Position numbers and translations under genes: made by a program. A stretch of 63,616 bases of DNA, taken from the IMG/VR virus record IMGVR_UViG_2851982317_000002; one strand, 5' to 3'. Position 1 is the stretch's first letter; each line of letters starts with the position of its first letter. Of this stretch, positions 1 through 63,616 are shown one piece after another. This DNA comes from a virus (lineage: Duplodnaviria; Heunggongvirae; Uroviricota; Caudoviricetes). The notes under the pieces are model-generated. The model ran no database searches, was not told the origin of the DNA, and was given only the letters and a program-made list of their open reading frames with translations.

Positions 1-1254
1 ATGCTGGAACAAATGGGCATTGCCGCGAAGCAAGCCTCGTATAAATTAGCGCAACTCTCCAGCCGCGAAAAAAATCGCGTGCTGGAAAAAATCGCCGATG
101 AACTGGAAGCACAAAGCGAAATCATCCTCAACGCTAACGCCCAGGATGTTGCTGACGCGCGAGCCAATGGCCTTAGCGAAGCGATGCTTGACCGTCTGGC
201 ACTGACGCCCGCACGGCTGAAAGGCATTGCCGACGATGTACGTCAGGTGTGCAACCTCGCCGATCCGGTGGGGCAGGTAATCGATGGCGGCGTACTGGAC
301 AGCGGCCTGCGTCTTGAGCGTCGTCGCGTACCGCTGGGGGTTATTGGCGTGATTTATGAAGCGCGCCCGAACGTGACGGTTGATGTCGCTTCGCTGTGCC
401 TGAAAACCGGTAATGCGGTGATCCTGCGCGGTGGCAAAGAAACGTGTCGCACTAACGCTGCAACGGTGGCGGTGATTCAGGACGCCCTGAAATCCTGCGG
501 CTTACCGGCGGGTGCCGTGCAGGCGATTGATAATCCTGACCGTGCGCTGGTCAGTGAAATGCTGCGTATGGATAAATACATCGACATGCTGATCCCGCGT
601 GGTGGCGCTGGTTTGCATAAACTGTGCCGTGAACAGTCGACAATCCCGGTGATCACAGGTGGTATAGGCGTATGCCATATTTACGTTGATGAAAGTGTAG
701 AGATCGCTGAAGCATTAAAAGTGATCGTCAACGCGAAAACTCAGCGTCCGAGCACATGTAATACGGTTGAAACGTTGCTGGTGAATAAAAACATCGCCGA
801 TAGCTTCCTGCCCGCATTAAGCAAACAAATGGCGGAAAGCGGCGTGACATTACACGCAGATGCAGCTGCACTGGCGCAGTTGCAGGCAGGCCCTGCGAAG
901 GTGGTTGCTGTTAAAGCCGAAGAGTATGACGATGAGTTTCTGTCATTAGATTTGAACGTCAAAATCGTCAGCGATCTTGACGATGCCATCGCCCATATTC
1001 GTGAACACGGCACACAACACTCCGATGCGATCCTGACCCGCGATATGCGCAACGCCCAGCGTTTTGTTAACGAAGTGGATTCGTCCGCTGTTTACGTTAA
1101 CGCCTCTACGCGTTTTACCGACGGCGGCCAGTTTGGTCTGGGTGCGGAAGTGGCGGTAAGCACACAAAAACTCCACGCGCGTGGCCCAATGGGGCTGGAA
1201 GCACTGACCACTTACAAGTGGATCGGCATTGGTGATTACACCATTCGTGCGTAA
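1..1254 (+). CDS. proA: gamma-glutamyl phosphate reductase (glutamate-5-semialdehyde dehydrogenase)
   Basis: 417-aa ORF starting at window position 1 with ATG and ending TAA at 1252-1254; length and sequence are as I recall for enterobacterial ProA; lies immediately upstream of thrW as in E. coli. Confidence 0.93.
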
Positions 1255-1368
1255 ATAAAACCGGGTGATGCAAAAGTAGCCATTTGATTCACAAGGCCAT
1301 TGACGCATCGCCCGGTTAGTTTTAACCTTGTCCACCGTGATTCACGTTCGTGAACATGTCCTTTCAGG

Positions 1369-1444
1369 GCCGATATAGCTCAGTTGGTAGAGCAGCGCAT
1401 TCGTAATGCGAAGGTCGTAGGTTCGACTCCTATTATCGGCACCA
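1369..1444 (+). tRNA. thrW: tRNA-Thr (anticodon CGU)
   Basis: 76-nt sequence GCCGATATAGCTCAGTTGGTAGAGCAGCGCATTCGTAATGCGAAGGTCGTAGGTTCGACTCCTATTATCGGCACCA with D-loop AGTTGGTAGAG, anticodon loop TTCGTAA, T-arm GGTTCGACTCC and encoded CCA end. Confidence 0.93.
1399..1444 (+). repeat. attL core: 3' 46 bp of thrW, directly repeated at 47076-47121
   Basis: Exact 46-bp direct repeat ATTCGTAATGCGAAGGTCGTAGGTTCGACTCCTATTATCGGCACCA found at both positions by eye; integrase gene lies immediately adjacent. Confidence 0.75.
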
Positions 1445-1458
1445 TTTAAATCAATAAG

Positions 1459-2622
1459 TTACACATCATTAGTACCTTCCTTATTTTTTGACTGGGACGA
1501 ATTTGGGACCGATGGGTTCAGGATCGAGTCTATTTGCCGTGCGTGTTCGGTAAGGTGATTAGGTGCAAGGTGAGCATATCGACGAACCATTTCGATAGAC
1601 TCCCAGCCTCCCATTTCCTGTAACACTGACAACGGGACTCCGGCTTGAACCAGCCAACTTGCCCAGGTGTGTCTCAAGTCGTGAAATCTGAAATCATCAA
1701 TACCAGCCCGTCTCAGCGCCGCTTTCCAGGCTGTGTTTGCGTCATACCGCATCTTCCTTACTGTTGGCGCTTTCGTTCCGTCTGGTTTGGTACAGCTTTC
1801 CTTGTACACAAATACCCAACGGTGATGATTCCCGATTTGTTTTTTCAAAACGCGACATGCAGTATCATTCAGCGCAACGCCAATTGCGCGGTTTGATTTA
1901 CTCTCTTCCGGGTTTATCCATGCCACCCGGCGCTGCATGTCTATTTGTTGCCATTCAAGGTTGATGATGTTCGAGCGTCTTAAGCCTGTTGCCAGTGCAA
2001 ATTCAACAACAGACTTTAATGGCTCCGGACATTCATCAATCAGCCTTTGTGCTTCATGGGGCTCCAGCCAGCGGATCCGTTTATTCTTTGGTTGAGGCAC
2101 TTTAATAATTGGTGCCTTATCCAGCATTTTCCATTCACGCTCTGCGGCTCTTAGTAGGGCCTTTATAAATGAAAGATGCGTAGCCTTCGTTGCAACGGAC
2201 GCTGGTTTTGGCGTGTATTCTGGAACAGGTTTCCCTTTTTTTCTGCATGCTTCTGCCCTGAGTCTCCAGTTTTCCTCATGACGCCGGTTCGTCATTTTCT
2301 GCATTGCTGAATAAATTTTTGATTCAGTAATGTCTCTTAGTTGCATTCCTGCGAAATGTTGAAGCCAGAATCCGATCCGGCTTTTGTCATCGTCCAGTGA
2401 TTTTTTATGTGCTTTCTCTTCAAGCCACCTGACACACGCTTCCTCGAACGTTATATCAGGTATTTCACCAAGTTTGCTGACCCGCCATGCTTCAGCCTTT
2501 AGCTTGTCATGGAGTTCTGTCGCCTGCCTTTTGTCCTTTGTTCCAAGAGACTGTTTAAATCTTTTACCGTTCGGCAATGTGAAACTGGCGTACCATATTT
2601 CACCTCTGCGGAAGAGTGACAT
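1459..2622 (-). CDS. int: phage integrase, tyrosine recombinase
   Basis: 387-aa ORF ending 15 bp from the tRNA; C-terminal catalytic motifs ([10 protein letters not shown] ... VRRYAHL) typical of the R-H-R-Y tyrosine recombinase family; GAGGA RBS upstream of ATG. Confidence 0.9.
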
Positions 2623-2849
2623 TTTCTTTCCTCTGTTATGCCATCACCCGCGCTCACCTGGACAGTATGCAGCGGAGACTGAAGAGCCGCAATGCAGGCT
2701 TGTCGTGTTGTGAGGTAAGGAGATTTATTCTTAGTGGGATCTTTGCGTGTTGCCTGAAGACGCCCTGTGCGTATCCAGTTAATGGCAGTCGGTCTGGATA
2801 TCTTGAGAAAATGACAGGCCTCATCGAGTGTGAGGCTGTATGGCTCCAT
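2499..2849 (-). CDS. putative excisionase / small DNA-binding protein
   Basis: ORF immediately upstream of int and overlapping its 5' end as lambda xis does; likely start at the internal ATG ([31 protein letters not shown]...) with a helix-turn-helix-like segment; start codon overlaps the stop of the upstream ORF. Confidence 0.45.
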
Positions 2850-3154
2850 TATTTCACCTCTTGCTGTGACATTGTTGAAAAATGGATACCAGCTCGTTGC
2901 TGCCAGACGATCCAACCGAGAGTCATATCCCATGCCATGTATTCGTTATCGCCGTTTTTTGCTCTCCGACGATCTACTAAGTTACCGAAACGCTTTTCCA
3001 TGAATAATTCATAAGATTCGCGTTCATCTGGTTCTACTTCCAGAGATAGGAGTGCGATTTCATAAGCACGGCGCTCAATATCGTCTCGCACGTCAAGGCT
3101 GCTGATACGCTCTTTAATTTCTTTAATCAGTTCTTTGTCGGTAAAAGTGGTCAT
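2849..3154 (-). CDS. hypothetical phage protein
   Basis: 101-aa ORF in the leftward early operon; stop overlaps the start of the xis-like ORF and start overlaps the stop of the next gene (translational coupling). Confidence 0.45.
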   Translation of the reverse strand: MTTFTDKELIKEIKERISSLDVRDDIERRAYEIALLSLEVEPDERESYELFMEKRFGNLVDRRRAKNGDNEYMAWDMTLGWIVWQQRAGIHFSTMSQQEVK

Positions 3155-3516
3155 TATGCTCCAGCCTCCGGTGCTTTTGGCATTACTGCCCAGTGAGTGA
3201 TATTGACGTTTTCAAGGTCCCCGACCTGAAATGTCCACTGCCATTCTCCGGTTTCTTTTTGTCCCCAGGTGTACCAGAGAGAACGCCAGCCAATTAGCCA
3301 GCCTTCTCCGTTAGCATCGAATAACAAAACACTTTCATTTGCTGGTGGCAGTTCAGTTGACACTGGTATTACTTTGTTTTCCTGTGCTGCACATTTAGCT
3401 TCAAGCGCATCGAATTTACGCACCAGGTATTCAGCATCTGTTTCATTTACTTTCAGATCTCGCGGTACACATCTCCCACGAAGAAACCCTTCCATTTCGA
3501 AAACATTCATGCGCAT
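3154..3516 (-). CDS. hypothetical phage protein
   Basis: 120-aa ORF, tightly packed in the leftward operon; no motif recognised. Confidence 0.45.
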   Translation of the reverse strand: MRMNVFEMEGFLRGRCVPRDLKVNETDAEYLVRKFDALEAKCAAQENKVIPVSTELPPANESVLLFDANGEGWLIGWRSLWYTWGQKETGEWQWTFQVGDLENVNITHWAVMPKAPEAGA

Positions 3517-4043
3517 TTGCGTAACTCCGATAACTCGTTAAAGCGTTCCATAAACATCCCGTAGGCATGGCCCGGTGCCAGTGGAATCACGTTGAACATC
3601 TCTGTTGCCGGGATACCTTCCAGTACAGGCCAGAAAGAGCCATCATCAAGCCCGAGATCGCGGCGTTCGGTTGCCAGCATGATGAGATCGGCATATTTCA
3701 CGGGCGTACTCATAACTGGGGGTAACCCGTATTTCTCGCGGATTACGGCGTCTATTTTTTCTTCCATTTGTTTATAGTCAGGAAGAAGGCGTTTCAGTGG
3801 TGCGGGAATGTCCTGGCAATACGCTTCTGTTGCATCATGCATTAACGCTTCAAAAGCAAATTCCTGCGGCACCAACTGGCTGCAAAGAACCGCATGTTGG
3901 GCGACGCTGTAGAAGTGCGAAAGATGACCGGCAAAGCGACAGATATTTGAAAGGGAAACCGCGATATCGTTAATATCGATGTCGTCTTTATTTATCCTGT
4001 CATAATAAAAATGCTTCCCGGAAAAAGTTTTAATAAATGACAT
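3507..4043 (-). CDS. HD-domain phosphohydrolase (YfdR-like 5'-deoxynucleotidase)
   Basis: H...HD-type motif (VAQHAVL ... LMHDATEAY); preferred start is the ATG at 4043 (MSFIKTF...) preceded by GGAGA, giving 178 aa; the ORF track extends it to a GTG at 4070. Confidence 0.7.
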   Translation of the reverse strand: MSFIKTFSGKHFYYDRINKDDIDINDIAVSLSNICRFAGHLSHFYSVAQHAVLCSQLVPQEFAFEALMHDATEAYCQDIPAPLKRLLPDYKQMEEKIDAVIREKYGLPPVMSTPVKYADLIMLATERRDLGLDDGSFWPVLEGIPATEMFNVIPLAPGHAYGMFMERFNELSELRKCA

Positions 4044-4170
4044 TTTGTTCTCCACGTATATGCGCTGCACCGCGCTGAATTTTGGTTAAAGAAAACCCTC
4101 GCCATCAGGCGATTATTGAGTTAATTACGTTTCCATAAATGCCCCCGCAGGGGCATTTGCAGTAATGAAA

Positions 4171-4995
4171 TCAGGCGGTGAAAGTACCAATAAAGGTTTC
4201 TACTTTGCTGTCTTTGAATTTTTCAACAAGCAGATCACGAAATTCGTTAGCCATTTCTTCCTGTACTGCTTCCAGCTGAATGATGCGCAGAACCAGTACA
4301 GGGCGATCACCAGTGATAATGCTGAGGCGTAATTTAAACGGACGTTCTTTCAGGCCTTCAAACGGAACGCATTTAAACTCAAATGCTACTGGCATAATGT
4401 CTTTGGTTTTCGCTTCGACAGACTCCATCAGAGAGCGTTTGCCGCTGAAGTCATTGTCTTCAAAATCAGCGGTCTGGTTTGCTTCAATCGTGATTTTACG
4501 GACCGCCGCAGCCGCTTTTGTTGCCTGAATGGCGTCACCATTAGCATCAAAGCCCACAAGGTAGTCGGCCCAGTCTTCAATCCATTCTGCCAGTGACTTC
4601 TGGGAGTTACGCTCGCCGTTAACAGACAACAGGGCAGAGAACGGTGCTGTCTTTTTCAGTTTGAGAGTGGCGGTGTTATCTGCGTGACCTGGTTCATCAA
4701 TAGTACCCAGGTTAAGCACACTGACGGCTCGCATATTATCAGCATCGATAAAGCAGCGGGTGCCTTCATCTGCAAGATCTTTAGAATAACGGGTAAAGTC
4801 ATCGATGCTGGCAGTGGAAAGCGCACCACGGAAACGGAAGCGATTTAAATTAAATTTTTCCAGATCATGAATGCGGAAATTCTCAGGCAATGCCACAGCA
4901 TCGGCACCAATCTTACTGATAATTTCATTAACACCCTGAGCAGAAATAAGGGCATGGATTTGATTAATTGCGGTTGCGTCTAAGTTCTGAGACAT
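4171..4995 (-). CDS. DUF2303/YfdQ-like prophage protein
   Basis: 274-aa ORF; length and sequence are as I recall for YfdQ-family proteins of lambdoid prophages; family assignment from memory, not searched. Confidence 0.6.
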
Positions 4996-5060
4996 AATAA
5001 GTCCTCACTATATAAAGATATTCAGTGATGAGATAAATAATCAGTTAATTAAGAACGATA

Positions 5061-5423
5061 TTAATGACCTGCTGCGCGGAGTTTTCCGTCAGGTTCACCG
5101 GCAAGAGTCAGTAATTGTCCCTGGTCTTCCTGCAGAATAGTCAGGCGACCACCGCGATTGACATACATCGGCGTTTCGGTGGTGTCTTCTTCGGAAATTT
5201 TCCCGCGGTTAGTCGGGCGAACATATGAGAGTTTGTGTTTGATTTTCACACGGTTCTCATCAAATGGTTCGATTTCCAGGTTGAGTGAGACCTTACCTTT
5301 GGTTTTCGTGTTCATCACACCGGAAGCGACTTCACTGAGAACTGCGCCGATTTTGGTTTCAAATACGCCGCCGTCCAGCTCCCCGATAAATGCCTGCACA
5401 TCAGTACTGCGTTCGCTAGCCAT
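5061..5423 (-). CDS. YfdP-like prophage protein
   Basis: Preferred start is the internal ATG at 5423 (MASERSTDVQ...) preceded by GAGGAG, giving 120 aa; the ORF track's upstream extension overlaps a structured non-coding region. Confidence 0.5.
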   Translation of the reverse strand: MASERSTDVQAFIGELDGGVFETKIGAVLSEVASGVMNTKTKGKVSLNLEIEPFDENRVKIKHKLSYVRPTNRGKISEEDTTETPMYVNRGGRLTILQEDQGQLLTLAGEPDGKLRAAGH

Positions 5424-6125
5424 TTTGCTGCTCCTCATCATATCGACCCTGTAAGGTCGGTTAGTTTCTCCACAAAACAGAGAAGAACACCTGCGGTGGC
5501 AGCCGCCCGGATGGATTGGGTTATGAGCCCGTCGTCCGGTGATGCTCTTCTCTGTTTTGTAAAAAGAGCGGTACCAGCCGGAAGCAAGGGTACAAACTGG
5601 TACCGCCAAAGCAGTGGCTGTTGTGGTGGGGTTGTCACTCAGGCGTATGGTCAACCTGACAATCCGGTGTCCTCAACGGGGAAAGAGTAACCCCGCCATA
5701 CTTACCGCCGCGCCATTTCGCGGATTACCACAACGCTGAGAGCACTTAGCCAGTTACAGCACCACACTTTGTCGCGGCTCCATAAATGCCCTCATCGTTG
5801 CACCCTGGTCTCTTCCCAGGCGTCAAACCGAATCGCCACGCTGGTTAGGCGTCTTATCAGCATCATCATTGACTTGCACATTCCGGCTACCTGGTTTGTT
5901 TGCCCGAGCAAGGAGTGGATTGTCCCCTTTAACGTCCCCAGACCGCTAACGACGCATGTGCCATACGCCGTGTTACAACCAAATTTTGTTAGTACCTTGT
6001 TTGTTTGTCTGGAAAGAAAGATAAAATGAAGTTGCGCATTATGCAAGTGTTTTTGTTGCGAGATATGCAATTTAAAGGGTAATGAAAAGCCACCTTTGGG
6101 TGGCTAATTGATGAGGAGGTAAGGG

Positions 6126-6818
6126 TTAATTGTGTCGCTTAAGGGTTTGTGACTGGCTGATTAAGACCTTTCCAAAGACCATAAACCGGTGTTCATTTTC
6201 GCTGGTAATTCCCCATTCACGGTAAATCTGGTTATCAGAAATCACCAGTAGTTTGTCAGGTATCATTTGCAGTCGTTTGACATAAATTTTATCATCAAAA
6301 CCAAATACATAGATACCATCTCCATCAAACTGATTGATACTGACATCAACGAAGATGAGATCTCCTGGCTCAATGGTTGGACACATACTGTCCCCACGAA
6401 CGTTGATAACTTTAATGTGATTGGCTGGCCGTCCGCCAAACATCGATACAGCATTATCAGTTCTGTATTCAATGGCATGAATCACATCAATGACATCACC
6501 GCCCTGGATAAGGCCATTTCCCGCACTGGCACTGACATCCAGCATTTCAATACGGAATACATCCTTCACCTGCGCAACATCCTCACTAATACTGTTTTTA
6601 CATACAGTATTACTTTTGACGTCTGAGGTAAAGAGATCTGCAATATCAACACCTAAGCTCCTGGCAATATTACTCAGGGCTTGTTCAGTGAATTGTTTCT
6701 GCTTACCTGTTTCCAGGCGTGAGATATTCGCCGCATCCACTCCTATTGCTTCAGCGAGATCGGCGATTTTCATGTTCTTCGCCTGGCGAAGTTGTCTGAC
6801 TCGGTTTCCTATGTTCAT
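6126..6818 (-). CDS. CI-like phage repressor (HTH_XRE N-terminus + S24 LexA-like peptidase C-terminus)
   Basis: 230 aa; N-terminal HTH (VRQLRQAKNMKIADLAEAIGVDAANISRLETGK) and C-terminal autocleavage-type domain with GDSM and KRL motifs; divergent from the cro-like gene. Confidence 0.85.
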   Translation of the reverse strand: MNIGNRVRQLRQAKNMKIADLAEAIGVDAANISRLETGKQKQFTEQALSNIARSLGVDIADLFTSDVKSNTVCKNSISEDVAQVKDVFRIEMLDVSASAGNGLIQGGDVIDVIHAIEYRTDNAVSMFGGRPANHIKVINVRGDSMCPTIEPGDLIFVDVSINQFDGDGIYVFGFDDKIYVKRLQMIPDKLLVISDNQIYREWGITSENEHRFMVFGKVLISQSQTLKRHN

Positions 6819-6915
6819 GCGTTTATTACATTTCTTTATTGCGCGTTAAGCAAATCAACTTGCGCAAAATATTTGCGTGAAATAATATGCTCATCACGCA
6901 ATATGTGGAGGTCAT
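6819..6915. promoter_or_regulatory. immunity operator/promoter region (OR/PR/PRM analogue)
   Basis: 97-bp divergent intergenic region between the repressor and cro-like genes; repeated TTGCGC/TTGCGTG half-site-like motifs and AT-rich -10-like hexamers; GGAGG RBS before cro. Confidence 0.5.
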
Positions 6916-7176
6916 ATGCAATCACCATTACGGAATGTGCGTAAGGCGCACGGATTTACTTTGCAGCATGTTGCTGCTGGCGTTCAGGTCAATCCAGCGA
7001 CGCTGAGTCGTATTGAAAGACTGGAACAAGTTCCATCTATCGATCTTGCAGAACGTCTGGCCAATTTTTTTAAGGGTGAAATCAGCGAAATGCAGATTCT
7101 TTATCCGGCACGTTTTCAATCTAGCCAAAACCAGAATGGGTTTAAACCACAGGAACAGGAGGTAAGCCGTGGGTAA
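6916..7176 (+). CDS. Cro-like HTH transcriptional regulator
   Basis: 86 aa with HTH (FTLQHVAAGVQVNPATLSRIERLEQ); divergent from repressor; GGAGG RBS. Confidence 0.7.
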   Translation: MQSPLRNVRKAHGFTLQHVAAGVQVNPATLSRIERLEQVPSIDLAERLANFFKGEISEMQILYPARFQSSQNQNGFKPQEQEVSRG

Positions 7177-7720
7177 TCATCACTGGAAAGTGGAAAAACA
7201 GCCTGAGTGGTACGTGAAAGCTGTCAGAAAAACTATCGCAAAGTTGCCGGGTGGTTACGCTGAAGCAGCTGACTGGCTGGATGTAACAGAGAACGCATTA
7301 TTTAACCGCCTTCGTGCCGATGGCGATCAGATTTTCCCGCTGGGATGGGCAATGATTTTGCAACGTGCTGGTGGAACTCACTTCATTGCTGACGCTGTGG
7401 CGCAGTCTGCAAATGGCGTCTTTGTGTCTCTTCCTGACGTCGAGGATGTGGACAACGCCGATATTAACCAGCGCCTGCTGGAAGTCATTGAACAGATCGG
7501 CAGTTATTCAAAACAGATTCGTTCAGCAATTGAAGACGGTGTAGTGGAACCGAATGAGAAGACAGCAATTAACGACGAGCTGTACCTCTCAATTTCGAAG
7601 CTGCAGGAGCATGCAGCACTGGTCTACAAAATTTTTTGCATTTCAGAAAGTAATGACGCCCGCGAGTGTGCAGCTCCGGGCGCCGTGGCGTGTCGTGACT
7701 GTGGAGAAACTAACGCATGA
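7169..7720 (+). CDS. CII-like phage regulatory protein
   Basis: 183-aa ORF with GTG start 8 nt after AGGAGG; position after cro and C-terminal Cys-rich tail fit a CII/CP76-family regulator; family call from memory. Confidence 0.5.
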
Positions 7721-8055
7721 ACAGTTTAACAACACACTACCGTCGCTCGCAACTGATTGCGCTTCCTGTACCGGGTGGAAAAGCGAAGGTGGAGTATTGC
7801 TATGCAGTGAATGTACCAGGTGACAGGGAAATTGTAACCCACAGCTTTGCAGAGTGGGCTGTGGGGGATTTCAACCGGCAGAAGGAGACAGTCCTTTGCG
7901 ACAAGTTAACCGCTGGTTCAAAGATCACTACGGAGTGCCCGTCAGAGTCATTCGTTGGGAGCCGGAAACACAACGGGTTATCTACCTCCGCGAAGGCTAT
8001 GAGCATGAGTGCTTCAGCCCGCTCGAACAGTTTCGTCGTAAATTCAGGGAAGTAG
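7717..8055 (+). CDS. hypothetical protein (frame uncertain)
   Basis: ATG overlaps the upstream stop (ATGA); an alternative 73-aa ORF in another frame (7854-8075) covers the 3' half and looks more protein-like, so a frameshift or mis-call is possible. Confidence 0.3.
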
Positions 8056-8064
8056 AGGTCGGTC

Positions 8065-9006
8065 ATGAGCACTAAATTAACCGGCTATGTATGGGATGGT
8101 TGCGCTGCATCAGGCATGAAATTATCCAGCGTGGCAATTATGGCCCGCCTGGCTGATTTCAGTAATGACGAAGGTGTGTGCTGGCCATCAATTGAAACCA
8201 TTGCCCGTCAGATTGGCGCGGGGATGAGTACCGTCAGAACGGCTATCGCACGGCTGGAAGCAGAAGGCTGGTTAACGCGTAAGGCGCGTCGCCAGGGTAA
8301 CCGCAATGCGTCGAATGTTTATCAGCTTAACGTTGCGAAGCTTCAGGCAGCGGCATTTTCTCAACTGTCAGATTCTGACCCGTCAAAATCTGACGCATCA
8401 AAATCTGACCCGTCAAAATTTGATGCGTCGAAATCTGGCAAAAAAGCGGGTTTTCACCCGTCAGAATCTGGCGGGGATCCGTCAGTAAAATCAAAACATG
8501 ATCCGTCAGATAAAAAAACTTCTCGTCCGGACGCTTCGCAACCGGACACGCAGACGGCTGAACAGGAGTTTTTAACTCGCCATCCTGATGCGGTTGTATT
8601 CAGCCCTAAAAAGCGCCAGTGGGGAACGCAGGATGATTTGACCTGTGCACAGTGGCTCTGGAAAAAAATCATCGCCCTGTACGAGCAGGCCGCCGAATGT
8701 GACGGCGAGGTGGTTCGTCCCAAAGAACCGAACTGGACAGCCTGGGCAAACGAAATTCGCCTGATGTGTGTGCAGGATAGTCGTACTCACAAACAAATCT
8801 GCGAGATGTACAGCCGCGTCAGCCGCGATCCGTTCTGGTGCCGTAACGTGCTCAGCCCGTCGAAGCTGCGGGAAAAATGGGATGAGCTTTCCCTGCGCTT
8901 ATCGCCGTCCGTCAGCACGTACACCGAAAAACGCGAAGACCCGTACTTCAAATCCAGTTACGACAACGTGGACTACAGCCAGATCCCGGCAGGATTCAGG
9001 GGGTGA
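8065..9006 (+). CDS. replication initiation protein (O-like, N-terminal winged-helix/HTH)
   Basis: 313 aa; N-terminal HTH-like region (SVAIMARLADFSNDEGVCWPSIETIARQIGAGMSTVRTAIARLEAEGWL); contains an internal array of DNA iterons as in lambda O. Confidence 0.7.
   Translation: MSTKLTGYVWDGCAASGMKLSSVAIMARLADFSNDEGVCWPSIETIARQIGAGMSTVRTAIARLEAEGWLTRKARRQGNRNASNVYQLNVAKLQAAAFSQLSDSDPSKSDASKSDPSKFDASKSGKKAGFHPSESGGDPSVKSKHDPSDKKTSRPDASQPDTQTAEQEFLTRHPDAVVFSPKKRQWGTQDDLTCAQWLWKKIIALYEQAAECDGEVVRPKEPNWTAWANEIRLMCVQDSRTHKQICEMYSRVSRDPFWCRNVLSPSKLREKWDELSLRLSPSVSTYTEKREDPYFKSSYDNVDYSQIPAGFRG
8366..8515 (+). repeat. iteron array (putative phage origin of replication) within the O-like gene
   Basis: At least 7 tandem copies of a 12-15-bp motif, consensus CCGTCA(A/G)AATCTGAC, followed by an A-rich stretch; encodes the repetitive SKSD peptide. 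Confidence 0.6.
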
Positions 9007-9008
9007 TC

Positions 9009-9497
9009 ATGAGTCTGTTAAATGACGTTCAGAAATTCATTGAAGCTCATCCGGGGTGTACTTCCGGAGACATTGCAGATGCTTTTGCTGGTTACTCACG
9101 GCAGCGCGTTCTGCAGTCAGCAAGCAAGTTACGTCAGAGTGGGCGTGTGGCTCACCGTTGTGAAGGGGATACACGCAGACATTTCCCGCGCCTGACTGAG
9201 AGAGCGCAGGAGCCGGAACCACAACCAGTTCGTGAAACCAGACCTGTGCGCAATTTCTATGTCGGCACTAACGACCCCCGGGTGATTTTGTGCCTGACCC
9301 GCCAGGCTGAAGAACTGGAGTCCAGGGGCTTATACCGTCGTGCTGCAACGGTGTGGATGGCGGCATTCCGTGAAAGCCACTCCCAGCCAGAACGAAATAA
9401 TTTTCTGGCGCGTCGTGAACGGTGTTTACGGAAAAGCAACAAGCGGGCTGCATCAGGTGAAGAGTGGTATCTGTCAGGGAATTACGTGGGGGCTTAA
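9009..9497 (+). CDS. PerC-like regulator / hypothetical phage protein
   Basis: ATG at 9009 six nt after AGGGGG; C-terminal GLYRRAATVWMAAF resembles the PerC/Pch signature as I recall it. Confidence 0.45.
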   Translation: MSLLNDVQKFIEAHPGCTSGDIADAFAGYSRQRVLQSASKLRQSGRVAHRCEGDTRRHFPRLTERAQEPEPQPVRETRPVRNFYVGTNDPRVILCLTRQAEELESRGLYRRAATVWMAAFRESHSQPERNNFLARRERCLRKSNKRAASGEEWYLSGNYVGA

Positions 9498-10150
9498 TGA
9501 GTAATAAATATTGCCGGGCGCTGGTGGAGCTGCGGAACAAACCAGCCCATGAACTGAAGGAAGTGGGCGATCAGTGGCGCACGCCGGATAACATTTTCTG
9601 GGGAATTAACACCCTGTTTGGTCCGTTTGTTCTGGATCTGTTCACTGACGGTGATAACGCCAAATGTGCCGCGTATTACACGGCGGAAGACAACGCGCTG
9701 GCACATGACTGGTCAGAACGTCTTGCGGAGCTTAAAGGTGCTGCCTTTGGTAATCCCCCATACAGCCGCGCCAGTCAGCATGAGGGGCAATACATCACCG
9801 GCATGCGTTACATCATGAAGCATGCCAGTGCCATGCGTGATAAAGGCGGTCGCTATGTTTTCCTGATCAAAGCTGCCACCAGCGAAGTGTGGTGGCCGGA
9901 AGATGCAGATCATATTGCTTTTATTCGCGGGCGTATTGGTTTTGAACTGCCTGCCTGGTTTATCCCGAAGGATGAGAAGCAGGTGCCGACAGGCGCTTTC
10001 TTCGCTGGTGCTATTGCTGTTTTCGACAAGACCTGGAAGGGACCGGCAATCAGCTACATCGGGCGCGATGAACTTGAGGCATGTGGTGAGGCCTTTCTGG
10101 CGCAGGTTCGCCAGCAGGCGGAAAAACTGGTCAGGGAGATGGCTGCATGA
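9497..10150 (+). CDS. phage DNA N6-adenine methyltransferase (Dam-like)
   Basis: NPPY catalytic motif (AFGNPPYS); ATG at 9497 overlaps the upstream stop (TAATG). Confidence 0.8.
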   Translation: MSNKYCRALVELRNKPAHELKEVGDQWRTPDNIFWGINTLFGPFVLDLFTDGDNAKCAAYYTAEDNALAHDWSERLAELKGAAFGNPPYSRASQHEGQYITGMRYIMKHASAMRDKGGRYVFLIKAATSEVWWPEDADHIAFIRGRIGFELPAWFIPKDEKQVPTGAFFAGAIAVFDKTWKGPAISYIGRDELEACGEAFLAQVRQQAEKLVREMAA

Positions 10151-10473
10151 CGACGTTAACTCAATGCCAGCAGCAGGTGCTGGATATGCTGATTTCTTAC
10201 CAGAAAGAACGTGGCTTCCCGCCAACCAATCAGGAGGTGGCAACCATGCTGGGATACCGTTCAGTGAATGCAGCGGTGGAGCATCTTCGAGCACTGGAGA
10301 AAAAAGGCGTCATCACGATAAAGCGTGGCGTGGCCCGGGGGATAACGCTTCATACCGCGATGAAGGACGACGACAGCGAGGCGGTCGGGATTATCCGCGC
10401 ACTGCTTGCCGGTGAGGCAAACGCCAGGCTGCGTGCAGCCCACTGGTTACATGAGAGGGGCCTGAAAGTATGA
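10147..10473 (+). CDS. LexA-like DNA-binding domain protein
   Basis: 108 aa; N-terminus resembles the LexA winged-helix DNA-binding domain (LTQCQQQVLDMLISYQKERGFPPTNQEVATMLGYRS); ATGA start/stop overlap. Confidence 0.6.
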   Translation: MTTLTQCQQQVLDMLISYQKERGFPPTNQEVATMLGYRSVNAAVEHLRALEKKGVITIKRGVARGITLHTAMKDDDSEAVGIIRALLAGEANARLRAAHWLHERGLKV

Positions 10474-10859
10474 AGCTAATACTGCCTTTTCCGCCCAGCG
10501 TGAACACGTACTGGCGACACCCCAACAAAGGGGCGTTTGCAGGTAAGAGCCTGATAAGCGCGGCGGGGCGCAAATTCCAGAGCGCGGCGTGTGCAGCAAT
10601 AGTTGAGCAGTTACGTCGTCTGCCAAAACCAACGTCGGCACCTGCTTCAGTGGAGATCGTGTTGTTTCCTCCGGATAACCGGATCCGCGATCTGGACAAC
10701 TATAACAAGGCGCTGTTTGACGCCCTGACCCACGCGGGTGTGTGGGAAGACGACAGTCAGGTGAAAAGAATGCTGGTGGAGTGGGGACCGGTTATCCCGG
10801 AAGGGAAGGTCGAGATCACTATAAGTAAGTACGAGAAAACGGCGGGTGCAGCCGCCTGA
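10470..10859 (+). CDS. rusA: Holliday junction resolvase RusA
   Basis: 129 aa; N-terminal LPFPPSVNTYW and catalytic-region DLDNYNKALFDAL match the RusA family. Confidence 0.85.
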   Translation: MKLILPFPPSVNTYWRHPNKGAFAGKSLISAAGRKFQSAACAAIVEQLRRLPKPTSAPASVEIVLFPPDNRIRDLDNYNKALFDALTHAGVWEDDSQVKRMLVEWGPVIPEGKVEITISKYEKTAGAAA

Positions 10860-10878
10860 TTAAGAGGAGAAACGAAGT

Positions 10879-11688
10879 ATGAATAATCTGATGGTCATTG
10901 ATGGTATTGAAGTTCGTCGTGATGCTTATGGGCGTTACAGTCTGAACGATCTGCATCGCGCAGCAGTAGCATCTGGTGCAAATGCCAGAACCAAGGAGCC
11001 AGGAAAGTTTCTTTCCAGCCAACAAACTGTTGAGCTTGTTCATGAATTGACCAACACCCAGAATTTGGGTGTTGACCCGGTGAGTGTGATTCATGGGGGA
11101 AATGAACGGGGAACGTATGTCTGCAAGGAACTGGTGTATGCCTATGCAATGTGGATCAGCCCGTCATTCCATCTGAAGGTGATCCGTACTTTCGACATGG
11201 TAACCAGCGCACCGGAAAAATTATCCGGACAGGCTGCTGACAAGATGCAGGCTGGTGTGATTCTGCTGGACTTTATGCGCCGGGAATTAAACCTGTCTAA
11301 CTCTTCAGTGCTTGGTGCCTGTCAGAAACTCCAGGAGGCTGTTGGCTTACCGAATCTGGCACCGCGCTATGCCATTGATGCTCCTGCTGACGCGCCTGAT
11401 GGCTCAAGCCGCCCCACGCTGTCACTGAGTGCACTGCTGAAGCAGTATGGTATCCGCCTGACAGCTAATCAGGCATATCACCAGATGGTGAAGCTGGGGA
11501 TCGTCGAGCAGCGCGAACGATACAGCCGTACCGCGATTAACAACATCAAAAAATTCTGGTCGCTGACGGCGAAAGGCTGCATGTTCGGCAAGAACATCAC
11601 CAGTCCTGCAAATCCGCGCGAGACGCAGCCGCATTTCTTCGAATCCCGATTCACTGAGCTGTTAAAGCTGCTCGATACCGTTCATTGA
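10879..11688 (+). CDS. KilA-N domain protein
   Basis: 269 aa; N-terminal segment (IDGIEVRRDAYGRYSLNDLHRAA) typical of KilA-N/Bro-N domains; AGAGGAGA RBS. Confidence 0.65.
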   Translation: MNNLMVIDGIEVRRDAYGRYSLNDLHRAAVASGANARTKEPGKFLSSQQTVELVHELTNTQNLGVDPVSVIHGGNERGTYVCKELVYAYAMWISPSFHLKVIRTFDMVTSAPEKLSGQAADKMQAGVILLDFMRRELNLSNSSVLGACQKLQEAVGLPNLAPRYAIDAPADAPDGSSRPTLSLSALLKQYGIRLTANQAYHQMVKLGIVEQRERYSRTAINNIKKFWSLTAKGCMFGKNITSPANPRETQPHFFESRFTELLKLLDTVH

Positions 11689-11689
11689 G

Positions 11690-12685
11690 GTGACCGTGAG
11701 AGCACTACTGACCCCTGAAATTGCCCCGCGTATGGGGATCGTATTGTTCAGGCCTGGTTCAGAGCTGATGCCCCTGTTTATGCAGGGGCGTGTCCTGCTG
11801 GAGCCTGAGCCGGAAAGTTATTCATCTTTCGCCAGTGGCGCCGTTCCGGCGGCATCACAACCGCTGGCGGATGATCCTGCCGTTCGGGCCGTGTTCCGCA
11901 ATGAGGCAGTGATCCGTCGTGCTGGTGGCGTGGAATGTCTTGAAAGCTGGTTACTTCGTGAAAAGGGCTGCCAGTGGCCTCATTCCGACTGGCACAGCGA
12001 GAACATGACCACAATGCGACACGCTCCGGGCGCAATCCGTCTGTGCTGGCACTGCGATAACCAGCTGCGCGATCAGTTCACGGAACGGCTGGAATCAATG
12101 GCAACGGATAACTGTGCCCGCTGGGTGTTGTCTGTTGTGCGTCGGGATCTCGGTTTTGATGACAGTCACGTTGTGACAATGCCGGAACTGTGCTGGTGGC
12201 TGGTTCGTAATGACCTGGCGGGTGCCTTGCCGGAAAGTGCAGCCCGTAAGGCACTGAGATTACCGAAGCCTGTTGTGCCGTCTGTCACCCGGGAAAGTGA
12301 CCTTGTTCCTTCGGTTCCTGCCACCAGCATCATCCAGGATAAAGTGAAAAAGGTGCTGGCGCTGAAAGTGGATCCGGAGTCGCCGGAGTCTTTTATGTTA
12401 CGCCCAAAACGTCGCCGCTGGGTTAACGAAAAGTACACGCGCTGGGTTAAGACACAGCCGTGTGCATGTTGTGGAAAGCCTGCTGATGATCCCCACCACC
12501 TGATAGGTCACGGTCAGAGGGGAATGGGTACAAAAGCGCATGACCTCTTTGTGTTGCCTTTGTGCAGAAAGCATCACGACGAGCTGCATGCGGATACCGT
12601 GGCATTTGAAGAGAAGTATGGCTCCCAGTTGGAGCTGATATTTCGTTTTATCGATCGTGCGCTGGCAATAGGCGTGCTGGCCTGA
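11690..12685 (+). CDS. DUF968-like phage protein with C-terminal Cys/His (HNH-like) motif
   Basis: 331-aa ORF; C-terminal CACCGK...HH...CRKHHDELH cluster; start uncertain (GTG at 11690 or 11696). Confidence 0.55.
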
Positions 12686-12702
12686 TTTTGTGGAGGAAGT
12701 TG

Positions 12703-13074
12703 ATGCGTGATATTCAAATGGTTCTTGAACGTTGGGGGGCATGGGCGGCTAATAATCATGAGGATGTGACCTGGTCGTCCATTGCTGCCGGTTTTAAGGG
12801 ATTACTTCCTTCAAAAGTAAAATCCCGCCCGCAATGTTGTGACGATGACGCGATGATCATTTGCGGGTGCATGGCCCGTCTGAAAAAGAACAACAGCGAT
12901 TTGCACGATTTATTAGTAGATTATTATGTAGGTGGTATGACGTTTATGGCGCTTGCCCGTAAACATGGGCGTTCTGATTGCTGGGTTGGGCGCTTATTGC
13001 AAAAGGCAGAAGGCATCATTGAAGGTATGTTGATAATGTTAGAAATAGAATTGGAAATGGACTCAAATATCTAG
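12703..13074 (+). CDS. late-gene antiterminator Q (Q82/QuuD-like family)
   Basis: ATG at 12703 six nt after GGAGG; N-terminus [24 protein letters not shown] as I recall for QuuD-type Q proteins; positioned just before the late/lysis region. Confidence 0.75.
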
Positions 13075-13246
13075 AAAGATATTTTATGAGTATCTGGATT
13101 TTTAATTTGTATTGTTAGCATGAAATTAAGGAGGGTGGACTGTTTGTGCTTTATATTAATGTTTTTGTGGGGATTTAATAACCACTGATTTATTTGAGGG
13201 TGGCGCTAATGTACAAGGTTTTTAGTAATTAGCGCCTGCTGGTTTG

Positions 13247-14698
13247 TTATTTTATTTTGCTTACTATATTTGTAATAAGTGGGTCAAATTTCTCATCAAT
13301 AATTTCAATATATTTTTTTATTGCTAAAGTTCTAATTACTTCCTCCTCACATTCTGCTTCTTTAGCAATTGCTTGAGTGTAATTGTGATGATCACTAATC
13401 CCTTCCTTTTTTATTAACCAATCAAAATCAATATGATACTCCTTGTAGAGGAATTTTTTTACTTCCTCATGTTGAAATACTTCTACTTCTGGTGGCCTAT
13501 TGCCAGGGAAAGAAAATAAATCATCTTTAATGTTTTCTCCAACATCTGCATCTCTTACGGCAATAACATTAAGGCCTGCTTTCTTGAATACCTCGACTGC
13601 TTGTCGGACTGCATCTTTATCTCCAATATCAGTGATTTGAATGGATTTAAGAATGTCTCTCCGCTTTGCTCTAATTACTTCACTAAGTAAAACTTTTGCA
13701 AACTGGTCTTCTACGCAAATATGCAGCCCTTTAAACTGCCCATCAGACAGTATTGATCTCACATGAGTTGTTGAAATTCCATCTTTGATATAGACACCAG
13801 TCTGATCTCTAATAAGTAATTTTCGTGCATCAGGAGGTAAAGCATTTAATATCACACTTGAGTGTGTTGATAATATTATTTGATGTTTTCTACGTTGACA
13901 TACTTCCATTAAATATTTTGCAAATTCATACTGTGCGCTTTCATGAAGAGATGTTTCTGGTTCTTCTAGTACGAAAAGACTTTGCTCTGGAGCTGTTTCA
14001 AGCATATCAACCGTATAAAGAACTCTTCCTTCGCCAAACCCCATGTTATTTTCAGAATAAGAATACCCAAGTCTTTCAACAATACCAATTTCTGAACGAC
14101 GTGCTCTATGAGAAATTCCTTGGAATGCGATATCATCATATGGATGACCTATTATTTTTGCCATCTTCAATATTACTGAATGGTCGACGCTTCTTCTCTC
14201 TGTTAAATCAAAGTCTTTACCGCCATAAACACTTATATCTCTACGTTCTACTTTTGGAATATAGACAGTAAAACCAATGTAAAAACAGTGTCTTTCTGGT
14301 TGTCTTTTATATCCAGACCAAGAAGACTTTATGCGAGTGACAGTCACATCTTGTGTTTTCGTTGAATCATTTGTTTCATATTTATAAATGACACTGGCGT
14401 CATTATCGAAAGGGGCTGGATCGGCTTTAGATACAGGAAAAAAATCTTTAATATATAATCTCTTATATTCACGGGCTGTAACTGGTTTTTTATATGCGCA
14501 TATTGCTAACTGCCCAAGAGTGCTTTTCCCAGCGCCGTTTAGCCCTGATATTGCAGTTACCGGAAAATTTATATTTAATGTTAGTTTTTTTATTCCTCGA
14601 AATCCATTTATCTCTAGACTTTTAATTACGGAGCCAAAGTTTGAGTATCTATTTTTATCAAAGTACATGCATTTTAGTATATTTTTTATGTCTGACAT
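13247..14698 (-). CDS. OLD-family ABC-type ATPase with C-terminal TOPRIM-like region (candidate defence nuclease)
   Basis: 483 aa; Walker A GLNGAGKST, Walker B/D-loop LFVLEEPETSLH, H-loop ILSTHS; C-terminal CVED and VRDADVG motifs compatible with TOPRIM; AT-rich, opposite strand to flanking phage genes. Confidence 0.7.
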   Translation of the reverse strand: MSDIKNILKCMYFDKNRYSNFGSVIKSLEINGFRGIKKLTLNINFPVTAISGLNGAGKSTLGQLAICAYKKPVTAREYKRLYIKDFFPVSKADPAPFDNDASVIYKYETNDSTKTQDVTVTRIKSSWSGYKRQPERHCFYIGFTVYIPKVERRDISVYGGKDFDLTERRSVDHSVILKMAKIIGHPYDDIAFQGISHRARRSEIGIVERLGYSYSENNMGFGEGRVLYTVDMLETAPEQSLFVLEEPETSLHESAQYEFAKYLMEVCQRRKHQIILSTHSSVILNALPPDARKLLIRDQTGVYIKDGISTTHVRSILSDGQFKGLHICVEDQFAKVLLSEVIRAKRRDILKSIQITDIGDKDAVRQAVEVFKKAGLNVIAVRDADVGENIKDDLFSFPGNRPPEVEVFQHEEVKKFLYKEYHIDFDWLIKKEGISDHHNYTQAIAKEAECEEEVIRTLAIKKYIEIIDEKFDPLITNIVSKIK

Positions 14699-14963
14699 TT
14701 TTTATCTTTCCTGATATGAATGAGAGTTATCTTTAGAAAAACAATAAATTTATAACATTTAGAGATGTATTCATCAATGATTAGGTAAATATCGTGCATT
14801 TGTTGTTTTAAAATCAACCAAGAATGATTTTTATAATTATGTCAATTGCCTTATTATCAATATGGTAATGTTTTCTCAATCTAATTATTGGGGGGGATAT
14901 ATTATTTACAATCGTAAATAATCAGATATGCTCTCAAGAGTGGTTACTTCGCCACACAACTTA

Positions 14964-14989
14964 AACCCGCCGTCGAGCGGGTTTTTTTG
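14964..14989 (+). terminator. rho-independent terminator (possible tR'-like late terminator)
   Basis: ACCCGC-(CGTCGA)-GCGGGT hairpin followed by TTTTTTT. Confidence 0.6.
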
Positions 14990-15110
14990 TACCTGTAAAC
15001 CTGGTGCAGTACGGTAAACACGCTGGTGGTCGTGAATACTGACTTTTTATCTTGCTGGCTTTTTAGACAAGAGTTATTGGTATGTCATGTTAACCAGAAG
15101 GAAAAAAGAC

Positions 15111-15305
15111 ATGCTAAAACAGCAAGATATGACAGAAACGGCGAAAGTTGTTTTTAATGAATTAAGCATCGAACCGGCAACAGTCGGGGAGATTGCACAA
15201 AACACATATCTTTCACGCGAACGCTGTCAGTTAATACTGACCCAGTTGGTTATGGCGGGGCTGGCAGATTACCAGTTCGGCTGTTACAGACGCCTTCAGC
15301 TATGA
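15111..15305 (+). CDS. hypothetical small protein, possible winged-helix DNA-binding
   Basis: 64-aa ORF from the ATG at 15111 (track start 15087); no strong motif. Confidence 0.4.
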   Translation: MLKQQDMTETAKVVFNELSIEPATVGEIAQNTYLSRERCQLILTQLVMAGLADYQFGCYRRLQL

Positions 15306-15454
15306 AGGACTTTTAATTTGTGAAAATGGGCGGCTGGTGGGTGTTGGTAGCACCTGCCAGCCATTCGCTCATGCTTACTGGTCACAAGCGAACCACGGCC
15401 CACTGCTTTAGCGCAAAAGCAGAGTGAGCCTACCAGAGTTACGCTTACTGATCC

Positions 15455-16507
15455 ATGAAAAATACTGTAAAAATAAACAGTGTTGATTTAATCAACGCTG
15501 ATTGCCTGCATTTTATTCAGTCCCTGCCTGATGATTCCATTGACCTGATTGTTACCGATCCGCCTTACTTCAAGGTGAAACCCAACGGTTGGGACAATCA
15601 GTGGAAAGGGGACGAAGATTACCTTAAGTGGCTGGACCACTGTCTGGCCCAGTTCTGGCGGGTGTTGAAACCTGCCGGAAGCCTTTACCTGTTCTGTGGG
15701 CATCGCCTGGCATCTGATATTGAGATCATGATGCGTGAACGTTTCAACGTGCTTAACCATATCATCTGGGCGAAGCCGTCCGGACGTTGGAATGGGTGTA
15801 ATAAAGAAAGTCTGCGCGCATATTTTCCTGCCACAGAGCGCGTTCTGTTTGCTGAACATTACCAGGGGCCATATCGCGGCAAAAGTGACGGCTATGCGGC
15901 AAAAGAAAGGGAACTCAAACAGCACATAATGGCACCGCTGATATCGTATTTCAGGGATGCTCGTGCCGAACTGGGTATAACGGCAAAACAAATTGCCGAA
16001 GCCACAGGTAAGAAAAATATGGTTTCCCACTGGTTTGGTGCCAGTCAGTGGCAGTTGCCGAATGAGGCTGACTATCGGAAGTTACAGGCACTGTTTTCCC
16101 GTATAGCGGCAGAGAAGTTTCAGGAACAACAACTGGAACAACCACACCACCAGCTGGTGGCATCTTATGATTCACTGAATCGCAAATATTCTGAATTGCT
16201 GGATGAGTTTAAATCTCTCCGGCGCTATTTCTCCGTATCAGTCTCCGTGCCTTATACCGATGTCTGGATGCATAAACCCGTTCAGTTCTACCCGGGTAAA
16301 CATCCGTGTGAGAAACCGGCGGATATGCTCAGGCAAATAATCAATGCCAGTAGTCGACCTGGTGATCTGGTTGCTGATTTTTTTATGGGATCCGGTTCCA
16401 CAATAAAAGCAGCAATGGCGCTGGGGCGTCGGGCCTTAGGTGTTGAGCTTGAGTCAGAGCGGTTTAACCAGACAGTGAAAGAGATAAACGAGCTGGTGGG
16501 GAAATAA
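15455..16507 (+). CDS. DNA methyltransferase (DPPY-motif amino-methyltransferase, N6A/N4C class)
   Basis: 350 aa; catalytic DPPY (LIVTDPPYF) near the N-terminus and AdoMet-binding FxGxG (DFFMGSGST) near the C-terminus. Confidence 0.8.
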
Positions 16508-16574
16508 TCTGGTGGCCACGTCAGGTGGCCTTTTTATTTCCATTACACAGCACCCGCATCTGCGAGGTGGGGTT

Positions 16575-16790
16575 ATGAAATCCATGGATAAGTTAACAAC
16601 GGGTGTCGCCTATGGCACCTCAGCAGGTAGTGCCGGGTACTGGTTTTTACAGTTGCTCGATAAAGTCACGCCCTCACAGTGGGCGGCAATAGGTGTGCTG
16701 GGTAGTCTGGTATTTGGCCTGCTGACGTACCTGACAAACCTTTATTTCAAGATTAAAGAAGATAAGCGCAAGGCTGCGAGAGGTGAATAA
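16575..16790 (+). CDS. holin (lambda S-like, dual-start MKSM)
   Basis: 71 aa from the ATG at 16575; transmembrane segments and charged C-terminus ([13 protein letters not shown]); as I recall for DLP12-type holins; stop overlaps the endolysin start (TAATG). Confidence 0.85.
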
Positions 16791-17287
16791 TGCCTCCATC
16801 ATTACGAAAAGCAGTTGCTGCTGCTATTGGTGGCGGAGCAATTGCTATAGCATCAGTGTTAATCACTGGCCCAAGTGGTGACGATGGCCTGGAAGGTGTC
16901 AGCTACATACCATACAAAGATATCGTTGGCGTATGGACTGTATGTCACGGACACACCGGAAAAGACATCATGCTCGGTAAAACGTATACCGAAGCAGAAT
17001 GCAAAGCCCTCCTGAATAAAGACCTTGCCACGGTTGCCAGACAAATTAACCCGTACATCAAAGTCGATATACCGGAAACAACGCGCGGCGCTCTTTACTC
17101 GTTCGTCTACAACGTGGGTGCTGGCAATTTCAGAACATCGACGCTTCTTCGCAAAATAAACCAGGGCGATATCAAAGGCGCATGTGACCAGCTACGTCGC
17201 TGGATATACGCTGGCGGTAAGCAATGGAAAGGCCTGATGACTCGTCGTGAGATTGAGCGTGAAGTCTGTTTGTGGGGGCAACAATGA
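16790..17287 (+). CDS. endolysin (lysozyme, probable SAR type)
   Basis: 165 aa; hydrophobic N-terminal SAR-like segment ([18 protein letters not shown]) followed by a lysozyme-like domain; immediately after the holin. Confidence 0.88.
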
Positions 17288-17751
17288 GCAGAGTAACCGC
17301 GATTATCTCCGCTCTGGTTATCTGCATCATCGTCTGCCTGTCGTGGGCGGTCAATCATTACCGTGATAACGCCATCGCCTACAAAGAACAGCGAGATAAA
17401 AAAGTCAGTGAGCTGAAGCAGGCGACCGCCACCATTACTGACATGCAGCAGCGCCAGCGTTCTGCTGATGCACTCGATGCTAAATACACGAAGGAGTTAG
17501 CTGATGCGAAAGCTGAAAATGATGCTCTTCGGCGCAAGCTTGATAATGGTGGTCGGGTGTTCGTCAAAGGAAAATGCCCTGTGCCATCCTCAGCCGAAAC
17601 CTCCAGCGCCTCCGGCATGGGCAATGATGCCACCGTCGAACTCTCTCCAGTTGCTGGACGAAACGTTCTCGGTATCCGGGACGGAATTATCCGCGACCAA
17701 ACAGCACTGAGAACGCTTCAGGAATACATCAGGACGCAATGCCTTCGATGA
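17284..17751 (+). CDS. rz: i-spanin Rz
   Basis: ATG at 17284 ([17 protein letters not shown]...), N-terminal TM helix then coiled-coil periplasmic domain; overlaps the endolysin stop. Confidence 0.8.
17504..17710 (+). CDS. rz1: o-spanin Rz1 (lipoprotein embedded in the +1 frame of Rz)
   Basis: 68 aa with lipobox LIMVVGC and proline-rich mature region ([16 protein letters not shown]); AAGGAG RBS 7 nt upstream; entirely within Rz. Confidence 0.75.
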
Positions 17752-18032
17752 TAGCGATAATTTTACTCATCATCCTTCACATCTGGCTCTGTAGACAGGA
17801 TGGTGATCACTTCTGGCATGAATCCAGATTAAACATCTCATTGCTGATGCTTGATATTGAGCATCTTGCGCGCGGTAAGGGGCTGCGTTGAGATAAGAGC
17901 CAGTCATTACAAATACCAGGATTTAGCCTCGCATTCGCGGGGCTTTTTATTGCCATTACAAAAGCCACTCCCTACAGAGTGGCTTTGATAATGGCTTATA
18001 CCCTACACGGGATAGCTTAACTGATATCCCTT

Positions 18033-18248
18033 TTAACGGATAAAGGTATTCAAGCCTGACACATCATGCGCTGTATCGTCGCCGTATTCCCGTATTAACA
18101 GAGACCGTAGCCCGACGGGGAACTCCTTCTGCGCGAGTGTGCGGGAATAATCAAAAACGATGCACACCGGGTTTTTACCGCGTTTATGGTTCGCGGGTTT
18201 GTCTCTCATGCTCGCCAGTCCTGTGCGGGGGTGGAAGAAACAGGACAC
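18033..18248 (-). CDS. hypothetical protein
   Basis: Only ORF of any size between Rz and cos, on the opposite strand (as bor is in lambda, but no similarity seen); weak RBS. Confidence 0.2.
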   Translation of the reverse strand: MSCFFHPRTGLASMRDKPANHKRGKNPVCIVFDYSRTLAQKEFPVGLRSLLIREYGDDTAHDVSGLNTFIR

Positions 18249-18374
18249 TTACACAGATTCTTGTGGGCACGATGCTATGCCTTTCTGGATTATCCCGATG
18301 CCATTCATGCAAGGCGTTGTATCAGACGTTCGTCAGAGCTGTCAGGCTGACGGGTCCTCCCGGTGGGGTGGCCT

Positions 18375-18440
18375 GCCACGGGGCGGGAGCGTCGCGGAAA
18401 AAGGCTAGTTTTTGCATTTTTATCGGCCACCATCATCTTT
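18375..18440. other. cos site (cosN region) upstream of the small terminase gene
   Basis: GGGGCGGGAGCGTCGCGGAAAAAGGCTAGTTTTTGCATTTTTATCGG resembles, as I recall, the lambda cos sequence GGGCGGCGACCTCGCGGGTTTTCGCTATTTATG; located directly 5' of terS. Confidence 0.5.
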
Positions 18441-18566
18441 GCATCTTATTGATTATTAATGGTTATTTGTTTTTTGTATGTCGAATTGAGCGGTTTTTGT
18501 TCGACATCGAACGCGTTTTCTTAAAGTTGTTCGCACGATGCATGTTTAAAGCTCTCCGGAGGAAAT

Positions 18567-19058
18567 ATGGATCATGAGTTGAAAAACTTGGTGCTGAATA
18601 TTAATCAACTGGCGGCTTTATCTGGTCTGCACCGCCAGACTGTCGTGGCAAGACTGAAAAACATTCGTCCCGCTGGTGGACATGACAAACTCAAGCTATA
18701 CCGGTTGACCGATATTCTGACTGAATTTATGGGGTTACCACCGCCGGTTGCTGAGGGCGAAATGGATCCACATGAACGCAAAGCCTGGTATCAGTCTGAA
18801 CGTGAGCGTCTTAAGTTCGAACAGGAAACGGCACAACTCATTCCGGCCAGTGATGTCAGACGGGAGTTTGCCATCTGGGCAAAAGCGGTCGTGCAGGTGC
18901 TGGAGACATTACCGGATATTCTGGAACGTGACTGCGGCCTGCAGCCTGCCGCTGTGAGCCGTGTTCAGTCCATTATTGATGATCTGCGCGATCAGATAGC
19001 CCTGCGGGTGACCGAAGCAGGTGCGGATGATGAGGAGGAATTACAGCAGGAGGAGTAA
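18567..19058 (+). CDS. terminase small subunit (Nu1-like)
   Basis: 163 aa; N-terminal HTH (LNINQLAALSGLHRQTVVARLKNIRP) like lambda Nu1; GGAGG RBS; stop overlaps terL start. Confidence 0.75.
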   Translation: MDHELKNLVLNINQLAALSGLHRQTVVARLKNIRPAGGHDKLKLYRLTDILTEFMGLPPPVAEGEMDPHERKAWYQSERERLKFEQETAQLIPASDVRREFAIWAKAVVQVLETLPDILERDCGLQPAAVSRVQSIIDDLRDQIALRVTEAGADDEEELQQEE

Positions 19059-21160
19059 TGCTGAATCAGGAAACCGCAAAGGCAGCACGAACCGATTCAG
19101 GTTATATCCTTCGCGCACCGAGACGAATGCGGGTTGCTGATGCCGTTGCTCAGTATATGCGGGTGCCCATGGGGGCCGGGAATTCAGTCCCGTGGGATCC
19201 GCTGGTGGCACCGTATGTTATTGAGCCGATGAACTGCCTGGCCTCGCGTGAATACGACGCAGTGATATTTGTTGGCCCGGCACGAACTGGCAAGACTATC
19301 GGCCTGATTGACGGCTGGGTGATTTACAATGTGATTTGCGATCCTGCTGATATGCTGATCATTCAGATGACGGAGGAAAAAGCCCGCGAACACTCCAAAA
19401 AACGACTTGCCAGAACGTTTCGCGTCAGCCCGGAAGTGGTCAGTCGCCTGAGTCCGAACAAAAATGACAACAACGTTTATGACAGAACATTCCTTGCTGG
19501 CAACTACCTGAAAATCGGCTGGCCGTCAGTCAATATCATGTCCTCATCAGATTATAAATGCGTGGCGCTGACGGATTATGACCGTTTTCCGGAAGATATT
19601 GATGGCGAGGGGGATGCCTTCTCTCTTGCCTCAAAACGTACCACCACATTTATGTCCAGTGGTATGACGCTGGTGGAGAGTTCCCCCGGCAGGGATGTGA
19701 AGGATGTGAAATGGCGACGGACTTCACCGCATGAGGCTCCACCAACCACGGGGATACTGTCGCTCTATAACCGTGGCGATCGCCGTCGCTGGTACTGGCC
19801 CTGTCCACACTGTGGTGAGTATTTTCAGCCCTGCGGCGATGTGGTTGCTGGTTTCCGTGATATTGCCGATCCCGTGCTGGCAAGTGAGGCGGCTTATATT
19901 CAGTGTCCTTCCTGTTCAGGACGGATTATGCCTGAACAAAAACGTGAGCTGAACGGACGTGGGGTCTGGTTGCGGGATGGTGAATCCATCAATGCGGATG
20001 GCAGTCGTTATGGTGATCCCCGACGCTCACGTATTGCGTCATTCTGGATGGAGGGTCCGGCAGCTGCTTACCAGACACTCTCGCAACTCGTTTACAAACT
20101 GCTTACTGCAGAACAGGAATACGAGACAACCGGAAGTGAAGAAACACTCAAGACGGTTATCAATACCGACTGGGGATTACCTTATCTTCCCCGTGCCAGC
20201 ATGGAGCAACGAAAAAGTGAACTGCTTGAGCAGCGGGCAGAGCCAGTTCCTTCCCGCAGTGTGCCGGATGGCGTTAATTTCCTGGTGGCGACAGTTGATG
20301 TGCAGGCGGGACGTCATCGCCGTTTTGTGGTTCAGGTAACGGGCTATGGCAGCCGTGGCGAACGCTGGATTATTGATCGTTACAACATCACGCAGTCATT
20401 GCGCGGTGACAGCGACGGGGAGAGCCAGCGAATTGATCCGGCCAGCTATCCGGAAGACTGGGATGTCCTGCTGACGGATGTTTTTCATAAAAGCTGGCCG
20501 CTGGCCTCCGATCCTTCTCAACAAATGCGACTGATGGCAATGGCGGTGGACTCCGGCGGTGAAGACGGGGTCACTGATAATGCCTATAAATTCTGGCGTC
20601 GTTGCCGTCGTGATGGCCTTGGTAAACGTATTTACCTGTTTAAGGGCGACAGCATCCGGCGCGCAAAACTGATCACCCGTACATTCCCTGATAACACCGG
20701 ACGAACGGGCCGACGGGCGCAGGCCGCAGGTGATGTGCCGCTCTGGCTTCTTCAGACGGATGCCCTGAAAGATCGGGTGAATAACGCGTTATGGCGTGAC
20801 TCTCCAGGTCCCGGCTATGTGCATTTCCCTGACTGGCTGGGGAGCTGGTTTTACGACGAACTGACGTATGAAGAGCGGAGTAGTGACGGGAAATGGAGTA
20901 AGCCGGGTCGCGGTGCCAACGAAGCTTTTGACCTGATGGTGTATGCCGAGGCTCTGGTCATTCTGCATGGATACGAAAAGATCCGCTGGCCGGATGCACC
21001 GGAGTGGGCGAGCCGGGAAACCTGGCTGGAGTGTGTCCCGGACAGTACCGAACCGTCACCCTCACCGGAACCGGTATCCACGCCTGTTAAAAAACAAAAA
21101 CGGAAGAAAACAGTAACTGACGATGTTAACCCCTGGCTGACTTCCGGAGGATGGTTATGA
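19058..21160 (+). CDS. terminase large subunit (lambda gpA family)
   Basis: 700 aa; Walker A VGPARTGKT; CxxC zinc-ribbon-like WPCPHCGEYF; size and position as for lambda A. Confidence 0.9.
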   Translation: MLNQETAKAARTDSGYILRAPRRMRVADAVAQYMRVPMGAGNSVPWDPLVAPYVIEPMNCLASREYDAVIFVGPARTGKTIGLIDGWVIYNVICDPADMLIIQMTEEKAREHSKKRLARTFRVSPEVVSRLSPNKNDNNVYDRTFLAGNYLKIGWPSVNIMSSSDYKCVALTDYDRFPEDIDGEGDAFSLASKRTTTFMSSGMTLVESSPGRDVKDVKWRRTSPHEAPPTTGILSLYNRGDRRRWYWPCPHCGEYFQPCGDVVAGFRDIADPVLASEAAYIQCPSCSGRIMPEQKRELNGRGVWLRDGESINADGSRYGDPRRSRIASFWMEGPAAAYQTLSQLVYKLLTAEQEYETTGSEETLKTVINTDWGLPYLPRASMEQRKSELLEQRAEPVPSRSVPDGVNFLVATVDVQAGRHRRFVVQVTGYGSRGERWIIDRYNITQSLRGDSDGESQRIDPASYPEDWDVLLTDVFHKSWPLASDPSQQMRLMAMAVDSGGEDGVTDNAYKFWRRCRRDGLGKRIYLFKGDSIRRAKLITRTFPDNTGRTGRRAQAAGDVPLWLLQTDALKDRVNNALWRDSPGPGYVHFPDWLGSWFYDELTYEERSSDGKWSKPGRGANEAFDLMVYAEALVILHGYEKIRWPDAPEWASRETWLECVPDSTEPSPSPEPVSTPVKKQKRKKTVTDDVNPWLTSGGWL

Positions 21161-21369
21161 ACCAGAATGATATCGAAGCCATGATTCAGCGTTATATGGA
21201 AGCTGAAATGGCGGTGCTGGACGGAAAATCCGTCACCTTTAATGGTCAGCAGATGACCATGGAAAACTTATCTGAGATCCGGCAGGGACGGCAGGAGTGG
21301 GAGCGCCGCCTTGCGGCTCTGATTACACGACGACGGGGGCATCCCGGGTACCGGCTGGCGAGGTTCTGA
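21157..21369 (+). CDS. head-tail joining protein W-like
   Basis: 70 aa from the ATG at 21157, overlapping the terL stop (ATGA); C-terminal RRRGxPG motif as in lambda gpW. Confidence 0.6.
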   Translation: MNQNDIEAMIQRYMEAEMAVLDGKSVTFNGQQMTMENLSEIRQGRQEWERRLAALITRRRGHPGYRLARF

Positions 21370-22877
21370 TGGCAATTCTTGATGATGTGATTGGCGTTTT
21401 TTCACCTGGATGGAAAGCGGCAAGGCTGCGTTCCCGTGCGGTGATCCAGGCTTATGAAGCCGTAAAAACGACGCGGACACACAAAGCCCGACGGGAGAAC
21501 CGAACTGCCGACCAGCTAAGCCAGTACGGGGCCGTGTCGTTACGTGAGCAGGCCCGTTACCTTGATAACAACCACGATCTGGTTATTGGTGTATTTGACA
21601 AGCTGGAAGAACGGGTGGTGGGGAAAAACGGGATTATTGTCGAGCCACATCCGGTATTACGCAATGGGGCCATTGCCCGTGATCTGGCAGCGGAGATTCG
21701 CACCCGATGGAGTGAATGGTCTGTCAGCCCGGAAGTCACCGGGCAGTTTACCCGTCCGATGCTGGAACGTCTGATGCTGCGTACCTGGCTGCGCGATGGT
21801 GAGGTGTTTGCCCAGATGGTTTCCGGGCGCATAAACAGCCTGACGCCTTCTGCCGGTGTTCATTTCTGGCTGGAGGCGCTCGAGCCAGACTTTATTCCCA
21901 TGACCAGTGATGAGAGCAACAGGCTGAATCAGGGCGTGTTTGTTGATGACTGGGGGCGTCCCGAAAAATATCTGGTGTATAAAAGCCGTCCCGTATCCGG
22001 ACGGCAGATGGAAACCAAAGAAGTGGATGCAGAGCGAATGCTGCATCTTAAATTTGTTCGCCGTCTGCACCAGATGCGCGGGACGTCTTTGTTGTCCGGT
22101 GTGCTGATCCGCCTCAGTGCCCTGAAAGATTATGAAGATTATGAGCTGACTGCAGCAAGGATCGCCGCTGCTCTGGGGATGTACATCCGCAAAGGCGACG
22201 GGCAGAGCTATGAACCGGATGGTAATGGCAGCAAGGATAAGGAACGCGAGCTTACCATTCAGCCAGGCATTATTTACGACGATCTGAAACCCGGCGAAGA
22301 AATCGGAATGGTGAAGTCGGATCGCCCCAATCCTAACCTTGAAACTTTTCGTAATGGTCAGTTGCGTGCCGTGGCGGCGGGCAGTCGTCTGAGTTTTTCC
22401 AGTACAGCGCGCAACTATAACGGCACTTACAGCGCCCAGCGTCAGGAGCTGGTTGAATCTACTGATGGCTACCTGATCCTGCAGGACTGGTTTATTGGTG
22501 CCGTCACCCGCCCGATGTATCGTGCATGGCTGAAACAGGCTGTGGCATCCGGTGTTATCAGGCTACCCCGCGATCTTGACCGTTCTTCACTGTATACCGC
22601 GGTGTATTCCGGACCGGTGATGCCGTGGATTGACCCTGTTAAGGAGGCTGAGGCCTGGAAAATCCAGATTCGTGGTGGAGCGGCGACAGAATCAGACTGG
22701 GTACGTGCTGGTGGTCGTAATCCGGATGATGTCAAACGTCGGCGCAAGGCCGAAATTGATGAAAACCGCAAACTGGATCTGGTATTTGATACCGATCCGG
22801 CCAGTGATAAAGGAGGCAGTAGTGCCGCAACGAAACGACAGGAGCCGCAGCACACCGACGACCAGTCCGAAGATTAA
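21369..22877 (+). CDS. portal protein
   Basis: 502 aa from the ATG at 21369 (TGATG overlap with the W-like gene); size and position between W and the protease-capsid gene. Confidence 0.8.
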   Translation: MAILDDVIGVFSPGWKAARLRSRAVIQAYEAVKTTRTHKARRENRTADQLSQYGAVSLREQARYLDNNHDLVIGVFDKLEERVVGKNGIIVEPHPVLRNGAIARDLAAEIRTRWSEWSVSPEVTGQFTRPMLERLMLRTWLRDGEVFAQMVSGRINSLTPSAGVHFWLEALEPDFIPMTSDESNRLNQGVFVDDWGRPEKYLVYKSRPVSGRQMETKEVDAERMLHLKFVRRLHQMRGTSLLSGVLIRLSALKDYEDYELTAARIAAALGMYIRKGDGQSYEPDGNGSKDKERELTIQPGIIYDDLKPGEEIGMVKSDRPNPNLETFRNGQLRAVAAGSRLSFSSTARNYNGTYSAQRQELVESTDGYLILQDWFIGAVTRPMYRAWLKQAVASGVIRLPRDLDRSSLYTAVYSGPVMPWIDPVKEAEAWKIQIRGGAATESDWVRAGGRNPDDVKRRRKAEIDENRKLDLVFDTDPASDKGGSSAATKRQEPQHTDDQSED

Positions 22878-24849
22878 TTCCTGGTTCAGGATGCAGGCTG
22901 GTCACCAGAGTGACGCGGATATTTATATTTATGACGAGATTGGTTTCTGGGGTGTTACAGCGAAGCAGTTTATCAGTGATCTGAATGCACTGGGCGATAT
23001 CACCCACATTAATCTCCATATTAATTCACCGGGTGGCGATGTCTTTGAAGGCATCGCCATTTTTAATGCGCTGAAAACACATGGTGCGTCCATTACCGTT
23101 TATGTCGACGGTGTGGCGGCGTCAATGGCGTCGGTCATTGCGATGGTGGGAAACCCGGTCATTATGCCGGAAAACACCTTCATGATGATTCATAAACCAT
23201 TTGGCTTTACGGGCGGTGATGCGGAGGACATGCGCACCTATGCCGACCTGCTCGATAAGGTTGAGGCGGTTCTGTTACCCGCTTATGCACAGAAAACCGG
23301 GAAAACCACCGATGAAATTGCTGCCATGCTGGCGGATGAGACCTGGATGTCCGGTGCCGAATGTCTGGCACAGGGATTTGCTGATCAGGTGACGCCAGCC
23401 GTTAAGGCAATGGCATGTATTCAGTCAAAACGTACAGAGGAATTTAAAAAGATGCCGGAATCCATTCGAAACATGATTACTCCGCCACGCAACAGTGCTC
23501 CACGCGTACAGGATGATGAACCTGCAGCCTCCCGGACGCCAGTGCAGGCAGCAGCACCCGTGGTGGATGAAAACAGCATCCGTGCGCAGGTCCTGGCAGA
23601 GCAAAAAGCGCGTGTAAACGGTATTAATGATCTGTTTGCCATGTTTGGCGGGCGTTATCAGGCGCTGCAGGCTCAGTGTCTTGCCGATCCTGAATGTTCG
23701 CTGGAGCAGGCCCGCGAAAAGCTGTTGAACGAGATGGGGCGCGAGTCCACGCCATCCAATAAAAATACCCCGGCTCATATTTATGCCGGTAACGGTAATT
23801 TTGTGGGGGACGGGATCCGCCAGGCGCTGATGGCGCGTGCCGGATTTGAAAAAACCGAACGTGATAATGTCTACAACGGGATGACCCTGCGTGAATATGC
23901 CCGTATGTCACTGACTGAACGGGGTATTGGGGTTTCCAGTTATAACCCGATGCAGATGGTCGGTGCGGCGTTCACACACAGTACGTCTGACTTCGGTAAT
24001 ATTCTGCTGGATGTTGCGAACAAAGCCATTCTGCAGGGCTGGGAAGATGCCCCTGAAACCTATGAACAGTGGACGCGGAAAGGTCAGTTGTCTGATTTTA
24101 AAATTGCCCATCGTGTGGGTATGGGGGGCTTCAGTGCTCTGCGTCAGGTGCGTGAAGGGGCGGAATATAAATACGTCACCACCGGAGATAAACAGGCCAC
24201 TATTGCACTGGCGACCTATGGCGAGCTGTTCAGTATCACCCGTCAGGCCATTATCAATGATGATCTGAATATGCTGACCGATGTCCCGATGAAACTGGGC
24301 CGTGCGGCGAAATCCACTATTGCCGATCTGGTTTATGCCATTCTGACGTCTAACCCGAAAATCTCCACAGATAATGTAAGTCTGTTCGATAAAGCGAAAC
24401 ATGCAAACGTACTGGAGAGCGCTGCAATGGACGTGGCATCGCTGGATAAAGCCCGCCAGTTGATGCGCGTTCAGAAAGAGGGTGAGCGTCATCTGAATAT
24501 TCGTCCTGCGTTCGTACTGGTACCGACGGCGATGGAGTCTGTTGCTAACCAGGTCATTCGCTCCTCAAGTGTCAAGGGGGCTGACATTAACGCCGGTATT
24601 ATTAACCCGGTGAAAGATTTTGCGACCGTTATTGCAGAGCCTCGTCTTGATGATAACAGCCAGACCACCTTCTACCTGGCTGCGTCAAAAGGCTCCGATA
24701 CGATTGAAGTGGCTTATCTCAACGGTGTGGATACGCCATATATTGATCAGATGGAGGGCTTCAGTGTGGATGGCGTGACAACGAAAGTGCGTATTGACGC
24801 CGGTGTCGCGCCAGTTGATCACCGCGGTCTGGTGAAATGTACGGCGTAA
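22822..24849 (+). CDS. prohead protease (ClpP/S49-like) - scaffold - major capsid fusion protein
   Basis: GTG at 22822 five nt after AGGAGG; N-terminal protease-like region (IYIYDEIGFWG...INSPGGDVFEG...MASVIAMVGNPV), C-terminal capsid-like region; single long ORF. Confidence 0.75.
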   Translation: MPQRNDRSRSTPTTSPKINSWFRMQAGHQSDADIYIYDEIGFWGVTAKQFISDLNALGDITHINLHINSPGGDVFEGIAIFNALKTHGASITVYVDGVAASMASVIAMVGNPVIMPENTFMMIHKPFGFTGGDAEDMRTYADLLDKVEAVLLPAYAQKTGKTTDEIAAMLADETWMSGAECLAQGFADQVTPAVKAMACIQSKRTEEFKKMPESIRNMITPPRNSAPRVQDDEPAASRTPVQAAAPVVDENSIRAQVLAEQKARVNGINDLFAMFGGRYQALQAQCLADPECSLEQAREKLLNEMGRESTPSNKNTPAHIYAGNGNFVGDGIRQALMARAGFEKTERDNVYNGMTLREYARMSLTERGIGVSSYNPMQMVGAAFTHSTSDFGNILLDVANKAILQGWEDAPETYEQWTRKGQLSDFKIAHRVGMGGFSALRQVREGAEYKYVTTGDKQATIALATYGELFSITRQAIINDDLNMLTDVPMKLGRAAKSTIADLVYAILTSNPKISTDNVSLFDKAKHANVLESAAMDVASLDKARQLMRVQKEGERHLNIRPAFVLVPTAMESVANQVIRSSSVKGADINAGIINPVKDFATVIAEPRLDDNSQTTFYLAASKGSDTIEVAYLNGVDTPYIDQMEGFSVDGVTTKVRIDAGVAPVDHRGLVKCTA

Positions 24850-24872
24850 ACGTCGCAGACAACAACTCTGAT

Positions 24873-24892
24873 GGCCCGTAAGGGCTTTTTTT
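24873..24892 (+). terminator. putative intrinsic terminator after the capsid gene
   Basis: Short GC hairpin GCCCGTAAGGGC followed by TTTTTTT. Confidence 0.45.
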
Positions 24893-24935
24893 GTACCTGA
24901 AATCAGCCCCTGAACGGGGCTGTGCGGAGACAGTT

Positions 24936-25259
24936 ATGGCAAAGAATTTTGTAGAAGAAGGAAAAACGGTGGCGATTGTTGCCAGTGCAGCCATCAGCAG
25001 CGGAGATCTGGTGCAGGTGGGTGATGTTTTTGCGGTGGCGCTGACCGATATTCCACAGGGTGAAACAGGCGACGGCATGACCGAAGGTGTGTTTATGCTG
25101 CCTAAGCTGAAAACGGATGACATGAAAACGGGTAAGAAGGTTTATCTGAAGTCCGGAAAAGTTCAGCTGACTAACAGCGGCTCTGATCCGCTGGTCGGGG
25201 TTGTCTGGGCAGATGCCGGAACCAGTGCAGAAGAAGTGCCGGTAAAACTCAATGTCTGA
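24936..25259 (+). CDS. small head protein (DUF2190-like / possible decoration protein)
   Basis: 107 aa from the ATG at 24936 with GGAGA RBS; family guess from position after the capsid gene and from memory. Confidence 0.45.
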   Translation: MAKNFVEEGKTVAIVASAAISSGDLVQVGDVFAVALTDIPQGETGDGMTEGVFMLPKLKTDDMKTGKKVYLKSGKVQLTNSGSDPLVGVVWADAGTSAEEVPVKLNV

Positions 25260-25527
25260 TCCCTTTTCCCGGCTGGCAGCGCGTATGGATGCGATCACGG
25301 TCAGAAAGATGGGAAAGACAGCCTCGATTAATGATGCCGATATGACTGTGATCCCGGGAGAAACACTGGCAGAGCTGAATGCTCTGTCCGGACCTGCGGT
25401 ATCTCTGGTGGTGTTTTCTTCGGGATACCGCCCACGGCGCGGGGATCGCGTTGTTTATGACGGACAACAATGGACGGTCACACGGCATGAACGTTTTAAC
25501 GGTAAGCCAATGATCTTTATTGAGTAA
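25252..25527 (+). CDS. head-tail connector/adaptor protein
   Basis: 91-aa ORF overlapping the upstream stop; position between head and tail-completion genes. Confidence 0.5.
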   Translation: MSDPFSRLAARMDAITVRKMGKTASINDADMTVIPGETLAELNALSGPAVSLVVFSSGYRPRRGDRVVYDGQQWTVTRHERFNGKPMIFIE

Positions 25528-25538
25528 AGAGGTGTGGG

Positions 25539-26117
25539 ATGAAGGGGCTTGAGAATGCCATCCGTAATCTGAACAGCCTTGATACCCGTATGGTGCCACA
25601 GGCCAGCGCATGGGCGATAAACCGTGTGGCACAGAAAGCGGTCTCGGTCGCCACCCGGCAGGTTGCCGGGAATACCGTTGCGGGAGATAACCAGGTGAAA
25701 GGGATCCCCCTGAAATTGGTACGTCAGCGTGTCCGGGTGTTTAAAGCCAGTCCGTCAGGAAAAATGACGGCCAGGATCCGCGTTAACCGGGGCAATCTGC
25801 CCGCTATTAAGCTGGGGACAGCCCGGGTCAGACTGGCCCGGCGTGGTGGAAAACTGCAGTACCGTGGCAGTGTGCTGAAGGTGGGTAAATATCTTTTCCG
25901 GGATGCGTTTATTCAGCAACTGGCGAATGGTCGCTGGCATGTGATGCGGCGTATTGATGGCAAAAATCGTTACCCCATTGATGTGGTGAAAGTCCCGCTG
26001 TCCGGACCGCTGACACAGGCATTTGAAGATGCCCGCGACCGCATTATTGCTGCGGAAATGCCGAAACAGCTGGGGTATGCACTGAAACAACAACTGAGGT
26101 TATGGCTGACCCGATGA
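25539..26117 (+). CDS. tail completion protein Z-like
   Basis: 192 aa, same length as lambda gpZ and in the same position upstream of U. Confidence 0.6.
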   Translation: MKGLENAIRNLNSLDTRMVPQASAWAINRVAQKAVSVATRQVAGNTVAGDNQVKGIPLKLVRQRVRVFKASPSGKMTARIRVNRGNLPAIKLGTARVRLARRGGKLQYRGSVLKVGKYLFRDAFIQQLANGRWHVMRRIDGKNRYPIDVVKVPLSGPLTQAFEDARDRIIAAEMPKQLGYALKQQLRLWLTR

Positions 26118-26515
26118 ACCGACATACACAAATCCGCCAGGCCGTACTGGCACGCCTTCGGGAACAGTGTGGAGACAGCGCCACGTTTTTTGACGGGCTT
26201 CCGGCATTTATTGATGCGCAGGAACTGCCTGCCGTGGCGGTGTGGCTGAGTGATGCTCAGTACACCGGAAAAATGACGGATGAAGATGACTGGCAGGCTG
26301 TTCTGCATATTGCTGTCTTCATCCGGGCACAGGCACCGGATTCAGAGCTGGATATGTGGATGGAGAGCACCATTTTCCCGGCTCTGAATGATATACCGGC
26401 ACTTTCCGGACTCATCGACACCCTGATCCCTCTCGGTTTTAACTATCAACGTGATAATGAGATGGCCACCTGGGCGATGGCGGAAATCACGTACCAGATC
26501 ACGTACACGAATTAA
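26102..26515 (+). CDS. U: tail terminator protein U
   Basis: Strong resemblance to lambda gpU as I recall it (ATFFDG...PAVAV...SELD.WMES...DIPALS.LI...Y.ITY); start may be the ATG at 26114. Confidence 0.85.
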   Translation: MADPMNRHTQIRQAVLARLREQCGDSATFFDGLPAFIDAQELPAVAVWLSDAQYTGKMTDEDDWQAVLHIAVFIRAQAPDSELDMWMESTIFPALNDIPALSGLIDTLIPLGFNYQRDNEMATWAMAEITYQITYTN

Positions 26516-26526
26516 AGGAGGTGGCA

Positions 26527-27270
26527 ATGACCACACCAAATCCACTGGCAAAAACGAAAGGTGCGGGAACGACGTTCTGGATGTACACCGGCAAGGGCGA
26601 TGCGTTTGCGAACCCTTTATCGGACACTGACTGGCTGCGTCTTGCGATGGTGAAGGATCTGCAACCTGGCGAAATGACCGCTGATGCAGAAGATGACACT
26701 TATCTCGATGATGAAGATGCAGACTGGAAAACGACAACCCAGGGGCAGAAATCCGTCGGTGATACTTCGGCGACGCTGGCCTGGCGTCCGGGTGACAGCG
26801 GGCAGAAAAAACTGGTTCAGTTGTTCGACTCCGGTGAAGTCTGCGCGTTTCGTATCAAATATCCCAACGGCACTGTTGATGTTTTCCGTGGCTGGCTGAG
26901 CTCACTGGGTAAAACCATTGCCTCAAAAGACGTGATGACCCGCACAGTGAAAATCAGCGGTGTGGGGCGTCCGCATCTGGCAGAGGAAGGCACTGAAACA
27001 GTGAGCGTTACCGGGCTGACGGTGGCACCGGCATCTGCCAGTGTAAAAGTGGGAGCAACCACCACGCTGACCTTTACAGTAAAACCTGACGGAGCCAGTG
27101 ACAAAGCGATCAGTGTGCATTCGACAGATCCACAGACTGCCACGGTGACCCTGAACGGGCTTGTGGCCACGGTGAAAGGCGTGAAGCAGGGCAGTGTCAG
27201 CATTGTGGGCATGACTTCTGACGGCGATTTTGTGGCCGTGGCTGCGGTGGCTGTCAGCGCCGCAGGTTAA
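26527..27270 (+). CDS. V: major tail protein V
   Basis: ATG at 26527 six nt after AAGGAG (the track's GTG at 26521 is too close to the RBS); close resemblance to lambda gpV (VKGAGTT...YLDDEDADW...NGTVDVFRGW) with a C-terminal Ig-like extension. Confidence 0.9.
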   Translation: MTTPNPLAKTKGAGTTFWMYTGKGDAFANPLSDTDWLRLAMVKDLQPGEMTADAEDDTYLDDEDADWKTTTQGQKSVGDTSATLAWRPGDSGQKKLVQLFDSGEVCAFRIKYPNGTVDVFRGWLSSLGKTIASKDVMTRTVKISGVGRPHLAEEGTETVSVTGLTVAPASASVKVGATTTLTFTVKPDGASDKAISVHSTDPQTATVTLNGLVATVKGVKQGSVSIVGMTSDGDFVAVAAVAVSAAG

Positions 27271-27290
27271 CAGGACGATACTCATCATTT

Positions 27291-27314
27291 GCCCCGGTTA
27301 TCCGGGGCTTTTTT
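27291..27314 (+). terminator. intrinsic terminator after gene V
   Basis: GCCCCGG-(TTAT)-CCGGGGC hairpin followed by TTTTTT. Confidence 0.6.
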
Positions 27315-27330
27315 GCAGGTGGAGAACATG

Positions 27331-27717
27331 ATGTTTCTGAAACAGGGCTCGTTTAATTATGAAAAGCAGTCCGTGGTGCTCAGTGAGCTGTCCGGGCTGC
27401 AGAGAATTGAATATCTGGCGTTTGTTCAGCAGCGAACGGCAAAGTTTGATGCCGAAGAGGGAGAACTGCCGGAGGCTGAACGACAGATTGCTTTTCTGCG
27501 GATGGGGATGGATATCAATGCCTGGCTGGTTTCCCGCTCACTGTGGAATGCGGAACAGTCTCAGGATGTTGAGACGCTTTGCGCATCCGTTATTACAACA
27601 TGGTCGTATGATGCCCTGGGAGCGGGGGCGGAGATGGTTCTGTCGCTGAGCGGTATGGGAGCCATTGAGAATGCCGGGGATTTGGAGCATGAGGTGCTGA
27701 CGCCGGAAAAGTCCTGA
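27331..27717 (+). CDS. G: tail assembly chaperone G
   Basis: ATG at 27331 (MFLKQGSF...) six nt after GGAG; resembles lambda gpG (MFLK...LSELS.LQRIE.LA). Confidence 0.8.
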   Translation: MFLKQGSFNYEKQSVVLSELSGLQRIEYLAFVQQRTAKFDAEEGELPEAERQIAFLRMGMDINAWLVSRSLWNAEQSQDVETLCASVITTWSYDALGAGAEMVLSLSGMGAIENAGDLEHEVLTPEKS

Positions 27718-28055
27718 CGCGGGAAATGCAGTTTGTCATGCGGCTTGCCCGGGAGTTCCGGCGGGCAGACTGGCGGCGGATGCTGTCGGAAATGTCGGCC
27801 ACTGAGCTTGGTGAATGGGGCGATTATTTCCGGATGCAGAGCTTCAGTGATGTGTGGATGGATGCGCAGTTTGCCTCGCTGAAGGCATTGATCGTGAGAA
27901 TGGTGTCCGGTAGCAGTGATGCTGCGGTGGCTGATTTCAGCCTTTTACCGGAAGAGAACGGGATACCGGAGCGAACGGACGAAGAACTGATGCATCTTGG
28001 GGAAGGTATTTCCGGAGGTGTGCGTTATGGACCAGATAGCCAACCTGGTCATTGA
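27331..28055 (+). CDS. tail assembly chaperone G-T fusion via putative programmed -1 frameshift (G frame to about 27711, then -1 frame to 28055)
   Basis: The -1 frame opens only after a stop at 27690-27692 and runs to 28055; the G stop is at 27715-27717, so any shift must occur within 27693-27714; candidate slip site GGAAAAG (27705-27711). Confidence 0.5.
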
Positions 28056-31000
28056 TTTGGGGATTGATGCGGCAGAGTTTAAAAATGAAATTCCCCGTAT
28101 CAAAAACCTTCTGAATGGTGCAGCCAGCGATGCAGAACGGTCTTCTGCCCGTATGCAGCGTTTTATGGAGCGTCAGACTCAGGCCGCCCGGCAGACAATG
28201 CAGGCGGCTTCTTCGGCTGCAACAGCCGCATCCGTCCATGCGCAGACGGTGGAGAAGAGCGCACAGGCTCATGAACGCATGGCCCGCGAGGTGGAGCAAA
28301 CCCGCCAGCGTATGGAGGCACTGAGCCAGAAAATGCGCGAGGAACAGGCGCAGGCCATGGCTCTGGCGGAGGCTCAGGATAAAGCGGCTGCCGCGTTTTA
28401 TCGTCAGATTGACAGTGTGAAACAGGCCAGTGCGGGACTGCAGGAATTACAGCGTATTCAGCAGCAGATCCGACAGGCCAGAAACAGTGGCGGGATTGGT
28501 CAGCAGGATTATCTGGCGCTGATTTCTGAGGTTACGGCGAAAACCGGTGTTCTTACGCAGGCTGAGGCAGAGGCTACCCGACAGAAAGTGGCGTTTATCC
28601 GTCAGCTTAAAGAGCAGGCAACCCGCCAGAATCTTTCTTCTTCTGAGTTGCTTCGTGCTAAGGCTGCCCAGCTGGGGGTAAGCAGTGCTGCAGAAGTGTA
28701 TATCCGCAAAATGGAGCAGGCAGGAAAAGCCACGCATTCGCTGGGTCTGAAAAGTGCAGCGGCCCGCCAGGAGATAGGCGTTCTGATAGGTGAACTGGCT
28801 CGCGGCAATTTAGGTGCGCTGAGGGGATCCGGGATAACGCTGGCTAACCGTGCCGGATGGATAGACACACTGATGTCACCGAAAGGCATGATGCTGGGCG
28901 GGGTTATTGGCGGTATTGCCGCGGCCGTCTATGGTCTGGGTAAAGCCTGGTATGATGGTCAGAAGGAGGGGGAAGAATTTAACCGCCAGTTGTCGCTGAC
29001 GGGGCATTATGCCGGAGTCACTGCCGGGCAGCTGTGGACGCTCAGTCGTGCTATTTCCGGGAATGGTATTACGCAACATGCTGCAGCCGGTGCGCTGGCT
29101 CAGGTGGTGGGGAGTGGTGCATTTCGTGGAAACGATATCGGTATGGTGGCGAGAGCTGCCGCACAGATGGAGCGATCGGTTGGCCAGTCGGTCAGCGATA
29201 CCATAAATCAGTTTAAGCGGCTGAAGGATGATCCTGTAAATGCCGCGAAGGCTCTGGACAATGAGCTGCATTTTCTTACTGCCACTCAGCTTGAGCAGAT
29301 ACGCGTCCTTGGGGAACAGGGGCGGTCCAGTGATGCGGCACGGATAGCCATGTCTGCACTGGCAGAGGAAACCGGTCGGCGTACTGCGGATATTGATAAT
29401 AACCTCAATGCGCTGGGCAGTACGCTGAAGTATCTGTCTGATTTATGGAGTCGTTTCTGGGATGCGGCCATGAATATTGGTCGTGAAGACTCGCAGGATG
29501 AACAGATTTCCGCTTTACAGGAGAAAGTGTCGCGGGCGAAAAGACTCCCCTGGACGGCATCATCTTCTCAGGTTGAGTACGATCAGCAGCGTCTTAACGA
29601 GCTTCAGGAGAAAAAACGCCAGAAGGATTTGCAGGATGCAAAAGAGCAGGCAGAGCGGAATTATCAGGAGCAACAGAAACGCCGTAATGCTGAAAATGCT
29701 GCACTGAACCGGATGAATGAAACGGAAGCAGCACGACATCAGCGTGAAATTGCGCGTATTAATTCCATGCAGTACGCCGATCAGGCTGTCAGGGATGCGG
29801 CGATACAACGTGAAAATGAACGTTACGAGAAAGCCCTGGCATCCGGTAAGAAAAAAACACGCGACCCCCGTAATGATGAGGCCACCCGGTTATTGCTGCA
29901 GTACAGTCAGCAACAGGCACAGGTGGAAGGACAGATTGCTGCTGCCAGACAGTCAGCAGGCATTGCCACGGAAAGGATGACAGAAGCGCATAAACAGCTT
30001 CTGGCTATGCAGCAGCGCATCAGCGACCTGGACGGGAAAAAACTGACGGCAGATGAAAAGAGTGTGCTGGCCCGTAAAGATGAACTGATTCAGGCACTGA
30101 CGCTGCTGGATGTAAAACAGCAGGAGCTTCAGAAACAGACGGCACTCAACGAGCTGAAGAAAAAAACAATTCAGCTGACCAGTCAACTGGCTGAAGAAGA
30201 GCGCGCTCAGCGTCAGCAACATGACCTGGATATCGCCACGGTGGGTATGGGTGATCAGCAGCGGCAGCGATATCAGGTACAACTGAGTCTTCGCCAGAAA
30301 TACCAGCAACAGCTGGAGCAGTTGAGGCGGGATAGTGAGCAGAAAGGAACATATAACACGGATGACTACAGAAAGGCCGAGCAGGCGCTGACGGAGAGCC
30401 TGAACCGACAACTGAATGAGAATCGCCGTTACTGGCAACAGCTTGAAGTTGTGCAGGGTAACTGGAAAAACGGAGTCCTGCGTGCATTTCAGGATTTTAC
30501 CGTGGATGCAGATAATACGGCAGGAACAGCAGAACAGGTGTTCTCGTCAGCCTTCAGCAACATGGGAAATGGCCTGGCAACTTTTGTCACTACCGGCAAA
30601 CTCAATTTCAAATCCTTCACCTCTTCTGTGCTGTCAGATATGGCGAAAATCCTGGCGCAGGCAACCATGATGAAATCGATAAAAGGGATTGGCAGTGTAC
30701 TGAGATTTGATCTCAGCAGCCTTTCCCTGAATGCCAATGGGGGGATTTATCAGTCTGCTGATTTGAGTCGTTACAGTGGCACGGTGGTTAACCGTCCGAC
30801 GTTTTTTGCTTTTGCAAAAGGCGCGGGTGTGATGGGGGAAGCGGGACCTGAAGCCATTCTGCCACTGCGTCGTGGTGCTGACGGTAAGCTGGGGGTTGTG
30901 GCGGATATTGGTGGTTCAGGTATGGCGATGTTTGCCCCGCAGTACAACATCGAGATCAATAACGATGGCACGAACGGGCAGATAGGTCCGGCTGCCCTGA

Positions 31001-31092
31001 AGGTGGTTTATGACCTCGGGAAAAAAGCGGCAGCGGACTTTATGCAACAGCAGGCCCGTGATGGTGGTCGGTTAAGTGGAGCATATCGGTAA
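28027..31092 (+). CDS. H: tail tape measure protein H
   Basis: 1021 aa from the ATG at 28027; long coiled-coil-rich protein in the canonical position after G/GT. Confidence 0.88.
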   Translation: MDQIANLVIDLGIDAAEFKNEIPRIKNLLNGAASDAERSSARMQRFMERQTQAARQTMQAASSAATAASVHAQTVEKSAQAHERMAREVEQTRQRMEALSQKMREEQAQAMALAEAQDKAAAAFYRQIDSVKQASAGLQELQRIQQQIRQARNSGGIGQQDYLALISEVTAKTGVLTQAEAEATRQKVAFIRQLKEQATRQNLSSSELLRAKAAQLGVSSAAEVYIRKMEQAGKATHSLGLKSAAARQEIGVLIGELARGNLGALRGSGITLANRAGWIDTLMSPKGMMLGGVIGGIAAAVYGLGKAWYDGQKEGEEFNRQLSLTGHYAGVTAGQLWTLSRAISGNGITQHAAAGALAQVVGSGAFRGNDIGMVARAAAQMERSVGQSVSDTINQFKRLKDDPVNAAKALDNELHFLTATQLEQIRVLGEQGRSSDAARIAMSALAEETGRRTADIDNNLNALGSTLKYLSDLWSRFWDAAMNIGREDSQDEQISALQEKVSRAKRLPWTASSSQVEYDQQRLNELQEKKRQKDLQDAKEQAERNYQEQQKRRNAENAALNRMNETEAARHQREIARINSMQYADQAVRDAAIQRENERYEKALASGKKKTRDPRNDEATRLLLQYSQQQAQVEGQIAAARQSAGIATERMTEAHKQLLAMQQRISDLDGKKLTADEKSVLARKDELIQALTLLDVKQQELQKQTALNELKKKTIQLTSQLAEEERAQRQQHDLDIATVGMGDQQRQRYQVQLSLRQKYQQQLEQLRRDSEQKGTYNTDDYRKAEQALTESLNRQLNENRRYWQQLEVVQGNWKNGVLRAFQDFTVDADNTAGTAEQVFSSAFSNMGNGLATFVTTGKLNFKSFTSSVLSDMAKILAQATMMKSIKGIGSVLRFDLSSLSLNANGGIYQSADLSRYSGTVVNRPTFFAFAKGAGVMGEAGPEAILPLRRGADGKLGVVADIGGSGMAMFAPQYNIEINNDGTNGQIGPAALKVVYDLGKKAAADFMQQQARDGGRLSGAYR

Positions 31093-31421
31093 TGGAGACG
31101 TTTCACTGGAAAGTGCGCCCGGATATGAATGTGGTATCAGAGCCGAAAGTGGTGACAGTGAAGCTGGGCGATGGTTATGAACAGCGTCGTGCGGCGGGAC
31201 TGAATAACCAGTTGTCGATTTACAGCGTGACGATACGTGTTCGTAAATGTGAACACCCATCTTTAAAAGCCTTTCTGGAACGGCACGGTGGCGTCCGCGC
31301 ATTTCAGTGGACGCCACCTTATGACTGGAAGCCGATCAGGGTGGTTTGTCGTAAATGGTCGGCAAGCGTGGGGGCGCTGTGGATAACCATAACGGCAGAT
31401 TTTGAACAGGTCGTGGCATAG
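31092..31421 (+). CDS. M: minor tail protein M
   Basis: 109 aa, same length and position as lambda gpM; TAATG overlap with H. Confidence 0.85.
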   Translation: METFHWKVRPDMNVVSEPKVVTVKLGDGYEQRRAAGLNNQLSIYSVTIRVRKCEHPSLKAFLERHGGVRAFQWTPPYDWKPIRVVCRKWSASVGALWITITADFEQVVA

Positions 31422-31430
31422 GAGGCTCTG

Positions 31431-32129
31431 ATGCAGGATATTCCACAGGAAACACATCATGAGACGACACGCCTCACTCAGTCAGCCCAGGTGGTGCTCT
31501 GGGAAATCGATCTGACAGAGGTCGGTGGTGAACGTTATTTTTTCTGTAATGAGCAGAACGAAAAAGGTGAGCCGGTTACCTGGCAGGGGCGGCAGTATCA
31601 GGCATACCCCATTCAGGGGACGGGATTTGAACTGAATGGCAAGGGCAGTGCTGCCCGTCCGACACTGACGGTTTCTAACCTGCACGGCATGGTCACCGGG
31701 ATGGCGGAAGACCTGCAGAGTCTGGTCGGCGGAACGGTGGTCCGGCGTAAGGTTTACGCCCGTTTTCTGGATGCGGTGAACTTCGTCAACGGAAACAGTG
31801 ACGCCGATCCGGAGCAGGAGGTGATTAGCCGCTGGCGCATCGAGCAGTGCAGCGAACTGAGCGCGGTGAGTGCCTCTTTTGTACTGTCCACGCCGACGGA
31901 AACGGACGGTGCCGTTTTTCCGGGACGTATCATGCTGGCCAACACCTGCACCTGGACCTATCGCGGTGACGAGTGCGGTTATCACGGTCCGGCGGTCGCG
32001 GATGAATATGATCAGCCGACGTCCGATATCACGAAGGATAAATGCAGCAAATGCCTGAGCGGCTGTAAGTTTCGCAATAACGTCGGCAACTTTGGCGGCT
32101 TCCTTTCCATTAACAAACTTTCGCAGTGA
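31431..32129 (+). CDS. L: minor tail protein L
   Basis: 232 aa, same length as lambda gpL; C-terminal Cys cluster (CGYHG...CSKCLSGC); AGGAGG RBS. Confidence 0.88.
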   Translation: MQDIPQETHHETTRLTQSAQVVLWEIDLTEVGGERYFFCNEQNEKGEPVTWQGRQYQAYPIQGTGFELNGKGSAARPTLTVSNLHGMVTGMAEDLQSLVGGTVVRRKVYARFLDAVNFVNGNSDADPEQEVISRWRIEQCSELSAVSASFVLSTPTETDGAVFPGRIMLANTCTWTYRGDECGYHGPAVADEYDQPTSDITKDKCSKCLSGCKFRNNVGNFGGFLSINKLSQ

Positions 32130-32878
32130 ATCCCATGACAGAGACAGAATCAGCGATTCTGGCGCATGCCCGGCGATGTGCGCCAGCGGAGTCGTGCGGC
32201 TTCGTGGTGAGAACACCGGAGGGGGAAAGATATTTTCCCTGCGTGAATATCTCTGGTGAGCCGGAGGCGTATTTCCGGATGTCGCCGGAGGACTGGCTGA
32301 GTGCAGAAATGCAGGGAGAGATTGTGGCGCTGGTCCACAGCCACCCCGGTGGTCTGCCCTGGCTGAGTGAGGCCGACCGGCGGCTGCAGGTGCAGAGTGA
32401 TTTGCCGTGGTGGCTGGTCTGCCGGGGGGCGATTCATAAATTCCGCTGTGTGCCGCATCTCACCGGGCGGCGCTTTGAGCACGGGGTGACGGACTGTTAC
32501 ACGCTGTTCCGGGACGCTTACCATCTGGCGGGAATTGAGATGCCGGATTTGCATCGCGGGGATGACTGGTGGCGTCACGGCCAGAATCTCTATCTTGACA
32601 ATATGGAGGCAACGGGTTTTTACCGTGTCCCACTGACAGAGGCGCAGCCTGGCGACGTGCTGCTGTGCTGTTTTGGTTCATCGGTGCCGAATCATGCCGC
32701 CATTTACTGTGGCGACGGCGAGCTGCTGCACCATATTCCTGAACAACTGAGTAAACGAGAGAGGTACACCGACAAATGGCAGCGACGCACACACTCCCTC
32801 TGGCGTCACCGGGCATGGCACGCATCTGCCTTTACGGGGATTTGCAACGATTTGGTCGCCGTATCGACCTTCGTGTGA
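32126..32878 (+). CDS. K: tail assembly protein K (NlpC/P60 + JAB/MPN-like)
   Basis: 250-aa ORF (GTG at 32126 or ATG at 32135); JAB-like HSHP motif (ALVHSHPGG); canonical position. Confidence 0.82.
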   Translation: MNPMTETESAILAHARRCAPAESCGFVVRTPEGERYFPCVNISGEPEAYFRMSPEDWLSAEMQGEIVALVHSHPGGLPWLSEADRRLQVQSDLPWWLVCRGAIHKFRCVPHLTGRRFEHGVTDCYTLFRDAYHLAGIEMPDLHRGDDWWRHGQNLYLDNMEATGFYRVPLTEAQPGDVLLCCFGSSVPNHAAIYCGDGELLHHIPEQLSKRERYTDKWQRRTHSLWRHRAWHASAFTGICNDLVAVSTFV

Positions 32879-33423
32879 AAACGGGGGCTGAAGCCATCCG
32901 GGCACTGGCCACACAGCTCCCGGTGTTTCGTCAGACACTGAATGAGGGCTGGTATCAGGTGCGCATTGCCGGGCGTGATGCAGGCGAAAATGAATTATCT
33001 GCCCGTCTTAATGAGCCGCTGGCAAATGGTGCCGTGATCCACATCGTGCCGCGTCTGGCGGGAGCTAAAAGTGGCGGTGTGTTTCAGGTGGTGCTTGGGG
33101 CGGCGCTGATTGCGGTGGCATGGTGGAACCCTGTGGGCTGGCTGGGGGCCGCGGCTGTATCGGGCATGTATGCGGCAGGGGCCAGTATGATCCTGGGCGG
33201 AGTGGCGCAGATGCTGGCACCGAAAGCCAGGACGCCCACGGCAGCCAGTACAGATAACGGCAAACAGAACACCTATTTCTCCTCACTGGATAACATGGTT
33301 GCCCAGGGCAATGTTCTGCCTGTTCTGTACGGTGAAATGCGCGTGGGGTCACGTGTGGTTTCTCAGGAGATCAGCACGGCAGACGAAGGGGATGGTGGTC
33401 AGGTTGTGGTGATTGGTCGCTGA
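32776..33423 (+). CDS. I: tail assembly protein I
   Basis: 215 aa overlapping the 3' end of K as in lambda; C-terminus NGKQNTYFSSLDNMVAQGNVLPVLYGEMRVGSRVVSQEISTADEGDGGQVVVIGR as I recall for gpI. Confidence 0.8.
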   Translation: MAATHTLPLASPGMARICLYGDLQRFGRRIDLRVKTGAEAIRALATQLPVFRQTLNEGWYQVRIAGRDAGENELSARLNEPLANGAVIHIVPRLAGAKSGGVFQVVLGAALIAVAWWNPVGWLGAAAVSGMYAAGASMILGGVAQMLAPKARTPTAASTDNGKQNTYFSSLDNMVAQGNVLPVLYGEMRVGSRVVSQEISTADEGDGGQVVVIGR

Positions 33424-33483
33424 TGCAAAATGTTTTATGTGAAACCGCCTCCGGGCGGTTTTGTCGTTTATGGAGCATGACGA

Positions 33484-36400
33484 ATGGGTAAAGGCAGCAG
33501 TAAGGGGCATACCCCGCGCGAAGCGAAGGATAACCTGAAATCCACGCAGCTGCTGAGTGTGATCGATGCCATCAGCGAAGGGCCGATTGAAGGTCCGGTG
33601 GATGGATTAAAAAGCGTGCTGCTGAACAGTACACCGGTGCTGGACAGTGAGGGGAATACCAACATCTCCGGTGTCACGGTGGTGTTCCGGGCAGGTGAGC
33701 AAGAGCAGACACCGCCGGAGGGATTTGAATCCTCCGGTTCCGAGACGGTGCTGGGTACGGAAGTGAAATACGACACGCCGATCACCCGGACCATCACGTC
33801 TGCAAACATCGACCGTCTGCGCTTTACCTTCGGTGTGCAGGCACTGGTGGAAACCACCTCAAAGGGGGACCGGAATCCGTCGGAAGTCCGCCTGCTGGTT
33901 CAGATACAACGTAACGGTGGCTGGGTGACGGAAAAAGACATCACCATTAAGGGCAAAACCACCTCGCAGTATCTGGCCTCGGTGGTGGTGGGTAACCTGC
34001 CGCCGCGCCCGTTCAATATACGGATGCGCAGGATGACGCCGGACAGCACCACAGACCAGCTGCAGAACAAAACGCTCTGGTCGTCATACACCGAAATCAT
34101 CGATGTGAAACAGTGCTACCCGAACACGGCACTGGTCGGCGTGCAGGTGGATTCGGAGCAGTTCGGCAGCCAGCAGGTGAGCCGTAATTATCATCTGCGC
34201 GGGCGCATTCTGCAGGTGCCGTCGAACTATAACCCGCAGATGCGGCAATACAGCGGTATCTGGGACGGAACGTTTAAGCCAGCATACAGCAACAACATGG
34301 CCTGGTGTCTGTGGGATATGCTGACCCATCCGCGCTACGGCATGGGGAAACGTCTTGGTGCGGCGGATGTGGACAAATGGGCGCTGTATGTCATCGGCCA
34401 GCATTGCGATCAGTCGGTGCCGGACGGTTTTGGCGGCACGGAGCCGCGCATCACCTGTAATGCGTACCTGACCACACAGCGCAAGGCGTGGGATGTGCTC
34501 AGTGATTTCTGCTCGGCGATGCGCTGTATGCCGGTATGGAACGGGCAGACGCTGACGTTCGTGCAGGACCGACCATCAGATAAGGTGTGGACCTATAACC
34601 GCAGTAATGTGGTGATGCCGGATGATGGCGCGCCGTTCCGCTACAGCTTCAGCGCCCTGAAGGACCGCCATAATGCCGTTGAGGTGAACTGGATTGACCC
34701 GGATAACGGCTGGGAGACGGCGACAGAGCTTGTGGAGGACACGCAGGCCATTGCCCGTTACGGTCGTAACGTCACGAAGATGGATGCCTTTGGCTGTACC
34801 AGCCGGGGGCAGGCGCACCGCGCCGGGCTGTGGCTGATTAAAACGGAACTGCTGGAAACGCAGACCGTGGACTTCAGCGTGGGTGCCGAAGGGCTTCGCC
34901 ATGTACCGGGCGATGTCATTGAAATCTGTGATGATGACTATGCGGGGATCAGCACCGGCGGGCGTGTGCTGGCGGTGAACAGCCAGACCCGGACACTGAC
35001 GCTCGACCGTGAAATCACGCTGCCATCCTCCGGCACCACGCTGATAAGCCTGGTTGACGGGCAGGGTAATCCGGTGAGCGTGGAGGTCCAGTCCGTCACC
35101 GACGGCGTGAAGGTGAAAGTGAGCCGGGTTCCTGACGGCGTTGCCGAGTACAGCGTGTGGGGGCTGAAGCTGCCGACGCTGCGCCAGCGCCTGTTCCGCT
35201 GCGTGAGTATCCGTGAGAACGATGACGGCACGTATGCCATCACCGCCGTGCAGCATGTACCGGAAAAAGAGGCCATCGTGGATAACGGGGCGCACTTTGA
35301 CGGCGACCAGAGCGGCACGGTGAATGGTGTCACGCCGCCAGCAGTGCAGCATCTGACCGCAGAAGTCACCGCAGACAGCGGGGAATACCAGGTGCTGGCC
35401 CGCTGGGACACGCCGAAGGTGGTGAAGGGGGTGAGCTTTATGCTTCGCCTGACCGTGGCAGCGGATGACGGCAGTGAGCGACTGGTCAGCACGGCCCGGA
35501 CGACGGAAACCACATACCGCTTCACGCAACTGGCGCTGGGGAACTACAGGCTGACAGTCCGGGCGGTAAATGCGTGGGGACAGCAGGGCGATCCGGCATC
35601 GGTATCGTTCCGGATTGCCACACCGGCAGCGCCGTCGCGGATTGAGCTGACGCCGGGCTATTTTCAGATAACCGCCACGCCGCATCTTGCGGTTTATGAT
35701 CCGACGGTACAGTTTGAGTTCTGGTTCTCGGAAAAGCGGATTGCGGATATCAGGCAGGTTGAAACCAGCGCGCGTTATCTTGGCACGGCGCTGTACTGGA
35801 TAGCCGCCAGTATCAATATCAAACCGGGCCATGATTATTATTTTTACGTTCGCAGTGTGAACACCGTTGGCAAATCGGCATTCGTGGAGGCTGTTGGTCA
35901 GCCGAGTGATGACGCATCCGGCTATCTGGATTTTTTCAAAGGCGAGATAGGGAAAACCCATCTGGCTCAGGAGCTGTGGACGCAGATTGATAACGGTCAG
36001 CTTGCGCCTGACCTGGCTGAAATCAGGACATCCATTACGGATGTCAGCAATGAAATCACACAGACCGTCAATAAGAAACTGGAAGACCAGAGTGCAGCGA
36101 TCCAGCAGATACAGAAGGTTCAGGTTGATACAAATAATAATCTGAACAGCATGTGGGCTGTGAAGCTGCAGCAGATGCAGGATGGACGCCTTTATATTGC
36201 GGGTATCGGTGCCGGTATTGAGAACACCCCTGACGGCATGCAGAGTCAGGTGCTGCTGGCGGCGGACAGGATTGCGATGGTTAATCCTGCGAATGGCAAC
36301 ACAAAACCGATGTTTGTTGGTCAGGGCGATCAGATATTCATGAATGACGTGTTCCTGAAACGCCTGACGGCTCCCACCATTACCAGCGGTGGAAATCCGC

Positions 36401-36981
36401 CGGCATTTTCCCTGACACCGGACGGAAAGCTGACCGCTAAAAATGCGGATATCAGTGGCAGTGTGAATGCGAACGCCGGGACGCTCAACAATGTCACGGT
36501 AAATGAAAACTGTACGATTAAGGGCATGCTGGAGGCGACTCAGGTCAGAGGTGACTTCGTTAAAGCTGTATCCAAATCATTCCCGAAACAGGCTGGTACG
36601 TGGGGTAATACGGAAACACCAAACGGGACGGTTACAGTCACCATCAGCGATGATCATAACTTTGACCGTCAAATCATTATTCCGCCCATTATCTTTAACG
36701 GAATAGCGTATAGCGATCCGGGAAGTGGTAATAACCCGGGAGGTACAAGATACACGGGTTATGGTTTTGAAGTTCGCAAAAACGGCGTATTAATCGCATC
36801 CAGAGAAACTAAAGGGGCCATTCCCGGTAGTTACAGTGCAGTTATTGATATGCCGAGTGGCAGGGGAAGCGTCACTCTGGAGTTTAAGATTTTCCAGAAA
36901 GGCAATCAGGGGGCAGGCAATATCACCGACTGTACGGTGATTGTGACCAAAAAAGCCGCTTCCGGCATCAGTATTCGTTGA
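33484..36981 (+). CDS. J: central tail fiber / host specificity protein J
   Basis: 1165 aa, canonical position after I; size close to lambda gpJ. Confidence 0.9.
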
Positions 36982-37003
36982 AATATTTATAACCCCAATA
37001 AAG

Positions 37004-37027
37004 GGCGTCAGGAATGACGCCTTTTTT
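37004..37027 (+). terminator. intrinsic terminator after J
   Basis: GGCGTCA-(GGAA)-TGACGCC hairpin followed by TTTTTT. Confidence 0.6.
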
Positions 37028-37051
37028 ATTGCAGAAAAGCGAGAGGTAATT

Positions 37052-37651
37052 ATGCGTAAAGTTTGTGCAGCAATTTTGTCCGCAGCCATTTGTCTGGCCG
37101 TATCCGGTGCGCCTGCATGGGCGTCTGAACATCAGTCCACGCTGAGCGCGGGGTATCTTCATGCTTCGACGAACGTCCCCGGCAGTGATGATCTGAACGG
37201 GATTAACGTGAAATACCGTTATGAGTTTACGGACACACTGGGGCTGGTGACGTCATTCAGCTATGCAGGAGACAAGAATCGCCAGCTGACCCGTTACAGC
37301 GATACCCGCTGGCATGAAGATTCCGTTCGTAACCGCTGGTTCAGCGTAATGGCGGGGCCGTCTGTGCGCGTGAATGAATGGTTCAGCGCGTATGCGATGG
37401 CGGGTGTGGCTTACAGCCGTGTGTCGACTTTCTCCGGGGATTATCTCCGCGTAACTGACAACAAGGGGAAAAAGCACGATGTGCTGACCGGAAGTGATGA
37501 CGGTCGCCACAGCAACACGTCTCTGGCGTGGGGGGCTGGCGTGCAGTTTAACCCGACCGAATCCGTGGCCATTGATATTGCTTATGAAGGCTCCGGCAGT
37601 GGTGACTGGCGCACTGACGGTTTCATCGTGGGTGTCGGTTATAAATTCTGA
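37052..37651 (+). CDS. lom: Lom-like outer membrane protein (Ail/OmpX family)
   Basis: 199 aa; signal peptide then beta-barrel-like sequence ending in aromatic YKF; position between J and stf as in lambda. Confidence 0.85.
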   Translation: MRKVCAAILSAAICLAVSGAPAWASEHQSTLSAGYLHASTNVPGSDDLNGINVKYRYEFTDTLGLVTSFSYAGDKNRQLTRYSDTRWHEDSVRNRWFSVMAGPSVRVNEWFSAYAMAGVAYSRVSTFSGDYLRVTDNKGKKHDVLTGSDDGRHSNTSLAWGAGVQFNPTESVAIDIAYEGSGSGDWRTDGFIVGVGYKF

Positions 37652-37678
37652 TTAGCCAGGTAACACAGTGTTATGACA

Positions 37679-37704
37679 GCCCGCCGGTTCAGGCGGGCTT
37701 TTTT
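37679..37704 (+). terminator. intrinsic terminator after lom
   Basis: GCCCGCC-(GGTTCA)-GGCGGGC hairpin followed by TTTTTT. Confidence 0.6.
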
Positions 37705-37715
37705 GTGGGGTGAAT

Positions 37716-40700
37716 ATGGCAGTAAAGATTTCAGGTGTACTGAAAGACGGCACAGGAAAACCGGTACAGAACTGCACAATCCAGCTGAAAGCAAAACGTA
37801 ACAGCACCACGGTGGTGGTGAACACGCTGGCCTCAGAAAATCCGGATGAAGCCGGGCGTTACAGCATGGACGTTGAGTACGGGCAGTACAGCGTTATTCT
37901 GTTGGTGGAGGGATTCCCGCCGTCACATGCCGGGACCATCACCGTGTATGAAGATTCCCGACCCGGTACGCTGAATGATTTTCTCGGTGCCATGACGGAG
38001 GATGATGCCCGTCCTGAGGCACTGCGCCGTTTTGAACTGATGGTGGAAGAGGTGGCGCGTAACGCGTCCGCGGTGGCACAGAACACGGCAGCCGCGAAGA
38101 AGTCAGCCAGCGATGCCGGCACATCAGCCCGTGAGGCGGCAACCCATACGACTGATGCTGCAGGCTCAGCACGCGCAGCCAGCACGTCAGCCGGACAGGC
38201 CGCGTCGTCGGCTCAGTCAGCATCTTCCAGCGCAGGAACGGCATCAACAAAGGCCAGTGAAGCATCGAAAAGTGCTGCTGCTGCAGAGTCCTCAAAAAGC
38301 GCGGCAGCTACCAGTGCCGCTGCGGCGAAAACGTCAGAAACGAATGCGGCAGCGTCACAACAATCAGCAGCCACTTCTGCATCCGCCGCGACCACGAAGG
38401 CGTCAGAAGCAGCCACCTCAGCCCGGGATGCGGCGGCCTCAAAAGAGGCAGCGAAATCATCAGAAACGAACGCATCATCAAGCGCCAGTAGTGCCGCTTC
38501 CTCGGCAACGGCGGCAGGCAATTCCGCGAAGGCGGCAAAGACGTCTGAGACAAACGCCAGGTCTTCTGAAACGGCAGCGGGACAGAGCGCCTCGGCTGCG
38601 GCAGGCTCAAAAACAGCGGCTGCGTCGTCTGCCAGTGCCGCGTCAACAAGTGCCGGGCAGGCCTCAGCCAGTGCCACCGCCGCCGGAAAATCGGCAGAAA
38701 GTGCCGCATCGTCTGCTTCAACAGCCACAACGAAGGCTGGCGAAGCCACTGAACAGGCCAGCGCAGCAGCGAGGTCTGCTTCCGCAGCGAAGACATCCGA
38801 GACGAACGCGAAAGCGTCGGAAACCAGCGCAGAATCCTCAAAAACGGCTGCCGCATCGTCCGCCAGTTCGGCGGCGTCATCGGCATCATCGGCGTCTGCT
38901 TCAAAAGATGAGGCGACCAGACAAGCGTCCGCAGCGAAGGGCAGCGCCACGACAGCATCCACGAAGGCGACAGAGGCAGCTGGCAGTGCGACGGCGGCAG
39001 CACAGAGCAAAAGTACGGCGGAATCCGCGGCAACGCGCGCCGAGACAGCGGCAAAACGGGCAGAGGATATTGCATCCGCCGTGGCGCTTGAGGATGCAAG
39101 TACGACGAAAAAGGGGATAGTACAGCTCAGCAGTGCGACCAACAGTACGTCTGAAACGCTGGCGGCAACGCCAAAGGCAGTAAAATCAGCCTATGACAAT
39201 GCAGAGAAACGTCTGCAGAAAGACCAGAACGGCGCTGATATACCCGATAAGGGACGCTTCCTGAACAACATTAACGCGGTCAGTAAAACAGACTTTGCTG
39301 ATAAGCGTGGTATGCGTTATGTGCGGGTTAACGCTCCTGCAGGTGCAACATCTGGAAAATATTACCCTGTTGTTGTTATGCGTTCTGCTGGCTCAGTAAG
39401 CGAACTGGCATCAAGGGTCATTATCACCACGGCAACGCGAACCGCAGGCGATCCGATGAATAACTGCGAGTTTAACGGATTTGTTATGCCTGGTGGCTGG
39501 ACTGACAGGGGGCGTTATGCTTATGGAATGTTCTGGCAATATCAAAACAATGAACGAGCCATCCACTCAATAATGATGAGTAATAAGGGCGATGATTTGC
39601 GCTCTGTGTTCTATGTTGATGGCGCTGCTTTCCCTGTTTTTGCGTTTATCGAAGATGGCCTGTCAATATCCGCACCTGGTGCTGATCTCGTTGTTAATGA
39701 TACGACCTATAAGTTTGGGGCAACAAATCCGGCGACTGAATGTATCGCGGCGGACGTTATCCTTGATTTTAAGAGTGGGCGTGGTTTTTATGAGTCTCAT
39801 TCATTAATCGTTAACGATAACTTGTCGTGCAAAAAACTTTTTGCCACAGACGAAATTGTAGCGCGTGGTGGTAATCAGATTCGAATGATAGGTGGGGAGT
39901 ATGGGGCATTATGGCGTAATGATGGCGCTAAAACTTACCTGCTGCTTACCAATCAAGGTGATGTTTATGGTGGCTGGAATACATTAAGACCGTTTGCTAT
40001 TGATAACGCAACCGGCGAACTGGTTATTGGAACCAAACTGTCCGCAAGTCTGAACGGTAATGCATTAACAGCAACAAAGCTGCAAACGCCAAGACGGGTT
40101 TCTGGTGTTGAGTTTGATGGTTCCAAAGATATTACTTTAACCGCCGCGCATGTGGCTGCTTTTGCCAGAAGGGCAACGGATACATATGCCGATGCGGATG
40201 GTGGCGTTCCCTGGAATGCCGAATCAGGCGCTTATAATGTCACCCGCTCTGGCGACAGCTATATTCTGGTTAACTTCTATACCGGAGTCGGAAGTTGCCG
40301 GACCTTGCAGATGAAGGCGCATTACAGAAATGGTGGTCTGTTCTACCGTTCTTCAAGAGACGGTTATGGTTTTGAGGAAGACTGGGCAGAAGTTTATACC
40401 TCGAAAAATCTTCCACCAGAAAGCTACCCAGTCGGCGCACCAATCCCGTGGCCATCAGATACCGTTCCGCCTGGTTATGCCCTGATGCAGGGGCAGACTT
40501 TTGACAAATCTGCATACCCGAAACTTGCAGCCGCTTATCCGTCAGGCGTGATCCCTGATATGCGTGGCTGGACGATTAAGGGCAAACCTGCCAGTGGTCG
40601 CGCCGTATTGTCTCAGGAACAGGACGGCATTAAATCGCACACCCACAGCGCCAGCGCATCCAGTACGGATTTGGGGACGAAAAACACATCGTCGTTTGAT

Positions 40701-41117
40701 TACGGAACCAAATCCACGAATAACACCGGGGCGCATACCCATAGTATTAGCGGGACTGCAAATAGTGCCGGTGCGCACCAACACAAGAGTTCCGGTGCAT
40801 TTGGTGGCACGAACACGAGCATTTTCCCTAATGGTTATACCGCGATTTCAAATCCAAGCGCGGGGATTATGAGCACAACAAGCGGTAGTGGCCAGACTCG
40901 TAATGCAGGGAAGACATCATCAGATGGTGCTCATACCCACTCGCTGTCCGGCACTGCTGCAAGCGAAGGCGCACATGCACATACTGTCGGTATTGGTGCT
41001 CATACGCACTCCGTTGCGATTGGCTCACATGGACACACCATCACCGTTAACGCTGCTGGTAACGCGGAAAACACCGTCAAAAACATCGCATTTAACTATA
41101 TTGTGAGGCTTGCATAA
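37716..41117 (+). CDS. stf: side tail fiber protein
   Basis: ATG at 37716 ([26 protein letters not shown]...) matches the lambda Stf N-terminus as I recall it; long Ala/Ser/Thr-rich repeat region (about 38100-39100) and C-terminal GAHxHS/HxH repeats. Confidence 0.85.
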
Positions 41118-41701
41118 TGGTATTCAGAATGAGTGAACAACCACGGACCATAACAATTTATAATCTGCTGGCCGGAACTAATGAATTTATTGGTGAAGGT
41201 GATGCATATATTCCGCCTCATACAGGTCTGCCAGCAAACAGTACCGATATTGCACCGCCAGATATTCCGGCAGGCTTCGTGGCTGTTTTCAACAGTGATG
41301 AGGCATCGTGGCATCTCGTTGAAGATCATCGGGGTAAAACGGTTTATGACGTGGCTTCCGGCGACGCGTTATTTATTTCTGAACTCGGTCCGTTACCGGA
41401 AAATGTTACCTGGTTATCGCCGGGAGGGGAATATCAGAAGTGGAACGGCACAGCCTGGGTGAAGGATACGGAAGCAGAAAAACTGTTCCGGATCCGGGAG
41501 GCGGAAGAAACAAAAAACAGCCTGATGCAGGTAGCCAGTGAGCATATAGCGCCGCTTCAGGATGCTGTAGATCTGGAGATCGCAACGGAGGAAGAAAACT
41601 CGTTGCTGGAAGCCTGGAAAAAGTATCGGGTGTTGCTGAACCGTGTTGATACATCAACTGCACCGGATATTGAGTGGCCTGCTGTCCCTGTTATGGAGTA
41701 A
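41117..41701 (+). CDS. tfa: tail fiber assembly protein
   Basis: 194 aa, near-identical by memory to lambda Tfa ([59 protein letters not shown]...). Confidence 0.9.
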
Positions 41702-42045
41702 TCGTTTTGTGATATGCCGCAGACACGTCGTATGCAGAAACGTGCTGCGGCTGGCTGGTGAACTTTCAATAGTGCGAGTATTGAATGATTTCCAGCTGTT
41801 ATCGATTTTATGTGTTTTTTGCATGAGGGGATTTCCACCACCTCCCACCGACCATCTAAGACTTTATGCCACTGTCCCTAGGACTGCTATGTACTAGGAG
41901 CGGATGTTAAACTCAGACTCGTTTCAGCTACATTGCGTTTTGAATAATATTCCATCATAATAACTCTTTGAAAAATGTGATCTTTTCATTTATAACACTG
42001 ATGACTTGCTTATCTCATTGGGATATCGGAGGAGAATACTTAACT

Positions 42046-42174
42046 ATGACAAGCCCGATTATTATGACACTGGCTATATTATATAGATTGATATTAAAAT
42101 GTAGGATTAGGTTCTTGCCAAGGTGTCAAGATTTACAGATAGGTTTAAAACCATATAAATATGTTTTACGGTGA
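42046..42174 (+). CDS. hypothetical small hydrophobic protein
   Basis: 42-aa ORF (MTSPIIMTLAILYRLILKCRIRF...) with GGAGGAG upstream, in the AT-rich leader of the NACHT-like gene; could be spurious. Confidence 0.2.
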   Translation: MTSPIIMTLAILYRLILKCRIRFLPRCQDLQIGLKPYKYVLR

Positions 42175-42238
42175 GATACAATACATATTGTAAGGCATAA
42201 ACGCTTGGTAAAATTTTAATTATTGGAAGAAGCTAATC

Positions 42239-45200
42239 ATGGAACCCATATCAATTACAGTGGCAACTTATGTAGCAACTAAACTTATTGATCAATTCAT
42301 CTCTCAAGAAGGATATGGTTGTATTAAGAAAGCATTATTCCCCCAAAAAAGATATGTGGATAGATTATATCAACTAATTGAAGAGACGGCAATTGAGTTT
42401 GAAGAAATATATCCAGTAGAAAGTGGAGCAATACCATTTTATCATTCCGAACCATTGTTTGAGATGTTGAATGAGCACATCTTTTTTAAAGAGTTCCCTG
42501 ACAAAGAGATATTATTAGACAAGTTCAAAGAATATCCAAGTATCACTCCCCCAACTCAACAACAACTCAGCCTTTTTTATGAGATGTTATCATTAAAAAT
42601 CAATAATTGTTCGAAGTTAAAAAAGCTACATATCGAAGAAACGTATAAAGAAAAAATATTCGATATTAATGAAGAGCTCATTCAAGTCAAACTTATTTTA
42701 CGGTCTATAGATGAGAAACTAACTTTTCACTTAAGTGATGATTGGTTAAATGAAAAAAATAGTCAAGCAATAGCTGACTTGGGAGGTCGATACACACCCG
42801 AACTCAACGTAAAGCTAGAAATAGCAGAGATATTTGATGGCCTCGGTAGAACTAATGATTTTTCTAAAATATTTTATTCGCATATAGATAGCTTTCTGGT
42901 CGCTGGAAAGAAATTACATAGTTGCGATGTAATTTCCTCAGAATTATTTGAAATAAACCAGTCCTTAAAAGAAATTTCTGATATATATCAGGAGATTAAT
43001 TTTTCTAAATTAGATGAAATCCCTATAAATAAATTTAATAACTATGTTTCTAGCTGCCAGACAGCTATTGGCGGAGCGGTATCAATATTGTGGGAACTCC
43101 GAGAAAAGTCAGAGCAAGTAGGTGAAACCAAGCATTACAGTGATAAGTATTCATCTACTCTGCGAATGCTTCGGGAATTTGACTATGCGTGCAATGAATT
43201 ACGTATATTCATTAATTCAACAACAGTGAAGTTGGCTAACAACCCATTCTTACTTCTCGAAGGAAAAGCAGGAATTGGTAAGTCTCATTTACTGGCTGAT
43301 GTGATTAAAAATCGAATTGCTTCTGGGTATCCTTCACTACTCATACTAGGGCAACAACTTACTTCAGATGAATCTCCATGGTCACAAATCTTCAAGAGAT
43401 TACAGCTTAAAATCACTTCTCGTGAATTCCTAGAAAAACTGAATTTATATGGCAAAAAAACAGGAAAAAGAGTCTTAGTTTTTATTGATGCTATTAATGA
43501 AGGTAATGGAAATAAATTCTGGAATGACAATATTAACAGTTTTGTCGATGAAATCAGATGCTTTGAATGGCTTGGTCTGATAATGTCAGTCAGAACAACA
43601 TATAGAAATGTAACAATTTCACATGAGAATGTTGTGCGAAATAATTTTGAAATTCATGAACATATTGGATTCCAGAACGTTGAGTTGGAAGCGGTTAGTC
43701 TATTTTATGATTATTACAATATTGAGAGGCCTTCATCTCCTAACCTTAATCCAGAGTTTAAAAATCCTCTATTTCTTAAGTTATTGTGTGAAGGCATTAA
43801 GAAAAATGGTTTAACCAAAGTGCCTGTTGGATTTAATGGGATTTCAAATATTTTTAACTTTTTAGTTGAAGGGGTAAATAAATCATTAGCATCGCCAAAA
43901 AAATATGCATTCGATCCCAGTTTTCCTCTTGTTAAAGATGCTCTCAATGAAATCATAAAATTCAAATTAGAGATTGGTCGTAATAGTATTTCACTTAAAG
44001 ATGCTCACTCAGTGGTTCAATCTGTAGTTAATGATTATGTTGCTGATAAAACCTTCCTCAGCGCCTTGATTGACGAAGGATTATTGACTAAAGGCATAGT
44101 GAGAAATGATGATAATTCTACTGAGGAAGTAGTTTATGTGGCTTTTGAAAGGTTTGATGATCATTTAACTGTTAATTTTTTATTAAATGATGTTGAAAAT
44201 ATCGAAAGTGAATTTAAGCCTGATGGTCGTCTGAAAAAATATTTTCATGATGAATGTGATTTTTATATAAAATCGGGAATAGTAGAGGCGTTGTCTATTC
44301 AATTGCCAGAAAGGTATGAAAAAGAGCTTTATGAATTTCTGCCGGAGTTCAGCAATAATCTTAAATTACTAGAAGCCTTTATTGATAGCTTGATATGGCG
44401 CGATATTAAGGCTATTGATTTCGAAAAAATTAGACCTTTCATCAATGAACATGTTTTTAAATTTAAAGATAGTTTTGATCATTTCCTCGAGGCAGTGATC
44501 TCTATTTCAGGTTTAGTTGGCCATCCCTTTAATGCTAATTTCTTGCATGATTGGCTAAAAGATTATTCTTTGGCAAATCGAGATTCGTTTTGGACTACAG
44601 AACTTAAATATAAATATAGTGAAGACTCAGCATTTAGGCATCTAATCGATTGGGCATGGGCCAGAACAGATAAAAGCTTTGTTTCGGATGAGTCAATCGA
44701 GCTAGTTGCAACTAGTTTATGCTGGTTTTTAACTTCTAGTAACCGAGAACTTCGAGATTGCTCAACTAAGGCTTTAGTGAGTTTACTCGAGCCAAGAATT
44801 CCTGTATTGAGAAAAATAATTGATAAGTTTTATGGTGTAAATGATCCTTACGTTTGGGAAAGAATATTTGCAGTTGCATTAGGCTGTACATTGCGAACTG
44901 ATAATATTAAAGAACTAAAATATTTAGCCGAAACTGTTTACCAAAAGGTATTTTGTTCTAAGTATGTGTATCCAAATATATTACTTAGAGATTATGCTAG
45001 AGAGATTATTGAATTTGCTAATCATCTTGGATTGGAACTTGAAAGCATTGAATTATCCAAGACTAGACCACCCTACAACAGCATTTGGCCTGACAAGATT
45101 CCTTCAAAAGAGGAACTAGAGTCCCTTTATGATAAAGAACCTTATCGGGAACTCTGGAGCTCTATTATGGAAGATGGTGACTTTTCACGATATACTATTG

Positions 45201-46693
45201 GAACAAATTATAATCATTCTGATTGGTCTGGTTGCAAGTTTAATGAAACCCCTGTTGACCGTAAGCAAGTTTTTAAAACTTTCAAATGTAAACTAACTGA
45301 TCAACAAAAAGACTTGTATGATGCCACAGATCCTTTCATTTATGATGATAAATGCGAAGGAATTAAATTTGGTCGTGTGGTCGGTAGAAAAGCACAGGAA
45401 GAAATAAAGGCGAGCAAGAAATTATTTAAGAATTCATTGTCATACGATCTGTTAAGTGAGTTTGAAAATGAAATAGAGCCATACCTGGATCATAATAATA
45501 ATCTGCTGGAAACTGATAAACACTTTGATCTTCGACTAGCTCAACAATTTATATTCAATCGTGTTATAGAGCTTGGTTGGGATCCGGAGAAGCATGGTAA
45601 TTTTGACCAACAAATAGGAACTGGACGTGGACGTAGAGAGGCATTCCAAGAACGGATTGGTAAAAAATACCAATGGATTGCTTATTATGAATACATGGCA
45701 AGGCTAGCCGATAATTTTACTCGTTTTGAAGGTTATGGTGACGAACGAAAGGAAAATCCATACCAAGGGCCATGGGAGCCTTACGTAAGAGATATAGATC
45801 CCACTATCTTACTTAAAGAAACTGGAACGAAAAAAATAAGCAATAAAGAAATGTGGTGGCTTAATGATGAAGTGTTTGATTGGACTTGCTCTAATGAAGA
45901 CTGGGTTAAAAGTTCTACTACTATAACTAATTCATATGCTTTTATTGAAGTTAAAGATGATAATGGTGATGAATGGATAGTATTAGAAAGTCATCCATCA
46001 TGGAAAGAACCAAAAATTATTGGAAACGATGATTGGGGGCACCCACGAAAAGAGGTTTGGTATCAGATCAGAAGTTATATCGTTAAAGTTGAAGAATTTG
46101 AAAATTTTAGATGTTGGGCAATAGCTCAAGACTTTATGGGCAGGTGGATGCCGGAATGTACTGATAGATACCAATTATTTAATAGGGAGTACTATTGGTC
46201 CGAAGCATTTAAGTCTTTTAAATCAGATTATTATGGTGGATCTGACTGGACTTCGGTAACAGACCGGGAGTCTGGAGCTAAGATAGCTGATGTTAGTGTC
46301 ACTTCGATTAATTATTTGTGGGAAGAGGAGTTCGACAAATCAAAAATAGAAACTTTGAATTTTTTGAAGCCTAGTAACTTAATCTTTGAAAAGATGGGAT
46401 TAAAAAGTGGGGAAGTAGAGGGTAGCTTCAATGATGAAAATGGAACTATGGTTTGCTTTGCAGCTGAAGCTGTATATGCTTCAAAGCCGCATCTACTTGT
46501 TAAAAAAGAACCATTTTTAACAATGTTAAGGGACAATGGTTTTGAAATCGTTTGGACATTATTAGGTGAAAAGGGCGTTATAGGGGGCTCACTCATATCA
46601 AGTCATCATTATGGTCGACAGGAGTTTAGTGGAGCATTTTATTATGAAGACAGTCAGCTAACAGGAAGTCATAAAACTAGCTTTACGAGATAA
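42239..46693 (+). CDS. NACHT-like STAND NTPase, 1484 aa (candidate single-gene anti-phage defence protein)
   Basis: Single uninterrupted ORF; NACHT-type Walker A GKAGIGKS (aa 342-349; nt 43262-43285) and Walker B-like VLVFIDAINEG (aa 412-422); about 340 aa N-terminal and 850 aa C-terminal regions without recognisable motifs; AT-rich, located between tfa and attR. Confidence 0.75.
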   Translation: MEPISITVATYVATKLIDQFISQEGYGCIKKALFPQKRYVDRLYQLIEETAIEFEEIYPVESGAIPFYHSEPLFEMLNEHIFFKEFPDKEILLDKFKEYPSITPPTQQQLSLFYEMLSLKINNCSKLKKLHIEETYKEKIFDINEELIQVKLILRSIDEKLTFHLSDDWLNEKNSQAIADLGGRYTPELNVKLEIAEIFDGLGRTNDFSKIFYSHIDSFLVAGKKLHSCDVISSELFEINQSLKEISDIYQEINFSKLDEIPINKFNNYVSSCQTAIGGAVSILWELREKSEQVGETKHYSDKYSSTLRMLREFDYACNELRIFINSTTVKLANNPFLLLEGKAGIGKSHLLADVIKNRIASGYPSLLILGQQLTSDESPWSQIFKRLQLKITSREFLEKLNLYGKKTGKRVLVFIDAINEGNGNKFWNDNINSFVDEIRCFEWLGLIMSVRTTYRNVTISHENVVRNNFEIHEHIGFQNVELEAVSLFYDYYNIERPSSPNLNPEFKNPLFLKLLCEGIKKNGLTKVPVGFNGISNIFNFLVEGVNKSLASPKKYAFDPSFPLVKDALNEIIKFKLEIGRNSISLKDAHSVVQSVVNDYVADKTFLSALIDEGLLTKGIVRNDDNSTEEVVYVAFERFDDHLTVNFLLNDVENIESEFKPDGRLKKYFHDECDFYIKSGIVEALSIQLPERYEKELYEFLPEFSNNLKLLEAFIDSLIWRDIKAIDFEKIRPFINEHVFKFKDSFDHFLEAVISISGLVGHPFNANFLHDWLKDYSLANRDSFWTTELKYKYSEDSAFRHLIDWAWARTDKSFVSDESIELVATSLCWFLTSSNRELRDCSTKALVSLLEPRIPVLRKIIDKFYGVNDPYVWERIFAVALGCTLRTDNIKELKYLAETVYQKVFCSKYVYPNILLRDYAREIIEFANHLGLELESIELSKTRPPYNSIWPDKIPSKEELESLYDKEPYRELWSSIMEDGDFSRYTIGTNYNHSDWSGCKFNETPVDRKQVFKTFKCKLTDQQKDLYDATDPFIYDDKCEGIKFGRVVGRKAQEEIKASKKLFKNSLSYDLLSEFENEIEPYLDHNNNLLETDKHFDLRLAQQFIFNRVIELGWDPEKHGNFDQQIGTGRGRREAFQERIGKKYQWIAYYEYMARLADNFTRFEGYGDERKENPYQGPWEPYVRDIDPTILLKETGTKKISNKEMWWLNDEVFDWTCSNEDWVKSSTTITNSYAFIEVKDDNGDEWIVLESHPSWKEPKIIGNDDWGHPRKEVWYQIRSYIVKVEEFENFRCWAIAQDFMGRWMPECTDRYQLFNREYYWSEAFKSFKSDYYGGSDWTSVTDRESGAKIADVSVTSINYLWEEEFDKSKIETLNFLKPSNLIFEKMGLKSGEVEGSFNDENGTMVCFAAEAVYASKPHLLVKKEPFLTMLRDNGFEIVWTLLGEKGVIGGSLISSHHYGRQEFSGAFYYEDSQLTGSHKTSFTR

Positions 46694-47075
46694 AAATGAA
46701 TCTCAGAGCTGAATATATAAGTAGTATTAGAAACCGGGTTATACTTAAGAAATCAATCTTAAGTGTGGCAGTCGAATGGTAGCTAATATGCTAGCGGCGC
46801 TAATGCCTGTTTGTTGCTCATAACAGGCATTCACTTTAGTTATGGCAGAAAAGTATACATGCTGGGTTGGGAAAGTGTGAAAGAAAGGAAGATTGCTGCG
46901 CCGTTTGTCGTCACGTTTATCTTCATTGGCTATGCAAGTCGTAATAAAAGGTGGGACAAAACTGAGACACATAAAGCCTCGCAATGGCTTGCAAGGCTTT
47001 ACATGTTTTGATGTGGTGGGACGTGTGAGCGCAGTGTTGATGGGGTAATGCTTTGAATTAGAAGCGGATTCTTAT

Positions 47076-47121
47076 AATTCGTAATGCGAAGGTCGTAGGT
47101 TCGACTCCTATTATCGGCACC
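47076..47121 (+). repeat. attR core: 46-bp direct repeat of the thrW 3' end (tRNA fragment, not an intact tRNA)
   Basis: Identical to 1399-1444; lacks the tRNA 5' half. Confidence 0.75.
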
Positions 47122-47731
47122 ATTAAGAAAATCAATAACTTAGCTTAGCTTCTCTAAGAAATTGTATCTTCTGTTATCACTTACAAACGCCTATACGTTG
47201 TTATGGGCTTTGGTAGTGTAACACGTATGGGCGAGTAGTTCCCAGGCTCAACCTCGTAACAAGTTCCTTTGAAGCTGGAAGACGTGCCACCGTCTCTAAA
47301 CCTTCTACCAAAACTCTTAGCAAGATGTTCCACACCTGGCGCGGTGTCCAATGATGCTACACGTCGAGATGACGTTGCAGAGGATAAACAGGCTAAATGA
47401 TGGGAAGAGTAGTTTTAAGTGCATAGTGGATTAAAGCCCACCTCTTCAAAACCTAACTTGATCGGGAAAGAATCAAGCTCTAGCACGGTTTCGTCCACCG
47501 GAGTACAACGGGTGCCTGATAAGAGAAGAACTGCTAAGACTTCATAGCTTTTGTGAAAAAGCCCTTTTTAGTGGATACGCCTACGGCGCTTATTTTTTGG
47601 GGTAGCCCATCAAAGGCGCTTTATGGCTCCTATTGTCTTGAAAATGTATCTTTACTTGTATTGTGTTTTATGCGTAGTCTCCCTGTGTAGTATGTAACTT
47701 GTTAATTTTCATATGAATACAGAGGCACACG

Positions 47732-47896
47732 ATGAAAAACATTGCAGCTATCAAACGTAATAACCGCAAGATTCACGCTCGTAAGTTCCTGTCTACGCCA
47801 GAAGGAAAAGCCTGGCTAGAGCGTAAACAGAGAGAGAACGAAGAAAGAAAACTCCTTAGTGAGTTGAAAGTAAGCGACTCGTCAGAACCGTATTGA
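47732..47896 (+). CDS. small hypothetical protein, 3' end altered by IS66 insertion
   Basis: ATG at 47732 with AGAGG RBS; reading frame runs into the IS left end at 47870 (last residues now VSDSSEPY); joining the two target-duplication copies would restore ...SELKWLKD-stop. Confidence 0.4.
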   Translation: MKNIAAIKRNNRKIHARKFLSTPEGKAWLERKQRENEERKLLSELKVSDSSEPY

Positions 47897-47899
47897 TAT

Positions 47900-49471
47900 T
47901 TACTGAGAGCTCAGATCAACTTTCCAGGGCAACAGATCGCGTACCCGGTTTGCCGGCCAGTCCTGGATATGTTCAATGACGTAACGCAGCCACTTTTCTG
48001 GCTCCACATTGTTCAGACGGCATGTGCCGATCAGCGAGTACAACACCGCCGCATGTTCACCACCGCTGTCGGAACCCGCGAACATCCAGTTTTTCCGGCC
48101 TACGGCCACTCCCCGTAAGGCGTTCTCTGCGATGTTGTTGTCGATTTCCACCCAGCCATTACTGCAGTACACGTTCAGTGCATCCCACTGTTTCAGCAGG
48201 TATGCGAACGCTTTTGCCGTATCTGAGTGACGCGACAGTGTTTTCATCTGTTGCTGTATCCAGTCATACAGTGACTGCATCAGTGGCGCGGCTCTGGCTT
48301 TTCTTGCCGCCAGACGCTGTTCTGCTGAACAGCCCCGGACCTCTGCCTCGATGGCATACAGTTCACCGATACGCTGCAGGGCTTCCGTGGTGATGTAGGT
48401 GGGCGCTCTTGCATGCACATCGTGGATTTTTCTCCGGGCATGAGCCATACACGCGGCTTCCGTTATTCTGCCGGATTCGTATAACGCCCGGTAACCACCG
48501 TAAGCATCGGCCTGAAGCACACCGCTGTAACCGGCCAGGTGATTTTGTGGATGGATACCTTTCCGGTCCGGACTGTACGCGAACCAGACCGCCGGGGGCA
48601 TCTGTGAACCGGCGTTACGGTCATCACGGACGTAGACCCACAGCCGGGCTGTCCGGGTTTTACCGCTGCCCGGCTCCTGGACCGGGACGGGGATATCATC
48701 AGCATGGACTTTACCGGGCATCAGCACATACTGGCGCAGGACGTCATACAGCGGCTCCAGCAGTTCAGCAACAGCACCTGTCCAGCGCCCCAGTGTGGCA
48801 CGGCTCAGCTCCACTCCCTGACGACGGTATATTTCTGACTGGCGGTATAACGGCAGATGGTCTGCATATTTCCCGGTGACAACATGGGCCAGAAGCCCCG
48901 CTCCGGCATAACTGCGTGCAATGGGTTTTGAAGGTACTGGTGCCTGCACGATATGGTCGCACCGGCAACAGGCCTGTTTCGGACGTTGTGTTTCAATAAC
49001 CTTAAAGGCGCTGCTGATAAGCTCCAGTTGCTCTGACACATCACATCCCAGAGAACTGAGTTCACCACCACAGGCAGGACAGCATTCCTCTTCCGGCCGG
49101 ATAACCCGGGTTTCACGGGGAAGTGAGGCCGGTAACGGTTTACGGGCTGAAGACTGGCGCAGGGCGGATGGCAGTACCGGGTCATATTGCTCACCCAGCG
49201 TTTCCGCCATTTCTTCCTGAAGTGCGCTGATTCGCTCCTGTGCTTCCTGTATCTGCCGTTCGGTTTTTGCACGAAGTTTTTCTGAGCTTTTACCGAACTG
49301 CATACGTTGCAGTTTCGCAACCAGCGCCTTCAGCCGGTTGATTTCGGAAGCATAAGCCGCCACCCGCTGTGAGAGCAGGCGGTTGTATTCAGCCATCTGG
49401 CGGATGGTGTCCTGTTGCGTCTGCAACAGTGCCCGCAGGCGGGCGTTCTCATGAGCAAGTGAGGTGTCCAT
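47900..49471 (-). CDS. tnpC: IS66-family transposase (TnpC/Orf3)
   Basis: 523 aa; N-terminal leucine-zipper-like region, CxxC...C motifs (CCPACGG) and conserved IS66 transposase core. Confidence 0.85.
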
Positions 49472-49490
49472 ATCCTCACTTTACAACGGG

Positions 49491-49838
49491 TTATATGCGG
49501 ATTCCAGCGCGTTCCGTTCGTTTCGGGTGCTTCCAGTTGATACCTTCAAGAAGCATGGATAACTGAGCCGGAGTAAGGTGCACCTTGCCGTCACGGGTGA
49601 CTGGCCAGACGAAGCGGCCCCGCTCCAGGCGTTTGGTGAAGAGGCACAGTCCGTCACTGTCAGCCCACAACACTTTTATCTGGTCACCCCGGCGTCCGCG
49701 GAAGATGAACAGGTGTCCGGAGAACGGGTCATCCTTCAGGACGTTCTGAACTTTTGATGCCAGGCCGTTAAAGCCATTTCGCATATCGGTGATACCTGCA
49801 ACCAGCCAGATACGCGAACCTGCAGGGAGAGATATCAT
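49491..49838 (-). CDS. tnpB: IS66 Orf2 (TnpB)
   Basis: 115 aa, MISLPAGSRIWLVAGITDMRNGFNGLA... characteristic of IS66 Orf2. Confidence 0.8.
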   Translation of the reverse strand: MISLPAGSRIWLVAGITDMRNGFNGLASKVQNVLKDDPFSGHLFIFRGRRGDQIKVLWADSDGLCLFTKRLERGRFVWPVTRDGKVHLTPAQLSMLLEGINWKHPKRTERAGIRI

Positions 49839-50515
49839 CAGTGGCTGCTCCCTTTTATTTCGCGGATAAGTGTCTGTAATAACGCCGGCGTCAGTTTACC
49901 TTTAAGCCTGAGAGTTCCGGCCGGCAGAACCAGCTCACAACACAGACTGTCGGACGGTGTATTTATCTGCTCTGGTTCCTGTGCGGGGGCCGGGATTTTA
50001 TTATCCGGCTCCGGCGTTAACGTCACGGGAAGCAGTGCCGGCATATTTTTTCCGGAAGGCAGCAGGCCACCTTTCCGGTATTGATGGCGCCAGTTGAAGA
50101 GCAGGTTATCGTTGATTCCGTTTTCCCGGGCGATCTGCGCCACACAGGCTCCGGGCTGCAGTGACTGCTCCACTAAGGCGATTTTAAACTCATAAGGGAA
50201 GTTGGGCCGCCGGGGACGTTTTTTTACCACGGGGGCTTCGGATATAACGGTGCTTTCAGGACGTACGACTGGTACCGTGGAAAATTGTCCGTAAAGGCAG
50301 GCATCAAGTTCCTGCTCCGACATGCCTGCGGGCAAAGGCCACGAAAGGCCAGCTCTCCGAAAGCGCACGAACATACTACAAACTGTTGATTTTGGTACAC
50401 CCAGGCGACGCCCGGCCACAACCCGGGGTAAATGTTCTTCAAAGTGAAGACGTAAAGCTTCAGTGATCCAGGTCCGGTGTTTCATACGATAGTGTCCATT
50501 AAAAATGATGGACAT
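49838..50515 (-). CDS. tnpA: IS66 Orf1 (TnpA, HTH)
   Basis: 225-aa ORF overlapping the tnpB start; HTH-like region (FKIALVEQSLQPGACVAQIARENGINDNLLFNW); true start may be the internal ATG near 50485. Confidence 0.65.
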   Translation of the reverse strand: MSIIFNGHYRMKHRTWITEALRLHFEEHLPRVVAGRRLGVPKSTVCSMFVRFRRAGLSWPLPAGMSEQELDACLYGQFSTVPVVRPESTVISEAPVVKKRPRRPNFPYEFKIALVEQSLQPGACVAQIARENGINDNLLFNWRHQYRKGGLLPSGKNMPALLPVTLTPEPDNKIPAPAQEPEQINTPSDSLCCELVLPAGTLRLKGKLTPALLQTLIREIKGSSH

Positions 50516-50657
50516 TATTTTTGTAGAGCCGGAGGAAACAGACCAGACGGTTTAAATGAGCCGGTTACAGTTGAAATGGCTTAAGGATTGAATCACCAGT
50601 AGGCGCATAACACATCCAGCGATCAAAGATGTGTTTATGCGCCTGATAGTGAAATTA

Positions 50658-50816
50658 TTAAAGTCGTTTAGTTAACATCGCCATTGCTTGAGCAATAATT
50701 GCAACAGCGTCCATCTCTTCACTGGAAGCGATGCAAATGCGGTAACTAATAGCCACAATGAATACATCAATAACGAGAAAGTGAATAGTGTGAAGATGTT
50801 TTGAAAGTAAATGCAT
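50658..50816 (-). CDS. hypothetical small protein (52 aa)
   Basis: ATG 5 nt after GGAGG (minus strand); translation MHLLSKHLHTIHFLVIDVFIVAISYRICIASSEEMDAVAIIAQAMAMLTKRL done by hand; followed downstream by an imperfect 15-16-bp hairpin (50610-50651); not in the supplied ORF track (below 60 aa). Confidence 0.3.
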   Translation of the reverse strand: MHLLSKHLHTIHFLVIDVFIVAISYRICIASSEEMDAVAIIAQAMAMLTKRL

Positions 50817-51210
50817 AACTTCCTCCGGTTTTGGGATAGGAGGATTAGAACATGCATTAAATGATGTTGCAAGAATGGCAATTTACCCTAATAGTCTACT
50901 ATTCACCTCAATCTACGTCAACCAATATTTGATGTAGATTTAATTTTCTTTTAAAAACAATATGTTGTTATTTGTTGAATTTTGGGGTTAGGTTGTTTTT
51001 TGAACGTTTTCATCAAGTGTAAAGATACGTTTAGCCTTCATAGTGAGTTCAGTTACTGTCTTTTTCTCTGAAATCGGCGCAAACGTGATCATCGCTTGAG
51101 GTTGCTGCTCTTACTTCTCAAATTGTGATGGAGAACGATAAAGGTTAGAGGGCACTTTTATTTTTTTAAGCAAGTGTATAGCATAAGAATAATCTAAAAA
51201 GGGAGGTTAT

Positions 51211-51762
51211 ATGCGCAGGTCTGCATTTGTGAGGATGATGATTTTTACAACGTTGTTTGTAGGGGGAACTTCTACCGCAGTTGCTAAAAACTGCAAAAAA
51301 GGAATACCTTGTGGTAACTCGTGTATAGCTGTTGGTAAGACGTGCCGGATTGGCTCTTATGCCCCTTCATCTTATAAAAATCATTCATACTCTTATCCTT
51401 CATCCTCTATTCGAAGCTCGCAATCAAATAATTCACGAAAAACTGAAGGAGTGAAAACGACTCCTGCTGCCAAAAATTATCTTTGCCAATACTCTATTGC
51501 ATCAATCGAAAACGGACGTTTAGGGGCATTACGTGTTCAGGGATACGCACAAGTAACTTTATATGCAGATAGCTTCAAGGCTAACAGATTAAATGGAACA
51601 TATTTGATATCGCCAAAACTGAATGCTAACGGCAAGTTTATGATGGCAGATGATAAAAGCAAGGTTTATGCTTATGATTCTTGGCTATTAAATTTTGCAA
51701 TAAGCGATCGTATCACAAGAACGACAGAACAATGGGATCGATGTAAGCTCAATCAAAAATAA
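51211..51762 (+). CDS. hypothetical secreted protein (signal peptide, Cys-rich N-terminus)
   Basis: 183 aa; ATG 4 nt after GGGAGG; N-terminal signal-like MRRSAFVRMMIFTTLFVGGTSTAVA then CKKGIPCGNSCIAVGKTC. Confidence 0.5.
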   Translation: MRRSAFVRMMIFTTLFVGGTSTAVAKNCKKGIPCGNSCIAVGKTCRIGSYAPSSYKNHSYSYPSSSIRSSQSNNSRKTEGVKTTPAAKNYLCQYSIASIENGRLGALRVQGYAQVTLYADSFKANRLNGTYLISPKLNANGKFMMADDKSKVYAYDSWLLNFAISDRITRTTEQWDRCKLNQK

Positions 51763-52158
51763 CAGTTAGAGAAGCTCTTGTAGAGGCATTATTGAGTTAT
51801 TGGTTTTAATATTTTTGTGCCTCTATGGGCTTTTTTTGCCTTTTTGCAAAGTAGGAGAGAGCACAGGAATCGTTAAAATTAATTATTGGGGTATTTAAGG
51901 TTATTTTCAGGTGGTTTAAGGGTATTAAACTTGATTTAATTGATTAAAATATAAACAGATAGCCCTGCATCTTATTGATTTATAAGGTTATTTTTAAATT
52001 AAGGTAAATAAAAAATAAATAGCCATAAATAGCTATAAATACATCTAAATACCTTTATCCCTTCCCTTATGGCTAGATTGCGAGAAGTGCTTAACGCGAT
52101 TTTCACCGCCCCCTGATCTGGAAAATCCAGAATCCCCAAATATCAGCAAGGAATTTTC

Positions 52159-52452
52159 TTGCGTAATCAACATCGTTTTTACCTATTAAATCATTACACA
52201 GAAAGCCTTTCTGTAATGTCTCTCACTAAACTTTCACTAAACACGAGAATGATCGGTTTTATGTCGGATCAGATGCTAGAAACAGCACCACGTCTCACAA
52301 GGGCTGTAAGCGATGAAACCAGTGTTTATGCGGGTGCAGGTCAAAATATGGGCCAAAATCCATTTAACATAATAATCGTAATATGCACTAAGGAACACAT
52401 AGAACGCCTTGAGTTGATGTATCAGGGGAAAAGTGGTGGATTTTTTACGTAG
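52159..52452 (+). CDS. hypothetical protein
   Basis: 97-aa ORF in an AT-rich region; no RBS or motif support. Confidence 0.2.
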   Translation: MRNQHRFYLLNHYTESLSVMSLTKLSLNTRMIGFMSDQMLETAPRLTRAVSDETSVYAGAGQNMGQNPFNIIIVICTKEHIERLELMYQGKSGGFFT

Positions 52453-52916
52453 GAGCACGAGAGGGCTTCTATTGACTTTTGTATGCTATGAAATATAATA
52501 GAAGGTTTTTTATTTTTATGTTGATAGTGATTGCACATTAAAGATTGAAAGCAAATTTAAACATAAATTTTCAACACGTGAAAGAAACTTGTTCGACAAA
52601 TAATAGATTGATTTTTAATCAACAATTTCTGATAGTGCGCTGTAGCCGCATTACACAAGGCTTTGCGAAAGTGATGTAAAAGTGAAGAAAGTAAGAATTG
52701 CACTTTTAAGCTACTTTTCATTGAATTTTTACGTAGGAATTACACAGGGATTAATCATCAATTACATTGAATTTAAGCCTGTTTTAGATGTTTAATTTTG
52801 GTAGCAAGAAACACTTTTAGAAGATCATTGCACAGATGTTATGTGATAAATGGATGTAACGGTAGGTCACTGTGAGCTACCCCTATCAAGTCTGATACCC
52901 GATAAGTATAAATAAC

Positions 52917-53019
52917 ACCTGGGAAATGAGTTCCGATCTATTTAGGAAATAACCGTGGAAGTGGTTTCCTACCTACCTAGGAAATGAGTTCCTATCACCT
53001 AGGAAATGATTTCCGACAA
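52917..53019. repeat. array of four palindromic (T)AGGAAAT(G/A)A...TTTCC motifs followed by a very AT-rich stretch
   Basis: Motifs at about 52921, 52944, 52979 and 53000 (GGGAAATGAGTTCC, AGGAAATAACC...GGTTTCCT, AGGAAATGAGTTCC, AGGAAATGATTTCC), then AT-rich 53020-53090. Confidence 0.5.
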
Positions 53020-54122
53020 TACTATAATTAAACTACAATTAAACTATATAATATAATTCTTTTTTATCTTTATAAGAATAATTATAGGGATACCCGTTAG
53101 GGAGTCTAACGACTATCCCTTAATCTATTGGCATTCGCCAGAACCTTGCACAAGTTAGAGTGTTAGTCGTTAGACTGCTTGTCATAACACATAGTTTTTG
53201 TTTGTTGATGTTAGTTAGTAGATCTATGTTCGCTAATGCCGCTCACAACGAATATGTAATCTACTATGTGCAAATAGCCTACGGCTTGCGTAAGGCTAAA
53301 TAGTCTTGCGCTGTGCGCAGAACGATAATTAACTAACTACCATCTAACGATTGAAATTTACTTGTGCAATAACCTGAGCGTAAGCGAATGGTTGTTAGTG
53401 TCTATGCGCTGTGCGCTTCAATAGTTCCATTGATGAGGCTTACGCCAATCTAACGATCATCAATCTATTTAAGAGAAAATCTATTGTGCAATACTCTGAC
53501 GAGTGCAATAACCTTGTGTGCTACGCGTTAGCGATGTTAGCACATAGACACAGACAACAACCAACAACAAACAAAAAAGAATGGTTTTAGTAGTTGAAGG
53601 TTAAATAAGTTTCTACCGCTTAAATCAAGCCGTAGGCGAGCTAAACGTATATAAGGCAGGGAAACCTTAGCGGTAATAGATTAGCTCATTATAGAGCTTC
53701 TGAGGAGCTTTACAGGTATTTTATAAGGTGTCTGAAATTAGAGTTTATCTATCATCTCCTTTTCATATACCTAACAAATACAAAATAAGCCCCTTAAATA
53801 AACCTCTGGCGAGCTAAACTGTCATTACATAAGGGAATGTATTGTTTTTATCAAAACCTCGTTAGAACGCGTTTTAGAGAATAAGGAAGAATAGCATCAC
53901 ACAGAAGAGCACGAATTGCTAAGCAAAATCATAACATACTGAAAAATGATCAATATTTTATGGGTGGGGGTTGACAAAAGCCTTTAGTTATGGTAAAGTA
54001 ATATTAGGGACAGGAAAACATTCCTATCCTCTAAATAATTAAACCAATGCACCGCACTTTGAAGCCCAAGAGGCTTGCAAGGTGTCTTTTTCTTTTAACC
54101 AAATAGAATAGGAGGTTAATTA

Positions 54123-54299
54123 GTGAAGTATTTCACTTCTCAAGATGTAGTTGAAGCCTGGAAACGTGGTGAGATCAACCGCTTTAGGGTAAGAATGAAT
54201 AGGAACACAGCGCGACGCTGTGGTTATCCAGAGCGTGAAAAATGTTTTGACGATGCACTAAAAATTATTGATGAACTGCGTAAAGCAGAGAAAGAATAA
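54123..54299 (+). CDS. hypothetical small protein (58 aa)
   Basis: GTG start 7 nt after AGGAGG; hand translation MKYFTSQDVVEAWKRGEINRFRVRMNRNTARRCGYPEREKCFDDALKIIDELRKAEKE; not in the ORF track (below 60 aa). Confidence 0.35.
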   Translation: MKYFTSQDVVEAWKRGEINRFRVRMNRNTARRCGYPEREKCFDDALKIIDELRKAEKE

Positions 54300-54322
54300 T
54301 AACAGGAGAAGGAGAAAACCAA

Positions 54323-54511
54323 ATGAATATTAATTTTGATTCTGCAACTTATAACGCGTTGTTAAATCGTGCAAAGGCAGAAGGGAAATCAATTCCAAAA
54401 CTTGTTAATGAATTACTAATTACAGTCCTTACAAAGGAGGAACTAAATGATCAAAAATATCAAAACAATTGCCGAAGCGAAAGCCAAATGTCTAAATCAG
54501 AAAGATGGTAA
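54323..54511 (+). CDS. hypothetical small protein, possible ribbon-helix-helix regulator
   Basis: 62 aa; AGGAGAAGGAGA RBS; N-terminal YNALLNRAKAEGKSIPKLVNELL resembles an RHH/CopG-like fold; overlaps the next gene by 65 nt. Confidence 0.4.
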   Translation: MNINFDSATYNALLNRAKAEGKSIPKLVNELLITVLTKEELNDQKYQNNCRSESQMSKSERW

Positions 54512-55115
54512 ACAAAAATATGTAGTCGTTGAGCAGTGGTTGAAGATGTTTAAAAAGTGGTTCTCACCGTCAGGTAATGAATACACCGCTACACTGCCAG
54601 CCGTTGAAATCTATAGCTATATAGCTGGATTCAATGAACAAGGGCAAGAATGTTACGCCACTCAAAAAACATTATCTAATATTGGAATGGTTAGTGATCG
54701 CCAGGTTCGCAATATTATAAATATGTTTGTTGATATGGGAGTTCTTTCTGTAGAGGCTCGGGACGGGCAAACATCACTCTATAAAGCATTACCATTCACA
54801 GATGCACATATTACTCCCCCTGGAGAGTCATCACTACCTGATCCTTCTGAGAAAGAAGACGAATCTAATGAAATATTGAATGTTTCAGAAATCATCATTG
54901 AAGAAGAAACACAGGAATCAGAGTTCCCTGAGCGGCCCGAAATTTTTACTTGGCTTCTTTCCCTTGATAAGAAGAAACCACCGCACGAAGAAACAGAAGA
55001 TTTTGTAAAACGAGCATTAGATTCAAAGAATATCTATCTTTGTGAAAATGATTTTGACTCTTTGATAATTGATCTCAAAAGTGAGAGCACAATATATGAT
55101 TCACTACCCTTTTAA
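54447..55115 (+). CDS. hypothetical protein with HTH-like segment
   Basis: 222 aa; strong RBS AAGGAGG 6 nt upstream; HTH-like TQKTLSNIGMVSDRQVRNIINMFVDMGVL; acidic C-terminal half. Confidence 0.5.
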   Translation: MIKNIKTIAEAKAKCLNQKDGKQKYVVVEQWLKMFKKWFSPSGNEYTATLPAVEIYSYIAGFNEQGQECYATQKTLSNIGMVSDRQVRNIINMFVDMGVLSVEARDGQTSLYKALPFTDAHITPPGESSLPDPSEKEDESNEILNVSEIIIEEETQESEFPERPEIFTWLLSLDKKKPPHEETEDFVKRALDSKNIYLCENDFDSLIIDLKSESTIYDSLPF

Positions 55116-55381
55116 GGAGAATAAATGGCTTATAACATCACTATAGGAAACAAAACTATTGAAATAACTGAGAGCGGATACCACATTTTAAAAGCTATTT
55201 TGGAAATAGAGTTCTCACCGCCGACAGTGGTTAGCTTTTAGGGTTTAGCTCCTATCATCATTTTTTGGGATTTAACGCTTTCAATAATTGTGTAGGTGGT
55301 GCATCGGAAGTCGATCTGATGGCTCATTTAGAAGATACATTAGCTTCTAACAAACGTTCTAACTAATAAAATGATGGGTGT

Positions 55382-55627
55382 ATGTATAAGCGCCCAATGA
55401 AAATATTCGAAAAAGGAAAAATAATGATTGGCTATATTCAAGAAACACAATTATTTCAGATGATCCTGTCTGATGCAAAAAACTATGCTGAGTTAATCCG
55501 ACTGGCAAAAGAAACAGAAGACTACGAAGCATTAGAGCGTTATCGTGATGAAGTGCTGACGCTCAAGACACCTTTTAACATCGTATTGAATATGATTAAT
55601 GATGCATTACAAGGAGAAGCCGCATAA
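55382..55627 (+). CDS. hypothetical protein
   Basis: 81-aa ORF; start ambiguous (ATG 55382, 55397 or 55424; the last has the best RBS). Confidence 0.35.
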   Translation: MYKRPMKIFEKGKIMIGYIQETQLFQMILSDAKNYAELIRLAKETEDYEALERYRDEVLTLKTPFNIVLNMINDALQGEAA

Positions 55628-55935
55628 TGGAAGAAGATATTAGCAATGCAATGGAACAACTTTTAGATCTGACTATCTCACTACAAACAAGAATAAATCA
55701 AGCCTATTCAGATTTATGCGATTACACGCTCTCTCAATGCGTTATTAGCTTAATGAAGGTGAATGTAAGCCTTGACGATTTTATCTCTCTGGTGAGCGAT
55801 TTAGAGCTAATTGAGGACGATGCCAAGATGTGCACTCAAACCATCACAGACACCGCCAGCACGTTAAAGGCTGCAAGTGAAGAGATTCAGCAATTAGTAG
55901 ACGATTTAGCAAAAAGTGCTATTTTCTCTAAATGA
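55627..55935 (+). CDS. hypothetical protein
   Basis: 102 aa; AGGAGA RBS; TAATG overlap with the upstream ORF. Confidence 0.4.
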   Translation: MEEDISNAMEQLLDLTISLQTRINQAYSDLCDYTLSQCVISLMKVNVSLDDFISLVSDLELIEDDAKMCTQTITDTASTLKAASEEIQQLVDDLAKSAIFSK

Positions 55936-56919
55936 TAATGAAAATAATTTGCATTTATAACGATTTCATTATATAATGATATTAGGGGTAGATAAAAAGG
56001 TTTTGACTGGTGTTAATCCTTCTACTGTCATAAATCCCTGCATATGGAAGGTGATAGCCTCAAAGGTTGAGTGGCATTAACCTCTAACAAATATTACCTT
56101 CCATCTCTCAAGAAGTTTTAGAATAATCATAACTCCCTCTTTGATTGTTGATTGTTTCTACGTTGTGTTGATGAATGTTGTTAGGCATTGTGCTTAATTT
56201 TGATAAAAGCGGGTAGGTGTTATCTCCTTGCCCTTCCCGCTCTTATTTTTCATCTATGCTTATCCTAAAGCTCCTTATTTTGTCAGAAAATATTAAAGAG
56301 CCTTACACTGATAGTTATATTTTATAACTATTTACTAACATCATTAAACTATTATTTAATGACAGAAGTTAGTAACAGAATAATCTATTAAGTTGTTGTC
56401 AAAAACAATCATCTGCATAGCGTTAGCCGCAAGCAGAGAGAGTTTAGCTAAGAATGGTGCAATAAACTTTGGAAATATTGATAGCAAAACGGGTTTTATA
56501 GAATGCGGATCTATAAGCTTTGGTTGTAAAAACGATTTTCTGAAACGGTAGATTACTGTTGGTGTAGTTAATCATTATTAAAAATTTAATCTGTGAGTAG
56601 ATTGGAATAGTGATTCCTTAAAATCTGACTGGTGCATCCACACCATGAAAGATAGCGGTTGGCCACCGCGCCCCGAATAGATATTCCTGATTGATTCCGC
56701 ATGTTTTCCTAAGAGCATGTTTTCAGGAGTATCTATTCACCCTTTAAGCATATCATCAAGTATATTTAAAAAGTGTATTTGCTGATATGTTTAATCCTCT
56801 TATAGTTTAACTTATCAATTATGTAATTGCCCGCACGTTAAAGCCCCTTTGCTGGTCAGAATTAACCTCTTACGGCATTGGGGCTTTTTATTTGTCTGGC
56901 ACTAACAGGAACGTTATTT

Positions 56920-57117
56920 ATGAAACAAGAAATGATTATCAGCAAAGACGGGGAAACGATGATTGTTAGTGATGAAAACCTCATTAAGGTTGCCGCACTG
57001 TTGGGAGTTACTCCCGAAAGTCTTCGTTCTACCACTGCTCAATTATTTAAATCGGCTGATGCGGTTAGTCTTGCTGATGCCCTTAAATCTAAAATTAAAC
57101 AACTGAAAGGAAAATAA
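56920..57117 (+). CDS. hypothetical small protein
   Basis: 65 aa from the ATG at 56920 (track TTG at 56878 lies inside an upstream hairpin); first gene of a six-gene same-strand cluster. Confidence 0.4.
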   Translation: MKQEMIISKDGETMIVSDENLIKVAALLGVTPESLRSTTAQLFKSADAVSLADALKSKIKQLKGK

Positions 57118-57121
57118 TCTT

Positions 57122-57505
57122 ATGGCTAACCCATATGGAAAATTAAAAGTAGTGAATGCGGATAACTCCCGTTCACGCTGTAAGGTAGTAGCTTACGCTG
57201 CTGATCCAGTGCTGCAAGATCGCCTCGTCAAACTGGCTTCACCTCTCACTGACGATCTTATTGTCGGGGCTTTGCTGAAAGCCGATGGCACCAAAGCAAC
57301 AACCGCATCTGATATTGCTCACGTAGTAGTTGAACCGGCTTATGAAGGACAGGAAAGCGTAGTGGTTGCACATCCTACTTTCGTTATTCTGGCTGAAGAT
57401 GGGATTGAATTTAACAGCATGGAAAAGGCAAGTGTTATTGCAAAACTGCAATCTCTCGGCTTTGTAATTGCTGGTTATGAAGAACTTGCGATCCCTACGA
57501 CTTAA
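57122..57505 (+). CDS. hypothetical protein
   Basis: 127 aa; AAGGAAAA RBS; 4-nt spacing from the upstream gene. Confidence 0.5.
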   Translation: MANPYGKLKVVNADNSRSRCKVVAYAADPVLQDRLVKLASPLTDDLIVGALLKADGTKATTASDIAHVVVEPAYEGQESVVVAHPTFVILAEDGIEFNSMEKASVIAKLQSLGFVIAGYEELAIPTT

Positions 57506-57519
57506 CAAGGAAAATAATA

Positions 57520-58551
57520 ATGAATGATTTATCAACATATTTTGGCGTTAATACTGCGGTAGTAACTCCTTTTGCTTATGAGAATGCACTTAATACCCTG
57601 ATTACTAATCTCGATCTGTTCGATGTGCAATATCATACAGAAAACAGCATTCTTCTTACCGACCTGATTGATCAGTTTGTGCAGGTAGCTGGGGAAACCT
57701 CGCCTTACGCTCAAAGCGACTGGAACGCCTCTAAACGTCAGGAATGGTCAAACAAACTTTTCCAGATGAAACACGTCGGCAGTATTAACGCTGTTACTTC
57801 TCGTGACCTGGAACAATACAGCCGCCAATATCCAAACCGTTCTGATGCTATGCTGGTAGCGGTTAATGATTTCTCTGAGGCTCATTACCGTTCACACGCA
57901 AACCGTGTTGAAGTGGATCTGATTACCGCGCTGCTGGGCCTGAAAGTTGAATCTGAATATGCCGGACAAGGTGATCTCGACTTCCTCGACGGTCAGGCTA
58001 AAACCACGGTACCCGCTATCGACTTTGCATCGACAACTGTTAACCCGTTCCTTGCTATTCGTAAAGCGGTGCGCTTACAGAGTGAAAAGCTGGGGTCTGG
58101 TCTTGCTGCAAAGCGAACTGGTGTAATTATCTTTGCTGCTGGCGCTGCTGCTGATGGTTTGTCATCTAACCCGCTGATCAGTGACATGGTGAAATATGCA
58201 GGCGATGCGAGTGCTACGGCCCTGTTTACCCGTATGGTTGATTCTAACCCAGCCTATGACTCTTTCCAGATTGGTGGGATCACTGTTATTGATGTGTCAA
58301 TGTTTCCTGAGATTGTTGCTCACATCGGAGAGAACGGTTTCGCAATTGTTCCGGTAATGGATAAAGCGGCACAGTGTTACCAGCTTCATAGCGGCGTTGG
58401 TGTGCGTCATGCTGAGTTAGGTCAAGATGCCGTGTTGCATCACCAATATCTAATCAAGGATGAATTCCAATTCCCATCTGTGGTTACTGAGACATCTTAT
58501 CTGCCAGTAAACAACATTCCGCAAGCTATCATCTTCGGATCTGCTGCGTAA
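57520..58551 (+). CDS. hypothetical protein (possible phage structural protein)
   Basis: 343 aa; AAGGAAAA RBS; no catalytic motif; position ahead of a small ORF and a tape-measure-like gene suggests a major tail or capsid-type protein, but this is inference only. Confidence 0.5.
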   Translation: MNDLSTYFGVNTAVVTPFAYENALNTLITNLDLFDVQYHTENSILLTDLIDQFVQVAGETSPYAQSDWNASKRQEWSNKLFQMKHVGSINAVTSRDLEQYSRQYPNRSDAMLVAVNDFSEAHYRSHANRVEVDLITALLGLKVESEYAGQGDLDFLDGQAKTTVPAIDFASTTVNPFLAIRKAVRLQSEKLGSGLAAKRTGVIIFAAGAAADGLSSNPLISDMVKYAGDASATALFTRMVDSNPAYDSFQIGGITVIDVSMFPEIVAHIGENGFAIVPVMDKAAQCYQLHSGVGVRHAELGQDAVLHHQYLIKDEFQFPSVVTETSYLPVNNIPQAIIFGSAA

Positions 58552-58702
58552 TAAAGCGTTAATAGACGATTCCCCATCGGGGCAATAAGGGTAAAGGGAT
58601 TAACTAACCTGTAGGCGCAAATACAGTAACGAATCTCTTTGCCCTTTTTGTTTTTCTACTGTCTACAAACCCAAATAAAAATATATATGTGAGAGAAAAC
58701 CA

Positions 58703-58900
58703 ATGAATACAGAAAACCCACAATCCTTTATTCTTAAGGCTGTAAAAGAACTGGCAGCTATTAGCGATGACTCAATAATCAATGTCAGTGCCTTATGCAG
58801 AATGCTTTCAATTGATGCAAATAATGTGCGGCAGCGTGTGTTTCAGACTGGGTGCAGCACTTTTGAGGCAATCCAATATTATTGCTCTAAAAAACAATAA
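58703..58900 (+). CDS. hypothetical small protein
   Basis: 65-aa ORF between the 343-aa and 633-aa genes. Confidence 0.35.
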   Translation: MNTENPQSFILKAVKELAAISDDSIINVSALCRMLSIDANNVRQRVFQTGCSTFEAIQYYCSKKQ

Positions 58901-58934
58901 CAAACAATAATCATAATACAGGGAAACAATTAAC

Positions 58935-60836
58935 ATGTTAGAAATTACCGCCTCACGAATTAGTAATGTTGTGACATTTACCACTGATTTCAAGAGCTTA
59001 CAGAAAGCTAAGAATGAAGTGGATAAGCTACAAAAGAAGATGCAGGGGATCAAACCTGTGCAAGTGGCGGCAGCACGTCAGAAAGATTTACAGAGGCTGG
59101 GAAAAGAGATTCAGCGCCAGCATGATCAGCATGTTAAGCGGGCTGTTAAATCTGAGACACAGGCATCTAAAGCCAGCACTAAACAGAAGCTACAGGAAGC
59201 TAAAAACCTCGCTAAAGCACAGGCTAAACAAGCCTCAATTGCTGAAAAGGCAGAGATCAAGCGCCTTGCATCATATCGCCAGTTACAAGGCATCAAGAAC
59301 AATTCCCGCTATGGCGAAGGGATGGATATTAAGAAATATCACGATGCTCTACGTTACATTAAGGAACAAACCCGCCTCTATGAATCCGGCGCTATATCGC
59401 AAGCGAAGATGAATGCCCTGATCCGTGACCGCATCACATTAGAAAGACGAGCCGCAGCCGCTGCTACGCGTCGTAATGCTGCCGCTGGGGGTGTATATCC
59501 AGTTACTTCTAAGAAGCTCCACAAAGAAGGTGTTAGCGGCGGTGGCGCGTTAATGATGGGCGGTGTTGGTGGCATTATCGGCGGCGCTGCCGTTGGCTTA
59601 GGAAGTATGGCTGTATCTGCTGGAATGGAAAAAGCCCGTGAACGTATGGAATTGCAGAAGATGAGCGATCTGGTAGGCGCAGACTCCAACCAGGTGGCTG
59701 CAATGGTTAATTGGGGGAGGGCAAACGGTGTATCAAGTGCAAGCGTGGACAAGACCACTGACAATATCAAAGACTTAAACGAACGCATTGGTCATCAAAG
59801 CCGAACTGCTGAATGGGATAGTAAGAAAAAAGAGTGGCGAGGCGGGGAAGGATCATTAAATGATATTCAGAATGCCTTTGCATGGAACAAAGATAAGATA
59901 GCTTCCTACCAGGGGCGACCGCTGCAACTCCTGCAAGACGTGGTGAGAGAAGGTGAACGCCGAGGAATGACTAAAGAAGCCATCATATCCCTGATCGAAC
60001 CATTAGCAGACGATGCCAGCCATTATCTCAAGATGTTTTCCCGTGATGGGGAAGAGTTCCGTAAAACGATGGTTGATATGGAAAACAACGGGCAGCTACT
60101 GACAGAAGCACAGAAAGAGCAATATCGCGCAGCTAACAAGACAGCTACAGCCTTTGACCGTCTGACAGATGGACTATCGAATCAGGCTATTTTGGGCTTC
60201 TTTGATGGCATAGCCAACATGCCAGCACTCAAACCGGAAGAAAGCAAAGCCTTACAGAATGCAGCTTATGGTGTTGGTGCATCGTTCGGGGATTTGGCTA
60301 AACAAGGCGCTGTATTACTGACCTCTATGACTTCTTACGGGAATCAAATCACAAGCTGGATTAATAAACATCTTAGCCGTGGTGAGAATGATAACCGACC
60401 TGAGACACAAAAGGTTATGGACGCTGTTACAGATGGGGAATGGTCGCCATCAACGATTATCAATGAAGGTATTCGTTATGCAACTGGACTCGATACGAAA
60501 GATGTAGGGCGTATTGTGCGCGGTGAGGAAACACAGTCCGGCGTTCCAGGGTGGTGGACTGATTTAATTAATGGCAATGCTAACAGCTACGGATCAACCC
60601 TTGTTGCACGTAAAGCAGAAGCCTATCAGCCGACTGTAAGCCTACAACGTCAATACGCAACTCCTGTTAACGTGAATGCACAGGTTACGGTGCCGAGTGA
60701 TATGATCTCTGTTAACGTCATCCCTAACGGTCCCGGCTTTCAGGATTTAATCCGCACTGAGATCAGAGCGAACAACAATCAGTTTAGTTCGAATCTGATT
60801 CTTAGCACGTTGTCAGGACAGAGTAGCGTTAACTAA
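58935..60836 (+). CDS. tape-measure-like protein (coiled-coil N-terminus + Gly-rich hydrophobic segment)
   Basis: 633 aa; N-terminal Lys/Gln/Ala-rich coiled-coil-like region, then GGGALMMGGVGGIIGGAAVGLGSMAVSAG; overall composition reminiscent of small tape-measure or pilot proteins. Confidence 0.5.
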   Translation: MLEITASRISNVVTFTTDFKSLQKAKNEVDKLQKKMQGIKPVQVAAARQKDLQRLGKEIQRQHDQHVKRAVKSETQASKASTKQKLQEAKNLAKAQAKQASIAEKAEIKRLASYRQLQGIKNNSRYGEGMDIKKYHDALRYIKEQTRLYESGAISQAKMNALIRDRITLERRAAAAATRRNAAAGGVYPVTSKKLHKEGVSGGGALMMGGVGGIIGGAAVGLGSMAVSAGMEKARERMELQKMSDLVGADSNQVAAMVNWGRANGVSSASVDKTTDNIKDLNERIGHQSRTAEWDSKKKEWRGGEGSLNDIQNAFAWNKDKIASYQGRPLQLLQDVVREGERRGMTKEAIISLIEPLADDASHYLKMFSRDGEEFRKTMVDMENNGQLLTEAQKEQYRAANKTATAFDRLTDGLSNQAILGFFDGIANMPALKPEESKALQNAAYGVGASFGDLAKQGAVLLTSMTSYGNQITSWINKHLSRGENDNRPETQKVMDAVTDGEWSPSTIINEGIRYATGLDTKDVGRIVRGEETQSGVPGWWTDLINGNANSYGSTLVARKAEAYQPTVSLQRQYATPVNVNAQVTVPSDMISVNVIPNGPGFQDLIRTEIRANNNQFSSNLILSTLSGQSSVN

Positions 60837-60909
60837 GTTTAACGATAACTAATAATAAAGCGGGGGCAATATTTATTGCTTTCCGCTCATTACACAAGGA
60901 TTAATATAA

Positions 60910-61566
60910 ATGGTTATCAAAGAAAGTCAGATCAACAGCACATCTAACATTAATACATCTAACAGCAAGGTTAAATCTGATAACGGATTTGCCATTATAT
61001 GTAGCAACCTGAATAACGAAAATGCATCAACGATAGCCAGTTATAAAGCTATTACTTTTGACGCTGTTCCGGCAACTAAGGTTTCACGTTCTGCCGATGT
61101 TACATCGTATCCTGTGCAGGATGGTAATGATGTATCTGATAATGTCAGGATCAAGAATAATAAACTTATGCTTTCAGGCATTATTACAGAAACACCATTA
61201 GCATTACGTGGTGATATGCTATCAAGTGCAGGGGTGAACGGTAACAGGTGTTCACAGGCTATTACTTATCTTGATGAAATAATGAATGCCAGACAGCCTA
61301 TTATTGTAAGCACAGAGCATAAGACGTTTGATAATATGATTCTGACAGGCATTGACTACGAATATAAAACAGAATCAGCTTTACAGTTTGATTTGCAGTT
61401 CGAACAGATAAGATTAGTGAGTTATGCAACTACTAACGCTATTGCTGTAAAGACCGCATCACCTAAGAGCACAGGCGGACAGGTAAAAAGCCGAGTGCCA
61501 ACCAATGCAGGAACAGCCAGCACCACTAAAGACACCCTTCCGACGTATGACGGAGAAGTGAAATAA
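60910..61566 (+). CDS. hypothetical protein
   Basis: 218-aa ORF, last gene of the cluster before the integrase. Confidence 0.45.
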   Translation: MVIKESQINSTSNINTSNSKVKSDNGFAIICSNLNNENASTIASYKAITFDAVPATKVSRSADVTSYPVQDGNDVSDNVRIKNNKLMLSGIITETPLALRGDMLSSAGVNGNRCSQAITYLDEIMNARQPIIVSTEHKTFDNMILTGIDYEYKTESALQFDLQFEQIRLVSYATTNAIAVKTASPKSTGGQVKSRVPTNAGTASTTKDTLPTYDGEVK

Positions 61567-61640
61567 TCCCTATAAAGAACGATGTAGCGAGATAATCATA
61601 AAAGAGGCTACCAATCTATGTTGAAGCCTCTTTATTGCGT

Positions 61641-62918
61641 CTATGGCGTTGTTTTACGCCTTAAATTTGATTTTTTATTGATTGATAAGCCTTTCTCTAT
61701 TTCAGGGTAGCGTAAAAGCTCAATATATTTTTTAAGCTCTACTGGAGAAGCTGCATTCTTGCTATATGTGCGGAATGTTTCTGTATTGCCGCGCTGATGG
61801 CCCAACATTAAAGCTATGCGGTCCTCTGGAATTTGATTTCGATCAAGAAGCTGTGCTACTCCGTGTCTCAGAGAATGAAACACTTTCCTTTCTGTTACCT
61901 TTTCCCCTAAAGCCTTTCGTTTAGCTCTTGTAAATCGTTGTGTATGCCACGTAGAGCGTTTACCGTCAGCACGCTCTGTAATGCTGGCGTGATAGAACAA
62001 AAAGCCATTGTGAGGCTTTTCACGAAGAGATAACACCAATGGAGTGATAAGGCTATGCACAGGCACAAGACGTGCCGCAGCTTTCGTTTTTCCCTGTGTG
62101 ATTTCAAAACACAGCACACCTTCGATCTCTTTCACATCGTCTATTGTGAGACTTGCTATCTCATTGATCCGCATCCCTGTATATAAACCGATAAGACATA
62201 AAGCCGTCATTTCTTTGTTTTCTGCTGAATTACCGGAAAATACTTGCAACACCTGCAATAGCTCTTTGTTAGAAAATGCCTCGTAGCTCTCTCTACTTTG
62301 TGCCACATCAAGCCTATGCCCTCGCCAGGGGGAGAGCGCCCTTTCTGGCGCATCGTGGTAACGTGATGAAGCTAATTCCCATAGCTGGGCCATTGGGCTG
62401 ATATAATTTGCAATTGATTGTTGTGAAAGAGTTTTTTGCATGTGTTCAATCCAGCCTGTAACAGTGGTGCGGCTTACATCTTGCAATGCAATATCAGGCT
62501 TTTTACGGTAGGAGAGAAACATCTCTACCGCTTTTCTTGCCTTAGCTAAAGTGGCTGGCTTCTTCTTCGTGCTGTTAATTGTCAGGTAGATTTCAAGAAT
62601 TTTAAGCAATGACGGACACGAAGACGCTGTATCTTGCATTCTGGTAGCTGTTTTGGCGTATTTAGCCTTACTGCGTAACAGTTCCAGCGTGTTTTCTATT
62701 GTGCTGTTTACAGGGGCAACACTCTCCCGTAAGCAATGGTATTCATCTGCAATCTGATCACGCTTTCTACGTGCAACACGAAGATTACTTGTGTGCAGAC
62801 TTCTAACAAACGTCCTTTTTCCTTCAAAAAAGGGCTGCATATACACAGGCAACGTGATCCTCAAATAGTAGTTACCGTAAGAATTACAGATTAAGTATTG
62901 GTTAGGCTTGTATCTCAT
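61641..62918 (-). CDS. int: tyrosine recombinase / integrase
   Basis: Catalytic motifs FHSLRHGVAQ and LGHQRGN...Y; preferred start is the ATG at 62918 with GGAGA RBS (track TTG at 63005 has none); adjacent to the degenerate tRNA fragment. Confidence 0.82.
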   Translation of the reverse strand: MRYKPNQYLICNSYGNYYLRITLPVYMQPFFEGKRTFVRSLHTSNLRVARRKRDQIADEYHCLRESVAPVNSTIENTLELLRSKAKYAKTATRMQDTASSCPSLLKILEIYLTINSTKKKPATLAKARKAVEMFLSYRKKPDIALQDVSRTTVTGWIEHMQKTLSQQSIANYISPMAQLWELASSRYHDAPERALSPWRGHRLDVAQSRESYEAFSNKELLQVLQVFSGNSAENKEMTALCLIGLYTGMRINEIASLTIDDVKEIEGVLCFEITQGKTKAAARLVPVHSLITPLVLSLREKPHNGFLFYHASITERADGKRSTWHTQRFTRAKRKALGEKVTERKVFHSLRHGVAQLLDRNQIPEDRIALMLGHQRGNTETFRTYSKNAASPVELKKYIELLRYPEIEKGLSINKKSNLRRKTTP

Positions 62919-63009
62919 AAAATCTCCGGCTAAAGTGTCGGAGCGTTTGTAATGTGAAAATTGATTGTGACGCATAGAAAATGATGATTTTTCTATAAGA
63001 TTCAATCAA

Positions 63010-63081
63010 TTAGTAATGGTCGTAGGTGATGGCATTAACACGAGATTAATCGAGTGTTTTACTCCTATTATCGGCACCATT
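63010..63081 (+). repeat. degenerate thrW 3' fragment (pseudo-tRNA / right att remnant of element 2)
   Basis: 63061-63081 ACTCCTATTATCGGCACCATT is identical to the thrW 3' end; upstream ATTAGTAATGGTCGTAGGT resembles ATTCGTAATGCGAAGGTCGTAGGT, separated by about 30 unrelated bp. Confidence 0.6.
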
Positions 63082-63205
63082 AAAATCAAAGAGTTACCCC
63101 ATATTTAAATACACCACGTTTCCTCCTGTGCCGTATTTGTGCCATTGTAACCTTGGCAATTCATCAAAATACTGTTCTGACATCAGGCAGTGCAGGTGCA
63201 GACAT

Positions 63206-63616
63206 TTAAGCCAATTGCTGCCGCCATTCTTTGACGTAGTCAATCAGGGCGCGGAGCTTTGGTGCAATATTGCGACGCTGTGGGAAATACAGATAGAAGC
63301 CCGGAAATTGTGGAAGAAAGTCATCAAGCAGCGATACAAGCTTACCGCTTTCAATATATGGCCTGAAAGTTTCCTGAGTGGCAATTGTTATTCCTCCGCC
63401 GGCAAGAGCCAGCCTCAACATCAGACGCAGATCATTAGTCGTAATCTGCGGTTCAATCGCAAGGTCGAAAGTTCTCCCGTTTTCTTCAAATGGCCAGCGA
63501 TAAGGCGCAACCTCCGGGGACTGACGCCAGCCGATACACTTATGGGTATTTCCCCCGGAGGCGAGAAAGCGCTCTCCACGCCCGGCCGCAAGGATCAGGA
63601 CGACGGGGGCAGGCAT
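63206..63616 (-). CDS. LysR-family transcriptional regulator, C-terminal substrate-binding domain (partial, N-terminus beyond window)
   Basis: ORF runs off the window end; sequence typical of a LysR periplasmic-binding-like effector domain. Confidence 0.65.
   Translation of the reverse strand: MPAPVVLILAAGRGERFLASGGNTHKCIGWRQSPEVAPYRWPFEENGRTFDLAIEPQITTNDLRLMLRLALAGGGITIATQETFRPYIESGKLVSLLDDFLPQFPGFYLYFPQRRNIAPKLRALIDYVKEWRQQLA

Follow-up and report, generated by a model that had tools for sequence, protein, structure and literature searches.

A candidate lambda-ori-like iteron origin within a probable replication and expression control region of a phage-satellite-like island in Escherichia coli

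The 1.6-kb ORF-poor interval described here is probably the non-coding replication and expression control region of a mobile island, and the reading of its core, at 52905-53130, as an iteron origin resembling ori-lambda is well supported by sequence comparison. The DNA comes from E. coli E2528-C1. It was analysed as a window, a single stretch of 63,616 nucleotides (63.6 kb), to which all positions refer. The island, called element 2 in the original prediction, lies at about 51-63 kb. It is 11-12 kb long and has genes for an integrase, a lambda-E-like (gpE-like) capsid protein, a tape-measure-like protein and a Dit-like protein. It is a small integrative mobile island and is phage-satellite-like. 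Among the island ORFs tested, neither a terminase nor a portal gene was found, and the window's island has no recognisable gene for a helicase or a loader. The core contains the following features.

52922-52934, 52957-52969, 52980-52992 and 53002-53014, no strand: four palindromic iterons GGAARTNNKTTCC, unique in the window; their type co-varies with the initiator
53020-53082, no strand: AT-rich tract (89% AT) with short direct repeats, putative DNA-unwinding element; an equivalent tract is found in relatives
53077-53129 (arms 53077-53100 and 53106-53129), no strand: inverted repeat bordering the AT-rich tract, 24 nt, 75% complementary
53108 to 53081, minus strand: leftward promoter-like TAGACT-16-TATAAT inside the inverted repeat, 10/12 matches, pointing into the AT-rich tract

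Four copies of GGAARTNNKTTCC are present in the 63.6-kb window against 0.15 expected, and this count was reached in none of 100 shuffles. The original prediction had placed four palindromes at 52917-53019; the exact copies occupy 52922-53014, and a search beyond the array found no further match within the window. Their start-to-start distances are 35, 23 and 22 nt. They form an array of inverted-repeat sites spaced by about two helical turns, as in lambda-type iteron origins, and the array is directly adjoined by an AT-rich flank, also as in those origins. The stretch at 53020-53090, predicted to be very AT-rich, is 86% AT (89% for 53020-53082) against 65% for the region overall, and it contains the 60-nt segment with the highest AT content in the island. 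Its left part (53021-53046) consists of 2.4 repeats of the 11-nt unit ACTACAATTAA. An AT-rich tract follows the palindrome array in every iteron type, including the relatives in Klebsiella, Enterobacter and Cronobacter whose palindromes differ. Klebsiella and Enterobacter relatives also show an analogous inverted repeat past this tract. The order of iterons, AT-rich tract and inverted repeat recurs in other genera despite unrelated iteron sequences.

The protein that would recognise the iterons is encoded outside the interval.

54447-55115, plus strand: putative cognate initiator gene, supported by PHROG replication-initiation/O-like families, Pfam HTH_36 and modular clustering

The 222-aa initiator has a winged helix of variable type at its N-terminus, followed by an acidic linker and a conserved C-terminus with the last residues ...YDSLPF; its N- and C-terminal parts cluster modularly. 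All five tested N-terminal types match PHROG families annotated as 'replication initiation protein / O-like' (E 1e-9 to 1e-3); these matches (phrog_270, 391, 678, 8102) are weak and cover the winged-helix domain only. The Pfam HTH_36 score is just under the cut-off, and no relative with a solved structure was found by sequence. The 222-aa protein contains no helicase domain. A DEAD-box helicase occupies the initiator's slot in the Citrobacter relative, the only relative with a helicase. The C-terminal PF is present in 54 of 77 initiators (YDSIPF, YDSLPF, DFDIPF). It resembles the tip of E. coli SSB, DDDIPF, which binds PriA (PMC5531588). The SSB-tip-like end offers a directly testable idea of how a very small initiator might recruit host replication proteins.

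The pairing of iterons and initiators was examined at 66 loci from E. coli genomes, IMG/VR, metagenomes, Klebsiella, Enterobacter and Cronobacter. Five N-terminal types of the initiator pair with five palindrome types, and this co-variation suggests that each initiator is cognate to its array. The R1 type accompanies ACAGAAn2-4TGTTA at 15/15 loci. The R3 type, which is the window's, accompanies GGAARTNNKTTCC at 17/18 loci. The R4 type is found with GTAACGn3-5KTAC, and a related site lies beside a 60%-identical Cronobacter initiator; the R5 type is found with ACATCAn3TGATGT. Two loci (L003 and L022) have additional non-cognate arrays, and one (L163) has an initiator and no array within 2.6 kb. 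The linkage between iteron and initiator is not merely clonal, because the pairing holds although p58, the gene between the sites and the initiator, is shuffled: p58 alleles at least 91% identical carry all four E. coli types, and alleles of 74-79% identity carry two types. In IMG/VR, the paired-iteron pattern was matched in satellite-type contigs only. The GGAARTNNKTTCC iteron is absent from the examined 62 kb of phage muut, which shares the winged-helix domain. Since the palindrome type tracks the N-terminal type of the initiator and the tested initiator types match O-like families, 52905-53130 is read as a lambda-ori-like iteron origin. The original prediction of a protein-binding site cluster plus DNA-unwinding element, that is, a candidate origin, is therefore supported for this core by the palindrome-initiator co-variation and the invariable AT-rich tract.

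Co-variation is expected equally for operator-repressor pairs. The palindromes could be operators, and the 222-aa winged-helix protein a transcription repressor or immunity factor controlling a local promoter instead of replication. NCBI names proteins of this type 'helix-turn-helix' (domain-containing) or 'transcriptional regulator', the leftward promoter-like site at 53108 to 53081 adjoins the AT-rich tract, and the matching promoter-like site in L003 has its -35 within the cognate palindrome. However, the array lies about 1 kb away from the main promoter without overlap and is always joined to the AT maximum. The five N-terminal types tested all match initiator, not repressor, families, a helicase stands in the same slot in Citrobacter, and a repressor would have no obvious use for the conserved acidic C-terminus with its SSB-like tip. 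Control of a local promoter instead of replication is therefore considered improbable. Initiators often autoregulate too, and the operator and origin readings can thus coexist.

Comparison with known replicons places the core closest to lambda. The four iterons of ori-lambda are imperfect inverted repeats of 19 bp and lie next to an AT-rich tract (PMC7466680). In both systems four close inverted-repeat sites are followed by an AT-rich tract, site specificity appears to come from the N-terminal domain of the initiator, and, as noted above, all tested island initiator types give weak matches, confined to the winged helix, to O-like families. Lambdoid phages exchange the N-terminal domain together with the sites as a module, and such modular exchange is also seen in the island family. 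The differences are clear as well. The palindrome array lies outside the initiator gene, 1.4 kb upstream of it, whereas the lambda origin lies inside the O gene. The island sites have 13-nt cores against 19 bp, no P-like helicase loader is recognisable in the island, the initiator C-terminus is SSB-tip-like (DSLPF/DFDIPF), and a long hairpin-repeat tract extends past the origin. SaPI/PICI satellites carry their own origin, composed of island-specific repeats and an AT-rich tract, with their own matching initiator and many interchangeable specificity classes. The island is similar in that its satellite origin combines island-specific repeats and an AT-rich tract matched to its own initiator. 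In SaPIs the initiator is a helicase and the ori, whose repeats flank the AT-rich tract on both sides, is found immediately 3' of rep. In contrast, the island has a 222-aa winged-helix protein without a helicase domain, its origin is upstream of the initiator gene, and the window's repeats are one-sided.

If the core is a theta-type origin of the lambda kind, dimers of the O-like initiator would use the N-terminal winged helix to bind the four iterons of 52905-53130, and the resulting protein-DNA complex would cause the 89%-AT tract beside them to open. The next step would be to bring in host replication proteins, possibly through the acidic linker and the SSB-tip-like C-terminus of the initiator (...DSLPF; DFDIPF in relatives).

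The absence of a convincing ORF was part of the original prediction, and it holds: the interval contains five to six small ORFs, and only near-identical copies keep them intact. Strains differ by indels of 98, 106 and 119 nt, which would disrupt any reading frame. Low GC, many small ORFs and frequent indels would fit decayed coding sequence or junk between genes. However, motifs are strongly enriched and no ORF is conserved in related islands. Moreover, a gap of 1.6-2.4 kb with constant internal order is kept in islands of E. coli, Klebsiella, Enterobacter, Cronobacter and Citrobacter that share only 44-56% identity in their capsid proteins. Decay is thus extremely unlikely as an explanation. 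About 9% of complete E. coli genomes contain the region's DNA, and the region lacks any annotation in all 488 E. coli RefSeq genomes that contain it (488/488). The island family was not found in the literature. The K-12 element CP4-6 occupies the same chromosomal site, but it is a different element. Among searches of genome contigs, the single-protein query with the capsid gave no matches, and the gapped DNA pattern gave nearly all chance matches and one real locus (L063). ARAGORN detected only thrW.

The right end of the interval appears to be an expression module.

53971-53999, plus strand: predicted main operon promoter TTGACA-17-TAAAGT with extended-minus-10 TG, conserved in relatives
54054-54085 (hairpin) and 54087-54096 (T-tract), plus strand: intrinsic terminator in the leader, with RNAalifold covariation

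TTGACA(A) is found 138-156 nt ahead of the first gene in nearly all loci, other genera included. The terminator is downstream of the promoter and precedes the ribosome-binding site of the first gene, which starts with GTG at 54123. At 54054-54096, a GC-rich hairpin is followed by a T-tract, and RNAalifold on 16 diverse leaders found 12 terminator pairs, five of them with compensatory changes. Its G.U pairs are valid on the plus strand only. In L025 and L029, which are distant relatives, another GC hairpin with a T-tract occupies this position. A strongly regulated promoter or ncRNA locus had been proposed as the alternative to an origin; a predicted promoter and a terminator-bearing leader are present, but at 53971-54096, not at the palindromes and the AT-rich part. 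The main promoter is predicted to drive a leader of about 90 nt that ends in the intrinsic terminator. Expression of the initiator operon would thus need read-through or antitermination, which is a plausible checkpoint for induction. The arrangement resembles lambda PR'-tR', where antitermination acts on a terminator close to the promoter: in the island an intrinsic terminator stands no more than about 90 nt from a strong, constitutive-looking promoter and precedes the operon. However, no Q-like gene or Q-binding element was identified in the island.

The motifs GCGCTGTGCGC, TGTGCAATA and CTAACG belong to a separate conserved hairpin-repeat tract, which is neither the iteron array nor the leader. 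This tract (53130-53650; 0.5-0.9 kb, longer in relatives) always lies between the origin and the operon.

53238-53332, matched on the plus strand: conserved module of about 95 nt, CCGCTCACAAC, then hairpin(s), then TTGCGCTGTGCGCAGAA; covariance model, RNAalifold
53262-53580, no strand: three diverged tandem units of about 98-122 nt; direct-repeat families D4, D7, D17 and D18
53195-53577 (arms 53195-53216, GT-rich, and 53556-53577, CA-rich), no strand: long-range inverted repeat bracketing the repeat units, 22 nt, 86% complementary
53635-53819, no strand: 173-nt unit between copies of an exact direct repeat of 12 nt, GGCGAGCTAAAC; family D19, missing in many relatives

Six copies of CGTTAG/CTAACG are found in 53090-53540 against 0.13 expected (P about 5e-9), in agreement with the predicted repeated pairs. 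Two exact copies of GCGCTGTGCGC were confirmed, at 53308 and 53406; the position first given for one of them, 53261, was about 47 nt off. Among three proposed copies of TGTGCAATA, those at 53363 and 53485 are exact, and the third, at 53503, is the inexact aGTGCAATA. A further copy related to this set, TGTGCAAATA, is at 53267. Of the window's 12 copies of TTGCACA/TGTGCAA, six lie in 52531-53491 (P about 2e-7); the three on the left side point right and the three on the right side point left. The TGTGCAA repeats match the DnaA box TTWTNCACA at 8/9 positions, but matches this good are spread over the whole window at a density of about one per 500 nt (123 found, 132 expected), and the DnaA-box idea was therefore dropped. 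A Xer/dif-like core was also rejected: TGTGCGCAGAA matches the XerC arm at 9/11 positions by eye, no XerD arm follows, and the match is attributed to chance.

The tandem units start with TGTGCAA(A)TA, and two of the three contain GCGCTGTGCGC and CTAACGAT. Their copy number varies among strains, with unit-sized deletions in relatives at 53319-53399, 53352-53447 and 53403-53521. Several relatives (L005, L009, L010, L013 and others) show a gap at 53647-53789. A covariance model built from non-window types only matches 53238-53332 with 26 bits (E=4e-4). RNAalifold found six pairs with changes on both sides in this module. The module folds into a three-way junction of hairpins in other genera, where compensatory changes are seen; the window's copy has a degenerate junction that has lost its stem.

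These data raise the question of whether the tract from about 53130 to 53650 is a large structured ncRNA of a new family. Folding of 53075-53600 is far better than that of shuffled controls on both strands (z -4.9, -5.9). Nested hairpins with compensatory changes are seen across genera (RNAalifold; partly by eye), GNRA-type loops (GTAA, GTGA) occur on the plus strand in several types, and no ORF is conserved. In most of the elements searched, the module covariance model has a single significant match (E<0.01), and this match is always to the plus strand. On the other hand, the tract has no conserved bracketing promoter or terminator, and the forward and reverse consensus folds score alike, with no strand preference. 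Units are gained and lost freely, the window type lacks the junction stem, and symmetric protein sites can mimic covariation. Rfam 15 covariance models gave nothing better than E=0.99 in 48000-63616 of the window and nothing relevant in eight related loci, with no match at E up to 1 in either. A large structured ncRNA thus appears possible but doubtful. An auxiliary role of the tract as single strand at the opened origin, in priming or primosome assembly, is ranked about level with a structured RNA.

Two known systems may be compared with the tract. The satellite phage P4 has, in addition to ori, a second cis element, crr, of ~120-bp direct repeats; crr shares its iterons with ori, and the alpha primase-helicase binds to it. 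The island similarly has direct repeats of 98-122 nt beside its origin, but the GGAAAT iteron is missing from these units and the island encodes no alpha-like protein. The ssi signals, G-sites and primosome assembly sites are hairpin clusters a few hundred nt to one side of plasmid origins; one example lies downstream of R1 oriR. Likewise, the conserved hairpin cluster of the island lies to one side of an iteron-type origin that an initiator would open, and the CTG in the loop of its GCGC-TGT-GCGC hairpin fits the start triplet of primase. However, plasmid records show no similarity to the region, and no strand bias was detected.

Packaging provides another possible role for repeats and hairpins, as a cos or pac signal for the terminase of a helper phage. 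The island has a capsid gene and no terminase or portal detected among the ORFs tested. The cosB- and pac-type sites are typically arrays of repeated sites with bends, and by analogy the repeated-site arrays of the island may be compared with them. However, a distant-mode search with the 1.66-kb region against 50,697 phage records found nothing similar, its most conserved 45-mer has chance-level matches only, and the tract diverges strongly between genera with the hairpins retained. A packaging signal is quite unlikely.

The left part of the interval has two features.

52472-52499, plus strand: near-consensus sigma-70 promoter-like site TTGACT-16-TATAAT, 11/12 matches, pointing toward the origin
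52581-52880, no strand: block A, conserved non-coding DNA left of the origin, 78-97% conserved in almost all E. coli-type relatives

The promoter-like site is confined to variants with the common left arm (L002, L009). The conservation of block A is independent of what stands to its left. The block contains ATTGCACA/ATTACACA in a single orientation and one TAGGTCACTGTGAGCTA palindrome at 52865-52881. The ATTGCACA motifs on the two sides of the origin are oppositely oriented, and most relatives have a recombinase gene on the opposite strand left of the gap, encoding either a 183-aa resolvase-family or a 186-192-aa tyrosine recombinase. The region could accordingly be an invertible or recombination switch run by this small serine or tyrosine recombinase. 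However, among more than 60 related loci the two orientations of a fimS- or hin-type switch were not observed: no segment is inverted relative to its flanks, and only an extra 34-nt inverted copy is present in some. The window's island has no recombinase and retains the whole region, and multimer resolution next to an origin explains the recombinase equally well. A switch is thus very improbable.

The probable origin and specificity determinant of a widespread island are now located. At least five matched classes of initiator and iteron would constitute a natural set of orthogonal replicon modules and would explain the coexistence of related islands. A helper phage might switch the island on at the terminator-gated promoter, a concrete candidate for this step. 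The conserved hairpin tract is a defined object worth further study. Tentatively, and with rather low confidence, it may be a new kind of functional single-stranded element, either a large structured RNA or an ssDNA platform for priming or primosome assembly, with an SSB-tip-mimicking initiator that recruits PriA or primase, in an undescribed class of enterobacterial satellites. Such a class would have its own capsid, tape-measure and Dit genes and no terminase or portal gene. If this is true, the hairpin tract and the SSB-tip-mimicking initiator would let a satellite without helicase or loader start replication.

The gene-free gap lies in an island of low GC content (35-40%), which is entered from ~51 kb. 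The window matches the chromosome of E. coli E2528-C1 at 100% identity. After thrW come the tail region of a lambdoid prophage, an Avs2 defence gene, an IS66 copy, and the island; this succession indicates that the thrW site holds tandem mobile elements. The AVAST type 2 (Avs2) gene and the IS66-family element between prophage and island are at ~42000-46500 and 47700-50515. The 11-kb island is also present in an ST131 strain, where it directly adjoins thrW.

Features of the window
1369-1444, tRNA-Thr thrW, at the window start
51211-51762, 183-aa protein with a signal-peptide-like N-terminus (by eye), in the slot left of the gap
52581-52880, Block A, conserved among E. coli
52884-53026, cassette of ~145 nt, swapped wholesale between strains
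53027-53646, Block C, units of 98-119 nt gained and lost
53195-53216 with 53556-53577, long-range inverted repeat within the hairpin-repeat tract
53971-53999, conserved main promoter, TTGACA-17-TAAAGT with upstream TG
54054-54085, GC-rich hairpin of the leader, preceded there by another hairpin
54087-54096, T-tract after the GC-rich hairpin, stopping ~15 nt before the ribosome-binding site
54123-54299, + strand, p58, 58-aa protein
54323-54511, + strand, p62, 62-aa protein
54447-55115, + strand, 222-aa helix-turn-helix protein (the initiator)
island, + strand, several small unknown proteins
island, + strand, lambda-gpE-like capsid protein (Pfam Phage_cap_E in relatives)
57520-61566, + strand, the capsid protein together with a tape-measure-like protein (633 aa) and a Dit-like distal tail protein
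61641-63005, tyrosine integrase at the island end, adjoining the yagP/paoD genes

PHROG and Pfam scans of ten island ORFs revealed neither a terminase nor a portal gene. With neither of these detected, the island looks like a phage satellite. Its own capsid, tape-measure, and Dit genes are an unusual satellite gene set. The 62-aa ORF comes from a mechanical listing; its last 65 nt (54447-54511) are also the first of the initiator gene, and it has no RefSeq annotation in E2528-C1; its counterpart in relatives is annotated at 168-171 nt.

Related islands were reached via capsid homologues (44-84% identity) at other E. coli chromosomal sites and in Klebsiella, Citrobacter, Cronobacter, and Enterobacter, and a metagenome scan with p58 as the query found 54 further loci. 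These relatives occupy several chromosomal sites and are spread over at least five genera. All related loci share one layout: an opposite-strand small gene slot, the gap (1.6-2.4 kb in related islands), p58, a small gene, and a protein of ~190-310 aa at the position of the 222-aa protein in the window. In most relatives, the slot left of the gap contains a small recombinase on the opposite strand, interchangeably a serine enzyme of the resolvase type with 183 aa or a tyrosine recombinase with 186-192 aa (741-1292, 1037-1615, 3835-4395, and 2838-3389 in related loci L004, L006, L022, and L020). The window has its 183-aa protein in place of the recombinase, whose simplest role would be to resolve multimers of a replicating circle. 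Comparison within E. coli shows a mosaic gap, with Block A, the cassette, Block C, and a 173-nt unit flanked by a 12-nt direct repeat. Its promoter-proximal block is kept even in Klebsiella.

The original prediction was that 52460-54110 is a candidate replication origin or a strongly regulated promoter or ncRNA locus, and all the features listed for it are present, bar small coordinate slips. The four GGAARTNNKTTCC palindromes are at 52922, 52957, 52980, and 53002, and they are the sole matches in 63.6 kb (0.15 expected). The AT-rich stretch following them is 89% AT at 53020-53082, the AT maximum of the entire island, and contains an 11-nt repeat. The CGTTAG/CTAACG pairs are ~50-fold enriched in 53090-53540. 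Two copies of GCGCTGTGCGC are found as counted, at 53308 and 53406; the first had been placed at 53261. The three TGTGCAA-type copies comprise two exact ones (53363 and 53485) and a variant (53503), with another TGTGCAA at 53267. As for coding capacity, the interval is unannotated in 488/488 E. coli RefSeq genomes carrying it, and its short ORFs are intact in near-identical copies only, in agreement with the absence of a convincing ORF.

Proteins of the 222-aa slot have a modular build: a variable N-terminal winged helix is followed by an acidic linker and a C-terminal domain, both common to most E. coli variants. N-termini were classified in 66 loci whose upstream sequence extends for at least 1.5 kb, and six palindrome patterns were counted in that stretch. 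The correspondence between N-terminal type and upstream palindrome type is near one-to-one.

N-terminal types of the initiator and their upstream palindromes
R1 (LexA-like): five copies of ACAGAAn2-4TGTTA, 15/15 loci
R2: GGTCAn3-4TGAnC
R3 (the type of the window): two to five copies of GGAARTNNKTTCC, 17/18 loci
R4: GTAACGn3-5KTAC
R5 (Klebsiella, Enterobacter): ACATCAn3TGATGT

For R4, a Cronobacter protein that is only 60% identical has a related site, GTAACGn4GGTAC. Extra non-cognate arrays stand alongside the cognate array in two loci (L003 and L022), and the array is absent from the rearranged locus L163. In every type, an AT-rich tract with short direct repeats follows the array, and then usually an inverted repeat. 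Shared descent alone would not account for the pairing, because the gene separating sites and protein, p58, has undergone shuffling. The p58 alleles at least 91% identical to that of the window carry all four E. coli types, and those at 74-79% carry two types. In L003 (E. coli O26 RM10386), four palindrome types stand in a row at 9823-10280: the GTAACG type three times, the GGTCA type, one ACAGAA type, and the GGAAAT type four times. The cognate GGTCA-type sites flank the AT-rich tract on both sides. This composite origin region looks like a record of repeated cassette recombination.

All five N-terminal types tested match PHROG families annotated as replication initiation or O-like. In ori-lambda, four iterons, each a 19-bp imperfect inverted repeat, adjoin an AT-rich tract, and two iterons plus the AT-rich tract are enough for unwinding (PMC7466680). 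The array and AT-rich tract of the island are the same in kind, whereas the island origin is 1.4 kb upstream of the initiator gene and the lambda origin is inside it. Based on the iteron-initiator match across loci, the adjoining AT-rich tract, the O-like matches, and the likeness to ori-lambda, we accept ~52905-53130 as a lambda-style iteron origin, at which the initiator would bind and the DNA would unwind. In one Citrobacter island, a DEAD-box helicase is in the initiator slot.

No helicase or loader gene was recognisable in the window's island by the PHROG and Pfam scan of ORFs. PF is the C-terminal end, after an acidic stretch, in 54 of the 77 initiator homologues examined. The tails include YDSIPF, YDSLPF, DFDIPF, DFDLPF, and FELPF (window 55095-55115; relatives L003, L005, L021, and L026). 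The tip of E. coli SSB, DDDIPF, binds PriA and other replication proteins (PMC5531588); primase is among the partners docked there. The resemblance of the initiator tail to this tip is a lead: the initiator might recruit host machinery via its tail.

The winged helix of the initiator (residues 30-122) shares 89% identity with one domain of phage muut gp154, the second of its two winged helices in tandem. Muut is a 146-kb phi92-like myovirus of the genus Justusliebigvirus. The same domain is also observed in phages BI-EHEC, inny, and Mt1B1_P17. Phages PaulScherrer and VEcB have a gene that is 97.8% identical over 92 nt to the 62-aa gene just 5' of the initiator. Directly before gp154, muut has a small gene, parallel to the island. 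A search of 62 kb of muut gave no copy of the iteron motif. These phages exchange genes with the island, and are candidates for its helper or antagonist.

In the tract separating origin from promoter, folding of 53075-53600 is much stronger than that of shuffled sequence on either strand (z -4.9 and -5.9). This tract contains three diverged tandem units, each starting TGTGCAA(A)TA, whose number varies among strains. One module is conserved across genera: it starts with CCGCTCAYAAC, continues into an outer stem, TTGTGCA...TGCACAA, enclosing two small hairpins, and ends with ATAGACTATTGCGCTGTGCGCAGAA. RNAalifold found six pairs in which both partners have changed, located in the outer stem and in one of the inner hairpins. 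The other inner hairpin is also compensatory by eye (AGC/GCT, AGCC/GGCT, AGGC/GCCT, AGGGC/GCCCT). The module of the window itself has a degenerate outer stem. A covariance model built solely from non-window types matches the window at 53238-53332 (+ strand, 26 bits, E=4e-4), and gives a single significant match at the same relative position in most elements searched. The copy in related locus L002 scores E=0.14 only, and there is no match in the distant islands L025 and L029 or in the phage locus. The covariance model and the cross-genus conservation indicate that the GCGCTGTGCGC and TGTGCAATA motifs of the original prediction are pieces of this family-conserved hairpin module.

Forward and reverse consensus folds of the module score similarly. 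It has no conserved promoter or terminator on its flanks, and searches of Rfam and of phage and plasmid collections gave nothing similar. For the tract, a structured RNA and an accessory role as single strand at the opened origin are about equally likely. ATTGCACA-type motifs, constant across initiator types, point rightward left of the origin and leftward right of it, three to four on each side (52531-53504). Klebsiella islands have the same symmetric layout with another motif, TTGCAT left and ATGCAA right (by eye; L022 4656-5830). For the hairpin tract, a packaging site is less likely than the single-strand role or a structured RNA. None of the relatives shows an inverted segment, which makes an inversion switch very unlikely.

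Across 47 distinct leaders, covering all genera, the main promoter keeps its place 138-156 nt before p58. For 16 diverse leaders, RNAalifold gives 12 pairs, five with compensatory changes, and the G.U pairs are valid on the + strand only. The most distant islands have a different hairpin and T-tract in the same place. With this hairpin and T-tract, a terminator at the end of the leader, transcription of the initiator operon should halt after ~90 nt unless read-through is allowed. Read-through may be a control point for a helper phage, and such control is plausible. All island types have motifs of the form TTACAGAGCGTTTTAGA, or its GCGTTTTAGA core, at 90-290 nt before the main promoter (by eye; window 53708-53730 and 53862-53885; L003 11085-11250; L022 5955-5990), in tandem in the O26 island. 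They are possible activator or repressor sites.

Overall, the original prediction is real and its main interpretation right, and the origin is flanked by the gated main promoter of the island. No description of the island family was found in the literature searched; this widespread satellite-like element is apparently undescribed so far. The hairpin-repeat tract and the SSB-tip-like tail of the initiator are what set this origin apart as moderately interesting.

Follow-up and report, generated by a model that had tools for sequence, protein, structure and literature searches.

Six same-strand genes, g1 to g6, probably make up a morphogenetic operon with which an integrative phage satellite provides its own capsid shell and its own tail-initiation proteins. 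They lie in a 63,616-nucleotide stretch of DNA (hereafter the window) from a Caudoviricetes record, IMGVR_UViG_2851982317_000002. As judged from gene relationships, the island that carries the operon most likely parasitizes large virulent phages of the phAPEC8/phi92 type; the rest of the genes needed for a virion are absent from it. The island, a mobile element of gut bacteria, belongs to an apparently undescribed family of probable integrative phage satellites. Its features are listed in Table 1.

Table 1. Features of the island and its operon in window coordinates
Feature	Position	Strand	Basis or remark
attL of the island, 19-bp copy of the thrW 3' end	47104..47122	+	doubles as attR of the upstream lambdoid prophage
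ISCro1 (IS66-family) insertion, island left arm	47900..50515	-	RefSeq annotation of identical region; outside family core
Variable cargo gene, secreted Cys-rich 183-aa protein	51211..51762	+	phrog_2578, phrog_14768 at about 1e-17
Candidate replication origin	52917..53095		four semi-palindromic GGAAAT..TTTCC iterons (52917-53018), then AT-rich stretch
Conserved 58-aa protein, first gene of regulatory/replication operon	54123..54299	+	homologs in 35 family loci
RHH-like regulator, 62 aa	54323..54511	+	weak FitA-like RHH and PHROG transcriptional-regulator matches
Rep, replication initiator-like, 222 aa	54447..55115	+	N-terminal winged helix (HTH_36), acidic C-terminus
Pair of short conserved ORFs (81 and 102 aa)	55382..55935	+	homologs in 12-13 loci
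Terminator-like intrinsic hairpin with U-run	56840..56890	+	~30 nt upstream of g1, ending a ~0.9-kb ORF-free stretch
g1, 65 aa, conserved basic C-terminus (..LKGK)	56920..57117	+	family alignment
g2, 127 aa, head decoration (cement) protein, gpD/SHP-like fold	57122..57505	+	structure matches
g3, 343 aa, HK97-fold major capsid protein, Phage_cap_E (PF03864) lineage	57520..58551	+	homologs, hhalign, Foldseek
g4, 65 aa, helix-turn-helix-like, directly 5' of TMP gene	58703..58900	+	weak HTH matches of family members
g5, 633 aa, tail tape-measure protein (TMP)	58935..60836	+	phrog_16051 at 3.6e-72
Exchangeable TMP-Dit cassette	58950..61583	+	comparison with sibling island L039
g6, 218 aa, Dit-like tail-tube initiator	60910..61566	+	PF21821 at 5.6e-28
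Terminator-like hairpins closing operon	61637..61660	+	consensus scan only
Tyrosine integrase (DUF6538, SAM-like, and Phage_integrase domains)	61641..63005	-	PF00589 2.7e-16, PF20172 1.4e-9, phrog_1 1.6e-32
attR of the island	63061..63079	+	same 19-bp repeat

Products of the six operon genes

All six open reading frames proposed in an earlier note on this DNA are present, and the same six coding sequences are annotated by RefSeq in an identical genome. An alternative TTG start at 56878 would lengthen g1 from 65 to 79 aa. The short spacings described in the note hold for gaps of 4, 14, 34, and 73 nt and fail between g3 and g4, which are 151 nt apart; the AAGGA-type ribosome binding sites are clear for g2, g3, and g6 and weaker for g1, g4, and g5. 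The genes are all intact and under purifying selection (pairwise dN/dS 0.07-0.26), and their order is kept across at least 10 genera, showing that the arrangement is not due to chance. The hairpin ahead of g1 has a fold energy of -23 kcal/mol (z = -3.3), and equivalent hairpins of differing sequence were found in six of the seven family members folded.

The operon had been described as one of unknown function without a recognizable motif in any gene. Four of the six products can nevertheless be identified by profile, structure, or pairwise comparison, and a capsid module, consisting of a decoration protein and a major capsid protein (MCP), makes up half of the operon and was overlooked. g3 is an HK97-fold MCP of the Phage_cap_E type. 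Homologs of g3 at 42-49% identity carry PF03864, and hhalign gave a full-length alignment (E = 4e-5) with the phAPEC8 MCP gp114, to which g3 is about 22% identical and with which it has the LFxVxYH and DFASTTV motifs in common. The g3 model has low confidence (pLDDT 55); its top Foldseek matches are the MCPs of phiTE, ICP1, Bas63, Sf14, and lambda. g2 is, on the basis of its AF2 model (pLDDT 79), a gpD/SHP-like head decoration protein. Foldseek matched this model to the decoration proteins of phiTE, Bas63, and Sf14 at 4.5e-6 to 1e-4, to head decoration proteins in BFVD at 2e-8, to SHP (1td0) at 3e-4, and more weakly to lambda gpD (0.09). Its weak PHROG matches are to the same two families that are matched by phAPEC8 gp115.

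g5 is a tape-measure protein, as its composition had suggested to the earlier reader. The N terminus is rich in Lys, Ala, and Gln, and the Gly-rich hydrophobic segment lies at about residues 200-230. The protein matched phi92 gp134 in PDB 21vq at 6.7e-49, and residues 197-632 are 32% identical to the phAPEC8 TMP gp104. The TMPs of the islands are 599-633 aa long versus 660-668 aa in the phages. g6 is a Dit-like tail-tube initiator with 63% identity to phAPEC8 gp103 and matches to phi92 gp135 in PDB 21vq (3.3e-69) and to the phiTE "tube initiator" (9cuy). It is limited to part of the family (36 of 95 loci).

The two remaining genes encode small conserved proteins. g1 (dN/dS 0.26) stands in the place of the scaffold gene of the phage, and in a Yersinia member this slot holds a 96-aa homolog of the N terminus of phAPEC8 gp116 (5e-14; phrog_2970). 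A direct search for homology between g1 and gp116 found none; a mini-scaffold role for g1 is possible. g4 (dN/dS 0.15) is kept in 37 loci, and its family members have weak matches to several HTH families, Sigma70_r4_2 and HTH_17 included. No homology was found between g4 and phage gp105. Candidate roles for g4 are those of a regulator, an excisionase, or a packaging-specificity factor.

All homology detected for the operon is to phage virion proteins, with no confident match to non-phage functions. HK97-fold shells have been reused as encapsulins, which are among the weaker structural matches of g3, and the lack of a portal and terminase would also suit a domesticated host nanostructure with no relation to a helper, either an encapsulin-like compartment of g3 and g2 or a device resembling a tailocin or GTA. 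We regard this as very improbable. In both structure and sequence the closest matches are to phage MCPs of the phiTE/ICP1/Felix O1/phi92 lineage rather than to encapsulins. The genes for the shell lie in tight linkage with those for a TMP and a tube initiator, two proteins that would have no function without the absent tube and baseplate. Near-identical DNA is common to the island and virulent phages (see below), and the element, which is mobile, occurs in no more than about 9% of complete E. coli genomes. A tailocin-like module, also suggested earlier, finds no support, since sheath, tube, and baseplate are missing except for the tube initiator.

The thrW island and its relatives

The operon is located in an island of ~16 kb (47123-63079, IS included; about 13 kb without the IS) integrated at thrW, the tRNA gene of which is at 1369-1444. 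The sequence ACTCCTATTATCGGCACCA occurs in exactly three copies, at 1426, 47104, and 63061, where none is expected by chance. The island is in tandem with a lambdoid prophage in the thrW/CP4-6 hotspot. Its Rep protein matched HTH_36 at 5e-5 and PHROG replication initiation and O-like families down to 4e-6. In Pfam and PHROG scans the 58-aa protein had no family match, and the 81- and 102-aa ORFs had no significant one. A PADLOC search with the cargo gene gave no match; the segment that contains this gene (51091-52581) is replaced in the sibling island L039. As the earlier note had stated, there is no portal, terminase, or capsid protease in the island according to Pfam and PHROG scans of all its other ORFs.

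The 95 related loci, found in Enterobacterales from E. coli to Yersinia, share the gene order, with ORFs intact and lengths nearly constant. Representatives of at least 10 genera carry this compact architecture beside an integrase, and the chromosomal sites differ. Tblastn with the phAPEC8 TerL, portal, protease, sheath, tube, chaperone, hub, and neck proteins found no match in the 95 loci. The IMG/VR matches of the family are prophage calls from isolate genomes.

The earlier note had named as its first alternative a decayed tail module of a cryptic prophage. A decaying remnant with most head and tail genes deleted would fit the hotspot, the adjoining integrase and tandem prophage, the IS in the left arm, and the presence of only a fraction of the virion genes. 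This reading is already contradicted by the conservation and selection data, and we give it almost no weight: the same reduced set of intact genes recurs in the same order throughout the family at the low dN/dS values given above, no pseudogenized portal or terminase fragments were found in the family loci, and the relatives of the genes belong to virulent myoviruses of ~150 kb that have no integrated prophage form. The evidence favors the compact satellite that the note had offered as another alternative.

Sequence comparison of siblings indicates that the TMP-Dit and Rep-iteron blocks are swapped as cassettes within the family. L039 is 97-98% identical to the window up to 58950 and again from 61583; between these positions its TMP and Dit are 29% and ~50% identical to those of the window. 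Another sibling, L037, has GTAACG-N3-CGTTAC iterons in place of the iteron block, and its Rep N terminus is exchanged along with them.

Relationship to Stephanstirmvirinae phages

g2, g3, g5, and g6 are diverged homologs of genes of the virulent Stephanstirmvirinae myoviruses phAPEC8 and phi92, the structural module of which (phAPEC8 gp116-gp114 and gp105-gp103; phi92 gp134/gp135) is the source or a sister lineage of the island genes. The order in phAPEC8 is scaffold-like gp116, decoration protein gp115, and MCP gp114 and, apart from these, gp105, TMP gp104, and initiator gp103. Local gene order is alike in island and phage, and protein lengths agree to within about 5-10%. However, the island retains these genes only. 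Some 10 kb of neck, sheath, tube, and chaperone genes, which separate the two groups in phAPEC8, has been lost from it, and it is an integrative element of about 13 kb whereas the phages are virulent and ~150 kb in size.

Four Stephanstirmvirinae phages encode a nuclease with two DNA-binding domains that copy island Rep domains. The Mt1B1_P17 nuclease gene opens with 312 nt that match the 5' end of the Rep gene of sibling islands without a difference (312/312). The window Rep, at residues 30-122, shares 88-92% identity with the second DNA-binding domain of the phage nucleases; for the Mt1B1_P17 nuclease, the identity of this domain to the window-type Rep is 88-91%. In the nuclease of phage muut, the first domain has 66-72% identity with a third type of Rep. 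The C terminus of the phage nuclease matches the phrog_681 endonuclease at 2.4e-18 and, weakly, MUG113/T5orf172. In addition, the RHH regulator of the island is 98% identical to bas60_0101 of phage PaulScherrer. From these identities we infer that the Rep domains passed from island to phage and that the island would be the target of the nuclease. That some phAPEC8/phi92-type phages bear a nuclease assembled from DNA-binding domains of the island itself suggests an arms race still in progress. The two TMP-Dit cassette types lie at about the same distance from every sequenced member of the Stephanstirmvirinae. The actual helpers may have escaped sampling, or helper range may not be set by the cassettes.

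Proposed satellite cycle and comparison with known satellites

Upon infection by such a phage, the island would excise via its integrase, perhaps with a helix-turn-helix factor, and would replicate from the iteron origin using Rep. The operon would be expressed, possibly through readthrough of the conserved terminator upstream of g1. g3 and g2 would then form the satellite's own, presumably smaller, shell on the helper portal, protease, and scaffold, and g5 and g6 would replace the helper TMP and tube initiator on the helper baseplate, with subsequent polymerization of helper tube and sheath giving chimeric, slightly shorter tails. Packaging would be performed by the helper terminase. This process probably harms the helper, which would explain both the Rep-domain nuclease in some helper-type phages and the cassette swaps of the Rep/iteron and TMP/Dit blocks. 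To our knowledge, there is no characterized precedent for a satellite with a capsid protein and no portal, protease, or connector, and assembly of g3 on a heterologous portal is thus an assumption.

Assembly of heads and tails is nucleated or measured by precisely those proteins of which the island retains homologs. These homologs might therefore belong to a defense element rather than a transmissible satellite, in which diverged copies of MCP, decoration protein, TMP, and initiator co-assemble with the proteins of an infecting Stephanstirmvirinae phage and block or spoil them; the population would be protected and the island would spread by other routes. Phages appear to counter the island with the Rep-mimicking nuclease, no small terminase or other packaging-specificity gene is recognizable in the island, and none of 80 metagenome loci lay on a circular or element-length contig. 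Tail-assembly interference by satellites and islands is documented for Rta (PMC12987554) and Tai (PMC11364771). We nonetheless consider this explanation unlikely. A decoy needs neither strong purifying selection on a full-length capsid protein and cement protein (dN/dS 0.08 and 0.19) nor a replication module with an iteron origin, nor a compact architecture beside an integrase that is common to so many genera and sites. Moreover, interference accompanies transfer in PLE and PICI, making this explanation largely a sub-case of the satellite proposed here.

Among known satellites, PLE is, as proposed for the present element, a small integrative island that parasitizes a large virulent myovirus. 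Both have a replicon, exchanged as a module, composed of semi-palindromic iterons and an initiator with a DNA-binding N-terminal domain, and g3 has the ICP1 MCP among its nearest matches in structure. The island and PLE showed no sequence relationship. The PLE integrase is a large serine recombinase, whereas that of the island is a tyrosine recombinase; Rep is of the HTH_36 type in the island and RepA_N in PLE. Furthermore, no tail assembly chaperone was detected in the island, which has Enterobacterales as hosts. PLE encodes a shorter TMP of its own and, in some cases, a baseplate hub, with 19-41% identity to ICP1, and chimeric tails have been shown experimentally for PLE with ICP1 (PMC12987554); the island similarly has a shorter TMP and, in some members, a tube-initiation protein, both of low identity to those of the putative helper. 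ICP1 encodes the origin-directed nuclease Odn, in which a RepA_N-like domain is joined to T5orf172 and which cuts PLE iterons (PMC8263062). By analogy, the phage nuclease, likewise a chimera of a satellite initiator's DNA-binding domain and a T5orf172-type domain, may mirror against the island the action of Odn against PLE. The island has its own MCP and cement protein, unlike PLE, which has no capsid protein and remodels the ICP1 coat by an external scaffold, TcaP, in the wording of the title of PDB entry 8g1r.

The capsid-forming PICIs (cf-PICIs) are enterobacterial satellites that, as proposed for the island, build capsids of their own with an HK97-fold MCP that they encode and obtain their tails from a helper. 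They reportedly (Alqurainy et al., 2023) encode a full head and packaging set of small terminase, portal, protease or scaffold, and head-tail connectors, all of which are absent from the island family. The helpers inferred for the island also differ in being virulent myoviruses. The EPIPs of Mycolicibacterium are satellites that code for both MCP and TMP, and their particles have smaller heads and altered tail length (preprint PMC12822802). In contrast to the island, EPIPs add a small terminase, adaptor, stopper, scaffold, and serine integrase, and they were isolated, from an unrelated host phylum, as free particles that induce a prophage helper (PMC12822802).

Proteins encoded by g1 to g6

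The six same-strand ORFs of the operon (g1 to g6) were present as the earlier note described them and carry the same annotation in a 100% identical E. coli chromosome. Its account of short spacings and ribosome binding sites held in part: the gaps are 4, 14, 151, 34, and 73 nt, and the Shine-Dalgarno sequences of g2, g3, and g6 are good, with weaker ones at the other genes. The median pairwise dN/dS values for g1 to g6 were 0.26, 0.19, 0.08, 0.15, 0.15, and 0.07, respectively. The suggestion that the operon is a decayed prophage module is contradicted by its conservation and by these selection data.

When the six proteins were scanned directly, g6 alone was recognized by Pfam, and PHROGs recognized both g5 and g6, with weak hints for g2 and g3. 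The assigned identities are listed in the table. g6 is 63% identical to gp103 of phAPEC8, a virulent myovirus of the Stephanstirmvirinae (gp numbers refer to phAPEC8 unless phi92 is named), and it matched phi92 gp135 (PDB 21vq) at 3.3e-69; the phiTE "tube initiator" was also matched. The Gly-rich hydrophobic segment that had marked g5 as tape-measure-like was confirmed. The C-terminal two-thirds of g5 are 32% identical to the phAPEC8 tape-measure protein (TMP) gp104, and g5 matched phi92 gp134 (6.7e-49), which shares PDB entry 21vq with gp135. A Klebsiella relative of g5 aligned over its full length with the TMP of a Klebsiella Stephanstirmvirinae phage. g5 shows homology to virion TMPs, is encoded 5' of the tube initiator, and has a length matching the tail, as a TMP should. 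The island TMPs (599-633 aa) are always shorter than those of the phages (660-668 aa).

g3 itself falls under the Pfam threshold, and PF03864 is carried by homologues that are 42-49% identical to it. A profile of the g3 family aligned end to end with the phAPEC8 major capsid protein (MCP) gp114 (E 4e-5), which matches PF03864 at 1e-36, and the motifs LFxVxYH and (A/V)DFASTTV(N/S)P are common to the g3 family and gp114. A Foldseek search with a low confidence model of g3 (pLDDT 55) retrieved phage MCPs at 1e-9 to 1e-6; the best PDB matches, from phiTE, ICP1, Bas63, Sf14, and lambda, are all HK97-fold coats.

The g2 gene lies directly 5' of the MCP gene. All 172 g2 clusters are annotated "hypothetical protein." At the sequence level the comparison of g2 with the phAPEC8 decoration protein gp115 was not significant and did not settle its identity, which was assigned only by fold comparison. 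The g2 model matched the cement proteins of phiTE, Bas63, and Sf14 and SHP of phage 21, with a weaker match to lambda gpD (E 0.09), and matched head decoration proteins in BFVD at 2e-8. Two marginal PHROG matches of g2 are to families that are both also matched by gp115.

The g1 gene has the position of the scaffold-like gene gp116 in the phage. BLASTP and hhalign detected no homology between g1 and gp116, nor between g4 and phage gp105; g4 family members gave weak matches to several HTH families. In Yersinia massiliensis, the most distant family member, the g1 slot holds a 96-aa protein with 50% identity to the N terminus of gp116 (371 aa), which has the appearance of a truncated scaffold or of a remnant from the capsid module's origin in a phage. 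The operon thus copies, in condensed form, two pieces that lie apart in the Stephanstirmvirinae structural region: scaffold-like protein, decoration protein, and MCP in one, and in the other a small ORF, the TMP, and the initiator. What separates the two pieces in the phage, ~10 kb with neck, sheath, tube, and chaperone genes, is absent from the operon.

A strong hairpin followed by a U-run was found 30-50 nt 5' of g1 in six of the seven family members that were folded. The structure is the same and the sequences differ, with equivalent positions in five other islands (L007, L008, L009, L013, and L016), and the hairpins are preceded by 0.5-1 kb without ORFs. This conserved terminator suggests an operon that stays silent until it is antiterminated or activated in another way; together, hairpin and ORF-free stretch suggest that a late operon is controlled by antitermination or that the spacer contains an RNA gene. 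An Rfam scan of positions 47000-63616 detected no non-coding RNA, and no convincing copy of the phAPEC8 promoter motif (PHIRE) was seen by eye 5' of the island operons.

Features of element 2, of its surroundings, and of compared loci (window positions unless a record or locus is named; L029 to L032 are phage loci, other L numbers family islands)
Feature	Position	Description
thrW	1369-1444	tRNA gene
Lambdoid prophage	1445-47122	carries Avs2
Avs2 (AVAST type 2)	42239-46693	anti-phage gene of the prophage, just inside attR
19-nt repeats	47104; 63061	copies of the thrW 3' terminus
Element 2 (island)	47123-63079	~16 kb, ~13 kb without ISCro1
Cargo slot	51091-52581	variable
Cargo gene	51211-51762	183 aa, phrog_2578
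46-nt stretch	52072-52117	shared with phages
Iteron block	52880-53017	replaced in L037
Iterons and AT-rich tract	52917-53095	four GGAAAT..TTTCC iterons (52917-53018), ORF-free
RHH match	54309-54475	shared with PaulScherrer
RHH gene and Rep N terminus	54319-54790	replaced in L037
Rep	54447-55115	replication initiator-like
Terminator hairpin	56840-56890	5' of g1
g1-g6	56920-61566	operon
g1, g4		65 aa each; conserved, under selection; no identity from searches
g2		127 aa; gpD/SHP-like head decoration protein; AlphaFold model pLDDT 79
g3		343 aa; HK97-fold MCP, Phage_cap_E (PF03864)
g5		633 aa; TMP; phrog_16051 at 3.6e-72
g6		218 aa; Dit-like tail-tube initiator; PF21821 5.6e-28, 98 bits (cutoff 24.2)
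TMP-Dit breakpoints against L039	58950; 61583	TMP start; just past Dit stop
Integrase	61641-63005	tyrosine type (PF00589), convergent with g1-g6
L037 iterons	L037:4781-4990	GTAACG-N3-CGTTAC
Yersinia massiliensis g1 slot	L017:9148-9438	96-aa protein
Citrobacter sp. NCU1 second module	L011:12000-12675	58-aa/RHH/Rep
PaulScherrer RHH copy	MZ501100 76686-76871 (L030:2515-2700)	bas60_0101
Nuclease, Mt1B1_P17	MT496970 20722-21708 (L029:2225-3211)	QNJ49226.1, outside window
Nuclease, muut	MN850573 81258-82256 (L031:1135-2133)	muut_154, outside window
Nuclease, BI-EHEC	L032:1144-2133

Element 2 and its relatives

The window spans the chromosomal region from thrW to yagP'/paoD. The 3'-terminal 19 nt of thrW are repeated twice (0 copies expected by chance), and the window therefore contains two elements in tandem. 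The first is the lambdoid prophage, whose Avs2 gene lies just inside its attR; prophage and island share the thrW site, the same 19-bp repeat flanking each. Element 2 is small and integrative: it has an integrase of its own and lies between att repeats. Its order is ISCro1, a variable cargo gene, the ORF-free iteron region, a small operon for a 58-aa protein, an RHH-like protein, and a Rep-like winged-helix protein (Rep), two small ORFs, an ORF-free spacer of ~0.9 kb with the terminator hairpin at its end, g1 to g6, and the integrase. Rep matched HTH_36 (5e-5) and PHROG replication initiators (4e-6), and the iterons and AT-rich tract co-vary with its N terminus among islands; together these would form a replication module of the island's own. 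The cargo slot holds other DNA in the sibling island L039; in the window it encodes a secreted Cys-rich protein without a match to known defence families. PADLOC, run on ten proteins of the island, detected no defence gene.

The earlier observation that element 2 lacks portal, terminase, and protease was borne out: Pfam and PHROG scans of its other ORFs found no match to any of these or to a connector, and no small terminase was recognizable in the island. In protein and locus searches this architecture recurred in Klebsiella, Enterobacter, Citrobacter, Kluyvera, Raoultella, Kosakonia, Buttiauxella, Phytobacter, Scandinavium, Pluralibacter, and Yersinia, in a second E. coli type, and in 80 metagenome contigs, mostly gut-derived. 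MCP was matched in all 95 family loci, g2 in 92, TMP in 70, Dit in 36, and the integrase in 58, the TMP and integrase counts being lower because many of the contigs are truncated. None of the 95 loci matched the phAPEC8 TerL, portal, protease, sheath, tube, chaperone, hub, or neck proteins. The virion gene set is thus incomplete in the window element and the 95 loci alike, as expected of a satellite that needs a helper.

At least part of the region is carried by 469 of 5426 complete E. coli genomes (~9%), and 85 carry the whole window-type operon. The IMG/VR matches are prophage predictions from isolate genomes, which bear neither for nor against packaging; terminal overlaps, found in none of the 80 metagenome contigs, are likewise neutral. 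In the genome of Citrobacter sp. NCU1 a second 58-aa/RHH/Rep module starts ~5 kb past the integrase of the first island, which suggests two family members in tandem.

Parts of the island are exchanged as cassettes. E. coli sibling islands with g2 and g3 99-100% identical carry either the window-type TMP-Dit pair or a pair that is 29% / ~50% identical to it, with breakpoints against L039 at the two ends of the pair. In another island, L037, the iteron block and the segment encoding RHH and the Rep N terminus are both replaced, and a similar AT-rich tract follows each iteron array. The iterons are replaced along with the Rep N terminus, and therefore initiator specificity and the candidate origin travel together, as they do in PLEs, the Vibrio satellites of phage ICP1 (PMC8263062). 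The two TMP-Dit cassette types did not match different known phage genera, both being about equally distant from all Stephanstirmvirinae; an equation of cassette with helper range is therefore unproven.

Comparison with known satellites

PLEs have a large serine recombinase, a RepA_N initiator, the external scaffold TcaP, and a tail assembly chaperone. In contrast, the island integrase is of the tyrosine type, its Rep is an HTH_36 and not a RepA_N protein, and it brings its own MCP where PLEs have a scaffold to remodel the coat of the helper; a tail assembly chaperone had no match in the 95 family loci. The gene set of the capsid-forming PICIs (cf-PICIs) comprises small terminase, portal, protease/scaffold, MCP, and head-tail connectors, of which the island has only the MCP, to which it adds a decoration protein. 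Unlike P4-like satellites, no element 2 ORF had a Pfam or PHROG match to Psu, Sid, Delta, or the alpha primase-helicase. The proposal of a tailocin-like module fails on the absence of sheath, tube, and baseplate, and a GTA would bring a portal, terminase, and full head, none of which is present. Encapsulin, tailocin, and GTA are all at odds with the gene set and the best matches.

Every PLE has genes for a TMP of its own (582 aa, compared with 677 aa in ICP1) and for a chaperone, and some also for a baseplate hub; these tail proteins are 19-41% identical to the ICP1 versions and take their place in chimeric tails shortened by 10 nm (PMC12987554). By analogy, the island appears PLE-like in having its own TMP, which is shorter than the helper-type TMP and only 32% identical to it. 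Knowledge of satellites with a TMP is very recent (PLE in 2025-26 (PMC12987554), the Mycolicibacterium satellite EPIP in 2025 (PMC12822802), and some cf-PICIs), and MCP-bearing satellites are already known (cf-PICI and EPIP). Following the PLE example, g5 and g6 would start the assembly of tails on baseplates of the helper, and a satellite shell would be made of g3 and g2, perhaps also of g1. The main alternative is a defence-only decoy island, a model that overlaps with that of a satellite.

In the literature searched, neither this gene set nor any satellite that uses Stephanstirmvirinae, rV5-type, or Felix O1-type phages was found described. The combination of MCP, cement protein, TMP, and optional tube initiator without portal, terminase, protease, or connector appears to be new, as does its pairing with an inferred virulent-coliphage helper and an Odn-like counter-weapon (below).

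DNA shared with virulent phages and an Odn-like nuclease

A blastn search of the left half of the island against 50,697 phage records matched only Stephanstirmvirinae and a Citrobacter phage, and the DNA shared with the Stephanstirmvirinae phages is 93-100% identical. Together with the homology of island proteins to virion proteins of this subfamily, this sharing is indirect evidence that such phages may, as helpers, induce, package, and transfer the island. The RHH gene of the island and bas60_0101 of phage PaulScherrer share 98% identity. The shared DNA shows very recent recombination between virulent phages and the island family. The RHH copy was found in two phi92-like phages (PaulScherrer and VEcB), where it occupies a variable early-gene slot in which other phages carry a nuclease, and it may have been captured as a regulator from a satellite.

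Only four phages (Mt1B1_P17, BI-EHEC, muut, and inny) encode a protein of 328-332 aa, part of which is 88-92% identical to the Rep winged helix. In this protein a pair of HTH_36 domains is followed by a C-terminal endonuclease domain (phrog_681 endonuclease at 2.4e-18, with MUG113 (21.2 bits) and T5orf172 just under the Pfam cutoffs). The HTH_36 domains are 100% and 88-91% identical to island Rep N termini. Domain 1 of the Mt1B1_P17 nuclease is identical at 312 of 312 nt to the 5' end of Rep in the sibling islands L035 and L043, and that of muut is 66-72% identical to Rep of a Citrobacter island. The two winged helices copy Rep N termini of different island variants.

Odn, the origin-directed nuclease of ICP1, joins a RepA_N-like domain 42% identical to PLE RepA to a T5orf172 domain and cuts PLE origins at the iterons (PMC8263062). 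The phage protein has the same architecture, a copy of an initiator DNA-binding domain fused to a T5orf172/GIY-YIG-type nuclease, and looks like a dual-specificity analogue. By analogy, we infer that the E. coli phage nuclease would cut island origins at the iterons and so rescue the phage; with its two Rep-derived domains it would be a second, independent case of the Odn strategy.

The interpretation as a whole rests entirely on comparative evidence. We put at about even the chances that these islands are the first PLE-like system outside vibrios, in which widespread Enterobacterales satellites prey on virulent Stephanstirmvirinae, supply only the virion components that set size or nucleate assembly (coat, cement protein, tape measure, tube initiator), and take the rest from the helper, and the phages answer with dual-specificity origin-directed nucleases made from stolen Rep domains. 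To the best of our knowledge, satellites of virulent phages are well studied so far only in Vibrio (PLE and PICMI). If confirmed, the system would give E. coli, Klebsiella, Enterobacter, Citrobacter, and their relatives a satellite family directed against large virulent myoviruses, and a satellite coat that assembles on a foreign portal, with no portal, protease, or terminase of its own, would be a new mode of capsid piracy. It raises the questions of how a coat ~22% identical to that of the helper uses the helper portal, protease, and terminase, and why an own tape measure and tube initiator evolve repeatedly in satellites. Phages of the phAPEC8/phi92 type are common in therapy and biocontrol collections, and with the island in ~9% of complete E. 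coli genomes interference would affect host-range prediction and cocktail design.

The 46-nt stretch in the cargo slot is 89% identical to one site in ~55 Stephanstirmvirinae genomes. It is neither a tRNA nor stably folded, shows no apparent protein-level signal, and is present in single copy at the one phage locus examined (Eryne). The phage counterpart sits in a region of tiny annotated ORFs; the stretch may function as a promoter, as a packaging signal, or as a target of regulation.
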